This document shows, piece by piece, positions 1 to 42,848 of a DNA stretch of 42,848 nucleotides. The notes beneath the pieces are model-generated. The model made no database searches and was not told where the DNA came from. It saw only the letters and a program-made list of their open reading frames with translations. This DNA comes from a virus (taxonomy: Duplodnaviria; Heunggongvirae; Uroviricota; Caudoviricetes), in the IMG/VR virus record IMGVR_UViG_2563366985_000002, positions 1 to 42,848 of that record; one strand, given 5' to 3'. Positions within the stretch are counted from its first letter, which is position 1. Each line of letters starts with the position of its first letter. The position numbers and the translations under genes were made by a program.

Positions 1-1236
1 CTACGATAACCGCGCATTCAACATGGCTATCTGTTCGTCGTTCATGTCATCAATCCACATACCGTAAATTTCATACACCATCTGCGCAGTTTCATGCCCC
101 ATTTGGCTGGCTATAAATGCCGGGTTCGCTCCTGCCGTCAACAGCCAGCAGGCAAAAGTATGCCGCGTATGGTACGGATTACGGCGGCGAATACCAGCAC
201 GTTTTACTGCTGCATTCCACCTTGCCCCCAAACTGCTTACCGAGTAATAAGGTTTTTGTTTTCCGTTACACACCCTGGGCATGAAAACAAAATGCAGTTT
301 TTGCTTTTCGGTTCTGCCGTACTCCCGATGATAAAAGGTGATTTCGCTTTTGCGATGATGCCCGGTCAGTTTGTATTGCTCCTTCAGTGCTTCAAGAGCA
401 GGCTGCAGTAGTGTTACTGTTCGGATCCCGGCATTTGTTTTTGGGGGACCGAACATATCAAGTATCGTCAGGTTTCTTCTGACATTCACTATTCCCTTTT
501 CGAGATCCACATCCTCCCACGCCAGAGCTGCCAGTTCCCCGTGACGAAGTCCTGAGTAAACGGCAAATTTCCACAAGTTCTGGCTCTGTCCTTTTTCACT
601 TTCCATTAATGCATTGAATTCTGTTTTAGATAACGGATCAGGCTTTATTCTGTTTCGCTGTAATTTTTTTACTCCTTCAAATGGTTTGGTTGATATAAAT
701 CCCGACTGATACGCAAAACGCAACAGCGAACAGAGCAGGGCGATATAGTTATCAACTGTGCGCACGGTTCTTCCTTTTTTGTTGGATCTTGGATTATCCA
801 GGTAAAGCGTTTCTCCATGCAGCAGTTCATTCCGGTAGTTTAAGATATCGCTATAACGAATATGTGATATCGGGGTACTTTCACAAATTATTATTCTGAG
901 TGTTTTTAATTGTGATTTCGTTTTCTTCATTGTGTTTGTTGTTAACTCTGTCTCTTTAATTTTTGTCCAGATATCACAAAGCTCTCCGAACGTTTTTATG
1001 ACTCTCGTTGTCACCATTTTTGCCCCAGTGCTGGACTGGGGAAAACGTCTTAAATACTCAAATTCACCGGAGTTTATTTCATGAACTATCAGCGATCTTA
1101 AATTTCCGGCCTTTTTAATATTACTGTTTGTAATCTCCCAGCCTTTTAATGTTTCCCGACATCGTTTTCCTCGAAACATGAACCAGATGCGAATGTATCT
1201 ACCTCTAATCTCGACACCTGTTGGTAATTTAGACAT
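1..1236 (-). CDS. intR: Phage integrase, tyrosine recombinase (Rac-type)
   Basis: 411-aa ORF; C-terminal tyrosine-recombinase motifs (R..HTRHT..Y region); translation recognised as Rac IntR; sits at prophage left end next to excisionase. Confidence 0.9.
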   Translation of the reverse strand: MSKLPTGVEIRGRYIRIWFMFRGKRCRETLKGWEITNSNIKKAGNLRSLIVHEINSGEFEYLRRFPQSSTGAKMVTTRVIKTFGELCDIWTKIKETELTTNTMKKTKSQLKTLRIIICESTPISHIRYSDILNYRNELLHGETLYLDNPRSNKKGRTVRTVDNYIALLCSLLRFAYQSGFISTKPFEGVKKLQRNRIKPDPLSKTEFNALMESEKGQSQNLWKFAVYSGLRHGELAALAWEDVDLEKGIVNVRRNLTILDMFGPPKTNAGIRTVTLLQPALEALKEQYKLTGHHRKSEITFYHREYGRTEKQKLHFVFMPRVCNGKQKPYYSVSSLGARWNAAVKRAGIRRRNPYHTRHTFACWLLTAGANPAFIASQMGHETAQMVYEIYGMWIDDMNDEQIAMLNARLS

Positions 1237-1237
1237 A

Positions 1238-1453
1238 TCATGAGTCTTTGATAAACTGATTTATCTTTGGATAGTTGTACCAGATAATCCCTCGTTTGCT
1301 GTCTGGCTTACCTAAAGGAGATACTCGTTTGAAGTGGAAGCCCTCCACCCAACAGTTCTGGCGGTATGCTTCAATTTGTCTGGCCCCCAGACCAGTGCGA
1401 AGCATCAGGCCGTATTCAACCATCCACTCTTCATTAAAGATTACTTGTGCCAT
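1238..1453 (-). CDS. Excisionase-like protein (Rac XisR/YdaQ-like)
   Basis: Small ORF immediately upstream of int with stop 1 nt from int start; start placed at the internal Met ([10 protein letters not shown]...) giving 71 aa; position typical of xis. Confidence 0.65.
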
Positions 1454-1531
1454 CGCATCACCTCTGGCAGGCGCCAATGTTAGACTGAAATTGACGCCCG
1501 ATGTTGATTATTAATAATCAGCTATGAAGTT

Positions 1532-1741
1532 TTAATTTGAATACAATGCAATTCTCGAGGACTGAAGTTTCTCGCAATTAAAATTTATCAGTTTTACTTT
1601 CTGCTCTCTGGAAACGCCTGCTTCTTTTTTACCTGAGAGCATTTTTTCGCATTCTGATTTCGTTAGTTTAGATTTTGAATATCTTGTCCAGTTAGTAGGA
1701 GTGCCACCTTCCTTTTCAATAGTGGCGGTAATTTTATACAT
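1532..1741 (-). CDS. ydaC: Small prophage protein YdaC-like
   Basis: ORF with GAGGTG Shine-Dalgarno before the MYKITATIEKEGG start; 69 aa; sits between ralR and xis as in Rac. Confidence 0.5.
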   Translation of the reverse strand: MYKITATIEKEGGTPTNWTRYSKSKLTKSECEKMLSGKKEAGVSREQKVKLINFNCEKLQSSRIALYSN

Positions 1742-1928
1742 GAACACCTCCATTATTATTTCCAGTGGTTCGTTTATTCCATCTTTCGAGTGCTTCTTTT
1801 TCACTTCCACCATAACCGGTTCGGGATTCGCATCCGTTACACTTCGCTCGGTAATATCCTGAAATGGCTTTCACCGTTACTGATGGACAACCACAAAATG
1901 GACATGGTTTAACATTGTCATATCTCAT
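1734..1928 (-). CDS. ralR: Restriction-alleviation protein, Lar family (RalR)
   Basis: 64-aa product MRYDNVKPCPFCGCPSVTV...CNGCESRTGYGG with two Cys pairs (zinc-ribbon-like); recognised as Rac RalR/Lar. Confidence 0.8.
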   Translation of the reverse strand: MRYDNVKPCPFCGCPSVTVKAISGYYRAKCNGCESRTGYGGSEKEALERWNKRTTGNNNGGVHV

Positions 1929-1984
1929 AATTTTTCTCATAAAAAATATTTCAAGTTGGCGGTGCATTACACCGCCAGGCTGAA

Positions 1985-2794
1985 TTATTCCTCTGAATTA
2001 TCGATTACACTGTATTCCCCGGTTAATACAGAGGAATCTGCAGGATCGATTGTCAGTGGTTCCTTTTCATCCATTGATACTGCACGCTGGATCTCAATTG
2101 ATACGGGCAGATATTTGAACAGGCGACGAATAGCCGTTTTCTTTGCCATTTCTTCCCAGTGAGTTACCCACGGCCCGTTATTACCAGCTTTACTCAGGCT
2201 GCGCACCAGCTCAATCTGTTTGCGCGTCATAACTTCAAACTGAGTACCTCCGTCTTTCAGTCTTGCGACAGCATAGACGTGGGTAACCGGGGCATCTTCG
2301 TTTTCTCCCGGGCGGTGTATTAACTTTTCATCAAGGCCAAATTCGAAGCTAAACTCGTCACCTTCACGGACAACACGGGCTGACAGGCTGGCGATTTGAC
2401 CAGAACGGCGAGCCAGATCAATCATGCCGCGATAGCCAATGATTAGCTGAACGTTCTTTTTACCGCTCTTTTCGTTTTTATTACCAAAAGGCAGTAAATA
2501 TGCATGACCGAGGGCGCTACCTGGCTCAAGTCCGAGCTGTGAACACTGTACGATCGCACTGACAAAACTCATAGTGTCACAGTTTCCTAACGCCGGAACT
2601 TTACGAATTTCTGTGGTGGCGATACGGATCATACGTTCAGCCGTCATATGGCGTGGAAGAGCTGCTGCCAGTTGCTCTTTCATTGATGGCTGGTTAATAA
2701 AACTAATCACGTCGCTATTTTTAACTGCTGCTGGTGCACGGTTTCCCTGAGTTTTTTGCAGATCGGCTTTTGCGATTGGTGGTTGCTTAGTCAT
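1985..2794 (-). CDS. recT: RecT single-strand annealing recombinase
   Basis: Translation from [16 protein letters not shown]... recognised as RecT (269 aa); start trimmed from the longer six-frame ORF; overlaps recE stop as in the recET operon. Confidence 0.9.
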
Positions 2795-5387
2795 TTGCAT
2801 ATTCCTTAGCCCAGCGGGGCAGTGATAATGTCTTAATAGCTGGCCATTCATCGGTATTCAGGCAGTCAGACAGGGTTCGCAGATTGCGGTGATATTCCTG
2901 TTGACCTGCCAGTTTTGCTTCTTCGCCCATCATGAAAATTTCAACCGGATAACGTCCGCATTCAATAGTTGTGCTGGCAACCAGAAAAACGAAAGTTGGC
3001 TGCACTCCAAACTGTGCTTCATAACCGTCACTGTAGAATGCATCCTGAACGTGATAGCGGTAGTCGTAATAAGCGGTTTTGAATCGTTGAATATCCGCCG
3101 TAGTTTTCACGTCCATGATCCAGTGAAATTCAGGGATAATTTTGTCCGGACGGCACCGACACAAAATTCCTGTTTCAGGATCTTCCCAGTAAATTGATGA
3201 TTCAGCGTGTCCGGCGCTTTCAACAAGCCATTGCCCCAGCGGCAAAGCCATAACGCTTTGATACATGAGTTCAATTTTCCGGCCTTCTTCCGCAGTGATA
3301 ACCGTTTTTCCTGTGCTTGCGCATTCCATCAGAAACGCTTTCTCTTCTTCTTTTCCGGCGTTTGTACGGCGGTTAAATTCAGGTGCTACGATAAAGCGGT
3401 TACTGAATTCTTCCGGTTCAAGTACCCGGCAGTGGAAAGCAGTTCCTAAATCGAGCGTTTTTGTCTTTGTGGTGTCCACGGGGGCATTTTTACGCCACAA
3501 ATATAGTGCCGGAGTATCAGCAATGTCATCGAGCTGAGACTTACTGATACCGGGACCCGCGTGGTAATTCTCATTCGAAATTCCGTAATAAATACCTGGC
3601 TCTATGTCTTCTACGATTACGGGATCTGCGACTTCGCCAGTTTCATCACTGCAATCGCGATGCGGATCGCTGCCAGCATTCTCATTGTGCGGATGTTCAG
3701 CGCCTTCCATTTCCTCCGGATCATTTTCCTTAGCTTCAACCTGACTCTCTTCATCGAATGTTTCCTGGTATGTTGCGTCGCCCATCACCGCACCACAGTC
3801 AGGGCAGTTATCCCCGCCAGTCTGGCCGCAGGCATTGCAGGCTATTTCCGGTTCCTGTTGCACTACTGGCTCAGGTTGATTCATATCTGGGCTGGTTTTT
3901 TCCGTTTCTGGCTGGTTCTGGTACACACAATCGCGAGTCTGGATCCCCTTTACCCATTTCGGATCGTTCGGGTCGCTAATTCCGTCAACAAATTCACCAC
4001 GTGATGCAGCAAGCAATTTATCGTCATCGACAGGATTTTTTGATGGAATGTTTTTCCGGGCTTCATGGAGTTCTGCCCGCAGTTCCTGATATTTCGCATC
4101 AACAGAATTTACCTGTGACTGAGCATCCAGCGGCTGCGTGTCCTGATGATGTTCAGTTGCGTCCGGTTCCATTGTTTCAGCCTCTCCCTGTTCAACTGCC
4201 GTTGTTCCAGATGGTTGCGGTTTTTCTTCATCATCCTGTTTTCCTTCTTCTGTTACTCGCTGCGGCATCGGGGCAGAGGAGCGACCGCAGGCAATATCCA
4301 CGATTTCCGGATCAGGGTTGGCATGATCGGTTTCAGTCAGTACTTTGTTCAGATATTCAGTGACGTGCGCGGGGATGACCTCGATCCCAATTGGTGCTTC
4401 TTTTACGGACGCAACCACGATGGCGCGGGAATAATCCAGCCCGCCAGGCATGGTGATGAATTTGTCGCGGAAAACAGAAAAGGGCGGTTTATTTTCAGCG
4501 ATAATTTCCTCAATGCGTTTAGCGTGTGCCGGATGAAGGTTATAGATGTCCAGATCCATTGAACGGGCCAGTACGCCAGTGGCTACGTCGCGCGCCAGTG
4601 ACGTCAGATCGTGTACGAAACCTTCGCCGCGATCGGTGAGGTTTCCGCCGCCAGCATTAGCACCGGAAGCCGTGCGAGTGATGTGTGAAACACGATTACC
4701 CTTCATCCACTCTTTTGTCAGCAGTCCTCGATCGGTGTAGTCAGCGTTCAGGTATGCTTCGAAAAAAGCAGTTATCAGTCCCAGGTTTGAATTACCAGGA
4801 TTAGGGAAAACTTTGTCAGTGTCACGAACCAGTTTGTGGAGTTCGCGAATTTCCAGCGGGTCGAGCAGGCTGGTTTTGTGGGAAACAGCCAGGGCAGTAA
4901 CAGCCGGTAGTTCTTCAGCCCGAGCAATGTGTAATGCCTGGAGTCCGTCGCGTGAAACGTGCGTTACCGGTTTTTCGCTGCCGTGTTGAGCAAGCCAACG
5001 AATGGGCAGTTCCTGGCCAGAAATTGGGAGTAGCATATTCTCCTCAATCTCAGTCATGTCTTCGCCGTTGACGTTGGTATTGCCTTGATAGTGAGCGTTG
5101 TCTGGTGCTGCTCCCGGTTTTAGTTCCCATGTCATGGAGTCTTTGCTGAGTTGATAGCGTTCACTCCAGGTAAAATCGATCTCACCTTCAGCGGGCAGGT
5201 CATTAACGACAGGAAAATTCGTGGCAACAGCTTTAAAATAGCTGCTCAGTTTTTTACCTGACTTAACGATCAGGTAGTCCAGAGTGGCACAGGTCGATTC
5301 AAAATCGTTGCTTGCCCACAGGACGACGTCAGGTTCACCGGATGATTTTTTCGCTTTCCGTAACAGGAAGAGTGGTTTTGTGCTCAT
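2787..5387 (-). CDS. recE: Exodeoxyribonuclease VIII (RecE)
   Basis: 866-aa ORF recognised as RecE; directly upstream of and overlapping recT. Confidence 0.9.
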
Positions 5388-5495
5388 TGTTTTTTAACCT
5401 CAACTCAGATTAAAATTCGTTTTGTTCAGTGAATGATCTTGCCGGATACACACTGTTCATAGCCTGCGCCATACGCAGGCTATTTCTTTCAGATT

Positions 5496-5765
5496 TCACC
5501 TTTTAATTTCATTGCAATTAGAGTTGCCAGAAATTCGGCTTTTTTTTTCTGCGGGCAGATTCTTTCCGATATGCACCAGGCACATTTTTTTGACACCTTC
5601 ATCAAGTGTTTTTACGTTGCCTGATGGACCATCGATATCAACCACAGTGAATGGGGTTTCTTTATTTTCTGTTTTAATTACGTAGCCAATGCGCTTTCCT
5701 TCCAGATTCACCTCGTGAACAATGTCATCGGTAGTTACAACAGTGGCTTCATAATTGGTAATCAT
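5496..5765 (-). CDS. racC: RacC-like prophage protein
   Basis: Translation MITNYEATVVTTDDIVHEVNLEGKRIGYV... recognised as RacC N-terminus; C-terminal tail after a T9 run at about 5536-5544 looks different from what I recall, so a length variant or frameshift is possible. Confidence 0.6.
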   Translation of the reverse strand: MITNYEATVVTTDDIVHEVNLEGKRIGYVIKTENKETPFTVVDIDGPSGNVKTLDEGVKKMCLVHIGKNLPAEKKSRISGNSNCNEIKR

Positions 5766-5839
5766 GTTTTTCTCCTTAATTAAGGTTGAGCGAATACCTG
5801 CCATTTCTGGCATAAATTCAGTTTCGAATAGTCAATTAA

Positions 5840-6010
5840 TTAAAGTTCATGTGCCATCTGGTCTTTTTCGGCACAAGCTTCACTGCAATATTTTCTCGGT
5901 TCGTCTTTTGATAAAATCCCGTGCATGAAGTGAAGCATTCTTTCAATAGCTTTGCTTTCTTCAACGTCTTTTTTGCAAAGGTGGTAAGCACATTTTATTT
6001 TCTTAGTCAT
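5840..6010 (-). CDS. ydaE: Small zinc-ribbon-like protein YdaE
   Basis: Hand-translated 56-aa [59 protein letters not shown] (absent from the ORF track because under 60 aa); its ATG overlaps the kilR stop (ATGA). Confidence 0.6.
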   Translation of the reverse strand: MTKKIKCAYHLCKKDVEESKAIERMLHFMHGILSKDEPRKYCSEACAEKDQMAHEL

Positions 6011-6231
6011 CACCATGACTCCGCCTTTACAGGTAAACCATCACGACCGAGGAAGACTTTAATCATGCGGTCAGTAATGAATGTTTTTGTGGTCAGGTTA
6101 CGAATATATAGTTTTCGCTTTTTAATATTGTTTGCCGAGGCAATATATGTCCGGCCTTCATGAAGAACATAATCGCCAGGAGTCACACACTGACGTGGTA
6201 TTTCATCAGTTCCGAAGTGATGTGCAATCAT
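6010..6231 (-). CDS. kilR: KilR, FtsZ-targeting cell-division inhibitor
   Basis: 73-aa product [40 protein letters not shown]... recognised as Rac KilR; start trimmed from the 77-aa ORF. Confidence 0.75.
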
Positions 6232-6672
6232 AATTATCTCCATTTTTACAAATGAACTTTGTTGATGCGGTGTCTGGTGCCTCCAGGTGACTGCAACCAG
6301 TTAACAATTACAGTCGGCTTTCCCACCCAAACCAATAAGGACTAACATGACTTTTAACTGTGCCACGTGCGCTTAGCCGCATTCACCGCATCACAAAATT
6401 TACTTTAAAAAGGGCGGACATCAGCCGAACTTCAAGAAAAAAACTGATGCCGCCAGGACTACACACAGCAATGTCGTTATTTACAACCGGAGGCGCACTC
6501 CCACCATTTAAATTTAACAGACAAGACCGACTCTTTATGGATATCGGAAATGCGCCTTCGTGTTGTGCCCGGTTTTATTTCACCACCTCCGGGCTTCGGT
6601 GGTCTCGGCTATACCCCTACAGCGAGAGCTTGTGTTAACATTTCAATACCCTTACAGTTGAGAGTTATTGAT

Positions 6673-7161
6673 ATGTTGGATGTATTTACTCCATTGTTGA
6701 AACTTTTTGCTAACGAGCCACTCGAAAGACTTATGTATACGATTATCATTTTTGGTCTCACTCTCTGGCTGATACCGAAAGAGTTTACTGTCGCATTCAA
6801 TGCTTATACTGAAATACCTTGGCTCTTTCAGATTATCGTTTTTGCCTTTTCTTTCGTGGTCGCCATTTCCTTCTCAAGATTGCGAGCACATATTCAAAAG
6901 CATTATTCATTACTACCAGAGCAACGAGTATTGCTTCGTTTATCTGAGAAAGAAATCGCTGTATTTAAAGATTTCCTTAAAACAGGAAATCTTATTATCA
7001 CTTCTCCTTGCCGTAACCCGGTTATGAAAAAATTAGAACGGAAGGGCATCATTCAACATCAGAGTGATAGCGCAAACTGTTCTTATTATCTCGTCACCGA
7101 AAAATACTCCCATTTTATGAAGTTATTCTGGAACAGCAGGAGTAGACGTTTTAATCGTTAG
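6673..7161 (+). CDS. sieB: Superinfection exclusion protein SieB
   Basis: 162-aa product from MLDVFTPLLKLFANEPLERLMYTIIIFGLTLWLIPKEF... with hydrophobic membrane-spanning segments; recognised as Rac SieB; upstream part of the six-frame ORF is extension. Confidence 0.8.
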   Translation: MLDVFTPLLKLFANEPLERLMYTIIIFGLTLWLIPKEFTVAFNAYTEIPWLFQIIVFAFSFVVAISFSRLRAHIQKHYSLLPEQRVLLRLSEKEIAVFKDFLKTGNLIITSPCRNPVMKKLERKGIIQHQSDSANCSYYLVTEKYSHFMKLFWNSRSRRFNR

Positions 7162-7313
7162 CTTACTGTGTGCTTCTCCAACCATCGGCGCGCACCAGTT
7201 TCGGTTTTAAATGTTTTGCTTTTGGTATACGTCATGGCAGTGAACGTTCCATCCTGGTTGGGGAACACGCCGCACACCAGGGATTCGTTGTTGCCGAGGT
7301 CGATTTTTTGCAT
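7158..7313 (-). CDS. ydaF: Small prophage protein YdaF
   Basis: Hand-translated 51-aa ORF MQKIDLGNNESLVCGVFPNQDGTFTAMTYTKSKTFKTETGARRWLEKHTVS; convergent with sieB, 4-bp overlap. Confidence 0.5.
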   Translation of the reverse strand: MQKIDLGNNESLVCGVFPNQDGTFTAMTYTKSKTFKTETGARRWLEKHTVS

Positions 7314-7323
7314 TTTGCGAATC

Positions 7324-7458
7324 TCACATCTTGTTGCTACGTATAGCGACTTCTGCCTGCCAGAGATCCCAGTCGTTGCTGCGTAAAGCCTGCACAGCCT
7401 GGTTGTAAGTGATACCGCAACAATCCATCAAATACTGAACTACTTCGTAATGCACCAT
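7324..7458 (-). CDS. ydaG: Small prophage protein YdaG
   Basis: Hand-translated 44-aa ORF MVHYEVVQYLMDCCGITYNQAVQALRSNDWDLWQAEVAIRSNKM, first gene downstream of the leftward promoter. Confidence 0.5.
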   Translation of the reverse strand: MVHYEVVQYLMDCCGITYNQAVQALRSNDWDLWQAEVAIRSNKM

Positions 7459-7627
7459 CTTATCTCTCCCCTTAACGCCGGGTGGCGGAACTAACTGCTG
7501 CACTGCAAAATTTGAATCCCGCCGTCATGTTCATACGCCTCGGGCTGGCTACTTAACCCCTTACCACTGCCTGGTAACTCGAAGTATTGCCCGGCGTTCT
7601 GTGGGGCGGGGTGGGTGGTATGCTGGA

Positions 7628-7693
7628 ACTATAGGTAATGCCTAATTGATTGTCAATAGGCTATGCCTAATGTTTTGAGCGTAACCTAATAGG
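7628..7693 (-). promoter_or_regulatory. Leftward promoter/operator (PL/OL-like): TTGACA-17 bp-TATAGT on minus strand with (G/A)CCTAAT operator motifs
   Basis: Minus-strand reading gives TTGACA (plus 7651-7656) and TATAGT (plus 7628-7633) with a 17-nt spacer; three CCTAAT motifs at 7640-7646, 7665-7671, 7684-7690; inverted copy of the 8296-8340 region. Confidence 0.5.
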
Positions 7694-7766
7694 TGATGGC
7701 GACAGCAGAAAGTGATGGGGGGGTTAAATAACGGAATCCAGGAGTTTTCCGTCAGACCATATAAGT

Positions 7767-8243
7767 TTAAGTTCCAGTTTTTGTGATGTTCTGGCTTTTC
7801 CGTTCAGATTCAAGAGCTTTCAGATACTTACCCACTTTCATTTCCATCGCTGCTATGTAGGCGCGAACATCGTGGTCAACCCAATCTGGTTCTGTAGCAT
7901 TTCCAGATAACAGGAAAGCTACAATCGCTCTTATTTCATCAGAGGCTGCTTGATAAAGGTTGTTTATATCTAAAAGTTCACTTTTTGTATCTGAATTGGT
8001 GGGGGTTGGTATGGGGTATTCGTTAAGCCCCCAATGCTCTGGACCAACAACATCAGAAAAGAAACGCCATAATTCTGGAAGTTTATCTTTACTTATAGAG
8101 CCTTTCTTAATCCAGTCATAAATTGATGGTGGTTGGACTTTAAAGTGGCGTGCGACCTCCGCCTTTGATTTGACGGATCCCGATGCGATTTTTTTGTTAA
8201 TGGCCTGCTCTATCGCTCGGCCTAAGTCTTTACCACTAAGCAT
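7767..8243 (-). CDS. racR: Prophage repressor RacR
   Basis: 158-aa ORF recognised as RacR; divergent from ydaS; N-terminal HTH-like segment. Confidence 0.85.
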   Translation of the reverse strand: MLSGKDLGRAIEQAINKKIASGSVKSKAEVARHFKVQPPSIYDWIKKGSISKDKLPELWRFFSDVVGPEHWGLNEYPIPTPTNSDTKSELLDINNLYQAASDEIRAIVAFLLSGNATEPDWVDHDVRAYIAAMEMKVGKYLKALESERKSQNITKTGT

Positions 8244-8264
8244 TGCTTAATATTCTCCTATGCG

Positions 8265-8346
8265 CATTACATTAGGCAATCCCTACCCTTACTGCATTAG
8301 GCACAGCCTATTGACAATTGCGTTAGGCGTCGCCTAATATTTCTGT
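8265..8346 (+). promoter_or_regulatory. Rightward promoter/operator (PR/OR-like) for ydaS: TTGACA-TAATAT with ATTAGGC operator repeats
   Basis: TTGACA at 8311-8316, TAATAT at 8335-8340; ATTAGGC at 8271-8277 and 8296-8302, GTTAGGC at 8322-8328, inverted GCCTAAT at 8332-8338; lies between divergent racR and ydaS. Confidence 0.5.
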
Positions 8347-8366
8347 GTGTTTTTGGAGTTCATTCG

Positions 8367-8663
8367 ATGAAAAAAGAGAACTATTCATTCAAGCAAGCTT
8401 GTGCTGTTGTCGGTGGGCAATCAGCAATGGCTAGGCTTTTAGGTGTATCACCTCCAAGCGTAAATCAATGGATCAAAGGGGTACGTCAATTGCCTGCCGA
8501 GAGATGTCCAGCAATTGAACGTGCAACAAGAGGTGAGGTTCTGTGCGAAGAACTTCGTCCTGATATTGACTGGTCATATTTACGACGTTCGGCATGTTGT
8601 TCGCAGAATATGTCAGTGAAGCAACTAAATGACAGTAACAAATCCTCATTTGATCATACCTGA
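8367..8663 (+). CDS. ydaS: Cro-like HTH protein YdaS
   Basis: 98-aa ORF with HTH-like segment (QSAMARLLGVSPPSVNQWIKG); recognised as Rac YdaS; first gene rightward of racR. Confidence 0.8.
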   Translation: MKKENYSFKQACAVVGGQSAMARLLGVSPPSVNQWIKGVRQLPAERCPAIERATRGEVLCEELRPDIDWSYLRRSACCSQNMSVKQLNDSNKSSFDHT

Positions 8664-8685
8664 AACATCAAGAGGCAAATGATTC

Positions 8686-9108
8686 ATGAAAATCAAGCAT
8701 GAGCACATCGAATCAGTGTTGTTTGCCCTAGCAGCCGAAAAAGGGCAGGCATGGGTAGCCAATGCAATTACTGAAGAATATCTGCGCCAGGGGGGCGGCG
8801 AATTGCCCCTGGTTCCAGGCAAGGACTGGAACAATCAGCAGAATATCTATCACCGTTGGTTGAAAGGTGAAACGAAAACGCAAAGAGAAAAAATTCAGAA
8901 GCTGATCCCAGCAATTCTGGCAATCCTTCCGCGCGAGCTGCGTCACCGACTCTGCATCTTCGATACCCTGGAACGCCGTGCATTACTGGCGGCGCAGGAA
9001 GCGTTAAGTACGGCAATTGATGCGCATGATGATGCAGTCCAAGCCGTTTACCGGAAAGCGCATTTCAGCGGCGGCGGTTCTTCCGACGATTCTGTCATTG
9101 TTCATTAA
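8686..9108 (+). CDS. ydaT: YdaT protein (co-expressed with YdaS)
   Basis: 140-aa ORF with AGAGG Shine-Dalgarno, immediately after ydaS; recognised as Rac YdaT. Confidence 0.8.
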   Translation: MKIKHEHIESVLFALAAEKGQAWVANAITEEYLRQGGGELPLVPGKDWNNQQNIYHRWLKGETKTQREKIQKLIPAILAILPRELRHRLCIFDTLERRALLAAQEALSTAIDAHDDAVQAVYRKAHFSGGGSSDDSVIVH

Positions 9109-9120
9109 GCAAAAGTTTCC

Positions 9121-9978
9121 ATGCTGTTTGTGCTTATTCTAAGCCACCGGGCAGCATCATACGGGGCAATTATGGCCGCATTACCATACATGCAACTGTA
9201 CATAGCTGATTACCTGGCTGACACCATGCATTTGTCAGCAGAGGAGCATGGTGCGTATTTGTTGCTGATGTTCAATTACTGGCAAACAGGAAAGCCAATA
9301 CCTAAAAACAGGCTGGCAAAAATTGCCCGTCTGACTAACGAGCGATGGGCTGATGTTGAACCATCCTTGCAGGAGTTTTTTTGCGATAACGGCGAGGAAT
9401 GGGTGCATCTTCGGATTGAGGAAGATCTGGCATCAGTCAGGGAAAAATTAACCAAAAAATCAGCCGCAGGAAAAGCATCTGTTCAGGCCAGAAGAAGCAG
9501 AAAGGAAGCAGATGTTCAAACAAAACAAGAGAGAAATTTAACAGGTGTTCAAACAGATGTTGAAGTGGTGTTTGAACATGATGTCAACACAAAGGCAACT
9601 AATAAAGATACAGATAAAGATCTAAAAACAGATCCCCCCCTAAATCCCCCCCGGGGGAATCGAGGTGTCAAAAAGTTTGACCCTCTGGATATTACTTTGC
9701 CGAACTGGATTTCTGTCTCGCTTTGGCGTGAGTGGGTTGAATTTCGCCAGGCATTGCGAAAACCGATTCGAACGGAGCAGGGCGCTAACGGGGCGATACG
9801 GGAGCTGGAAAAATTCCGCCAGCAGGGTTTTTCACCTGAGCAGGTGATTCGACACAGCATCGCCAATGAATACCAGGGCTTGTTCGCGCCGAAAGGTGTT
9901 CGACCTGAGACGTTACTCCGACAGGTTAACACCGTCTCGTTACCGGATAGTGCGATCCCGCCAGGCTTCAGGGGGTAA
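9121..9978 (+). CDS. ydaU: Replication initiation-like protein YdaU
   Basis: 285-aa ORF placed where lambda O would be; recognised as Rac YdaU. Confidence 0.7.
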   Translation: MLFVLILSHRAASYGAIMAALPYMQLYIADYLADTMHLSAEEHGAYLLLMFNYWQTGKPIPKNRLAKIARLTNERWADVEPSLQEFFCDNGEEWVHLRIEEDLASVREKLTKKSAAGKASVQARRSRKEADVQTKQERNLTGVQTDVEVVFEHDVNTKATNKDTDKDLKTDPPLNPPRGNRGVKKFDPLDITLPNWISVSLWREWVEFRQALRKPIRTEQGANGAIRELEKFRQQGFSPEQVIRHSIANEYQGLFAPKGVRPETLLRQVNTVSLPDSAIPPGFRG

Positions 9979-9984
9979 CTGACC

Positions 9985-10731
9985 ATGAAAAATATTGCGA
10001 CAGGCGATGTTCTTGAACGTATCCGCAGACTGGCCCCGTCACATGTAACCGCGCCATTCAAGACGGTAGCGGAGTGGCGCGAGTGGCAACTTTCCGAAGG
10101 CCAGAAACGTTGTGAGGAGATCAACCGTCAGAATCGTCAGTTGCGGGTGGAAAAAATTCTGAATCGCTCTGGCATCCAGCCATTGCACCGCAAATGCTCG
10201 TTTTCGAATTACCAGGTGCAGAACGAAGGGCAGCGATACGCGTTGAGTCAGGCGAAATCCATCGCTGATGAACTGATGACCGGGTGTACAAATTTTGCGT
10301 TCAGCGGAAAACCTGGTACCGGGAAGAACCACTTAGCGGCAGCTATCGGGAATCGCCTGCTGAAAGACGGTCAGACAGTGATTGTGGTTACCGTGGCTGA
10401 TGTTATGAGTGCCCTGCACGCCAGCTATGACGATGGGCAGTCAGGCGAAAAATTTTTGCGGGAACTGTGCGAAGTGGATCTGCTGGTTCTTGATGAAATT
10501 GGCATTCAGCGCGAGACGAAAAACGAGCAGGTGGTACTGCACCAGATTGTTGATCGCCGGACAGCGTCGATGCGCAGCGTGGGGATGCTGACAAACCTGA
10601 ACTATGAGGCCATGAAAACATTGCTCGGCGAGCGGATTATGGATCGCATGACCATGAACGGCGGGCGATGGGTGAATTTTAACTGGGAGAGCTGGCGTCC
10701 GAATGTCGTCCAGCCAGGAATTGCGAAGTAA
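9985..10731 (+). CDS. ydaV: DnaC-like helicase loader (AAA+ ATPase) YdaV
   Basis: 248 aa; Walker [16 protein letters not shown] and Walker B LLVLDEIG; recognised as Rac YdaV. Confidence 0.85.
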
Positions 10732-10753
10732 TTTTTACCGGGAGAAAAATTTA

Positions 10754-11515
10754 ATGGAGACTGTTTTTGACGCACTGAAAGCAATGGGAAAAGCCACATC
10801 CATAGAACTTGCTGCGCGACTTGATATCAGTCGTGAAGAAGTGCTGAACGAACTATGGGAACTGAAAAAGGCTGGTTTTGTTGATAAAAGCGCGTACACC
10901 TGGCGTGTGGCTGATAACAATGTTCAGCAGGAACAGCCAGCGCAGGCAGAACTGCCGGAAGAAATCACCACAGCAACAGTAGCGAAAATCTCAGAGTGCG
11001 ATTTAACCGCGACGATTGAACAACGAGGACCACAAACGGCTGATGAGCTGGCTACATTGTTTGGTACCACATCACGCAAAGTGGCTTCAACGCTGGCAAT
11101 GGCAATCAGCAAAGGTCGTCTGATTCGCGTAAATCAGGGCGGTAAATTTCGTTACTGCATACCGGGCGATAATTTACCAGCAGAGCCGAAAGCAGCATCG
11201 GTAGCGGAAACTGATGGTAAGGCCTTTCCTCAGACCGCAGGTGTTGCGTTACCAGTACAGGAGGCTGCAACACAGGAAGATATTAAAACAGAAACTGTGG
11301 CGGACATTGTGCAGTCGCTGCCATCGTTTACTGAAACGCGAGCGGATGACCTGGTTTTACCATCACTGCATATGGCAAACCGCGAACTGCGTCGGGCGAA
11401 AAATCATGTCCAGAAGTGGGAGCGTGTCTGCGCCGCGCTGCGTGAGTTGAACAAGCACAGGGATATTGTACGACAGATTACTGATTCTTCCCGCCATGTT
11501 GCATCGGAAAAGTGA
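10754..11515 (+). CDS. ydaW: YdaW-like protein, apparently intact
   Basis: ORF starting [13 protein letters not shown]... with GGAGAAA Shine-Dalgarno; follows ydaV; full-length here. Confidence 0.6.
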
Positions 11516-11530
11516 TTGCCGGAGGCACCT

Positions 11531-11908
11531 ATGGCAAAAGTATTTACACCAGAAGAGCGAGAAAAAATTAAAGGACAGGTTGTTGAACTTGTACCTCTGA
11601 GCGGTCGCGAGACGTTACGGGCTCTGGAGGCTAAAACCGGTGCATCAAGGTATTACATAAGCACTCTCGCCAGAGAACTAGTCGCCAGTGGTGATGTTTA
11701 CAATTCAGGCTACGGATTATTCCCGTCTGAGCAGGCGCGTAAAGACTGGCAAAACGCCCGCAAAAAACTATCAAGGACAAAGGTGAAGAAACCGGTTGTG
11801 GTTGATCCTGACCTTATCTGGTCATTACCAGACGGAGAAATACGCCGTTACGACAGGCGTCTGAACATAATCTGTCGCGAGTGCCTGAAGAGTGAAGTTA
11901 TGCAGTGA
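11531..11908 (+). CDS. Hypothetical nin-region protein
   Basis: ORF with GGAGG Shine-Dalgarno 5 nt before the ATG (MAKVFTPEEREKIKGQ...); no family recognised by eye. Confidence 0.45.
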   Translation: MAKVFTPEEREKIKGQVVELVPLSGRETLRALEAKTGASRYYISTLARELVASGDVYNSGYGLFPSEQARKDWQNARKKLSRTKVKKPVVVDPDLIWSLPDGEIRRYDRRLNIICRECLKSEVMQ

Positions 11909-12198
11909 ATATTGGCATTTTATCAGTGAATCATGCTGCATTTATAGGTATTTTTAGTTTAAATAGCATTGGTTCATATGTAAATTGACATTTTTATGGT
12001 ACAGGGTAGAACTAGTGTGGTTGCCTGCTTTGTGCCAGCTGCGGACATTACTTAAACAAATGCTGTATTATTTTATCGGTAAAGGTGGTAAAGAGTGGCC
12101 CTGAAGTGTCAAGATAATTATTAGCAGTATATATCATGCAAGAACCCATTTAATTTAGGCATGAAATTAATTTTAAAAAAGTAGAGGATTCCAATTAT

Positions 12199-13881
12199 AT
12201 GGCCAAACAGTTTATGTTAATGGAACCAAAAAATGAGAACTTCAATGAATTAATTGGAGGGTCAAATAAGTACATTGTTCCTAGATTCCAGCGAGACTAT
12301 GCTTGGGATGTAGAACAATGGGAGGACCTTTGGAGTGATGTTACAGCACTTGATGATGAAGGTTTTCATTATATGGGATATATAGTTCTTCAACAAAAAG
12401 AACAGTATCAACATGAGGTCATTGACGGTCAACAACGATTAGTAACCTTGTCGATTATAGTTCTAGCAGCCATGAAAGCCATTAAAAACTTGATAGATAA
12501 AGGAGAGGAGGTTGAACAAAACACAGAGCGACTTGATGCAATAACAAAGACATTTGTGGGTAACAAAAACTTCGTTTCATTAAAGGTGGTTAGCAAGCTA
12601 GATTTAAATAGAAATAATAAAAGATATTTTCAAAGCATCTGTTCAAACTTAGAAGCTCCTAATACTCGTGGAACTACATCTACAAATAAGCTACTCAAGA
12701 AATGCTTTGATTTTTTCCAAAAGAAGGAGTTCGGTAATACCGGCGCTGAGATCGCACAGTTTATTGCCGATTTTTCTTCGAGTATGGTTTTTACAAAAAT
12801 AGTTGTTCAAGATGATTTAAATGCATACAAAGTATTTGAAACTTTAAATGCGAGAGGAGTCCAGTTATCCACGCCAGATCTCTTAAAAAACTATTTGTTT
12901 TCGATAGTAACTAAGGATGAGAAAATCGGAGATGAGGAATTAGATGAGTTAGATGAGCAATGGTCGGAGATTATCGATCAGTTGGGAGAAAGCAATGTTT
13001 CTGATTACATTAGGTATCATCATAATTCTCATAGAAAAATGGTCACAAAAAATAATTTATACACTTCAATGAGAAAAGTAATTACAACCCCTAAAGAAGC
13101 ATACGATTATTTAAGATCACTGATAAATTCCGCACCTATTTATGCATCATTGATTAACCCGAATGATTCATGGTGGGCAGAGCAAGATACTAAATACAAG
13201 AAGGCCATTCATTATCTGAACGGCATTAGACTCTTTAATATTAGACAGCCATTAACAGTATTGCTATCAGCTTTTAATCAATTCAATCCAGATGAGTTCG
13301 TCAGCCTGACTCGTTATTTATATATTTTATCAATTAGATACAATGTTATTTGTCATTTATCACCAAGTGAACAAGAAAGCATGTATAATCAAATTGCGAT
13401 TAAGATCTCCAATAAGGAATACAAGAGAGCTAGCAATGTGAAAAATGGGGAGGAGTTTAAGAGGTTATATCCTGATGATAACGTGTTCTTTAATGCTTTT
13501 GAATTTCATCGAATGCCAAGTAGACAAACAGCCAAAAAAATTAGATTTCTCTTGGCTGAAATTGAACAATATCTTGGTAATAATTGCGATCATGAAAAAG
13601 TTACACTCGAACATATTTGTCCATTTAACCCAGAGAAGGGGTGGTGCAATTCGTTTGGGGAGGGGGTTAATGACGTAAAGGATAGGTTAGGAAATATGGT
13701 TTTGATGGATAAAGATAATCTAAAAAGAGCTTCATTTGAAGTGAAGAAAAATGAATATGGAAAATCAAAGTATAAATTAGCGGCTAAGATTACACAGTAT
13801 CCTGAATGGAATTTAGAGGCTGTCAATGATTTTCAAAAATGGATGTCGGAACAAGCAGTAAATGTATGGAAAGTTGGTTAA
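12199..13881 (+). CDS. DUF262/DUF1524 two-domain nuclease, GmrSD-family-like (putative type IV restriction / anti-phage defence)
   Basis: 560 aa; N-terminal DUF262 signature (FQRDYAW ... VIDGQQRLVT); C-terminal His-Me finger-like DUF1524 region (EKVTLEHICPF...N); gene markedly AT-rich relative to flanking prophage DNA. Confidence 0.75.
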   Translation: MAKQFMLMEPKNENFNELIGGSNKYIVPRFQRDYAWDVEQWEDLWSDVTALDDEGFHYMGYIVLQQKEQYQHEVIDGQQRLVTLSIIVLAAMKAIKNLIDKGEEVEQNTERLDAITKTFVGNKNFVSLKVVSKLDLNRNNKRYFQSICSNLEAPNTRGTTSTNKLLKKCFDFFQKKEFGNTGAEIAQFIADFSSSMVFTKIVVQDDLNAYKVFETLNARGVQLSTPDLLKNYLFSIVTKDEKIGDEELDELDEQWSEIIDQLGESNVSDYIRYHHNSHRKMVTKNNLYTSMRKVITTPKEAYDYLRSLINSAPIYASLINPNDSWWAEQDTKYKKAIHYLNGIRLFNIRQPLTVLLSAFNQFNPDEFVSLTRYLYILSIRYNVICHLSPSEQESMYNQIAIKISNKEYKRASNVKNGEEFKRLYPDDNVFFNAFEFHRMPSRQTAKKIRFLLAEIEQYLGNNCDHEKVTLEHICPFNPEKGWCNSFGEGVNDVKDRLGNMVLMDKDNLKRASFEVKKNEYGKSKYKLAAKITQYPEWNLEAVNDFQKWMSEQAVNVWKVG

Positions 13882-14003
13882 TCTATCAATAAAACATAGG
13901 CGTAAGTGGGATGTTTTACTGACAGTTTGATGAGTCATGGATATCCTGCTAGGCCTACAACATGTCTTCAATTATATCATTACGAGATAGGCTCGATATT
14001 AAC

Positions 14004-14029
14004 AAGTCCGCTCCTCGCTCAAAGCGGAC
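14004..14029 (+). repeat. 26-bp repeat copy 1 (AAGTCCGCTCCTCGCTCAAAGCGGAC), contains GTCCGC/GCGGAC hairpin
   Basis: Matches 15529-15554 at 22 of 26 positions; lies 3' of the DUF262/DUF1524 gene. Confidence 0.6.
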
Positions 14030-14408
14030 CTTTCTTTTGCATCTACCTTTTACTTTTCCCCTTTCTTCCGTATCTACTTTTCCCATGTATACGATTAATC
14101 CACCCAGATACGACTTTAGCATTTTTCAGCTCTGCCGAGAAGAAAAAGGCGTGATTGTCAAAATTTAACGAAAACAAGCAGATTGTTGCGGATGGCGATT
14201 TTTTGTTTTCTTGGATGAAAAATGTGCATATTTTTGCTAAAAGTGGTTAAATATGTCTAACGGCGAATTAGCGACGAAGCGATACTCAGATTTTCAACCA
14301 GAACGTTCGTCTGGCCTTAGATAGAATGGACATTTTTGGATCCACTTTGTCCACGGAGGGCCATATAAGTGCCAACGTTTTAAAAAAGCTACTCAGGAGT
14401 ATTTATAA

Positions 14409-15458
14409 ATGGGATTTATTTCACAACTATTCAATTTGCTTACCTCCAGGATAACTTCTGCAAAAACAATGACGCCTTCAAGTTTGCATGAGTTAACAGC
14501 TAACATAACTCCTAAACTCAAGAAACAAAACGGAAATATATCAATCGAAAACGATTGGCTTACTATTGATTCTCCTTATTTTTTTGGACAAGCGTATCTG
14601 TCTGCAAACAAACATTGGGTTGTAGGCTGTAGTGACTTTGATGGCAATGGAAGGGGAGGGCACCGGGAAAGTGGATTTGGAACAGTTGTTTTAGTTAATA
14701 AACCAACTTTTCGTATCCTTCATAAGCTCAGAACTATTGCCCGACCATTTAATGCTGCTGTCGCTGACACAGGTGATTATATTGTTCATGACGCTGGATT
14801 TGGTTCTGCGCTGCAAGCTGATTTGATTGCTATTGATGTTGAAGGAAATGAAAAGTTTAGACGTCATTATGAAGCAAATATCTATAATATCGGAATTTCT
14901 CATTGTGGTAAATACGCATCGGTTCAGACAGCCGCAGCGCCCGGTAAAGATGGAAATATCCTTGAGGTAATAAATCTGTGGTCAAAAACAACAATATTTT
15001 CCATTAAACCTGAGTATGGATGGGCTGATAGTTATTTCTTCGATCTCGATGAAAATGGGGGGCTAAGATCGCTGAAAGTGAAATGCAAAAATATTGGATA
15101 CTTCAGATACACTGCCATCGGTATTCCCATTGACGTGGAAGCGTATAAAGATGCTTGTCTATATAAAGGAAATTTCAACCTTAAAGTAGAGGCCGCGAGA
15201 GCGCTTTTAAGAGAACATCCCAGTGAGAAGAATGCTCAAAAAGCATTGAAAGCAATTGAAATGGCTCTTAATGAAGGAGCGAAAGACCGAACTGACTGGG
15301 CTGCAGCCGCATTTCGCATCAAAGGTGAAGCAAATGATTTACTTGGTAACTTTAGTGATGCTCTTGATGCCTATGAAAAAGCTTTGAGCTTTAATCCAAA
15401 AATAGGGGTTCAGAGACGAGTTAATGCTCTGCGTAAAAAATTACAGAGATTAAAATAA
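14409..15458 (+). CDS. Hypothetical protein, beta-rich N-domain with C-terminal TPR-like repeat
   Basis: 349-aa ORF with AGGAG Shine-Dalgarno; C-terminus AAAAFRIKGEANDLLGNFSDALDAYEKALSFNPK fits a TPR repeat; no catalytic motif recognised. Confidence 0.6.
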   Translation: MGFISQLFNLLTSRITSAKTMTPSSLHELTANITPKLKKQNGNISIENDWLTIDSPYFFGQAYLSANKHWVVGCSDFDGNGRGGHRESGFGTVVLVNKPTFRILHKLRTIARPFNAAVADTGDYIVHDAGFGSALQADLIAIDVEGNEKFRRHYEANIYNIGISHCGKYASVQTAAAPGKDGNILEVINLWSKTTIFSIKPEYGWADSYFFDLDENGGLRSLKVKCKNIGYFRYTAIGIPIDVEAYKDACLYKGNFNLKVEAARALLREHPSEKNAQKALKAIEMALNEGAKDRTDWAAAAFRIKGEANDLLGNFSDALDAYEKALSFNPKIGVQRRVNALRKKLQRLK

Positions 15459-15528
15459 AACCAGCAAGTATCACGATAGAGAAATTTTTTCGGAACTACC
15501 TGTAGTGATTATGTTTCTATATACACCA

Positions 15529-15554
15529 AAGTTAGCTCCTCGTTCAAAGCAGAC
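15529..15554 (+). repeat. 26-bp repeat copy 2 (AAGTTAGCTCCTCGTTCAAAGCAGAC)
   Basis: Matches 14004-14029 at 22 of 26 positions; lies 3' of the 349-aa gene. Confidence 0.6.
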
Positions 15555-16032
15555 TAGATGTTGGCTTCCGTCGGACTTGGCGTATTTAAAGAAGTGCTGG
15601 TAGTGACTGGTTGTTGTATTCCATTTCTACAGAACAAAATCACAGAAACTATACCCAATAGTTGTATTGAATCACTGACGAGACAGCCTCATATTTATCA
15701 GGGCAGGTGCACGTCCAATACAGGAGGTTGTCGTGCTGGTTCTCAAGTGTGCGTTGGCTATTGCGGCTGTGGTGGCAATTTATTGTCTTGCTATTGTTCT
15801 TATGGATCGCCTTTCTGATTGATTTCATATTGGCGAAGTAAAGGGGGTTAAATAGTATGGCTGCGGGGGCTTGAGGCTATCTGCCTTGGGCATGAAAACC
15901 AAAGGCAGATAGAAAAAGTCCCAGTTGATATTACGCATCCGGCAAGAGGCTTAACATTAATCTGGGGCCCAATCTATGCCTTACAAACGTAGGTTAGTCT
16001 CTTACGTGCTGAAAGGCAAGAAGAAGCGGGCT

Positions 16033-16188
16033 ATGAAGCAGCAAAAGGCGATGTTAATCACCCTGATCGTCATCTGTTTAACCGTTATAGTGACGGTACT
16101 GGTAACGAGGAAAGACCTCTGCGAGGTACGAATCCGAACCGACCAGACGGAGGTCGCTGTCTTCACAGCTTACGAACTTGGGGAGTAA
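16033..16188 (+). CDS. hok: Hok/Gef-family type I toxin (membrane peptide)
   Basis: 51-aa product MKQQKAMLITLIVICLTVIVTVLVTRKDLCEVRIRTDQTEVAVFTAYELGE, closely resembling HokD/RelF; the six-frame ORF carries a 19-codon in-frame upstream extension. Confidence 0.8.
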   Translation: MKQQKAMLITLIVICLTVIVTVLVTRKDLCEVRIRTDQTEVAVFTAYELGE

Positions 16189-16200
16189 GAGGACCAGCGG

Positions 16201-16210
16201 GGAGAAATCC
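16201..16210 (+). repeat. IS186 target-site duplication, left copy (GGAGAAATCC)
   Basis: Identical 10-mer abuts both IS186 termini. Confidence 0.75.
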
Positions 16211-17549
16211 CATAAGCGCTAACTTAAGGGTTGAACCATCTGAAGAATGCGACGCCTCGGTGCCTCGTTAAGACGATGCCTCGCGTTCTTCAATTGCGTT
16301 TTGTAGGCTGTCAGGGATACTGTCCCACGAATGGCCACCTGTAAGCTCCAGATGACCATTTTTGTTATTCTCCACAACGAGTTAGTTCTTCTTTTCGGAT
16401 CCGGCACTTCTGGGGGGGAAATCCAGCGATGGCTGGATTATGTCGTCAATTAAAAATGCGGCGAGTAGATTAGCAAATATCCACGCTTTCGCGAGTTCAG
16501 GTTCCTTTGCACGCAAAGCATCCAGGTGCAGCAAACTTTTGAGCCGCTTAAAAGCCAGTTCAATTTGCCATCGCAGACGGTAACAATCAGCCACTTGCTC
16601 TGCTGAATATTCATCTTCCGGTAATGATGTTAGCAATAGCACATGGCCCGCTGCTTCCAGCGTTTCCGCCTGAACTACTCGTCCTTTTCGACGATTCTCG
16701 CTGAGCAGTCGGGTTTTACTGATTAATGCTTTTTCGGGAGGAAGTGATACGGCAATGAGACGTGCCGGAAAGGGAGCTCCGGCTTTTTTATTACCTGAAT
16801 TGCCTATCATTACAGTGGTTTCACCGTTCTTACCGCAATCCAGCCCGCGCAGAAAACCCATCATGTCAAAGCGCATTCCTTCTGCAGTTAACCAGCGCAA
16901 TCCTCGCCAGTGAACCCGGACGATATAATCAGCTTCTCCAAAAGCAAGTGAGCGGATACATTCGGGACGCGAACCGAATCCCCGGTCAGCAATGCGTATC
17001 TCGTCTGCCGTTTGCGCAAATCGGTCCAGCCGTTCAGCGTCTCTGCTGTCGGTTAGCTCAAAATCAGTGAACTGACAGGTATGAGGATCATATCCCATAT
17101 GTAGTCGCCATTCAGCGCTGCCGCCCCCGGGCGCACTGATTGCTGTTCCATCGACAAGACGCAATCTCTTTCCGCTTGTACAACCCGTAACTGCGGCGCG
17201 TACAGCAAGTGTTTGTGCGGCAAGTATGCCAAACCAGTCGGCGGCATTCCGCAGCCGCTTCAGGAGAGCCACGTCAGATAATGTTGCAACGTCATGGAGC
17301 TGAGCCCATGCAGTGACTTCACGTAATGACATCCCCCCGGGGCCGTAAGCCAGCCCCAGACGTAGCAGAGTTGCAGCATCACGAATTTCGCGGCGGCGGG
17401 TTAGAGCCCCGGCATTACGTGCCGAAGTATCCAGTTCTTCGGGCTTACCAATATGGGCCAGAATTGCTGACCAGTTATCGTGAGAGTAATTCATCGGCAC
17501 GTTAAATCATATCAGGCGTAATACCACAACCCTTAAGTTAGCGCTTATG
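16211..17549 (-). mobile_element. IS186 (IS4 family), complete copy
   Basis: 23-bp perfect terminal inverted repeats CATAAGCGCTAACTTAAGGGTTG at 16211-16233 and reverse-complemented at 17527-17549; encloses the transposase ORF; flanked by a 10-bp direct repeat. Confidence 0.85.
16382..17500 (-). CDS. insL: IS186 transposase
   Basis: 372-aa ORF (start possibly 2 codons in, at MNYSHDNW) recognised as IS186 InsL transposase. Confidence 0.9.
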   Translation of the reverse strand: MPMNYSHDNWSAILAHIGKPEELDTSARNAGALTRRREIRDAATLLRLGLAYGPGGMSLREVTAWAQLHDVATLSDVALLKRLRNAADWFGILAAQTLAVRAAVTGCTSGKRLRLVDGTAISAPGGGSAEWRLHMGYDPHTCQFTDFELTDSRDAERLDRFAQTADEIRIADRGFGSRPECIRSLAFGEADYIVRVHWRGLRWLTAEGMRFDMMGFLRGLDCGKNGETTVMIGNSGNKKAGAPFPARLIAVSLPPEKALISKTRLLSENRRKGRVVQAETLEAAGHVLLLTSLPEDEYSAEQVADCYRLRWQIELAFKRLKSLLHLDALRAKEPELAKAWIFANLLAAFLIDDIIQPSLDFPPRSAGSEKKN

Positions 17550-17559
17550 GGAGAAATCC
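17550..17559 (+). repeat. IS186 target-site duplication, right copy (GGAGAAATCC)
   Basis: Identical to 16201-16210. Confidence 0.75.
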
Positions 17560-18000
17560 CCGCAACCTCTGATGTATTATGCATCCTCAACGCAGCCACA
17601 GTTAACCTGATTGGCGGGTTTACTTCATCTGTAAATATTTTTATAAAAATAATGCCCACGCACAGCATAAAACAAAAAGTATTACAGATAAAAAAGGAAC
17701 GTAATGTACAGATTTGTTGTTTTCCATATTTACTCACCTTAATATGATTAACCCTGATAGGGCTGTTATTTCAGCAGTTTTCAAATGAGATATTATGGTG
17801 ATCTGACAAATTTGCATAACATTAAAATTTAATTTGTTTAACCGCTTTTAATAATAAGCGTTGTTTGTATCCCAGCAATCTGTTGTTTGGTTTTTATTCC
17901 ATTAAGGTGGGGGCTTTACACTGGAACCAGTTTATTTATACTTTATACGTCAGCCTGAACAACTGGCATCTGCTGCACTGCGCCATCGAGAGATTGAGAA

Positions 18001-18600
18001 ATGGCGCATATACAACTGGTCAAACAAACTTCTTCTGGTTTACTTCTCCCGGCGACGCCGGAGAGTTGCGATTTTCTGCATCAAATCAAAATAGGTGAGT
18101 GGATACACGCAGACTTTAAGCGTGTGCGTAACTACGCATTCCACAAGCGTTTTTTCAAACTCCTGCAACTGGGATTCGATTACTGGACTCCGGTCGGTGG
18201 GGCGATCACGCCTCGCGAACGAGAACTGCTGTCTGGTTTCGTTGATTACCTGTGCGAATCAGTTGGTCGGGAACACACGCCAGCCCTGAGTGATGCCGCA
18301 GAGCAATACCTTAACACCGTTGCGACTCGTAGAACCCGGGATACGGCGTTGCTAAAGTCGTTTGAGGCTTTCCGCGAGTGGGTAACCATTCAGGCCGGAT
18401 TTTACACCGAGCATATTTATCCGGACGGTAGCCGTGGGCGTCGGGCAAAATCCATCGCTTTTGCGAATATGGACGAAGTCGAGTTTCAGCAGGTTTATAA
18501 ATCTGTACTGAATGTGCTGTGGAACTGGATTCTGTTCCGTAAATTCTCCTCTCAGGAGGAAGTTGAAAATGTGGCCGCACAACTACTGGAGTTTGCGTAA
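18001..18600 (+). CDS. Phage nin-region protein (DUF1367-like, tentative)
   Basis: 199-aa ORF immediately upstream of and abutting the ybcO-like gene; family assignment from memory only. Confidence 0.45.
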   Translation: MAHIQLVKQTSSGLLLPATPESCDFLHQIKIGEWIHADFKRVRNYAFHKRFFKLLQLGFDYWTPVGGAITPRERELLSGFVDYLCESVGREHTPALSDAAEQYLNTVATRRTRDTALLKSFEAFREWVTIQAGFYTEHIYPDGSRGRRAKSIAFANMDEVEFQQVYKSVLNVLWNWILFRKFSSQEEVENVAAQLLEFA

Positions 18601-18890
18601 TGGTGAATTTACGTAAAGCGGCTAAAGGCCAGATGTGCCAGATCAGAATCCCTGGCTACTGCAATCACAATCCCGAAACCTCTGTGCTGGCGCATTACAG
18701 GCTGGCGGGGACGTGCGGAACAGCGACAAAACCACACGATATGCAGGCGGCGATAGCCTGTAGCTCATGCCACGATCTAATCGACGGGCGGGTAAAAACC
18801 AGCGATTACACCAAAGAAGAATTGCGCCTGATGCATGCTGAAGGGGGTTTTCGCACACAAGAAATCTGGAGAAAGAAAGGTCATTTATGA
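18600..18890 (+). CDS. YbcO-like protein (DUF1364, putative nuclease with Cys/His metal site)
   Basis: 96 aa; CQIRIPGYC ... CSSCHDLID motif pattern as in DLP12 YbcO; ATGA overlap with the preceding gene. Confidence 0.6.
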   Translation: MVNLRKAAKGQMCQIRIPGYCNHNPETSVLAHYRLAGTCGTATKPHDMQAAIACSSCHDLIDGRVKTSDYTKEELRLMHAEGGFRTQEIWRKKGHL

Positions 18891-19429
18891 TTTACCCAAC
18901 AAATACAGGTAAAAGCGGGGAACACCTTCGTCTCACCACGCTGGAAAGTGTCTGGATTCAGGGAAAACTGCGCATGTGGGGGCGCTGGTCGTATATTGGC
19001 GGCGGTAAGACGGGGAATATGTTCAACCAGTTGTTGGGCTCTAAAAAGCTGACAAAAACGGCAATTAACGAGGCGCTCCGGAGGATGAAAAAAGCAGGTC
19101 TGAACAAGTCTGAACTTGAGGCTTTTTTGCGGGATATGATTAACGGTAAGCAAAAGAGCTGGCTGGCGCATTGTACTGATGCAGAGGCGTTATGTATTGA
19201 TCGGGTCATAAGTGAGGTGCTGGCAGAGCATCCAGGATTGATTAGCGTCCTTCGGCAACGGTATGAGGGGCGGGGGATGACCAAACGCAAAATGGCTGAA
19301 TTGCTAAATGATGCACACCCAGAGTGGTGTTTTAGCACATGCGAAAAGCGAATTGCTAATTGGTTAGCCGTTGCTGAATATGCCCTGTATATTCCCATGC
19401 GAGAATCATTTGCTCAAAAAATAGCTTGA
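18887..19429 (+). CDS. Putative late-gene antiterminator (Q-like) by position
   Basis: 180-aa ORF directly upstream of a short terminator, the tRNAs and the lysis cassette; assignment positional, sequence family not confirmed. Confidence 0.4.
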   Translation: MIYPTNTGKSGEHLRLTTLESVWIQGKLRMWGRWSYIGGGKTGNMFNQLLGSKKLTKTAINEALRRMKKAGLNKSELEAFLRDMINGKQKSWLAHCTDAEALCIDRVISEVLAEHPGLISVLRQRYEGRGMTKRKMAELLNDAHPEWCFSTCEKRIANWLAVAEYALYIPMRESFAQKIA

Positions 19430-19513
19430 TTTTTTACGCATAAATTGCTTCAATTCCGGTATGCTTCGCAAAGCTGTATCGCGAGGCGAACCAAGCGCAT
19501 GAACTTTACCAGA

Positions 19514-19541
19514 ACCCGCCATTGAGCGGGTTTTGTTGTTT
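19514..19541 (+). terminator. Intrinsic terminator (tR'-like) downstream of Q-like gene
   Basis: ACCCGC-cattga-GCGGGT hairpin followed by TTTGTTGTTT. Confidence 0.45.
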
Positions 19542-19762
19542 CTGGGGGGCATTTCGTTAAATGAAGCTGTGTTGTGCGCAATTAGCTAATAACACGAATC
19601 GTGAATGTATATAATGCGCTTGTTCCTTCGATGGTGTATTCGAATAACGGATTACTGAATACAGCTATCCCATTAAGGGAACACCGCCATCTGCTCATCG
19701 GGAAGAGCCGACCATCATTTAAGTGGTAGGTGTGAGGTTCGATACCTCGGTGGCGGTTCTGT

Positions 19763-19838
<76 letters not shown>

Positions 19839-19841
19839 TAT

Positions 19842-19916
<75 letters not shown>

Positions 19917-20191
19917 GCATTTGAAATAAGCCTTATTGTATTGCAGCACTGGCGTATTTTTATTACGTGGGAGCAGGTTGTTTCGAAAAAGCATTCTGTT
20001 CTCTGGCTATGATTTGAGGCCAGGTGTAGCCTCAGTGCTGATTTTTTTACGGCAGCAGAATGGTGCATTATCGGTGGAGATTTTGTATTTCCTTGCAGGG
20101 CCGGTGATGTGCCATCCCGATGTTGTAAACATCGCTAAAAATGACATTGAGATTAATCATATACTAAGCAAAACCTGGAAATACATCCTTT

Positions 20192-20218
20192 ACCGCCTCC
20201 ACCGGGCGGTTTTTTTTA
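20192..20218 (+). terminator. Intrinsic terminator
   Basis: ACCGCC-tccaccg-GGCGGT hairpin followed by a T8 run. Confidence 0.5.
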
Positions 20219-20603
20219 TTCTGAACCCTAAAAAAAGAAACACGGACACTGATAATGCCCGTGTGGCAATGCCATGTAAGTTAGCGATGAATATGGCGCA
20301 AAAAAAAGCGCGGCCGTCGGATTAACGCCGCGGGACAAAGTCCATGAAGACTCATAAGTATTGGCCCCCTTCTGGGGACATGTTCATACTACTAAGCTTC
20401 AGAAGTGGTTTAAATCATCAAATTAACCTTAATTTTCGATAAGTCTTATTTCATTTCTTTGCGCCACATCTGGCGCGCATCAAATAACGCCACGCAAAGG
20501 GCATCTGCGGATGCCGGTGCTTTTGACGGGGTGTTTTTTACGGGCCGCTGGTGGCCATTTTTTGTTTCCATTACACAGCGCCCGCATCTGCGAGGTGGGG
20601 GTT

Positions 20604-20819
20604 ATGAAATCCATGGATAAGTTAACAACGGGTGTCGCCTATGGCACCTCCGCAGGCAGTGCTGGCTACTGGTTTTTACAGTTGCTCGATAGAGTAACTC
20701 CGTCACAGTGGGCTGCAATCGGTGTGCTGGGCAGTCTGGTTTTTGGCCTGCTGACGTACCTGACAAACCTTTATTTCAAGATTAAAGAAGATAAGCGCAA
20801 GGCTGCGAGAGGTGAATAA
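20604..20819 (+). CDS. Holin (dual-start MKSM motif)
   Basis: 71-aa product [28 protein letters not shown]... with hydrophobic segments and charged C-terminus; GAGGTGGGGG Shine-Dalgarno; precedes the endolysin. Confidence 0.8.
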
Positions 20820-21316
20820 TGCCTCCATCATTACGAAAAGCCGTTGCTGCTGCTATTGGTGGCGGAGCAATTGCTATAGCATCGGTGTTAATCACTGGCC
20901 CAAGTGGTAACGATGGTCTGGAAGGTGTCAGCTACATACCATACAAAGATATTGTTGGTGTATGGACTGTATGTCACGGGCATACAGGAAAAGACATCAT
21001 GCTCGGTAAAACGTATACCAAAGCAGAATGCAAAGCACTCTTGAATAAAGACCTTGCCACTGTCGCCAGACAAATTAACCCGTACATCAAAGTCGATATA
21101 CCGGAAACAACGCGCGGCGCTCTTTACTCATTCGTTTACAACGTGGGTGCTGGCAATTTCAGAACATCGACGCTTCTTCGCAAAATAAACCAGGGCGATA
21201 TCAAAGGCGCATGTGATCAGCTACGTCGCTGGACATATGCTGGCGGTAAGCAATGGAAAGGTCTCATGACTCGTCGTGAGATTGAGCGTGAAATCTGTTT
21301 GTGGGGTCAGCAATGA
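20819..21316 (+). CDS. SAR endolysin (phage lysozyme, RrrD-like)
   Basis: 165 aa; N-terminal Gly/Ala-rich signal-anchor-release segment ([20 protein letters not shown]); recognised as lambdoid prophage lysozyme. Confidence 0.85.
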
Positions 21317-21777
21317 ACAGAGTAACCGCGATTATCTCCGCTCTGGTTATCTGCATCATCGTCTGCCTGTCATGGGCTGTTAATCATTACCGTGATAACG
21401 CCATTACCTACAAAGCCCAGCGCGACAAAAATGCCAGAGAACTGAAGCTGGCGAACGCGGCAATTACTGACATGCAGATGCGTCAGCGTGATGTTGCTGC
21501 GCTCGATGCAAAATACACGAAGGAGTTAGCTGATGCGAAAGCTGAAAATGATGCTCTGCGTGATGATGTTGCCGCTGGTCGTCGTCGGTTGCACATCAAA
21601 GCAGTCTGTCAGTCAGTGCGTGAAGCCACCACCGCCTCCGGCGTGGATAATGCAGCCTCCCCCCGACTGGCAGACACCGCTGAACGGGATTATTTCACCC
21701 TCCGGGAACGACTGGTAATGATGCAGGCCCAACTTGAAGGTGCTCAGCAATACATAACCGAACAGTGTTTAAAGTAA
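21313..21777 (+). CDS. Rz i-spanin
   Basis: N-terminal TM segment then coiled-coil-like periplasmic domain; ATGA overlap with endolysin stop; contains the embedded Rz1 frame. Confidence 0.8.
21533..21718 (+). CDS. Rz1 o-spanin lipoprotein (embedded in the +1 frame of Rz)
   Basis: 61 aa; signal peptide with lipobox LVVVGC and proline-rich mature region ([15 protein letters not shown]). Confidence 0.75.
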
Positions 21778-21914
21778 AATCTTAACTACAATATGATTCA
21801 TTTTGATGATTGTTTCATAAGGAACAGTGAAGTAAGATCTAAGAGGAGTTAAATTTTATACAGTATAATCATAATATTGCAGCAAGGTGGTTATAATTGA
21901 AAGAATATTTAGAT

Positions 21915-23372
21915 ATGAATACATCTCATGTAAGAGTTGTTACTCATATGTGTGGGTTCCTGGTTTGGCTCTATAGTCTTTCAATGTTGCCACCAATGGT
22001 TGTAGCATTGTTTTATAAAGAAAAAAGCCTGTTCGTTTTCTTTATAACTTTCGTTATATTTTTTTGCATTGGTGGCGGAGCGTGGTATACAACTAAGAAA
22101 TCTGGCATTCAATTACGTACCCGTGATGGGTTTATTATAATTGTAATGTTTTGGATTTTGTTTTCTGTTATTAGTGCATTCCCTTTATGGATTGACTCAG
22201 AACTTAATTTAACGTTCATTGATGCTCTGTTTGAAGGGGTTTCTGGAATAACAACAACAGGAGCAACTGTAATTGATGATGTTAGTTCATTACCTCGGGC
22301 ATATTTGTACTATCGGTCACAGTTAAATTTTATAGGTGGTTTAGGAGTTATTGTTCTGGCGGTTGCTGTATTGCCATTATTGGGTATTGGTGGTGCAAAG
22401 CTTTATCAGTCAGAAATGCCGGGGCCATTTAAGGATGACAAACTCACTCCCCGCCTGGCCGATACGTCACGGACACTGTGGATAACTTATTCTTTATTAG
22501 GTATTGCTTGTATTGTCTGTTATAGACTTGCAGGAATGCCTTTGTTTGATGCTATTTGTCACGGGATTTCCACAGTTTCGCTTGGTGGTTTCTCAACTCA
22601 TAGCGAGAGTATCGGATATTTTAATAACTATTTGGTTGAGCTGGTGGCTGGTTCTTTTTCCCTGCTATCGGCTTTCAACTTCACTCTTTGGTATATTGTT
22701 ATTAGCAGGAAAACGATAAAACCTTTAATCAGAGATATTGAACTTCGTTTCTTTCTGTTAATAGCCTTAGGGGTGATCATTGTTACCTCTTTCCAGGTCT
22801 GGCATATAGGTATGTATGACTTGCATGGAAGTTTTATTCATTCGTTTTTTCTTGCCAGCTCCATGCTCACTGATAATGGTTTAGCTACGCAGGATTATGC
22901 AAACTGGCCCACGCACACGATAGTGTTTTTGCTGTTGTCAAGTTTCTTTGGGGGATGTATAGGTTCAACTTGTGGTGGAATTAAGTCACTTCGATTTCTT
23001 ATACTTTTCAAACAAAGCAAACACGAGATAAATCAGCTTTCTCATCCCAGAGCGTTGTTGAGTGTAAATGTAGGAGGGAAGATAGTTACAGATCGTGTAA
23101 TGAGGTCTGTATGGAGTTTCTTTTTTCTTTATACTCTCTTCACGGTGTTTTTTATACTGGTGTTAAATGGTATGGGATATGATTTTCTTACATCATTTGC
23201 AACAGTGGCTGCATGTATTAATAATATGGGATTAGGTTTTGGGGCTACTGCATCGTCATTCGGAGTGCTTAATGACATTGCAAAATATTTAATGTGCATA
23301 GCTATGATTCTTGGTCGCCTTGAAATTTATCCTGTTATTATATTGTTTTCAGGTTTTTTTTGGCGCTCCTAA
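21915..23372 (+). CDS. trkG: TrkG potassium uptake protein (TrkH family)
   Basis: 485-aa polytopic membrane protein from MNTSHVRVVTHMCGF...; recognised as Rac TrkG; AT-rich gene. Confidence 0.9.
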   Translation: MNTSHVRVVTHMCGFLVWLYSLSMLPPMVVALFYKEKSLFVFFITFVIFFCIGGGAWYTTKKSGIQLRTRDGFIIIVMFWILFSVISAFPLWIDSELNLTFIDALFEGVSGITTTGATVIDDVSSLPRAYLYYRSQLNFIGGLGVIVLAVAVLPLLGIGGAKLYQSEMPGPFKDDKLTPRLADTSRTLWITYSLLGIACIVCYRLAGMPLFDAICHGISTVSLGGFSTHSESIGYFNNYLVELVAGSFSLLSAFNFTLWYIVISRKTIKPLIRDIELRFFLLIALGVIIVTSFQVWHIGMYDLHGSFIHSFFLASSMLTDNGLATQDYANWPTHTIVFLLLSSFFGGCIGSTCGGIKSLRFLILFKQSKHEINQLSHPRALLSVNVGGKIVTDRVMRSVWSFFFLYTLFTVFFILVLNGMGYDFLTSFATVAACINNMGLGFGATASSFGVLNDIAKYLMCIAMILGRLEIYPVIILFSGFFWRS

Positions 23373-23509
23373 TATATGGCTGATTTATAATTGTGAGTTT
23401 AATATTATATTGACTCACTCATTGATCCAATACCTAACTTTACCAGCAACACCTCCGCCCCCAGTAGCACTGGCTGCTGGGGTGCGTTTTATTCATAAAG
23501 CAAGGCTGT

Positions 23510-24298
23510 ATGAGCGAGAAATTAAAGATAGTCTATCGCCCATTACAAGAATTGTCACCGTATGCGCACAACGCCAGGACGCACAGTACTGAGCAGGTGG
23601 CACAACTGGTAGAAAGTATTAAGCAATTCGGCTGGACTAATCCGGTGCTGATTGACGAAAAGGGCGAAATTATTGCGGGTCACGGTCGTGTTATGGCGGC
23701 TGAAATGCTCAAAATGGATTCTGTTCCGGTCATTGTTCTGTCTGGCCTGACGGATGAGCAGAAAAAGGCGTACCGCCTGGCAGATAATCGCCTACCGATG
23801 AATGCTGGCTGGGATGAAGATCTATTGCGGATGGAGCTGTCGGACCTAATCAATGCTGATTTTGATGTCTCCCTGACAGGCTTCGGCCCGACAGAAATTG
23901 ATGAACTGTTGACGGATGTTTTGCCCGGTACAGGAAATAAGGAGGAGCCGTATACGACGAAAATTGATACGCCTGTTTATGAGCCGTCGGGCGGTAAACC
24001 GGATATCAGTGAACTGTACGACGATACGAAAACTCAGGAGCTGATCAGCCGGATACGTTCGGCGTCCCTTGATCCTGATATTGAGAAATTCCTCCTGTGT
24101 GCGGCAGAACGTCACACGGTGTTTAATTTCAGCAGAATTGCGGACTATTACGCTCATGCCCCCGCTGAAATTCAGTGCCTTTTCGAGGAGTCGGCGCTGG
24201 TGATCATTGATTATCAGCAGGCTATTGAAAATGGATTTGTCCGAATGACGCAGCGCATGGTGGCGATCATGCATAGCGGGGAGGAGGAATATGCGTGA
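23510..24298 (+). CDS. ParB-like nuclease domain protein (YnaK-like, full length)
   Basis: 262 aa; N-terminal ParB/Srx-like segment (NPVLIDEKGEIIAGHGRVMAA); sits just upstream of the packaging genes. Confidence 0.65.
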   Translation: MSEKLKIVYRPLQELSPYAHNARTHSTEQVAQLVESIKQFGWTNPVLIDEKGEIIAGHGRVMAAEMLKMDSVPVIVLSGLTDEQKKAYRLADNRLPMNAGWDEDLLRMELSDLINADFDVSLTGFGPTEIDELLTDVLPGTGNKEEPYTTKIDTPVYEPSGGKPDISELYDDTKTQELISRIRSASLDPDIEKFLLCAAERHTVFNFSRIADYYAHAPAEIQCLFEESALVIIDYQQAIENGFVRMTQRMVAIMHSGEEEYA

Positions 24299-25223
24299 TG
24301 ATTTTTGCGCCTTTATTCTGACTCACGGGCGACCGGACAAAGTTCTGACTTACCGGACGTTGCGTCGTGCTGGCTATACCGGGAAAATTTTTATCGTTGT
24401 TGATGATGAAGATAAGACACGGCATCAGTACATGGCTGAATTTGGTGAACAGGTGCTGGTATTTTCCAAAGCCGATATTGCCAGTCGTTTTGACGAAGCC
24501 GATAATTTTGGTGACCGCCGCTCAATTTTTTACGCCCGTAATGCCTGTTTCGACCTGGCAAAACTGGTCGGGTGTAAATACTTCATTCAGCTCGATGATG
24601 ATTATCACGAGTTCCAGTTTCGGGTGGATCGCAACTATGACCAGGCCTATTTCCCGATAAGGAAACTGGATGCGATCCTTTCTGAAATGCTGGCGTATTA
24701 CGAATCAATACCCGCGCTTTCCATCGCTATGTCGCAGGGCGGGGATTTTCTTGGTGACAATGGCGGCCATGCTTCGTGGGTGAAACGCAAGGCAATGAAC
24801 AGCTTTATCTGTTCGGTTGATCGACCGTTCTCATTCATGGGGCGCATTAACGAGGATGTGAATACGTACACGAATCTCGGTCGCTGTGGTGAATTGTTTA
24901 TGACGATCGGTGCTGTCCAGTTAGGGCAGAAACAGACGCAGAAAAACAGCGGCGGAATGACCGAGCTGTATCTGGATTCCGGAACCTACGTTAAAAGTTT
25001 TTACTCCGTCATGTATGCGCCGTCGTGCGTAAAAATCTCACTGATGGGTGCCAGCCATAAACGCATTCACCATCAGGTCACCTGGAACAACGCTGCAGTA
25101 AAAATCCTTCACGAAAAATACAGGAAGAAGACACCCTGCATATCAATGGGGGTGACAAATGATTCCGTATTCGAAAGTCGAGTCTCTGGCAGCGTGCCGG
25201 ATGACTGCACAACAAATCGCTGA
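24291..25223 (+). CDS. Hypothetical protein (YdaY-like) with DDD acidic motif
   Basis: 310-aa ORF with strong GGAGGAGG Shine-Dalgarno; FIQLDDDYHEF motif reminiscent of a DxD nucleotide-sugar transferase site; 3' end uncertain because it overlaps the next ORF. Confidence 0.5.
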   Translation: MRDDFCAFILTHGRPDKVLTYRTLRRAGYTGKIFIVVDDEDKTRHQYMAEFGEQVLVFSKADIASRFDEADNFGDRRSIFYARNACFDLAKLVGCKYFIQLDDDYHEFQFRVDRNYDQAYFPIRKLDAILSEMLAYYESIPALSIAMSQGGDFLGDNGGHASWVKRKAMNSFICSVDRPFSFMGRINEDVNTYTNLGRCGELFMTIGAVQLGQKQTQKNSGGMTELYLDSGTYVKSFYSVMYAPSCVKISLMGASHKRIHHQVTWNNAAVKILHEKYRKKTPCISMGVTNDSVFESRVSGSVPDDCTTNR

Positions 25224-25410
25224 CGTTCTGGATGTTGATCTGAACCGACTGAAAGAAAATCGGGAAGCAATGACAGATTTTTATGCGGCCATCCGTAAGG
25301 GCAGAGCGAAAGGTGAAGCCGAGTTACGAGCGGCATTGTTTAAGCTTGCCAGAAAAGGGGATGCCTTTGCTCTGCGCGAACTACTCAGGGTGGATAAAAA
25401 TCAGGACTAA
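25159..25410 (+). CDS. Small HTH-like protein upstream of terminase (possible packaging accessory)
   Basis: 83-aa ORF with GGGGGTGA Shine-Dalgarno; overlaps the 3' end of the preceding ORF in another frame. Confidence 0.4.
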   Translation: MIPYSKVESLAACRMTAQQIADVLDVDLNRLKENREAMTDFYAAIRKGRAKGEAELRAALFKLARKGDAFALRELLRVDKNQD

Positions 25411-25413
25411 CTG

Positions 25414-26508
25414 ATGAGCAGACCGGACTGGGGGGCGTTGCAGCAGGAGTATATTGCTGAATACACCCGCTCCGGTATATCTCCGGTGGCATGGTGTGAA
25501 GCAAGGGGACTGAACTACGCAACAGCCCGTCGTTACATCAAAAAAACTCCGAAAAATGCGCAGAAAGAAATGCGCAAAACTGCGCAAAAAAGTGCGCGAA
25601 AAAAAACTGCGCAGACTGCGCAAAGGCAGAACGGAAAATCTCAGAAAAAAAAGGCTGTATCCGATGCACTCCTGATTGAGGGGGACACGGAAGAAATTTC
25701 GTTCTGCCCCGATGAATTCGGTATTTCTGACCAGCAGGCAAAATTCGCCATGTTGGTTGCTCAGGGGAAAAAGCCGACAGAGGCATACCGACTGGCTGGT
25801 TATGAGGGGCAAGGTGCGACAGCTAACAGCAACGCCAGCCGTATGCTTAGAAATGCCAGGGTTTATCGTGCTATCAGCTACTTCCGCAATCAGTACCAGA
25901 AACGCTATACCGCAGACCTGGATTTACTGGTGAGCCAGTTGATGGCCATTGTCCAGGCCGACCCCAATCAGTTGGCACAATTTCGCCGTGTTAACTGCCG
26001 TTATTGCTGGGGCGAGAATCATCTCTACCAGTGGCGTGATATTGCAGAATTCGATAAGGCTGCGGCACAGGCCTCCAGAGATGGTAAACCCGAGCCGGAA
26101 TATGGAGGCCTCGGCTTTGTTGATAACGCCATACCCAATCCGGATTGCCCGAAGTGCTGCGGTGAGGGAACGGGACAGCTTTATATGGCTGATACCACAC
26201 TGCTTGATGGGGATGCGCGGCAATTATATGCAGGGTCAAAGCTCGGAAAATACGGTGTTGAGATCCTGCTGGAGGATAAGGCTGCCGCCCGGCGTGAATT
26301 GTTGCGTTTGCTTTCTGCTGGCGGGGCATTATGTGCAGATAAACGGCTACAGGAACTGGAAATTGAACGGCGCAGAATAGAAAACCAGAAGCTGCGCAAA
26401 GAGATCGAAACGGTGGAGGATAATGAACATCCCCAGCCTGTGGCGATCAATATTAATGTGGTTGATGCCAGATTAAGGAGTGATGAAGATGATCTCTCCG
26501 ACGCTTAA
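25414..26508 (+). CDS. Terminase small subunit (putative)
   Basis: 364-aa ORF immediately upstream of and overlapping the large terminase; basic N-terminal region; contains a cluster of TGCGCA repeats. Confidence 0.55.
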   Translation: MSRPDWGALQQEYIAEYTRSGISPVAWCEARGLNYATARRYIKKTPKNAQKEMRKTAQKSARKKTAQTAQRQNGKSQKKKAVSDALLIEGDTEEISFCPDEFGISDQQAKFAMLVAQGKKPTEAYRLAGYEGQGATANSNASRMLRNARVYRAISYFRNQYQKRYTADLDLLVSQLMAIVQADPNQLAQFRRVNCRYCWGENHLYQWRDIAEFDKAAAQASRDGKPEPEYGGLGFVDNAIPNPDCPKCCGEGTGQLYMADTTLLDGDARQLYAGSKLGKYGVEILLEDKAAARRELLRLLSAGGALCADKRLQELEIERRRIENQKLRKEIETVEDNEHPQPVAININVVDARLRSDEDDLSDA

Positions 26509-27790
26509 TGTGCCTCAGGCGCGATTTCTTTCAATGCCCCATAAATTTAAAGCCTATATTGCTGGTTTTGGCTCGGGCAAAACATGGGTTGGGTGTGGCG
26601 GCATATGCAAGGGGATTTGGGAGCATCCAGGTATAAATCAGGGATATTTTGCGCCAACGTATCCCCAAATTCGCGATATTTTTTACCCTACAGTGGAAGA
26701 AGTTGCTGCTGACTGGGGATTGAACGTAAAAATTAATGAGGGAAATAAAGAGGTTCACTTTTATTACGGACGCCAGTATCGGGGAACCACTATCTGCAGA
26801 TCGATGGAGAAGCCACAAACGATCGTCGGTTTCAAAATTGGTAATGCGCTGGTGGATGAACTGGATATTTTGCCGAAGGAAAAAGCCAGAACGGCGTGGC
26901 GCAAGATAATTGCGCGTATGCGTTATAAGATTGATGGACTTCGCAACGGTATTGACGTTACAACCACGCCGGAAGGATTCAAATTTGTCTACGAGCAGTT
27001 TGTTAAAGCCGTGCGTGAAAAAACAGAGCTGGCCTCACTGTATGGTCTGGTGCAGGCATCTACTTTCGATAATGAAAAGAACCTGCCAGCAGATTACATT
27101 CCTTCACTTCTTGAATCATACCCTCCAGGGTTGATTAAAGCCTATCTTCTAGGACGGTTTACTAACCTGACAAGTGGTACTGTTTACCATCAGTTTGACC
27201 GGAAACTGAATAATTGCGAAGAAGTGGAGCAGCCAGGGGAGCCGATTTATATTGGGATGGATTTTAACGTTGGAAAGATGGCGGGAATCGTCCATGTGCT
27301 GCGTTTGGGGCTTCCATGTGCGGTAACTGAAATCATCAATGCCTACGATACGCCGGATATGATCCGCCTCATTAAAGAACGCTTCTGGCCGTATGACGGG
27401 CATGATTACCGGAAAGTGAGGGAGATTTATATTTATCCAGATGCTTCCGGAGATTCCAGAAAATCAAGTAACGCAAGTACGACGGATATAGCCCAGCTTA
27501 AGCAGGCAGGTTTTAACGTTGTGGTGAACAGCTCGAACCCGCCAGTAAAAGATCGCGTTAACTCAATGAATGCAATGTTCTGCAATGCCAATGGTGAGCG
27601 TCGCTATAAAGTTAATGTGAAGCGTTGTCCGGTATATGCCGAATCTCTGGAGCAACAGGTCTGGGATGATAAGGGGGAGCCTGATAAAAAATCTGGCAAT
27701 GATCACCCGAATGATGCCGGAGGTTATTTCATCGTTAAGCAATTCCCTATTGTCAAACCGACCGGAAGAGTCACATCACTTCGGATTTAA
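26480..27790 (+). CDS. Terminase large subunit
   Basis: 436 aa with Walker A-like GFGSGKT and nuclease-like C-terminal region; precedes portal. Confidence 0.85.
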   Translation: MMKMISPTLNVPQARFLSMPHKFKAYIAGFGSGKTWVGCGGICKGIWEHPGINQGYFAPTYPQIRDIFYPTVEEVAADWGLNVKINEGNKEVHFYYGRQYRGTTICRSMEKPQTIVGFKIGNALVDELDILPKEKARTAWRKIIARMRYKIDGLRNGIDVTTTPEGFKFVYEQFVKAVREKTELASLYGLVQASTFDNEKNLPADYIPSLLESYPPGLIKAYLLGRFTNLTSGTVYHQFDRKLNNCEEVEQPGEPIYIGMDFNVGKMAGIVHVLRLGLPCAVTEIINAYDTPDMIRLIKERFWPYDGHDYRKVREIYIYPDASGDSRKSSNASTTDIAQLKQAGFNVVVNSSNPPVKDRVNSMNAMFCNANGERRYKVNVKRCPVYAESLEQQVWDDKGEPDKKSGNDHPNDAGGYFIVKQFPIVKPTGRVTSLRI

Positions 27791-27792
27791 TT

Positions 27793-29199
27793 ATGGCTGA
27801 TATATCAACACCCAACCTCGACTATAACGATATGCTGGAGGCGTGGGATATTAACGACGCATTGATGGGCGGTACGCTTGAAATGCGCAGGCAGGGGGAA
27901 AATTATCTCCCCAAATGGCCTAATGAAGATGAAGACGCTTATAAAAAACGCCTGTCTGTGGCTACGCTACTTCCTGTGTATGAAGAAAGCATCAAACAAA
28001 ATATTGGGCGCATATTTGCAGAGCCGACAGTATTGAGTGAGGAAACGCCGGAAAAAATCAGGGAATATGCAGAAAATATCGACATGGAGGGGAGCCGACT
28101 GGATGTGTGGGCGCAGCAATTTTTCAGTCTCGCATTTCAGTATGGTGTGGCACATGCGCTGGTGGACTATCCACGAACGGATATGAACGAGATTCGGACA
28201 AAAGCCGATGAAAACGCGGCCGGTGGTCGCCCGTACGTTACGATGCTGAATCCACGCCAGGTTATTGGATGGAAATCGAAAGTTGAAAAAGGGAAAGTTG
28301 TTCTCACTGATTTGCGTATAAAAGAGGTCATCATTATTGATGGTGATGATTTCGGGCAGAAGAAGGTGGAGCAGATCCGCCATATTATGCCCCGTCGAGT
28401 AGAAATTTATCGACGCAGCGAAGGTACTAATGGCGAATCTGTCTGGATGCTTCATGAGTCATGGAATACCAGCCGTGATGATATTCCTCTGGTAACACTG
28501 TATACGAAGAAAACAGGGTTTATGCGTGGTACACCGCCATTGCTTAATCTTGGCTTGCTGAATATCAAGCACTGGCAAAGCCAGAGCGAGCAGGACAATA
28601 TTCTTCATGTTGCCCGCGTTCCATTGCTGGTGGCCTACGGGCTGGACAGGAATGAAGAACTGACGGTTGGTGCATCCACCGCTACGATTTTTGAGGACAG
28701 AACAAAAAATGGCCTCGAATATGTTGAACATAGTGGCGCAGCGATAGAATCTGGCGAAACATCACTTGAGAAGCTGGAAAATCAGATGCGTCATGCCGGC
28801 GCTAAACTTCTGCGGGCTGAAAATACATCCACCAAATCTGTTGATCAGACTAATGAAGAGCGGATGCAGGAACACTCGCCGCTTTATACAATGGCGAACT
28901 CCCTCGAAGATGCCCTCGATAATATTCTCCAGATAATGGCGGAATGGAGCGGAGAGAGTTGCGGTGGCAATGTGGATGTGCGCACTGAACTGGATGTATC
29001 TGCCCAGGTGTTTGACTCATCCTCCGCGCTGGCTGTTCAGTCATTGCGTCAGGGCGGTGATATACGTCAGATTGATGCGGTTCGGGTGTTGCAGGCGTTG
29101 AAATTTATCGATCAGGATTCCCGTCCAGAGGAAGTGATCGATGAATTAAAAAATCAGAGTGTAATGCTGATGGAAATCAATGATGCAAACCGTGAATGA
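27793..29199 (+). CDS. Portal protein
   Basis: 468-aa ORF directly after terminase, typical order and size. Confidence 0.8.
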   Translation: MADISTPNLDYNDMLEAWDINDALMGGTLEMRRQGENYLPKWPNEDEDAYKKRLSVATLLPVYEESIKQNIGRIFAEPTVLSEETPEKIREYAENIDMEGSRLDVWAQQFFSLAFQYGVAHALVDYPRTDMNEIRTKADENAAGGRPYVTMLNPRQVIGWKSKVEKGKVVLTDLRIKEVIIIDGDDFGQKKVEQIRHIMPRRVEIYRRSEGTNGESVWMLHESWNTSRDDIPLVTLYTKKTGFMRGTPPLLNLGLLNIKHWQSQSEQDNILHVARVPLLVAYGLDRNEELTVGASTATIFEDRTKNGLEYVEHSGAAIESGETSLEKLENQMRHAGAKLLRAENTSTKSVDQTNEERMQEHSPLYTMANSLEDALDNILQIMAEWSGESCGGNVDVRTELDVSAQVFDSSSALAVQSLRQGGDIRQIDAVRVLQALKFIDQDSRPEEVIDELKNQSVMLMEINDANRE

Positions 29200-30295
29200 A
29201 CGGCTGCGTGATGAATCAATTGCTCATGCAGTCTGGATATCCCGCTATAGCACTGGTGTGGCTGCCAGAATGGTGAAAATACTGAATGACAGCGATGCGG
29301 AGCTTACAGCTCGCCTGCTGGTAGCACTGGACAGCCTCGATCCTGGTAGTTTTACCGTTACGCGCCTGGAGTCACTTCTGGCGAGTGTCAGAGAGGTTAA
29401 CCGCGCTGCTATTAACAGCATGTTTACCAGTCTCTCCGGAGAGCTGAACGAGCTGGCAATTTATGAGGCTGGTTATCAGTTAAGTCTGTTTGATTCTCTG
29501 CTACCTGATTTTGTTGCTGATGTTCACCCTCTGGTTGGTATATCTTCTGATGCACTTTACGCCGCTGCAATGGCGCGACCATTCCAGGGACGACTGCTCA
29601 GTGAGTGGGCCTTGGATCTTGAGGCGGATCGGCTCAGACGCATAACAAATACGGTGCGTCAGGGTTTTTTGCTGGGGGATACCAATGAGCAGATCGCAAG
29701 AAAAATTCGGGGACATGTCAGCAAGGGATTTCAGGATGGTGCATTGCAGATGAGCCGGGCTAATGCGGCCAGCATTGCAAAAACAGCGGTTGGACATCTT
29801 GCTGCTACTGCCCGTGAGAGTTTTGCCAGCGCGAATAATGATTTGATTAAGGGTAAGCAATGGTTATCAACGCTTGATAATCGTACTACGCCACAATGTC
29901 GAATCAGGGATCGCCTCAAATATACGCTGGATAATAAACCTGTAGGTCACAGTGTGCCTTATTTGCATGGGCCGGGAAAAATTCATTTCTGCTGCCGCTC
30001 AACGGAAACGTTCATTCTGAAATCAGCGAAGGAACTGGGTATTGATGTTCGTGATATTTCCCCGGCTGAGCGGGCCAGCATGGATGGCGTGGTGGCCGGA
30101 GATACAACCTACAGGGAATGGTTTTTGCGTCAGCCTTACACCAGACAAAAACAGATTGTGGGGGAAACCCGGGCAAAGCTGATTCGGGATGGCGGTATGT
30201 CGCCAGATGAATTTTACACCGATAAAGGCGAATGGCTGACGCTGAAGCAACTCCGTGAGCGTGATGCACAGGTATTCAGAAAAGCAGGGATTTAA
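29180..30295 (+). CDS. Head morphogenesis / minor head protein (Mu F-like)
   Basis: 371-aa ORF following portal with overlap; C-terminal region typical of phage minor head proteins. Confidence 0.7.
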   Translation: MMQTVNERLRDESIAHAVWISRYSTGVAARMVKILNDSDAELTARLLVALDSLDPGSFTVTRLESLLASVREVNRAAINSMFTSLSGELNELAIYEAGYQLSLFDSLLPDFVADVHPLVGISSDALYAAAMARPFQGRLLSEWALDLEADRLRRITNTVRQGFLLGDTNEQIARKIRGHVSKGFQDGALQMSRANAASIAKTAVGHLAATARESFASANNDLIKGKQWLSTLDNRTTPQCRIRDRLKYTLDNKPVGHSVPYLHGPGKIHFCCRSTETFILKSAKELGIDVRDISPAERASMDGVVAGDTTYREWFLRQPYTRQKQIVGETRAKLIRDGGMSPDEFYTDKGEWLTLKQLRERDAQVFRKAGI

Positions 30296-30315
30296 ATAAA
30301 TCATTTATTACAACA

Positions 30316-30340
30316 GGCTACCTTCGGGTGGCCTTTTTTA
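30316..30340 (+). terminator. Intrinsic terminator-like hairpin
   Basis: GGCTACC-ttcg-GGTGGCC (one mismatch) followed by TTTTTT. Confidence 0.45.
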
Positions 30341-30399
30341 TTGCTGCGATCCGGATGGTGAGCAGCGTAACTGTCGGAAGACTTAAACCAGGTACTAAT

Positions 30400-31164
30400 A
30401 TGAAACTGAAAACGGTCGAGATTAACGGAAAACAATACGCAGAAATTGATACTGCTGGCCTGCCAGTTTATGTGCACGACGATGGTAAAGAAATCGGCTT
30501 CGATGCACCGCTGGCGATAAAAAAAATTACAGAGCTTAATGGCGAGGCAAAAAATCATCGCCTGGCTAAAGAAGCTGCAGAGGAAAAACTGGCTAAGTTT
30601 GCCGCTATCGAAGACCCGAAGAAGGCGATCGAGGCACTGGAAATGCTGTCAAAAATCGACCAGAAAAAGCTGATCGATGCGGGACAGGTTGACCAGGTTA
30701 AGGCAGAAATTACGAAAAATTTTCAGCAGCAATTAGATGAAGAAAAGCAACGCTCTCAGATGCTGGAGACGCAGCTTTACGATTCTATGATTGGCGGTAG
30801 TTTTGCGGGTTCAAAATATATTGCCGATAAAATTGCGATCCCGGCAGATTTATTACAAGCCCGCTTCGGGCAGGCATTCAAAGTGGAAGAAGGGAAGATC
30901 GTTGCTTATGACGCTTCCGGCAACAAAATTTATTCCCGCGCGAAGCCTGGCGAACTGGCGCAGTTTGATGAGGCGCTGGAGTTCCTCGTCGAAAATTACC
31001 CTCAGAAAGACTACATCCTGAAAGCCAGTGGCAACAATGGCGGCGGCTCCCGTCCGACACAGCATGATGTTGGTCAGAAAACGATGAAACGCTCTGCTTT
31101 TGATGCACTGGATGTTGCAGGTAAGCAAAACGCATTGAAAGACGGTATCACAATTGTTGATTAA
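30400..31164 (+). CDS. Scaffolding-like protein
   Basis: Acidic, helix-rich ORF between head morphogenesis and capsid genes; start placed at MKLKTVEING because the longer ORF would begin inside the upstream hairpin. Confidence 0.5.
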   Translation: MKLKTVEINGKQYAEIDTAGLPVYVHDDGKEIGFDAPLAIKKITELNGEAKNHRLAKEAAEEKLAKFAAIEDPKKAIEALEMLSKIDQKKLIDAGQVDQVKAEITKNFQQQLDEEKQRSQMLETQLYDSMIGGSFAGSKYIADKIAIPADLLQARFGQAFKVEEGKIVAYDASGNKIYSRAKPGELAQFDEALEFLVENYPQKDYILKASGNNGGGSRPTQHDVGQKTMKRSAFDALDVAGKQNALKDGITIVD

Positions 31165-31262
31165 CACATTTGTCAGCTTCCGGATGGGAGCTGGTGTCAG
31201 GGCTGGATAGCTCATTACTCCATCTATTCACAATTACGCAAATTTTTAAGGAATATTTAATT

Positions 31263-32402
31263 ATGGCTGGAAATACCCTGACCGGGTTGATCCCGACTAT
31301 TTATACCGCCCTGGATATTGTATCCCGTGAGCAGGTAGGTTTTATCCCTGCGGTAGCAAAAAACGCAAAAGCTGACGCCGCAGCAAAAGATCAGACGGTA
31401 ACCGCGCCAGTTGCGCCTGAGGCGAAAACCGAAGATATCGTACCGGGGCCGTCAGCTCCGAATACCGGTGATCAAAATATTGGCACTGTTGATGTGAAAA
31501 TTACTAAATCCAAAATGGCACCGGTTAAATGGAATGGTGAAGAACAACTGGCTCTTGGCCCTTCAGGGACTTACAACACCATTCTGGCTGATCAGTTCAA
31601 GCAGGCTTTTCGCGCCCTTGCAAACGAGGTTGAGGCTGATCTTGGTGCGTTGTATTTCGGTGCTTCCCGCGCCGTGGGAACCGCAGGGACAACGCCGTTT
31701 GGTGTTAAAGATGATCTTTCTGATGCTGCTCTGGCTCGTCAGGTTCTGGAGGATAACGGCGCACCGACAACCGATCTGCAGATGGTGCTTGGCTCCACTG
31801 CCATTGCTAATTTGCGCGGAAAACAGTCTGTACTGTTTAAAGTGAATGAATCCGGCACTGAACAGCTACTGCGTGAGGGCGTGTTGGGGCGTCTGGAGGG
31901 ATTCAATATTCACAGTTCGGCAGGTGTAAAACGAGCGCCAAAGGTTGCTGCAACTGGTTATCTCGTGAATGGCGAGAAAAAAGAAGGCGATGTTCTTATT
32001 TCCATTGATACTGGTTCGGGGAGTATTTCTGCAGGTCAGATTGTTACGTTCGCTGGCGATCCGAATCAGTATGTTGTGGCAGCAGCGACCAGCAATCTGA
32101 TTACTCTTGCAGCGCCCGGACTGCGTCAGGATCTGGCCGATGATACTGCAATCACAGTTGTTGGCTCCTTTACTGCAAATATGGCGTTTGATCGCAACGC
32201 GTTTCTGCTGGCATCCCGTACTCCGGCAATGCCGGAAGGTGGCGATAATGCTGATGATGTAATGAATGTTACGGACCCGATTTCAGGGATTACGTTCCAG
32301 ATTGCACTGTATCGTCAGTATCGCCAGGTGCGCTATGAAGTTGGACTGGCATGGGGTGTTTCATCAGTGAAGCCGGCACATGGTTGTCTGATTCTTGGTT
32401 AA
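31263..32402 (+). CDS. Major capsid protein
   Basis: ORF from MAGNTLTGLIPTIY... with AAGGAA Shine-Dalgarno; followed by a strong terminator, as typical for coat genes. Confidence 0.75.
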   Translation: MAGNTLTGLIPTIYTALDIVSREQVGFIPAVAKNAKADAAAKDQTVTAPVAPEAKTEDIVPGPSAPNTGDQNIGTVDVKITKSKMAPVKWNGEEQLALGPSGTYNTILADQFKQAFRALANEVEADLGALYFGASRAVGTAGTTPFGVKDDLSDAALARQVLEDNGAPTTDLQMVLGSTAIANLRGKQSVLFKVNESGTEQLLREGVLGRLEGFNIHSSAGVKRAPKVAATGYLVNGEKKEGDVLISIDTGSGSISAGQIVTFAGDPNQYVVAAATSNLITLAAPGLRQDLADDTAITVVGSFTANMAFDRNAFLLASRTPAMPEGGDNADDVMNVTDPISGITFQIALYRQYRQVRYEVGLAWGVSSVKPAHGCLILG

Positions 32403-32412
32403 ACATTCAAAC

Positions 32413-32433
32413 GGGGCTTCGGCCCCATTTTTA
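32413..32433 (+). terminator. Intrinsic terminator after capsid gene
   Basis: GGGGC-ttcg-GCCCC hairpin followed by ATTTTTA. Confidence 0.55.
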
Positions 32434-32444
32434 ATGGGGGGCAT

Positions 32445-32621
32445 ATGGCCGGATTAACTAAAGAGCAAAGAGCACAGCGTGAAGCCGCACAAAAAACGCA
32501 AATTGAGTTAGTGGTTATGGTGACCGATTATCAGATGTTTCCCGGCGCACCAACTATCGCTAATGTTCATCCTGATGAAGTTGACAACTGGAAGGCTATG
32601 GGCTGGAAAACTCAGGAGTAA
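32445..32621 (+). CDS. Small hypothetical protein (58 aa)
   Basis: Hand-translated MAGLTKEQRAQREAAQKTQIELVVMVTDYQMFPGAPTIANVHPDEVDNWKAMGWKTQE; G-rich Shine-Dalgarno; fills the gap between capsid and connector genes. Confidence 0.35.
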   Translation: MAGLTKEQRAQREAAQKTQIELVVMVTDYQMFPGAPTIANVHPDEVDNWKAMGWKTQE

Positions 32622-32624
32622 CAC

Positions 32625-33020
32625 ATGATCACTTACGTGACCTGTGATGACGTTGATAATGCGTTTGGGAACGCCTGGACGAGTGAGAACGCTAAAAATA
32701 AAGCTGTTTTAATGGCTAATGCCTGGCTTAATGGCTTCAACCTGAAAATTAACCCATCCCGTATTCCGGAAGAGGTAAAACTTGCGGGAGCATATGCAGC
32801 CAGAATTGCCTCATTCGGTAAGTTGTTTCAGCAGAAAAATGATTCTGGCGTTGTTATCAGTAAAGCCGTGTCGGCTGACGGGGTCAGTGTATCGAAATCA
32901 TTTTCTGAGTTGCCAGCAAACAGCACTGCATTGCTTGAACCCGATTTACAGCTTGCGATAGCACTGCTGAAACCGTACGGACTTAGTCGCTCACAAGTCA
33001 GGGTTGTGAGGGGGGGATAA
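32625..33020 (+). CDS. Head-tail connector / DNA-packaging protein (gp6-like)
   Basis: 131-aa ORF in a tightly packed head-completion gene series; assignment positional. Confidence 0.5.
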   Translation: MITYVTCDDVDNAFGNAWTSENAKNKAVLMANAWLNGFNLKINPSRIPEEVKLAGAYAARIASFGKLFQQKNDSGVVISKAVSADGVSVSKSFSELPANSTALLEPDLQLAIALLKPYGLSRSQVRVVRGG

Positions 33021-33403
33021 TGGGGCTTCGTGAAGAGATTCAGTCAGAGGTTGCCGCTGCTTTTGATGAGGATTTAGCGGACGCCGTGAGTGATTTTTCT
33101 GGTTCTTACGTTACGCACCGGCACTGGGATCCTGTGACGGAAACTGGCGGCGAATCCACCGAAATCTATACCGGGCGAGGCGTGTTGACACGTTATAAGC
33201 TGGGCAGAATTGATGGGATTAATATTTTGCATGGTGACCTTAAATTAACCGCTCTGGTATGCGAGGTTACGGATAAACCAGCTGTCGACCATATTATTGA
33301 GATTTATGATCCTGTATCAAGGCAGTTACAACGATACGAGGTAATTACAGCAAGTGTAGATCCTTCCGCATCAGTTTACTCTATCCAGTTAAGGAGAGCG
33401 TAA
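33020..33403 (+). CDS. Head-tail adaptor / head completion protein
   Basis: 127-aa ORF with ATGG overlap with the previous gene; assignment positional. Confidence 0.5.
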   Translation: MGLREEIQSEVAAAFDEDLADAVSDFSGSYVTHRHWDPVTETGGESTEIYTGRGVLTRYKLGRIDGINILHGDLKLTALVCEVTDKPAVDHIIEIYDPVSRQLQRYEVITASVDPSASVYSIQLRRA

Positions 33404-33784
33404 ATGGCAAAGGCATGGGATATAGAACCGTCAATATTTGCCGGGATGATTGAGGAAGATGTAGGGCTGAAGATTCGCTACATCGCTATTCAGATTCTTA
33501 CTGCTATTGATATTGCTGCTCCGGTTGATACCGGACGTTTCAGAAATAACAACCTGGTGTCGTTACAGCATCCCGATTTTGGTATATCTGATAACGTGGA
33601 TCCGAACGGTACGATTGCTGTTCAGCGTGGGATCGGGGTTATTTCGAAAGCTGCAAATTACGGAGTTATTTATATCCAGAATAACCTTCCTTATGCAGAG
33701 GCTCTTGAAAACGGTCATTCACAACAAGCGCCAACTGGCGTGTATGCCAACGCTTTTCATGGTGTTTTACAGGCTTACAAATGA
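33404..33784 (+). CDS. Neck/tail completion protein (HK97 gp10-like, tentative)
   Basis: 126-aa ORF in the head-tail joining series. Confidence 0.45.
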   Translation: MAKAWDIEPSIFAGMIEEDVGLKIRYIAIQILTAIDIAAPVDTGRFRNNNLVSLQHPDFGISDNVDPNGTIAVQRGIGVISKAANYGVIYIQNNLPYAEALENGHSQQAPTGVYANAFHGVLQAYK

Positions 33785-34173
33785 CGTTTACTGAAATCAG
33801 AAATACGGTTATTTCCAGAATGACGGCACAGACGATTATTGATGGAAAAGACGTATTGTATCCGAACGCGCCAACGTTCGATCCTTCCGGTAAGTTAATC
33901 TGGGCGCGGTTAAGTAATATTCCCGGGCAGGCTGGAGTTAATGAAATTGGCGCGGGGCCGATTGTTTATCGCACGGGGATAATCATTATTCAGTTATTTG
34001 TCCCCGCAGGTTCTGGTTCAAAACTCATTACTGAGACAGCCGATAAATTGCGGGAACTGTTTGAGTTTCAGGATGACGATCGTCTCAGTTACCAGGCTGT
34101 TTCCTCAATAGCCGTTGGCGAAAAGAATGGCTGGTTCCAGCTTAATCTTCAAATTCCATATCGCGCGCTCTAG
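33781..34173 (+). CDS. Tail terminator-like protein
   Basis: 130-aa ORF immediately upstream of the major tail gene; overlaps the previous gene. Confidence 0.45.
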   Translation: MTFTEIRNTVISRMTAQTIIDGKDVLYPNAPTFDPSGKLIWARLSNIPGQAGVNEIGAGPIVYRTGIIIIQLFVPAGSGSKLITETADKLRELFEFQDDDRLSYQAVSSIAVGEKNGWFQLNLQIPYRAL

Positions 34174-34199
34174 CGCAATTAATGACATAGGAGGCTCCT

Positions 34200-35162
34200 G
34201 TGAGTTCAGGTGCAAAGGTTATCTCGGCATTTATCCGGGAGACGGTTGCAGGCACTACGCCAGCAAGTGGTGACTGGAGTTTATTAAAACGCACAAGCTG
34301 GGGAGTAAAACCCACCCAGAATAAAGGCGAAAATAATGAGATTGGTGGCTCCCGGATGGCTCAGGGGGCGACGCCTGGCACTGTGGATGTCGGCGGTGAT
34401 GTTGGTACCAAATTTCGCTGGGGTCAACATGATGATTTTCTTGCATCCTGTTTCGGCGCGGAATGGTCAGGCGATTCTCTGACAATGGGGAATGAGCGAA
34501 TAACATTTTCTCTGGCGACCTATGCGTCCGATGTCGGAATTGCCTCTGTCGTCAGAGGAGCGCAGGTTGGCTCATGGAAAATGCAGATCCCTAACGACGG
34601 CGATATTACAGCGACCGTAACCTTTGCCGGACTGGACTGGGAATCAAAGGCCGATGATACGAATTTTATCAAAGGCGAACCTGTGGATAGTGCAGGAAAG
34701 CTACGTTATTCGTTTAAGGAGGTTTCAGCAGTAAGCCTGAATGGTGTTGCCGGAGGTAACGGTTTTTGTATCGACAGTTTTGATATTCAGTTCGATAACA
34801 AACTCCAGACACAGCGTTGTATCGGGACTGGCTCGCCTTATGCAGGAGCAAATATTCCGACTACTTTTACACCGTCCGGTACGGTGACGCTTTCATGGTC
34901 TAAAGCCGCGTGGGAAATCTGGAGTAAAACACTGACTGGAGAAACAGTTCCGTTCAGCTTCACGCTTTCGAATGGAGAGGGGGCATACACTTTCAGTTTC
35001 CCGAAGGTTCAGGTGTCAGGTGAATGGCCTGATGGGGGTAATAGCGACATTATCCAGGTTCAATTGAGCATTACCGCAGCAGATGAAGCACCTACGATAA
35101 CCAGAAAAAAAAATTCCCCGGCTGCCGTGATCGCAAAAGCCAGTGCTGAGGCGATTAGTTGA
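34200..35162 (+). CDS. Major tail (tube) protein
   Basis: 320-aa ORF with AGGAGG Shine-Dalgarno, located before the frameshifted chaperone pair and tape measure. Confidence 0.6.
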   Translation: MSSGAKVISAFIRETVAGTTPASGDWSLLKRTSWGVKPTQNKGENNEIGGSRMAQGATPGTVDVGGDVGTKFRWGQHDDFLASCFGAEWSGDSLTMGNERITFSLATYASDVGIASVVRGAQVGSWKMQIPNDGDITATVTFAGLDWESKADDTNFIKGEPVDSAGKLRYSFKEVSAVSLNGVAGGNGFCIDSFDIQFDNKLQTQRCIGTGSPYAGANIPTTFTPSGTVTLSWSKAAWEIWSKTLTGETVPFSFTLSNGEGAYTFSFPKVQVSGEWPDGGNSDIIQVQLSITAADEAPTITRKKNSPAAVIAKASAEAIS

Positions 35163-35210
35163 TTTTCCGTTATTCCTCCTGTGGTACTGCCCTACAGGGG
35201 GACGCATTGA

Positions 35211-35672
35211 ATGAGGTTATGGATGTTTATTCTTAATCAGAAAATTATCATTGGTGGAGAACGCTGGTTTACGCCAATGAAGGACTTAAAACCTGTAGAC
35301 GGGTTAAAACTGTTGGTGGCAAGCAGCGATAACGATCAGTATCGCTCCCGTAATGCATTAATCCGTCGCCACATTGAGAAAATGGATGCCAGTTTGCACG
35401 TCGGAACGAAGGAGTTTGATATTTCAAAGGTTTCCGAGGTGGATTCTGTTGATGATTTACTCATTGATAATGCCGCTCGTTATCTGCTGAAAGACTGGAA
35501 AGGGGTTGGTGAACTGGTTAATGGTGTTGAGGTTGCACTGGAATATACGGCAGAACGAGGGATCGCGCTGCTTAAGCAGAATCCAGAGTTGTACTGGCAG
35601 ATCCTTGCAGAAGCAGCCAGCATCGCCCAGGGTAAAGAGCAGCAGAAGCAGGATACGATAAAAAAGCCATAG
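35211..35672 (+). CDS. Tail assembly chaperone (gpG-like)
   Basis: ORF ending at a slippery heptamer just before its stop; precedes the tape measure gene. Confidence 0.6.
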   Translation: MRLWMFILNQKIIIGGERWFTPMKDLKPVDGLKLLVASSDNDQYRSRNALIRRHIEKMDASLHVGTKEFDISKVSEVDSVDDLLIDNAARYLLKDWKGVGELVNGVEVALEYTAERGIALLKQNPELYWQILAEAASIAQGKEQQKQDTIKKP

Positions 35673-35980
35673 CTGCCCAGCGGTGGTTATCGGAGTTCGG
35701 GGGAGAAAGGGGGGAAAAGGCAAGATGGAAGCGAGAAAAACTCAGGTTGCCACCGATACCGGAACCAGAAATAGACCCGGTGCTTAAGGAGTTGTTGTAC
35801 GCCTATTCGGTAATATCCCGTGCCCGACGTTATGCTGGAATGGCTGGGGTGCCTTTGCCTTTATCTCTGACAGAGATAAATGAATATTTAGCCACTCATC
35901 CGGTATTGATTGAGCGCGATGAATTTGAAGCAGTGATCTTTGCACTGGATGACCAGTATTTTCAGGAGCAGTGTGTGTAG
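35211..35980 (+). CDS. Tail assembly chaperone frameshift fusion (gpGT-like), made by -1 shift at 35660-35666
   Basis: The -1 frame after the slippery site reads ...AIAAQRWLSEF...PPIPEPEIDPVLKELLYAYSV... to a stop at 35978-35980, matching the 77-aa six-frame ORF. Confidence 0.55.
35660..35666 (+). promoter_or_regulatory. Programmed -1 ribosomal frameshift slippery site A_AAA_AAG
   Basis: Heptamer AAAAAAG ends 4 nt before the chaperone stop codon; the -1 frame stays open to 35980. Confidence 0.6.
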
Positions 35981-36102
35981 TTGTTAATTACGTACACTCT
36001 GTTACAGAGATGTGATGGTGTCTTTAATTAAATCGATGATGCTCCTGGAGAAAAGCATTGCGTGGCCTCGTAATCGCTATATCTACTATTATGTCGCCTG
36101 AA

Positions 36103-36126
36103 ACCCACTTCGCGGTGGGTTTTTTG
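36103..36126 (+). terminator. Hairpin plus T-run upstream of tape measure gene
   Basis: ACCCAC-ttcgcg-GTGGGT followed by TTTTTGTTGT. Confidence 0.4.
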
Positions 36127-36145
36127 TTGTCAGGAGTTTTAATAA

Positions 36146-39100
36146 ATGGCAGAGCAAACCTCGCGTCTCGCAATAATTATTGATAGCACTGGAGCGAAAA
36201 ATAATGCTGACAATCTGACCTCCTCATTAGTCAAAATGACGCAGGCTGGGGAAACTGCTGCAAATAGCGCAGGGAAAGTGACTAAGGCAACAGAAGATGA
36301 GAAGAACGCGCTCGCAAAATTAAAAGTAGCTATTGATCCAGTTGGTGCCGCAATTGATACTGTCGGTCGACGCTATTCTGAATTAAAGAAATTTTTCGAT
36401 AAAGGGCTTATTGATAAAGAAGAATATGAATTTCTTGTCCGTAAACTTAATGAAACCACAGAGGAATTGAGCGGGGTTGCGCAAGCGCAGAGAGAAGCCG
36501 AGAAGGCCGGAAAACTTGCTGCCGCCCAGCAGGAAGCGCAGGCTCAGGCCTTTCAAAGAATGCTGGACAAGATCGACCCTCTGGCTGCGGCGCTAAGAAA
36601 TCTTGAACAACAGCATGATGAACTTAATGCTGCGTTTGCATCCGGGAAAATAAATGGTTCTCAGTTTGAGAATTATAGCCGAAAAATACAGGAAACACGG
36701 CGAGAGCTTACCGGAGAGGCTCAGGCAGAGCGAGAAGCAGCAAAAGCGCATGATGAACAGGTTGTTGCTTTGCAACGTCTGATTGCTCAACTTGATCCTG
36801 TCGGAACTGCTTTTAATCGTCTGGTAGAACAACAGAAACAGCTCAATGAAGCAAAAGCTAAGGGGATGCTTTCTCCTGAAATGTATGAGGAGCTTTCTGG
36901 AAAACTTCGTGCTATGCGGAGTGAGCTTGAGGTTACTCAATCACAATTAAGCAAAACCGGAATGTCGGCAAAACAAACGGCTTTTGCTATGCGCATGTTG
37001 CCTGCACAAATGACGGATATTGTTGTTGGGTTGTCCACTGGTCAGTCGCCATTTATGGTGTTAATGCAGCAGGGCGGCCAGCTAAAAGATATGTTCGGTG
37101 GGATTGGCCCGGCGATCAAAGGTGTAGGTTCTTATGTGCTGGGATTAGTTAATCCTTTTACCCTAGCCGCAGCAGCCGTTGGGGTCTTAGGACTGGCTTA
37201 CTATAAAGGCTCTCAGGAGCAGGACGAATTTAATAAATCTCTTATTCTTACCGGAAATCAGTTGGGGACAACCAGCGGGCAATTGGGCGATATAGCTCAA
37301 CGTGCCGGGAATGCGGCTGATTCGACAACTGGTGCTGCGGCGGCAGTATTAAATCAGCTTGTGCGTTCGGGAAAGGTAGCGAGCAGTTCGCTGGAGCAAG
37401 TGACGACAGCGATAGTAAAAACGAGCGAAGTAACAGGAATATCAACCGAACAACTGGTTAATGACTTCAATGAAATTACAAAGGATCCTGTCAGTGCCAT
37501 ATCAAAACTTAATGATCAGTACCATTTTCTGACACTTGCGACTTATAACCAGATTAAGGCGCTACAGGATGAAGGGAACCAGCAGGAGGCCGCCCGCATT
37601 GCGACAGAAGAATACTCATCCTCAATGATCCAGCGCACCAACCAGATTAAAGAAAATCTTGGTTATCTTGAGACTGCATGGAAAGCTGTCGCAGACTCCG
37701 CAAAATGGGCATGGGATTCCATGCTGGATATTGGCCGTGAGACCTCCCTTGATCAAAAAATCTCAGATGTTCTCCGTCAAATTGATGAAATAGAAAAAAA
37801 TACCCGACCCGGAGTTTTCGGGTTAGGTGGCATTGGAGATGGCGGAGCTCAAAATAAAAGGCTGGCACGATTAAAGCAGCAATTGGGCGTACTTCAAGCA
37901 GAAAAAATTGCTCAGGACGTACTAAATTCATCAATAAACGATTACAACAAGCGACAACAGGAAGGAATTGAACTCAGACAGAGAGCAGATGCCTTTTCAA
38001 AACAATATCAGACCCGGGAGCAGCAGAGAGCTAGTGAACTTGCAAAACTGGAAAAGCTAAAGAATCAGTATTCAAAGGAAGAATATAATAATCTTATCGC
38101 TCAAATAAATGAGCGTTATAAAGATCCAAAGCAACCAAAGGCGAAAGGTTATTCTGATGATGCAGCCCAACGAATGATTGATCATCTGAATCAACAGAAT
38201 GCGTTACTAAGTTCACAAGCTGAGTTGACCGTTAAATTAAGTTCCTCTGAACAGGAACTGGTTAAGTGGCGTCAGCGGATTGCCGACCTAGAGTCACGAC
38301 CATCAACGAAATTAACCCAGGATCAGAAATCGCTTCTCTTACACCGGGAAGAAATAACCGCGTTGATGGAGAAAAATGTTGCGATTGAAAAAAATAACAG
38401 GCTAATCAAGGAATCCGCCGAAATAACAGCATGGCGTGATTCATTGCAGGCTTCGATTGATAATCGTCAGCAGGGGTATGATATTCAGATTGCTGGTTAT
38501 GGGGTTGGCGATAAAAATCAGCAACGCCAGCAGGAATTACTGCGGATTGAACATGGATATAACAATCAGCGTCTGCAACTTGAACGTGACTATGCAGATA
38601 AATCCCGTGGAATGTCAGATCATGTTTTTCAAGAGAAAATGCAGGCTCTGAATGATGCTCTGGAACGGGAAAAAGAAATTGTCAGACAGAAAAACGAGCA
38701 GCTCGATATTCAGGCAGGAGACTGGGTTAGTGGTGCCTCCCAGGGATTCAATAACTGGCTGGATGACACTAAGGATATCAGTGAGCAGATAAAATCAACC
38801 ACGACTCAGATGTTTGATGGGATGACCGATGCGCTGGGTGATTTTGTCACGACAGGCAAGGCAAATTTTCGTTCTTTCGCTACTTCCGTGATTTCGGATC
38901 TTAGTCGAATAGCATTAAAGGCTTCAATTACTGGGATTTTCGACAGCATTAGTAACAGTTCTTCTGGGGGGGTTTTAGGAACTATCGGGAGTGCTATTAG
39001 TAAATTTATTCCGAATGCAAAGGGCGGTGTTTATGAGTCTCCGTCATTGAGCACGTATTCGAACGGTATTTATGATTCCCCGCAATTTTTTGCTTTTGCA

Positions 39101-39379
39101 AAAGGGGCTGGTGTTTTTGGTGAGGCTGGACCGGAAGCTATTATGCCATTAACACGAACTTCCGATGGTTCTCTTGGTGTCAGAGCTATTAATAGTAAAA
39201 GTGGTAATGGAGGCGGAGATATTACCTATGCCCCTGTATACCAAATCACTATTCAAAATGACGGCCAGAATGGAGAGATTGGCCCTCAGGCAATAAAAGC
39301 ACTTATGGGGATGGTTGATCAGCGGGTGCAGGGCAATCTGTTAAATATGCGACGTGATGGGGGAATGTTAAGTGGCTAA
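36146..39379 (+). CDS. Tail tape measure protein
   Basis: 1077 aa, long coiled-coil-rich, Ala/Gln/Glu-rich; CAGGAG Shine-Dalgarno; follows the chaperone pair. Confidence 0.85.
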
Positions 39380-39710
39380 TACGGAAGAATTTCACTGGTT
39401 ACCAGAGGATGGAATGAAAACAGAAAATAAACCATCGATAAAAACTGTAAGATTTGGTGATGGTTATGAGCAACGAAGTCCAAATGGACTTAATCATTCT
39501 CTGCGCGTTTTCACCTGTGATTTCAAAGTTGAGGCGAATGAACGTGATTCATTTGAAAAATTTTTAGCCCGGCATGAAGGCTATAAATCTTTTTTTTGGC
39601 GCCCGCCGGGTATTAACAGAAAAATCAGAGTGGTGTGTCGAACGTGGTCAGCGACAGAACATATCACCTATACCGATTTTTCGTGTCAGTTTGACGAAGT
39701 GGTGATCTGA
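39372..39710 (+). CDS. M: Minor tail protein M (lambda-like)
   Basis: 112-aa ORF after tape measure; lambda gpM-like size and position. Confidence 0.75.
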
Positions 39711-40408
39711 TGCAGGACATACGACAGGAAACACTGAATGAATGCATCCGTGTGGAGCAGACGGCCAGCGTGGTGCTCTGGGAAATTGATCTGACAGAGG
39801 TCGGTGGGGAGCGTTACTTTTTCTGCAATGAGCAGAATGAAAAAGGTGAACCGGTTACCTGGCAGGGGCGAAAGTATCAGGCGTACCCCATTCAGGGAAG
39901 CGGCTTTGAGATGAACGGTAAGGGCAGCAGCGCACGTCCCACACTTAAGGTATCTAACCTGTATGGCATGGTCACCGGGATGGCCGAAGACCTGCAGAGT
40001 CTGGTCGGCGGAACGGTGGTCAGGCGTAAGGTTTATGCCCGTTTTCTGGATGCGGTGAACTTCATCAACGGAAACAGCGAAGCCGATCCGGAGCAGGAGG
40101 TGATCAGCCGCTGGCGCATCGAGCAGTGCAGCGAACTGAGCGCGGTCAGTGCCTCCTTTGTACTGTCCACGCCGACGGAAACGGACGGCGCTGTTTTTCC
40201 GGGGCGCATCATGCTTGCTAATACCTGCACCTGGACCTATCGCGGTGATGAGTGCGGTTATCACGGTCCGGCGGTCGCGGATGAATATGACCAGCCGACA
40301 TCCGAAATCACGAAGGATAAATGCAGCAAATGCCTGAGTGGCTGTAAGTTCCGCAATAATGTCGGCAACTTTGGCGGCTTCCTTTCCATTAACAAACTTT
40401 CGCAGTAA
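39710..40408 (+). CDS. L: Minor tail protein L (lambda-like)
   Basis: 232 aa, same length as lambda gpL; Cys cluster near C-terminus. Confidence 0.8.
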   Translation: MQDIRQETLNECIRVEQTASVVLWEIDLTEVGGERYFFCNEQNEKGEPVTWQGRKYQAYPIQGSGFEMNGKGSSARPTLKVSNLYGMVTGMAEDLQSLVGGTVVRRKVYARFLDAVNFINGNSEADPEQEVISRWRIEQCSELSAVSASFVLSTPTETDGAVFPGRIMLANTCTWTYRGDECGYHGPAVADEYDQPTSEITKDKCSKCLSGCKFRNNVGNFGGFLSINKLSQ

Positions 40409-40413
40409 ATCCC

Positions 40414-41157
40414 ATGACAGAGACAGAATCAGCGATTCTGGCGCACGCCCGGCGATGTGCGCCAGCGGAGTCGTGCGGCTTCGTGGTGAGAACGTCGGAA
40501 GGGGAAAGATATTTTCCCTGCGTGAATATCTCCGGTGAGCCGGAGGATTATTTCCAGATGGCTCCGGAGGACTGGCTGCGGGCAGAGATGCAGGGTGAGA
40601 TTGTGGCGCTGGTCCACAGCCACCCCGGTGGCCTGCCCTGGCTGAGTGAGGCTGACCGGCGGCTGCAGGTGCAGAGTGATTTGCCATGGTGGCTGGTCTG
40701 CCGGGGGGCGATTCATAAATTCCGCTGTGTGCCGCATCTTACCGGGCGGCGCTTTGAGCACGGGGTGACGGATTGTTACACGCTGTTCCGGGACGCTTAC
40801 CATCTGGCGGGGATTGAGATGCCGGATTTTCATCGCGAGGATGACTGGTGGCGTAACGGCCAGAATCTCTATCTGGATAATCTGGAGGCCACAGGGCTGT
40901 ATCAGGTGCCGTTGTCATCAGCACAACCGGGTGATGTGCTGCTGTGCTGTTTTGGTTCATCGGTGCCGAATCATGCCGCCATTTACTGTGGTGACGGCGA
41001 GCTGCTGCACCATATTCCTGAACAACTGAGTAAACGAGAGAGGTATACCGACAAATGGCAGCGACGCACACACTCCCTCTGGCGTCACCGGGCATGGCGC
41101 GAATCTGCCTTTACGGGGATTTACAACGATTTGGCCGCCGCATCGACCTGCGTGTGA
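40414..41157 (+). CDS. K: Tail assembly protein K (JAB/MPN plus NlpC/P60-like domains)
   Basis: 247 aa; JAMM-like HSHPGG motif; lambda gpK-like position. Confidence 0.8.
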   Translation: MTETESAILAHARRCAPAESCGFVVRTSEGERYFPCVNISGEPEDYFQMAPEDWLRAEMQGEIVALVHSHPGGLPWLSEADRRLQVQSDLPWWLVCRGAIHKFRCVPHLTGRRFEHGVTDCYTLFRDAYHLAGIEMPDFHREDDWWRNGQNLYLDNLEATGLYQVPLSSAQPGDVLLCCFGSSVPNHAAIYCGDGELLHHIPEQLSKRERYTDKWQRRTHSLWRHRAWRESAFTGIYNDLAAASTCV

Positions 41158-41702
41158 AAACGGGGGCCGAAGCAGTCCGGGCGCTGACCACACAGCTTCC
41201 GGCGTTTCGTCAGAAACTGAGCGACGGCTGGTATCAGGTACGCATTGCCGGGCGTGATGCAGGTGAAACTGAATTATCAGCCCGTCTTAATGAACCGCTG
41301 GCAAATGGTGCCGTGATCCACATTGTGCCGCGTCTGGCGGGAGCCAAAAGTGGCGGTCTTTTTCAGGCTGTGCTGGGGGCGGCGCTGATTGCGGTGGCAT
41401 GGTGGAACCCTGCAGGTTGGTTGGGGGCTGCCGCAATTACAGGAATGTATGGTGCGGGGGCCAGTATGGTGCTCGGTGGTGTGGCGCAGATGCTGGCACC
41501 GAAAGCCAGAACTCCCCGTACACAGACAACGGATAACGGCAAACAGAACACCTATTTCTCCTCACTGGATAACATGGTTGCCCAGGGCAATGTTCTGCCG
41601 GTTCTGTACGGTGAAATGCGCGTGGGGTCACGGGTGATTTCGCAGGAGATCAGCACGGCAGATGAAGGAGATGGTGGTCAGGTTGTGGTGATTGGTCGTT
41701 GA
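41055..41702 (+). CDS. I: Tail assembly protein I (lambda-like)
   Basis: Begins MAATHTLPLASPGMARICLYGDLQRFGRRIDLRVKTGAEAVRAL..., recognised as lambda gpI; overlaps K as in lambda. Confidence 0.8.
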   Translation: MAATHTLPLASPGMARICLYGDLQRFGRRIDLRVKTGAEAVRALTTQLPAFRQKLSDGWYQVRIAGRDAGETELSARLNEPLANGAVIHIVPRLAGAKSGGLFQAVLGAALIAVAWWNPAGWLGAAAITGMYGAGASMVLGGVAQMLAPKARTPRTQTTDNGKQNTYFSSLDNMVAQGNVLPVLYGEMRVGSRVISQEISTADEGDGGQVVVIGR

Positions 41703-41762
41703 TGCAGAATGTTTTGTGTGAAACCGCCTCAGGGCGGTTTTGTCGTTTCTGGAGCGTGAGGA

Positions 41763-42848
41763 ATGGGTAAAGGCAGCAGTAAGGGGCATACCCCGCGCGA
41801 AGCGAAGGACAACCTGAAATCATCCCAGATGCTGAGCGTGATAGACGCCATCAGTGAAGGGCCGATTGAAGGTCCGGTGGACGGATTAAAAAGTGTGCTG
41901 CTGAACAGTACGCCGGTGCTGGACAGTGAGGGGAATACCAATATCTCCGGTGTCACGGTGGTGTTCCGGGCAGGTGAGCAGGAGCAGACACCGCCGGAGG
42001 GATTTGAATCCTCCGGCTCCGAGACGGTGCTGGGTACGGAAGTGAAGTACGACACGCCGATTACCCGGACCATCACGTCTGCAAACATCGACCGTCTGCG
42101 CTTTACCTTCGGTGTGCAGGCACTGGTGGAAACCACCTCAAAGGGGGACCGGAATCCGTCGGAAGTCCGCCTGCTGGTTCAGATACAGCGTAACGGTGGC
42201 TGGGTGACGGAAAAAGACATCACCATTAAAGGCAAAACCACCTCGCAGTATCTGGCCTCGGTGGTGGTGGATAACCTGCCGCCGCGCCCGTTTAATATCC
42301 GGATGCGCAGGATGACGCCGGACAGCACCACAGACCAGCTGCAGAACAAAACGCTCTGGTCGTCATACACCGAAATCATCGATGTGAAACAGTGCTACCC
42401 GAACACGGCACTGGTCGGCGTACAGGTGGACTCGGAGCAGTTCGGCAGCCAGCAGGTGAGTCGTAATTATCATCTTCGCGGGCGCATTCTGCAGGTGCCG
42501 TCGAACTATAACCCGCAGACGCGACAATACAGCGGTATCTGGGACGGAACGTTTAAGCCAGCATACAGCAACAACATGGCCTGGTGTCTGTGGGATATGC
42601 TGACCCACCCGCGCTACGGCATGGGAAAACGTCTTGGTGCGTCGGATGTGGATAAATGGGCGCTGTATGTCATCGGCCAGAATTGCGACCAGTCGGTGCC
42701 GGACGGCTTTGGCGGCACGGAGCCGCGCATCGCCTGTAATGCGTACCTGACCACACAGCGCAAGGCCTGGGATGTGCTCAGTGATTTCTGCTCGGCGATG
42801 CGCTGTATGCCGGTATGGAACGGGCAGACGCTGACGTTCGTGCAGGAC
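41763..42848 (+). CDS. J: Tail tip/host specificity protein J, N-terminal part (truncated by window end)
   Basis: Open frame from MGKGSSKGHTPREAKDNLKSSQMLSVIDAISEGPIEGPVDGLK... to the window end, recognised as near-identical to lambda gpJ; missing from the ORF track because no stop is reached. Confidence 0.9.
   Translation, partial: MGKGSSKGHTPREAKDNLKSSQMLSVIDAISEGPIEGPVDGLKSVLLNSTPVLDSEGNTNISGVTVVFRAGEQEQTPPEGFESSGSETVLGTEVKYDTPITRTITSANIDRLRFTFGVQALVETTSKGDRNPSEVRLLVQIQRNGGWVTEKDITIKGKTTSQYLASVVVDNLPPRPFNIRMRRMTPDSTTDQLQNKTLWSSYTEIIDVKQCYPNTALVGVQVDSEQFGSQQVSRNYHLRGRILQVPSNYNPQTRQYSGIWDGTFKPAYSNNMAWCLWDMLTHPRYGMGKRLGASDVDKWALYVIGQNCDQSVPDGFGGTEPRIACNAYLTTQRKAWDVLSDFCSAMRCMPVWNGQTLTFVQD

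What the first reader, a model, noticed from the sequence alone, without database searches (positions are those of the whole stretch)
23510..25223. ParB-like nuclease and an unknown 310-aa protein just upstream of the terminase genes, full length here
The corresponding Rac genes in K-12 (ynaK, ydaY) are fragments as I recall; here both look intact and translationally coupled through an ATG...TGA overlap. ParB-like nuclease domains next to terminase genes are often fused or paired with DNA-modification enzymes. The 310-aa protein has a DDD motif in a context reminiscent of a DxD transferase, suggesting a possible DNA-modification or anti-restriction function, which would be notable beside a GmrSD-like enzyme in the same prophage.
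Basis: inference. Interest (0 to 1): 0.5.

Follow-up and report, generated by a model that had tools for sequence, protein, structure and literature searches.

The report
Phage glycosyltransferase with ParB-like partner
Two overlapping late genes of a Rac-like E. coli prophage encode a sugar-transferring enzyme of the family that phages use to glycosylate DNA and a ParB-like partner protein; the pair recurs next to DNA-packaging genes in phages of bacteria and archaea, yet it lacks the enzyme that normally prepares DNA for sugar attachment, so its target is unknown.

Summary
Both ORFs are real and intact: 23510-24298 (262 aa) and 24291-25223 (310 aa), joined by an 8-nt ATGCGTGA overlap.

- **The 310-aa protein** is not unknown. 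It is a GT-A glycosyltransferase of Pfam PF20691 (TET-associated glycosyltransferase, E 5.5e-35).
- **The 262-aa protein** has a ParB/Srx-fold N-domain of the type fused to phage DNA methyltransferases. It also has an unannotated C-terminal domain (CTD, aa ~146-250).
- **K-12 comparison:** ynaK is the first ~85 codons of the ParB-like gene. The glycosyltransferase is deleted outright. ydaY is a tail gene 11.6 kb downstream.

Across 96 non-redundant relatives, from Enterobacteria to a haloarchaeal virus, 94 keep a CTD-bearing gene just upstream of the glycosyltransferase. The other two are cut by contig ends. The start/stop overlap is nearly always kept, and a terminase usually follows. At least 10 loci, and 191-kb Vibrio phages, keep only the CTD, so the CTD is the conserved partner.

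No TET/JBP or hydroxymethylase accompanies the pair. My best reading (about 0.5) is DNA glycosylation before packaging on an unidentified acceptor. Protein glycosylation is the main rival. I file it as a new variant of a known kind, testable in E. coli.

The parts
23459..23482 (+). Terminator-like hairpin (10 bp stem, 7 G-C pairs, followed by TGCGTTTTAT) that closes the trkG insert just upstream of the pair
   Evidence: No strong promoter lies between it and 23510, so I infer the pair is read as part of the Q-antiterminated late transcript.
23510..24298 (+). Partner protein, 262 aa (annotated ynaK, 'ParB/Srx family N-terminal domain-containing protein')
   Evidence: (phrog_620, E 3e-90, full length)
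23510..23932 (+). ParB/Srx-fold nucleotide-binding domain plus helical segment (aa 1-141). It carries Box II-like AGHGR (R60) and Box III-like DN (D92-N93).
23951..24259 (+). Family-specific C-terminal domain (CTD, aa ~148-250). It has the YTxKIxxPxYEP motif and invariant R201-H202, Y214, E226 and D234. It is the conserved partner of the glycosyltransferase.
   Evidence: No Pfam, PDB or fold match. 1192 clusters at 50% identity, nearly all ~260 aa with the CTD at the C-terminus. Stand-alone CTD proteins precede the glycosyltransferase in Vibrio phage pv27 (57% identity, E 6e-40) and in at least 10 other loci.
24280..24298 (+). Translational coupling site: Shine-Dalgarno GGAGGAGG, the ATG of the glycosyltransferase (24291), and the TGA of the partner (24296-24298)
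   Evidence: An equivalent stop/start overlap lies within 40 nt in 91 of 94 non-redundant loci.
24291..25223 (+). GT-A fold glycosyltransferase of the TAGT family, 310 aa. Homologs are ~287 aa. The last ~25 aa here are not conserved and overlap the next gene.
24594..24602 (+). DDD (D102-D104), the DxD metal and nucleotide-sugar motif at the end of strand 97-102
   Evidence: Invariant. Secondary structure. Corresponds to the 'R...DDD...EDY/F' motif set described for phage GT-A DNA glycosyltransferases (bioRxiv 10.1101/2023.12.21.572611); here R14, DDD, and E188-D189-V190.
25159..25410 (+). Small ORF, 83 aa (PGAP calls 25201-25410), directly after the glycosyltransferase. It resembles part of a small terminase subunit.
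   Evidence: phrog_309, E 8e-23. A homolog sits in the same position in 29 of 96 non-redundant loci. It probably belongs to the packaging lineage rather than to the module.
25414..27790 (+). Small terminase (25414-26508) and large terminase (26480-27790), the constant downstream neighbours
   Evidence: In 72 related loci with a large ORF downstream, about 70 of those ORFs are large terminases, from four Pfam families.

Best explanation
The two genes form a self-contained, translationally coupled phage module.

Shown:
- The 310-aa protein is a GT-A fold, DxD-type glycosyltransferase of the TET-associated glycosyltransferase family.
- Its upstream neighbour has a ParB/Srx-fold nucleotide-binding domain of the type fused to phage DNA methyltransferases, plus a family-specific C-terminal domain.
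- That C-terminal domain is the conserved partner of the enzyme.

Inferred:
- The pair is made late, from the Q-antiterminated transcript that also encodes terminase.
- The C-terminal domain binds and activates or completes the glycosyltransferase.
- The ParB-like domain holds the complex on replicated phage DNA.
- The enzyme transfers a sugar from a host nucleotide-sugar onto phage DNA shortly before or during packaging, changing how host nucleases see that DNA.

The acceptor is not identified. No enzyme that makes 5-hydroxymethyl-cytosine or -uracil is present. The chemistry would therefore have to differ from every characterised member of the family. If it does not, the target is not DNA.
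For: Identity of the enzyme:
- PF20691, E 5.5e-35, and phrog_842, E 9e-104.
- GT-A fold.
- Invariant DDD and ED motifs.

Link to DNA:
- Characterised family members act on DNA bases or on sugars already attached to DNA (PMC13216743; bioRxiv 10.1101/2023.12.21.572611).
- The partner's N-module is the one fused to DNA methyltransferases (phrog_498 3.7e-51, PADLOC MTase_II 1e-38).
- A ParB-like protein with the same nucleotide-binding-domain plus C-terminal-domain layout is experimentally required by a phage DNA thymine dioxygenase on double-stranded DNA (PMC13229309).
- About 70 of 72 related loci have a large terminase just downstream, from four different terminase families.
- In Vibrio phage pv27 the CTD-only partner and the glycosyltransferase sit among primase, exonuclease and helicase genes.

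Obligate pairing:
- 94 of 96 non-redundant glycosyltransferase loci have the CTD gene upstream. The other two are cut by contig ends.
- 91 of 94 keep the stop/start overlap.
- 73 of 78 CTD-centred loci have the glycosyltransferase immediately after.

Universal acceptor:
- The enzyme keeps 41-48% identity between E. coli, Lactobacillus and Nocardia phages and a haloarchaeal virus. These phages share no common virion or cell-surface chemistry.

Pathway character:
- Some loci insert tailoring or donor-synthesis genes between the two. These are a phosphatase + nucleotidyltransferase (once fused to the partner), a second TAGT fused to a methyltransferase, or a methyltransferase alone.
Against: - No TET/JBP dioxygenase, hydroxymethylase or DNA methyltransferase was found in this prophage.
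- None is annotated in the complete 31.8-kb genome of Lactobacillus phage c5.
- None recurs among 150 upstream neighbours from diverse loci.
- Canonical DNA has no hydroxyl on its bases, and no glycosyltransferase is known to act on an unmodified base.
- GREB1, a eukaryotic member of the family, O-GlcNAcylates a protein (PMC7968844).
- This prophage also carries a GmrSD-type enzyme. That would be hazardous if its own DNA carried a glucosyl-hmC-like adduct.
- No published or computed evidence shows that virion DNA of any phage carrying this pair is modified.
- The model is poor for the C-terminal third of the enzyme and for the CTD, so no DNA-binding surface could be examined.
Confidence: 0.5

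Rival explanations
1. The enzyme glycosylates a protein, not DNA. The most economical target is its own partner: the invariant tyrosines of the YTxKIxxPxYEP motif, as glycogenin glucosylates its own tyrosine. A universal host protein is another possibility. The ParB-like domain would then only localise or time the reaction.
For: - GREB1, which carries a TAGT domain, O-GlcNAcylates ER-alpha (PMC7968844).
- The only protein constantly present with the enzyme is the CTD partner.
- Its motif has invariant Y148, Y157 and E158 and lies in a low-confidence, probably flexible stretch.
- The absence of any hydroxymethyl-pyrimidine source fits a non-DNA acceptor.
Against: - The partner's N-module is the one fused to DNA methyltransferases.
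- The pair sits next to terminase or replication genes.
- Virion proteins cannot be a common target, because the phages differ in terminase family and morphology.
- A conserved flexible motif is equally well explained as a docking strand.
- Glycogenin is only one of many GT-A fold matches.
Confidence: 0.22
2. The enzyme acts on another universal molecule, such as RNA, a nucleotide, or a nucleotide-derived immune signal. Alternatively it drains or rewires a nucleotide-sugar pool, as a counter-defence or metabolic takeover function.
For: - Conservation across bacterial phyla and archaea requires a universal acceptor.
- Some loci add a phosphatase + nucleotidyltransferase, once fused to the partner. 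This points to nucleotide-linked substrates.
- ParB/Srx-fold proteins include small-molecule kinases: SerK, SbnI and sulfiredoxin.
Against: - No precedent exists in this glycosyltransferase family.
- The added nucleotidyltransferase is more simply a donor-synthesis enzyme.
- There is no match to any PADLOC defence model other than the methyltransferase N-module.
- Expression from the late transcript would be late for a counter-defence role.
Confidence: 0.12
3. The ParB-like protein is a packaging accessory, for example a pac/cos-site binder or nuclease comparable to the HNH proteins next to terminases, or a plasmid-type partition protein. The glycosyltransferase would then be an unrelated passenger, for example a cell-surface converting enzyme.
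For: - The position is directly upstream of terminase.
- The historical name of the domain is 'ParB-like nuclease'.
Against: - The two genes are coupled in 91 of 94 loci and never occur apart where sequence is available.
- The ParB domain is missing altogether in at least 10 loci, and in Vibrio phages where the pair is not near terminase.
- No ParA gene is annotated in the near-identical prophage, and no helix-turn-helix domain was detected in the protein.
- The prophage is integrated, so it does not need partition.
- A surface polymer cannot be shared by E. coli, Lactobacillus, Nocardia and Haloarcula.
Confidence: 0.04

Closest known systems
T2/T6 beta-glucosyl-HMC-alpha-glucosyltransferase (the biochemically characterised PF20691 member) and the 'solitary TAGT' phages noted in PMC13216743
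   Same: Same Pfam family and PHROG, with a GT-A fold and DxD motif. PMC13216743 reports that 288 of 753 TAGT-encoding phage genomes lack alpha- and beta-glucosyltransferases and calls their function undefined. This prophage belongs to that group.
   Different: The T-even enzyme adds a second glucose to alpha-glucosyl-5hmC. It needs dCMP hydroxymethylase and alpha-glucosyltransferase, neither of which is here. It is too distant to appear in a tblastn search at 1e-5. The sources I read do not report a CTD partner for it.
Phage 5mYOX (TET/JBP)-associated GT-A glycosyltransferases (Burke 2021, PMC8256090; Pyle 2024, bioRxiv 10.1101/2023.12.21.572611) and trypanosome base-J glucosyltransferase
   Same: GT-A fold, R...DDD...ED motif set, post-replicative action on DNA polymers, and frequent ParB and terminase neighbours.
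   Different: Those enzymes glycosylate 5hmC or 5hmU made by an adjacent methyltransferase + dioxygenase, or by a ThyS homolog. Here no such enzyme is in the prophage or recurs in 150 neighbours of related loci. The third motif reads EDV, not EDY/F.
ParB-dependent phage thymine dioxygenases (5mYOX176/ParB176; PMC13229309)
   Same: A ParB-like protein with a nucleotide-binding domain, a linker and a C-terminal domain but no DNA-binding helix-turn-helix. It is encoded next to a DNA-modifying enzyme that it activates on double-stranded DNA.
   Different: The client enzyme here is a glycosyltransferase, not a dioxygenase. Activation is inferred, not shown. Whether the two C-terminal domains are homologous was not tested. 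Here the nucleotide-binding domain can be lost entirely.
ParB-N / DNA methyltransferase fusion proteins of phages and prophages (phrog_498; PADLOC MTase_II; surveyed in PMC12704722)
   Same: A homologous N-terminal ParB module (E 3.7e-51 and 1e-38). From my own knowledge, not tested here, these fusions are also often encoded near the terminase genes.
   Different: The catalytic partner here is a separate, translationally coupled glycosyltransferase reached through a dedicated C-terminal domain, not a fused methyltransferase.
GREB1 (eukaryotic TAGT-domain protein; PMC7968844)
   Same: Same glycosyltransferase domain family. PGAP names the E. coli protein 'GREB1-related'.
   Different: GREB1 is a large cytoplasmic protein that O-GlcNAcylates ER-alpha. 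It has no ParB or CTD partner and no phage context.

Membership tests
TAGT / PF20691 glycosyltransferases | Sequence match to the family model above the curated threshold | tested here: met
   121.6 bits against a cut-off of 27.5, E 5.5e-35, covering model positions 4-205 of 205. phrog_842, E 9e-104.
TAGT / PF20691 glycosyltransferases | GT-A fold with DxD and the R...DDD...ED(Y/F) active-site motifs | tested here: met
TAGT / PF20691 glycosyltransferases | Genomic association with a TET/JBP dioxygenase or a ThyS-type hydroxymethylase that supplies 5hmC or 5hmU | tested here: not met
   None found in the window or the near-identical prophage. None annotated in the complete phage c5 genome. None recurs among 150 neighbours. 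The ThyS of Vibrio phage pv27 is a true thymidylate synthase; only 61 kb of pv27's 191 kb were read.
TAGT / PF20691 glycosyltransferases | Transfer of a sugar to a DNA base or to a DNA-linked sugar | not testable with these tools
   Requires nucleoside mass spectrometry or an enzyme assay.
T2/T6 beta-glucosyl-HMC-alpha-glucosyltransferase (the PHROG name) | Co-occurrence with dCMP hydroxymethylase and alpha-glucosyltransferase, which provide the alpha-glucosyl-5hmC acceptor | tested here: not met
   Neither gene is in the prophage. No T-even phage appears among tblastn hits at 1e-5. The PHROG name should not be transferred.
ParB partition proteins (ParABS) | ParB/Srx-fold N-terminal nucleotide-binding domain with a Box II arginine and Box III asparagine | tested here: met
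ParB partition proteins (ParABS) | Helix-turn-helix parS-binding domain, an adjacent ParA ATPase, and a replicon that needs partition | tested here: not met
   No HTH or ParB dimerisation Pfam domain. TIGR00180 scores 38.1 against a cut-off of 58.45. No ParA in the annotated prophage. The element is integrated next to intR.
ParB-like activators of DNA-modifying enzymes (as ParB176 for 5mYOX176) | Layout of nucleotide-binding domain, linker and C-terminal domain without a DNA-binding domain, encoded next to the client enzyme | tested here: met
   Model and alignments. Adjacency in 94 of 96 loci.
ParB-like activators of DNA-modifying enzymes (as ParB176 for 5mYOX176) | Client enzyme activity depends on the ParB-like protein | not testable with these tools
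   Requires co-expression or reconstitution. Structure prediction of the complex was not available.

The most novel reading that the evidence does not exclude
The glycosyltransferase and its CTD partner form a two-subunit enzyme that attaches a sugar directly to an unmodified component of DNA, with no prior hydroxymethylation. The acceptor could be an exocyclic amine of a canonical base or the backbone. That would be a kind of DNA modification not yet described. It would be carried by thousands of temperate phages of bacteria and archaea, including about one in six sequenced E. coli.
Probability: 0.2. Interest if true: 0.9.

Novelty: new variant of a known kind. Interest (0 to 1): 0.6.

Why it matters
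Recent work on phage DNA glycosylation left an explicit gap. About 65% of contigs carrying phage-type glycosyltransferases have no neighbouring base-modifying enzyme (bioRxiv 10.1101/2023.12.21.572611). Also, 288 of 753 TAGT-encoding phages have a 'solitary' TAGT of undefined function (PMC13216743).

This locus puts such a solitary enzyme in a genetically tractable host. It is an inducible Rac-like prophage, and 867 of 5426 complete E. coli genomes hold at least 80% of the 2.2-kb region. K-12 is a natural deletion.

The comparative analysis adds three things that I did not find in the papers available to me:
- The enzyme always comes with a dedicated ~100-residue partner domain.
- The ParB domain is optional.
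- The pair travels without any precursor-making enzyme.

If the target is DNA, this is new chemistry and a new anti-restriction strategy, and it could confound sequencing-based methylome studies. If the target is a protein, it redefines what this 'DNA glycosyltransferase' family does in phages.

Tried and rejected
Searches that gave nothing useful:
- A literature search for 'ynaK' returned only noise.
- The 2013 paper that defined TAGT (Iyer et al., NAR 41:7635) is not in the library. I therefore could not check whether it already describes the ParB-TAGT pair. Later papers cite it only for the general idea that ParB directs modification enzymes during packaging (PMC8256090, PMC13229309).
- Sequence and profile searches of the PDB found nothing for the enzyme or the CTD.
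- NCBIfam has no model for either protein.

Ideas considered and dropped:
- ParB-glycosyltransferase fusion proteins: none in 165 loci.
- Partition system: rejected. No ParA is annotated in the near-identical prophage, no HTH domain was detected, and the element is integrated.
- Defence system: rejected. PADLOC matches only the methyltransferase N-module.
- Cell-surface conversion: rejected, because the enzyme is 41-48% identical across hosts with unrelated envelopes.
- The PHROG name 'beta-glucosyl-HMC-alpha-glucosyltransferase': rejected as a functional label.
- The GmrSD gene as a meaningful companion: dropped. It is missing from a prophage whose module region is 100% identical.

Limits:
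- Only 61 kb of the 191-kb Vibrio phage pv27 were read (1-50000 and 169955-180809). A hydroxymethylase elsewhere in that genome is not excluded.
- The Pfam summary for 150 neighbours lists only the 25 commonest families. A single TET/JBP hit among them could have gone unseen.
Full report
**1. What is in the sequence**

The two ORFs exist as described.
- ORF 23510-24298 encodes 262 aa.
- ORF 24291-25223 encodes 310 aa.
- They overlap by 8 nt (ATGCGTGA). A GGAGGAGG Shine-Dalgarno sequence sits just upstream of the second ATG.

The surroundings are as follows.
- Upstream lie the lysis genes and the trkG insert (21897-23372). A strong terminator-like hairpin closes that insert at 23459-23482.
- Downstream lie an 83-aa ORF (25159-25410), small terminase (25414-26508), large terminase (26480-27790) and portal (27793-29199).
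- The window is a Rac-like prophage running from intR to the tail genes.
- The 2.2-kb region occurs in 1619 of 5426 complete E. coli genomes, and 867 of them cover at least 80% of it.
It is absent from a prophage whose module region is 100% identical, so it is a variable accessory.

**2. The K-12 comparison**

BLAST of K-12 Rac against the window gives two collinear blocks: 21333-23763 and 35321-37080 (annotation). K-12 therefore has one deletion of window 23764-35320.
- ynaK is the first ~85 codons of the ParB-like gene.
- The 310-aa gene, both terminases, the portal, the head genes and the tail tube are all gone.
- ydaY is a tail-region gene. It lies between the tube and tape-measure genes in an intact relative.

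**3. The 310-aa protein**

It matches Pfam PF20691, the TET-associated glycosyltransferase (TAGT) family, at E 5.5e-35 over the whole model. It matches phrog_842 at E 9e-104. PGAP calls it 'GREB1-related protein'.

The AlphaFold model has mean pLDDT 70, and above 90 for most of residues 1-150.
- Its best matches among viral models are all TAGT-domain phage proteins.
- There is no solved structure for the family by sequence or profile.

It is invariant, together with R14, R83, E188-D189, Q217, K235, R258, H260-H261 and W265. This fits the 'R...DDD...EDY/F' motif set reported for phage GT-A DNA glycosyltransferases (bioRxiv 10.1101/2023.12.21.572611), except that the third motif reads EDV.

Homologs are ~287 aa long. 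The last ~25 residues of the E. coli protein are unconserved and overlap the next gene. Residues 223-282 are very conserved but lie outside the Pfam model.

**4. The 262-aa protein**

Residues 1-141 form a ParB/Srx-fold nucleotide-binding domain plus a short helical segment.
- PF02195 matches aa 23-90.
- Box II-like AGHGR and Box III-like DN are conserved.

The same module is the N-terminus of DNA methyltransferase models: phrog_498 at E 3.7e-51 and PADLOC MTase_II at E 1e-38.

There is no helix-turn-helix domain in the protein and no ParA gene annotated in the near-identical prophage. It is not a partition protein, and nothing supports the word 'nuclease'.

Residues ~146-250 form a second domain, here called the CTD.
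- It has no Pfam, PDB or fold match.
- It starts with a YTxKIxxPxYEP motif in a low-confidence stretch.
- It carries invariant polar residues R201-H202, Y214, E226 and D234.
- An exhaustive search finds 1192 clusters at 50% identity. Almost all are ~260 aa with the CTD at the C-terminus.

**5. The pair is a conserved module**

tblastn against phage genomes finds the same two overlapping genes in very different viruses:
- Lactobacillus gasseri phage phi jlb1;
- L. delbrueckii phages, such as c5, where they are ORF1 and ORF2 next to cos;
- Nocardia phage NTR1;
- Porphyromonas phages;
- the haloarchaeal virus HHTV-2.

The enzyme keeps 41-48% identity to the E. coli protein in the Lactobacillus gasseri, Nocardia and haloarchaeal examples.

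I collected 165 loci from viral contigs and from one genome per species. They represent 96 enzyme clusters at 90% identity and span many phyla.
- 94 of the 96 have a CTD-bearing gene directly upstream. The other two are cut by contig ends.
- In 91 of the 94 the stop and start lie within 40 nt, mostly overlapping by 8-14 nt.
- No fusion of the two proteins was seen.
- Searching from the CTD side, 73 of 78 loci have the enzyme immediately after.
- In 72 loci with a large ORF downstream, about 70 of those ORFs are large terminases. They come from four Pfam families: Terminase_6N 37, Terminase_3 24, TerL_ATPase 5 and GpA 4.

**6. The CTD, not the ParB domain, is the constant partner**

- In 191-kb Vibrio phages such as pv27, the gene before the enzyme encodes a 139-aa protein. 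It is 57% identical to residues 148-244 only (E 6e-40). There the pair sits among primase, exonuclease and helicase genes, not next to terminase.
- At least 10 further non-redundant loci have CTD-only partners of 131-148 aa. They have ample upstream DNA and no ParB domain anywhere in the locus.
- Nine long partners have only sub-threshold ParB_N similarity.

**7. No precursor-making enzyme, but occasional tailoring genes**

Every characterised DNA-acting member of this family uses 5-hydroxymethyl-cytosine or -uracil, or a sugar already attached to one. I found no TET/JBP dioxygenase, ThyS-type hydroxymethylase or DNA methyltransferase in three places:
- the window or its annotated near-twin;
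- the annotation of the complete 31.8-kb phage c5 genome;
- the recurrent families among 150 upstream neighbours of diverse loci. Only sporadic N6/N4 and C5 methyltransferases appear there.

The thymidylate synthase of pv27 is a genuine ThyA next to DHFR.

A few loci insert extra genes between partner and enzyme.
- Four loci carry a histidine-phosphatase + cytidylyltransferase-like protein. In a fifth locus it is fused to the ParB-CTD protein. The nearest models, all below cut-off, are CobC, TagD and RfaE domain II.
- One locus has a second TAGT fused to a SAM methyltransferase.
- One locus has a methyltransferase alone.

These look like donor-synthesis and glycan-tailoring steps. They mark the module as a modification pathway, but they do not reveal the acceptor.

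**8. Literature context**

- PF20691 includes the T2/T6 enzyme that adds a second glucose to glucosyl-hmC. 288 of 753 TAGT-encoding phages have a solitary TAGT of undefined function (PMC13216743).
- About 65% of contigs with phage-type glycosyltransferases have no neighbouring base-modifying enzyme (bioRxiv 10.1101/2023.12.21.572611).
- A ParB-like protein with a nucleotide-binding domain and a C-terminal domain, but no DNA-binding domain, is required by a phage thymine dioxygenase on double-stranded DNA. Mutating its nucleotide-binding residues had little effect (PMC13229309).
- ParB folds fused to methyltransferases are enriched in prophages (PMC12704722).
- ParB was proposed in 2013 to direct modification enzymes during packaging. 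I know this only as cited in PMC8256090, because the original paper is not held.
- GREB1, a TAGT-domain protein, glycosylates a protein (PMC7968844).

**9. Interpretation**

Shown:
- a DxD GT-A glycosyltransferase of the TAGT family;
- an obligate, translationally coupled partner whose CTD is the conserved element;
- a ParB module shared with DNA methyltransferases;
- a position beside packaging or replication genes;
- no precursor-making enzyme.

Inferred:
- The pair is expressed late.
- The CTD activates or completes the enzyme.
- The ParB domain tethers the complex to DNA.
- The sugar comes from a host nucleotide-sugar and goes to an acceptor common to bacteria and archaea.

DNA is the most likely acceptor (about 0.5), because every contextual clue points to DNA. 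It would need chemistry not known for this family.

The main rival is protein glycosylation, most simply of the partner's own conserved tyrosine motif (about 0.2). Other universal molecules remain possible (about 0.1). Packaging-accessory, partition or surface-conversion roles are essentially excluded by the neighbourhood statistics.

**10. Verdict**

The genes themselves are common and already named in databases. What is not ordinary is a TAGT enzyme that always travels with a dedicated partner domain and never with a hydroxymethyl-pyrimidine source. I rate it a new variant of a known kind, with interest 0.6. It turns an acknowledged open question into a simple E. coli experiment.

Noticed in passing
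window 23764-35320 (K-12 junction at L006 3630/3631): K-12 Rac differs from this prophage by a single 11.56-kb deletion that fuses codon ~85 of the ParB-like gene to the tail gene ydaY. Many database proteins are other fusions that begin with ~60-65% of the ParB-like protein and continue into Lom, large terminase, NlpC/P60 or tail-fibre domains. This suggests repeated deletions with one end inside this gene.
   Followed up: partly
window 12199-13881 (+): A GmrSD-family type IV restriction enzyme (PF03235 + PF07510; PADLOC HEC-06, E 4e-221) sits in the early region of the same prophage. It is absent from a prophage whose module region is 100% identical (L001). Whether it would cut DNA modified by the prophage's own glycosyltransferase is unknown.
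   Followed up: partly
window 25159-25410 (+): An 83-aa ORF overlaps the unconserved tail of the glycosyltransferase. It matches only the middle of a small-terminase PHROG (phrog_309, E 8e-23). A homolog sits directly after the glycosyltransferase in 29 of 96 non-redundant loci. A full 364-aa small terminase follows it here, so its role is unclear.
   Followed up: partly
L226 2942-3895; L240 4314-5309; L242 4332-5300; L245 4305-5291; L232 3566-5248: In some metagenomic phages a histidine-phosphatase + cytidylyltransferase-like protein is inserted between the ParB-CTD gene and the glycosyltransferase. In L232 it is fused to the ParB-CTD protein, giving 560 aa. The nearest models (CobC, TagD, RfaE domain II) all score below their cut-offs. 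It may make a special nucleotide-activated donor.
   Followed up: partly
L154 3581-5275; L156 5456-6719: Two other module variants. One has a second TAGT domain fused to a SAM methyltransferase between partner and glycosyltransferase (Hyphomonadaceae MAG). The other has a CTD-only partner, then a methyltransferase, then the glycosyltransferase (Verrucomicrobia MAG).
   Followed up: partly
L168 4459-5888 (Vibrio phage pv27) and five related 191-196 kb Vibrio phages: Large lytic Vibrio phages carry the glycosyltransferase, with a ~50-aa N-terminal extension, and a CTD-only partner among replication genes. Only 61 kb of the pv27 genome were read.
   Followed up: partly
window 16382-17500 (-): A DDE transposase (PF01609), probably an insertion sequence, lies in the region between the early genes and the antiterminator and lysis genes.
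   Followed up: no
L001 20211-20468: In some RefSeq records PGAP marks the intact 262-aa gene as a pseudogene ('ynaK, missing C-terminus'), although the module region is 100% identical to the window. I presume this is because the truncated K-12 YnaK serves as the reference.
   Followed up: no

Follow-up and report, generated by a model that had tools for sequence, protein, structure and literature searches.

A hexamer array within the small-terminase gene of a Rac-like E. coli prophage is a candidate P1-type pac recognition element

The small-terminase gene (terS) of a Rac-like E. coli prophage carries a cluster of six TGCGC[AG] hexamers that is probably (we put the probability at roughly 0.7) the recognition part of the prophage's pac site, a P1-type array for its own TerS. 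Here, the window refers to the whole 42,848-nucleotide stretch of DNA that was analysed, which contains this prophage. The best reading of the array is as a relative of P1 pac with a different hexamer word, no Dam site and a single arm. A preliminary description of the window, made from its sequence, had proposed that the repeats are the DNA site recognised by the terminase. Our comparative analysis supports that proposal through constraint acting at the DNA level, a conserved position within the gene, co-variation between the motif and the N-terminal domain of TerS, and the N-terminal domain being probably homologous to the P1 protein PacA.

The features of the region are listed in Table 1. 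The product of the gene that holds the array, previously described as a putative small terminase, scored 36.1 bits against Pfam PF03592 Terminase_2 over residues 122 to 316, exceeding the gathering cutoff of 26.1, and matched PHROG 51 (terminase small subunit) with an E value of 6e-75, confirming the assignment. In this protein an N-terminal domain and a linker precede the Terminase_2 body, which contains a CxxC...CxxC insert, and a coiled coil forms the C-terminus. The terS gene is followed by terL and then by the portal gene, and relatives of the TerL protein are found in Jersey-like, Kagunavirus and Dhillonvirus siphophages, which we take to be headful packagers. Directly upstream of terS lie genes for a TET-associated-type glycosyltransferase and a ParB_N protein. 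The 5' region of terS was found in 882 of 5,426 complete E. coli genomes. We also considered an 83-residue open reading frame immediately upstream (25159-25410) as a possible reader of the array; just 4 of 66 related loci contained it, and it is therefore not the constant partner of the array.

Table 1. Features of the terS region, in window coordinates
Feature	Position	Strand	Evidence and remarks
terS, small terminase subunit, 364 aa	25414..26508	+	Pfam Terminase_2, PHROG 51, AF2
TerS N-terminal domain, aa 1-44, MSRPDWGALQQEYIAEYTRSGISPVAWCEARGLNYATARRYIKK	25414..25545	+	predicted three-helix, HTH-like, PacA-like; proposed hexamer reader
Basic, predicted-disordered linker, aa 45-93	25546..25692	+	array embedded at aa 48-70
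Hexamer array, six TGCGC[AG] with A-rich spacers	25557..25622	.	proposed TerS recognition element of the pac site
terL, large terminase subunit (ATPase + nuclease)	26480..27790	+	presumed cutter; Pfam Terminase_6N (E 3e-31), Terminase_6C (E 8e-11)
Portal protein gene	27793..29199	+	head-packaging module context; Pfam DUF4055 (E 7e-45); same annotation in a related phage record

A recount reproduced exactly the six hexamers in 66 bp that had been reported, with their positions and their spacings of 9 to 15 bp. TGCGCA begins at 25557, 25571, 25581, 25608 and 25617 and TGCGCG at 25593, giving start-to-start distances of 14, 10, 12, 15 and 9 bp, and the array occupies +143..+208 of terS. Five of the hexamers are read in the codon phase xxT-GCG-CAx, while the copy at 25571 is read as xTG-CGC-Axx (Met-Arg-Lys), a difference that the preliminary description had overlooked. 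Its characterization of the encoded stretch as basic and KTAQ-rich is correct, since the peptide is NAQKEMRKTAQKSARKKTAQTAQR. The total number of TGCGCR sites in the window is ordinary (59 on both strands, with 60 expected). Six sites within 66 bp arose in none of 300 first-order Markov resamplings, in which the maximum was three, and a Poisson estimate predicts approximately 1e-8 such clusters per window. This is the only cluster in the window, with the next TGCGCR located at 26214. TRF reported the region as imperfect arrays with periods of 12, 24 and 36 (73 to 82% matches).

Synonymous recoding of codons 43 to 90 of the window gene gave an expectation of 0.65 TGCGCA, compared with the 5 observed, and none of 2,000 simulations reached 5. 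Across 50 genes, the same procedure yielded 24 expected copies against 236 observed; the hexamers are thus 8 to 10 times more frequent than expected for the same peptide. Among relatives, the hexamers are distributed over all three codon phases (178, 61 and 10 cases), and the peptides that they encode differ among the phases (AQ, [LVM]R and CA), as the mixed-phase hexamers underlying the Klebsiella phage peptide TAQTAQKPAQKKLRTAQKEKCAEE illustrate directly. The synonymous-codon null and the mixed codon phases place the array signal in the DNA and not in the peptide. In the AF2 model, pLDDT falls below 50 across residues 46-93; with the encoded linker predicted to be disordered, the protein should constrain the array DNA little.

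The array also holds a conserved position in the gene. Between +120 and +179, TGCGCA reached a density of 61 per kb in 53 loci that were selected by protein and came from different species, compared with approximately 0.3 per kb over the surrounding 3 kb. An unbiased hexamer count in these loci ranked TGCGCA top, with a 45-fold enrichment and at least two copies in 51 of the 53, although related loci have common ancestry and such counts do not represent independent events. Enterobacterales, Vibrio and Aeromonas share this position of the array in terS, and the array is retained among genes of Aeromonas, Vibrio and E. coli that encode N-terminal domains with just ~50-58% identity. When viral contigs were scanned by motif alone, for three TGCGCA lying close together, the N-terminal domain was recovered just upstream of the motif in 59 or more of the first 80 loci. 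The diversity of loci described here comes from pattern-based searches; a protein search with the 44-residue domain returned only short fragments. In close relatives, some hexamers are point mutated or the array has just three to five units, with unit number changing through in-frame deletions, showing that individual hexamers are dispensable in nature. Some relatives carry two extra hexamers ~160-220 bp downstream.

The N-terminal domain of TerS is predicted to form three helices (residues 6-20, 24-30 and 35-41; AF2 pLDDT 79-88). The full-length model was poor (mean pLDDT of 52) and served for domain boundaries only. A Foldseek search with the model of the domain returned no significant match, the top matches all being HTH DNA binders with E values above 0.5, and a sequence search of the PDB with the domain found no match. 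The HTH label therefore rests on the helix topology and on Pfam HTH_23 and HTH_28, which match PacA weakly. A profile of the domain (A2) aligned to residues 3-42 of P1 PacA with an hhalign probability of 90.9% (E value of 1.1e-6), and pairwise BLASTP between the domain and PacA gave an E value of 0.007, making the TerS N-terminal domain a probable homologue of the PacA N-terminus over ~40 residues. Outside this domain, BLASTP detected no significant likeness to PacA or PacB, and the Terminase_2 body of TerS and the Terminase_6N/6C TerL are unrelated to them. We know of no demonstration that PacA reads its own hexamers with its N-terminal domain.

Judged by the sequences compared, the array tracks the 44-residue N-terminal domain and not the rest of TerS. 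Klebsiella phages with a different TerS body and the same N-terminal domain carry six TGCGCA. Conversely, phage pPE4 has the same body (91% nucleotide identity) with a different N-terminal domain; TGCGCA is absent, and GTTTCCAC/GTGGAAAC repeats are found instead. One further locus (L159) joins a 933W-type body to an ARRHIK helix and contains five TGCGCA. Across approximately 150 distinct domains with the third-helix sequence ARR[YH]IK, the arrays contain a mean of 5-7 TGCGCA and ~0 TGCGAA, whereas those of the AKRYIK domains (n = 11) contain ~0 TGCGCA and 5-7 TGCGAA/TTCGCA, with TGCGAA(T) or TGCGAATTCGCA as the array words. Phage 933W, with ARTRIK, has four [CT]GATCA. The ARR[YH]IK and AKRYIK classes are interleaved: residue 39 aside, loci L089 and L090 share 91% identity, and Pasteurella phage Pmp11 is equidistant from both. 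Base 5 of the hexamer, C in TGCGCA and A in TGCGAA, appears to be set by whether residue 39 in the third helix is Arg or Lys, respectively. The N-terminal domain occurs in fusion with terminase bodies from four or more PHROG TerS families, and no other fusion partner was seen. The pPE4 type of N-terminal domain was found at only three loci, of which the two distant ones lack clear repeats, so the principle is supported for PacA-like domains only.

A mechanism consistent with these observations would begin with a TerS whose predicted HTH-like domain (residues 1-44) is joined by a disordered basic linker to an oligomerising body of the Terminase_2 type, with the DNA encoding the linker holding an array of short sites for the N-terminal domain of that same TerS. 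Several N-terminal domains of one TerS oligomer would bind the hexamers, which lie 7-16 bp apart, in a cooperative manner, and the bound TerS would mark concatemeric phage DNA. TerL would then be recruited and cut somewhere close by, starting headful packaging. In this scheme, we infer physical binding, cooperativity, nearby cleavage and headful packaging from the sequence comparisons.

We weighed several other explanations for the array. It is unlikely, in our estimation, that the hexamers bind TerS or another protein for regulation, such as autoregulation of terS and terL, and not for packaging. The DNA-level and co-variation evidence points to a sequence-specific protein-DNA relationship and is silent on its purpose, and the array does sit inside a transcribed late operon. 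However, the sole homologous arrangement that has been studied experimentally, P1 pacA/pac, is a packaging site (PMC10028697), the putative reading domain has been seen fused to terminase bodies and nothing else, and no promoter-like site was found at 25000-26000. A structural role for the palindromic hexamers is very unlikely, either as three mRNA hairpins affecting translation or stability or as minus-strand terminator-like sites that block antisense transcription. The RNA of 25540-25640 does fold into three hairpins (-29.5 kcal/mol, z = -3.85), the Klebsiella array gives z = -3.3, and the minus strand has three predicted terminator-like sites (25557-25623), but hairpin potential is automatic for any repeated palindrome, and neither the spacing nor the pairing partners are conserved. 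Arrays of the sister classes keep their position without hairpins (z = +1.25 for Pmp11, which has nine TGCGAA in one orientation, and z = -0.31 for 933W), and on these grounds we rejected an RNA hairpin or antisense terminator as the conserved feature.

We regard it as extremely improbable that the array has no DNA-level function and is a by-product of a low-complexity K/T/A/Q peptide or of recent tandem duplication or slippage. The imperfect arrays reported by TRF, the in-frame-deletion variation in unit number among close relatives and the predicted disorder of the segment would all fit such an origin. Nevertheless, the comparative data already disfavour it strongly, given the 8- to 10-fold excess over the synonymous-codon expectation, the use of all three codon phases with different peptides, the retention of the array between Aeromonas, Vibrio and E. 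coli despite the divergence of the N-terminal domain, and a motif that switches cleanly with one residue of that domain. Equally hard to credit is a role for the hexamers as methylation or restriction targets, whether for epigenetic control or in connection with the adjoining glycosyltransferase and ParB-like genes. The GCGC core is a HhaI-type target and TGCGCA an FspI-type target. In P1, hexamer methylation does control pac (PMC10028697), and the TET-associated-type glycosyltransferase and ParB_N genes directly adjoin terS. Yet neither gene lies upstream of the Klebsiella terS with the same array, and GATC does not occur between 25240 and 26262, so the window array could not be under Dam-methylation control. 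We rejected the modification idea since the window yielded neither a DNA methyltransferase nor a TET gene and the sister arrays use TGCGAA, which lacks GCGC.

Reading the array as a recognition element for packaging has implications beyond this prophage. To our knowledge, pac sites have been experimentally defined in only a few phages. The basis of sequence specificity in small terminases has been described as elusive and controversial (PMC9611059). A broader interpretation, to which we give an even chance, is that a widespread modular pac-recognition module exists, in which a PacA-like N-terminal HTH domain, together with its own binding sites in the adjoining disordered-linker DNA, has been grafted onto unrelated terminase bodies. 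This module would be common to P1, Stx phages, Rac-like and Klebsiella prophages, and phages of Pasteurella, Yersinia, Vibrio and Aeromonas, with Arg39 or Lys39 specifying base 5. If so, pac specificity would become predictable from sequence for a large set of prophages, and a naturally varied, sequence-specific TerS-DNA pair would be available for studying DNA recognition by small terminases; the natural Arg/Lys and C/A variants would provide a clean system for testing it. A pac element recognisable from sequence could also be used to predict the start points and direction of lateral or generalised transduction and to design packageable plasmids and phagemids for these phages, as has already been done with P1 pac. 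It would extend the P1 pac architecture beyond P1-like phages, with Dam control as an optional addition.

Among the known systems, P22 and SPP1 had been put forward as precedents in the preliminary description, but P1 is the right one. P22 is a headful-packaging lambdoid phage whose pac, in gene 3, likewise lies inside the small-terminase gene. It nonetheless makes a poor precedent: the P22 site is one asymmetric sequence of 22 bp with no repeat array (PMC9611059), and it is absent from the window (no match at up to three mismatches). SPP1 is a weaker parallel than P1. The TerS body of SPP1/SF6 G1P belongs to the same Pfam family, Terminase_2, as that of the window, its pac (pacL/pacR) lies in or beside terS, and an oligomer with outward-facing HTH domains makes multiple contacts (PMC9611059, PMC4737164). 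Binding by the SPP1/SF6 TerS is reported to be weak and largely sequence independent (PMC9611059). In contrast, the window TerS has an extra N-terminal domain and linker before the Terminase_2 HTH, and it is with this extra domain, not the Terminase_2 part, that arrays of the window type co-vary.

Homologous modules also occur in Stx-converting phages and Klebsiella prophages. In the Stx-converting phages 933W, VT2-Sakai and phi24B, a homologous N-terminal domain (~40% identical) is accompanied by a repeat array at the same position, composed of four [CT]GATCA(TGA) units with an exact 12-bp period in one codon phase. The recognition-helix region reads ARTRIK in these phages and ARRYIK in the window TerS, and their array bears Dam sites, as P1 does, whereas that of the window does not. 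Our literature search found no published pac assignment for these three Stx phages, no paper tying TGCGCA to a terminase and none describing the array.

The closest comparison is with the experimentally defined pac of P1. The two differ in several respects: the hexamer core is GATC in P1 and GCGC in the window, and the virion is P1-like in the former and lambdoid (Rac-like) in the latter. P1 pac is bipartite, its arms of four and three hexamers lying on either side of the cut with an IHF site in between, whereas the window array is a single arm, and no IHF consensus was found at 25300-26000. In P1, synonymous mutation of the hexamers cuts packaging ~9-fold (PMC10028697). The seven TGATCA/G hexamers of P1 lie at +193..+351 of pacA, a place like that of the array in terS, with spacings of 7, 12, 15, 12 and 11 bp; in P1 as in the window, the spacings are irregular (7-15 bp) and the codon phases mixed. 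Both systems have a cluster of palindromic hexamers of the form TG-xx-CA/G in the 5' third of the small-subunit gene, with A/G degeneracy at the last base (TGATCA/G and TGCGCA/G), and in both the array lies just downstream of the codons for a probably homologous N-terminal HTH-like domain.

The six TGCGC[AG] hexamers of the preliminary description lie within 66 bp at the positions it had given, with start-to-start spacings of 14, 10, 12, 15, and 9 bp, and the ORF that contains them is indeed a small-terminase gene (terS) according to its Pfam and PHROG matches. Over the whole 42.8-kb window, TGCGCR occurs on the two strands about as often as expected by chance (59 observed, 60 expected), so the anomaly is purely local. 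Six sites per 66 bp were not reached in any of 300 Markov resamplings (maximum, three), and a Poisson estimate predicts ~1e-8 such clusters per window. TRF reported imperfect repeats with a period of 12, 24, or 36, matches of 73 to 82%, and indels of up to 19%; the array is a degenerate repeat rather than a clean tandem duplication. Five of the hexamers are read in the codon phase xxT-GCG-CAx (Ala-Gln or Ala-Arg), and the one at 25571 is read as xTG-CGC-Axx (Met-Arg-Lys).

The Escherichia coli prophage that forms the window is lambdoid and Rac-like; a TrkH/TrkG-like gene located between its lysis and packaging modules is characteristic of Rac prophages. The terS 5' region was found in 882 of 5,426 complete E. 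coli genomes. The TAGT-family glycosyltransferase carries the PHROG name beta-glucosyl-HMC alpha-glucosyltransferase, and GmrSD-type nucleases are type IV enzymes that target modified DNA. The sole match of the 83-aa ORF is the middle of the PHROG small-terminase family phrog_309 (positions 145-218 of 319). In the AF2 model of TerS, three helices at the N terminus (aa 1-44) form a domain predicted with confidence (pLDDT 73-88). The basic linker after it (aa 46-93) is of low confidence, with pLDDT values under 50; a second helical domain spans aa 99-182 at pLDDT 77-89, and the C-terminal part, which includes a long helix, is modelled poorly. Residues 48-70, all within the linker, are those encoded by the hexamers.

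Features of the prophage and of the loci compared with it (window positions unless a gene is named)
Feature	Position	Details
TGCGCA	starts 25557, 25571, 25581, 25608, 25617	within terS
TGCGCG	start 25593	within terS
terS	25414-26508	364 aa; Pfam Terminase_2 over aa 122-316, above gathering score; PHROG 51
terL	26480-27790	Terminase_6N/6C; start overlapped by terS
Portal (DUF4055), Mu-F-like protein, P22-like coat protein, tape-measure protein		downstream of terL
83-aa ORF	25159-25410	overlaps glycosyltransferase gene end; stops 4 bp before terS
ParB_N protein and TET-associated-type (TAGT) glycosyltransferase	23510-25223	directly upstream of terS
TrkH/TrkG-like potassium transporter gene	21897-23372	full-length cargo between lysis and packaging modules
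IS transposase (DDE_Tnp_1)	16382-17500	inserted in early-to-late region of prophage
GmrSD-type nuclease	12199-13881	same prophage
Q antiterminator, holin, endolysin, Rz		further window genes
Integrase, RecT, RecE, SieB, YdaT		other window genes
Repeats of eight AKRYIK genome loci (L090, L092, L096, L098, L103, L106, L113, L117)	+105..+300 of terS	
AKRYIK phages: Yersinia phage vB_YenM_30.14 (L153), Pasteurella phage Pmp11 (L152)		
P1 pac cleavage sites	+275..+284 of pacA	annotated P1 record
P1 TGATCA/G hexamers	+193, +200, +212, +227 and +323, +335, +346 of pacA	flank cleavage sites; mixed codon phases

To separate the DNA word from the peptide, we compared 66 loci that had been selected solely for the N-terminal protein domain, each from a different species of Enterobacterales, Vibrio, or Aeromonas. 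The 53 loci with an intact domain of the ARR[YH]IK type, named for residues of its third helix, were used for density and hexamer counts. Between +120 and +179 of the gene, TGCGCA reached 61/kb, compared with ~0.3/kb over the surrounding 3 kb, and an unbiased count ranked it as the top hexamer (242 copies, a 45-fold enrichment); 51 of the 53 loci have two copies or more. These relatives use all three codon phases (178, 61, and 10 copies). When codons 43-90 were recoded synonymously with the genes' own codon usage, 24 copies were expected over 50 genes and 236 were observed; for the window the numbers were 0.65 and 5, and none of 2,000 recodings reached 5. Two Klebsiella prophages, ST11-VIM1phi8.2 and ST405-OXA48phi1.3, carry six TGCGCA at the same place in terS, again in all three phases, encoding TAQTAQKPAQKKLRTAQKEKCAEE. 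These comparisons indicate that the constraint sits on the nucleotide word and that the linker peptide merely tolerates it.

By the same kind of comparison, the array tracks the N-terminal domain of TerS and not the remaining protein. The two Klebsiella prophages share with the window the first 44 terS codons (~61 to 64% amino acid identity) and the array, and have a different body; a 933W-type TerS whose helix reads ARRHIK (L159) is accompanied by five TGCGCA. Phage pPE4 (vB_Apl-pPE4) has the Terminase_2 body in common with the window, at 91% nucleotide identity from ~25707 onward, together with another, unrelated N-terminal domain and no TGCGCA; at the position equivalent to the array (~1345-1400) it carries four GTTTCCAC/GTGGAAAC copies, two per orientation. 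The pPE4 record is labeled an Actinobacillus phage despite this 91% identity of its terS body to that of an E. coli prophage. In the reverse test, in which viral contigs were scanned for three close TGCGCA, the domain lay immediately upstream in at least 59 of the first 80 loci. The 83-aa ORF was ruled out as a constant partner of the array because only 4 of the 66 related loci have it upstream of terS.

TGCGCA is missing from loci whose domain reads AKRYIK in place of ARRYIK; their repeats are TGCGAA(T), of which Pmp11 has about nine, and the 12-bp palindrome TGCGAATTCGCA. About 150 distinct ARR[YH]IK domains have a mean of 5-7 TGCGCA and ~0 TGCGAA, compared with ~0 TGCGCA and 5-7 TGCGAA/TTCGCA for eleven AKRYIK domains; this tabulation includes motif-scan loci, which are biased toward TGCGCA, and the protein-selected sets agree with it. 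The sequences of the two classes intermingle: apart from residue 39, loci L089 and L090 share 91% identity, and Pmp11 lies at the same distance from each of them. The association of domain and motif therefore represents more than one inherited event. There is an apparent one-residue, one-base correspondence between domain class and repeat word, and the pattern is suggestive of contact between residue 39 in the third helix (Arg39 or Lys39) and base pair 5 (C5 or A5).

Among near-identical E. coli prophages aligned to window positions 25504-25713 (L005-L088), the array varies from 3 to 6 units; units were lost through deletions between repeats that keep the reading frame (9, 12, or 27 bp). Close E. 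coli relatives also contain point-mutated units (TGTGCA and TGCACA), and the unit that reads TGCGCG in the window reads TGCGCA in most of them. No single hexamer is therefore essential, and the variation fits a redundant array of sites. In phage Rac-SA53 (KU052037), the annotation of the gene at 1412-2440 is that of a deletion-derived O-terS fusion. This gene lacks the N-terminal domain and keeps just two of the hexamers, so this prophage is presumably defective in packaging recognition. A TGCGCA/TTGCGC array also lies inside a replication-initiator-like ORF of an unrelated GC-rich viral contig (L186, ~10434-10540); it looks like intragenic iterons, with TGCGCA as a repeat in another context.

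The suggestion that the terminase recognizes the array as a DNA site is the reading we favor: DNA-level selection, conserved position, co-variation with the TerS N-terminal domain, and probable PacA homology lead us to put the probability that the array is the TerS recognition element of a pac site at roughly 70%. In a TerS oligomer, several flexible N-terminal HTH-like domains would be available, each reading one hexamer, so that the array would mark phage DNA cooperatively and specifically; TerL would then cut nearby to start headful packaging. We infer the headful mode because TerL is of the Terminase_6N/6C type with relatives in Jersey-like, Kagunavirus, and Dhillonvirus phages, which are headful packagers.

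An origin as a by-product of a peptide repeat or of slippage is contradicted by the synonymous null, the mixing of phases, and the motif switch. The array might instead act through RNA or single-stranded DNA hairpins: its sense RNA is predicted to form three hairpins (z = -3.85), and the minus strand of 25557-25623 has three intrinsic-terminator-like sites, each a neighboring hexamer pair followed by a T-run. However, repetition of any palindrome yields hairpins, the spacers are A-rich, and no such structure is predicted for the one-orientation TGCGAA array of Pmp11 (z = +1.25) or for 933W (z = -0.31), so the hairpins are probably a by-product. A methylation or restriction target is disfavored because a search of the window for methyltransferase and TET genes found none and because GCGC is absent from the sister motifs. 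The comparative data, which show recognition and not purpose, would also fit a regulatory operator bound by TerS, but the P1 precedent favors packaging. TerS-pac recognition has been termed elusive in reviews (PMC9611059); it would become testable in a family whose reading domain is discrete, whose cognate word is clear, and whose specificity varies naturally.

The closest known system is pac of phage P1, a 161-bp site with seven TGATCA/G hexamers containing Dam sites and an IHF site, in which synonymous hexamer mutation lowered packaging ~9-fold (PMC10028697). The N-terminal domain profile aligned to P1 PacA residues 3-42 (hhalign probability 90.9%, E = 1.1e-6; pairwise BLASTP E = 0.007), making homology to the PacA N terminus probable; the latter has weak, subthreshold Pfam matches to HTH_23, HTH_28, and HTH_Tnp_1. 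A comparable arrangement occurs in 933W (AF125520), whose domain is ~40% identical to that of the window, reads ARTRIK, and is found in VT2-Sakai, phi24B, and many other Stx phages. Directly after this domain are four [CT]GATCA(TGA) units with an exact 12-bp period (1341-1382), GATC-containing hexamers like those of P1, and the peptide IDHEIDHKTDHEIDH resembles the PacA peptide IIDHSNDQHAGDH. This suggests that Stx-converting phages have a P1-like, possibly Dam-sensitive, pac site.

In both the window and P1, the probably homologous N-terminal domain is followed by linker DNA with irregularly spaced palindromic TG-xx-CA/G hexamers. The hexamer word differs, however, and the window has one hexamer arm whereas P1 has two. 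Many relatives, although not the window, have two more TGCGCA 12 bp apart, ~160 to 220 bp downstream of the main array (+359 and +371 in ST11-VIM1phi8.2, record positions 1802-1819), with a density peak at +300..+419 in the protein-selected loci and the peptide VAQAIAQ or FAQNIAQ; the pair could be a second arm like P1 HEX3 or merely a conserved peptide. The window array is built like P1 pac but belongs to the P1 system only in part: it has a single arm, there is no GATC between 25240 and 26262, no IHF consensus was found at 25300-26000, and the TerS body and TerL are unrelated to PacA and PacB. No description of the TGCGCA array was found in the literature searched. A hexamer-repeat pac within the small-subunit gene is already known from P1; what is new is that the word is TGCGCA, that Dam control is absent, that a PacA-like reading domain has been grafted onto TerS bodies of the Terminase_2 and other types, and that a single residue appears to switch specificity.
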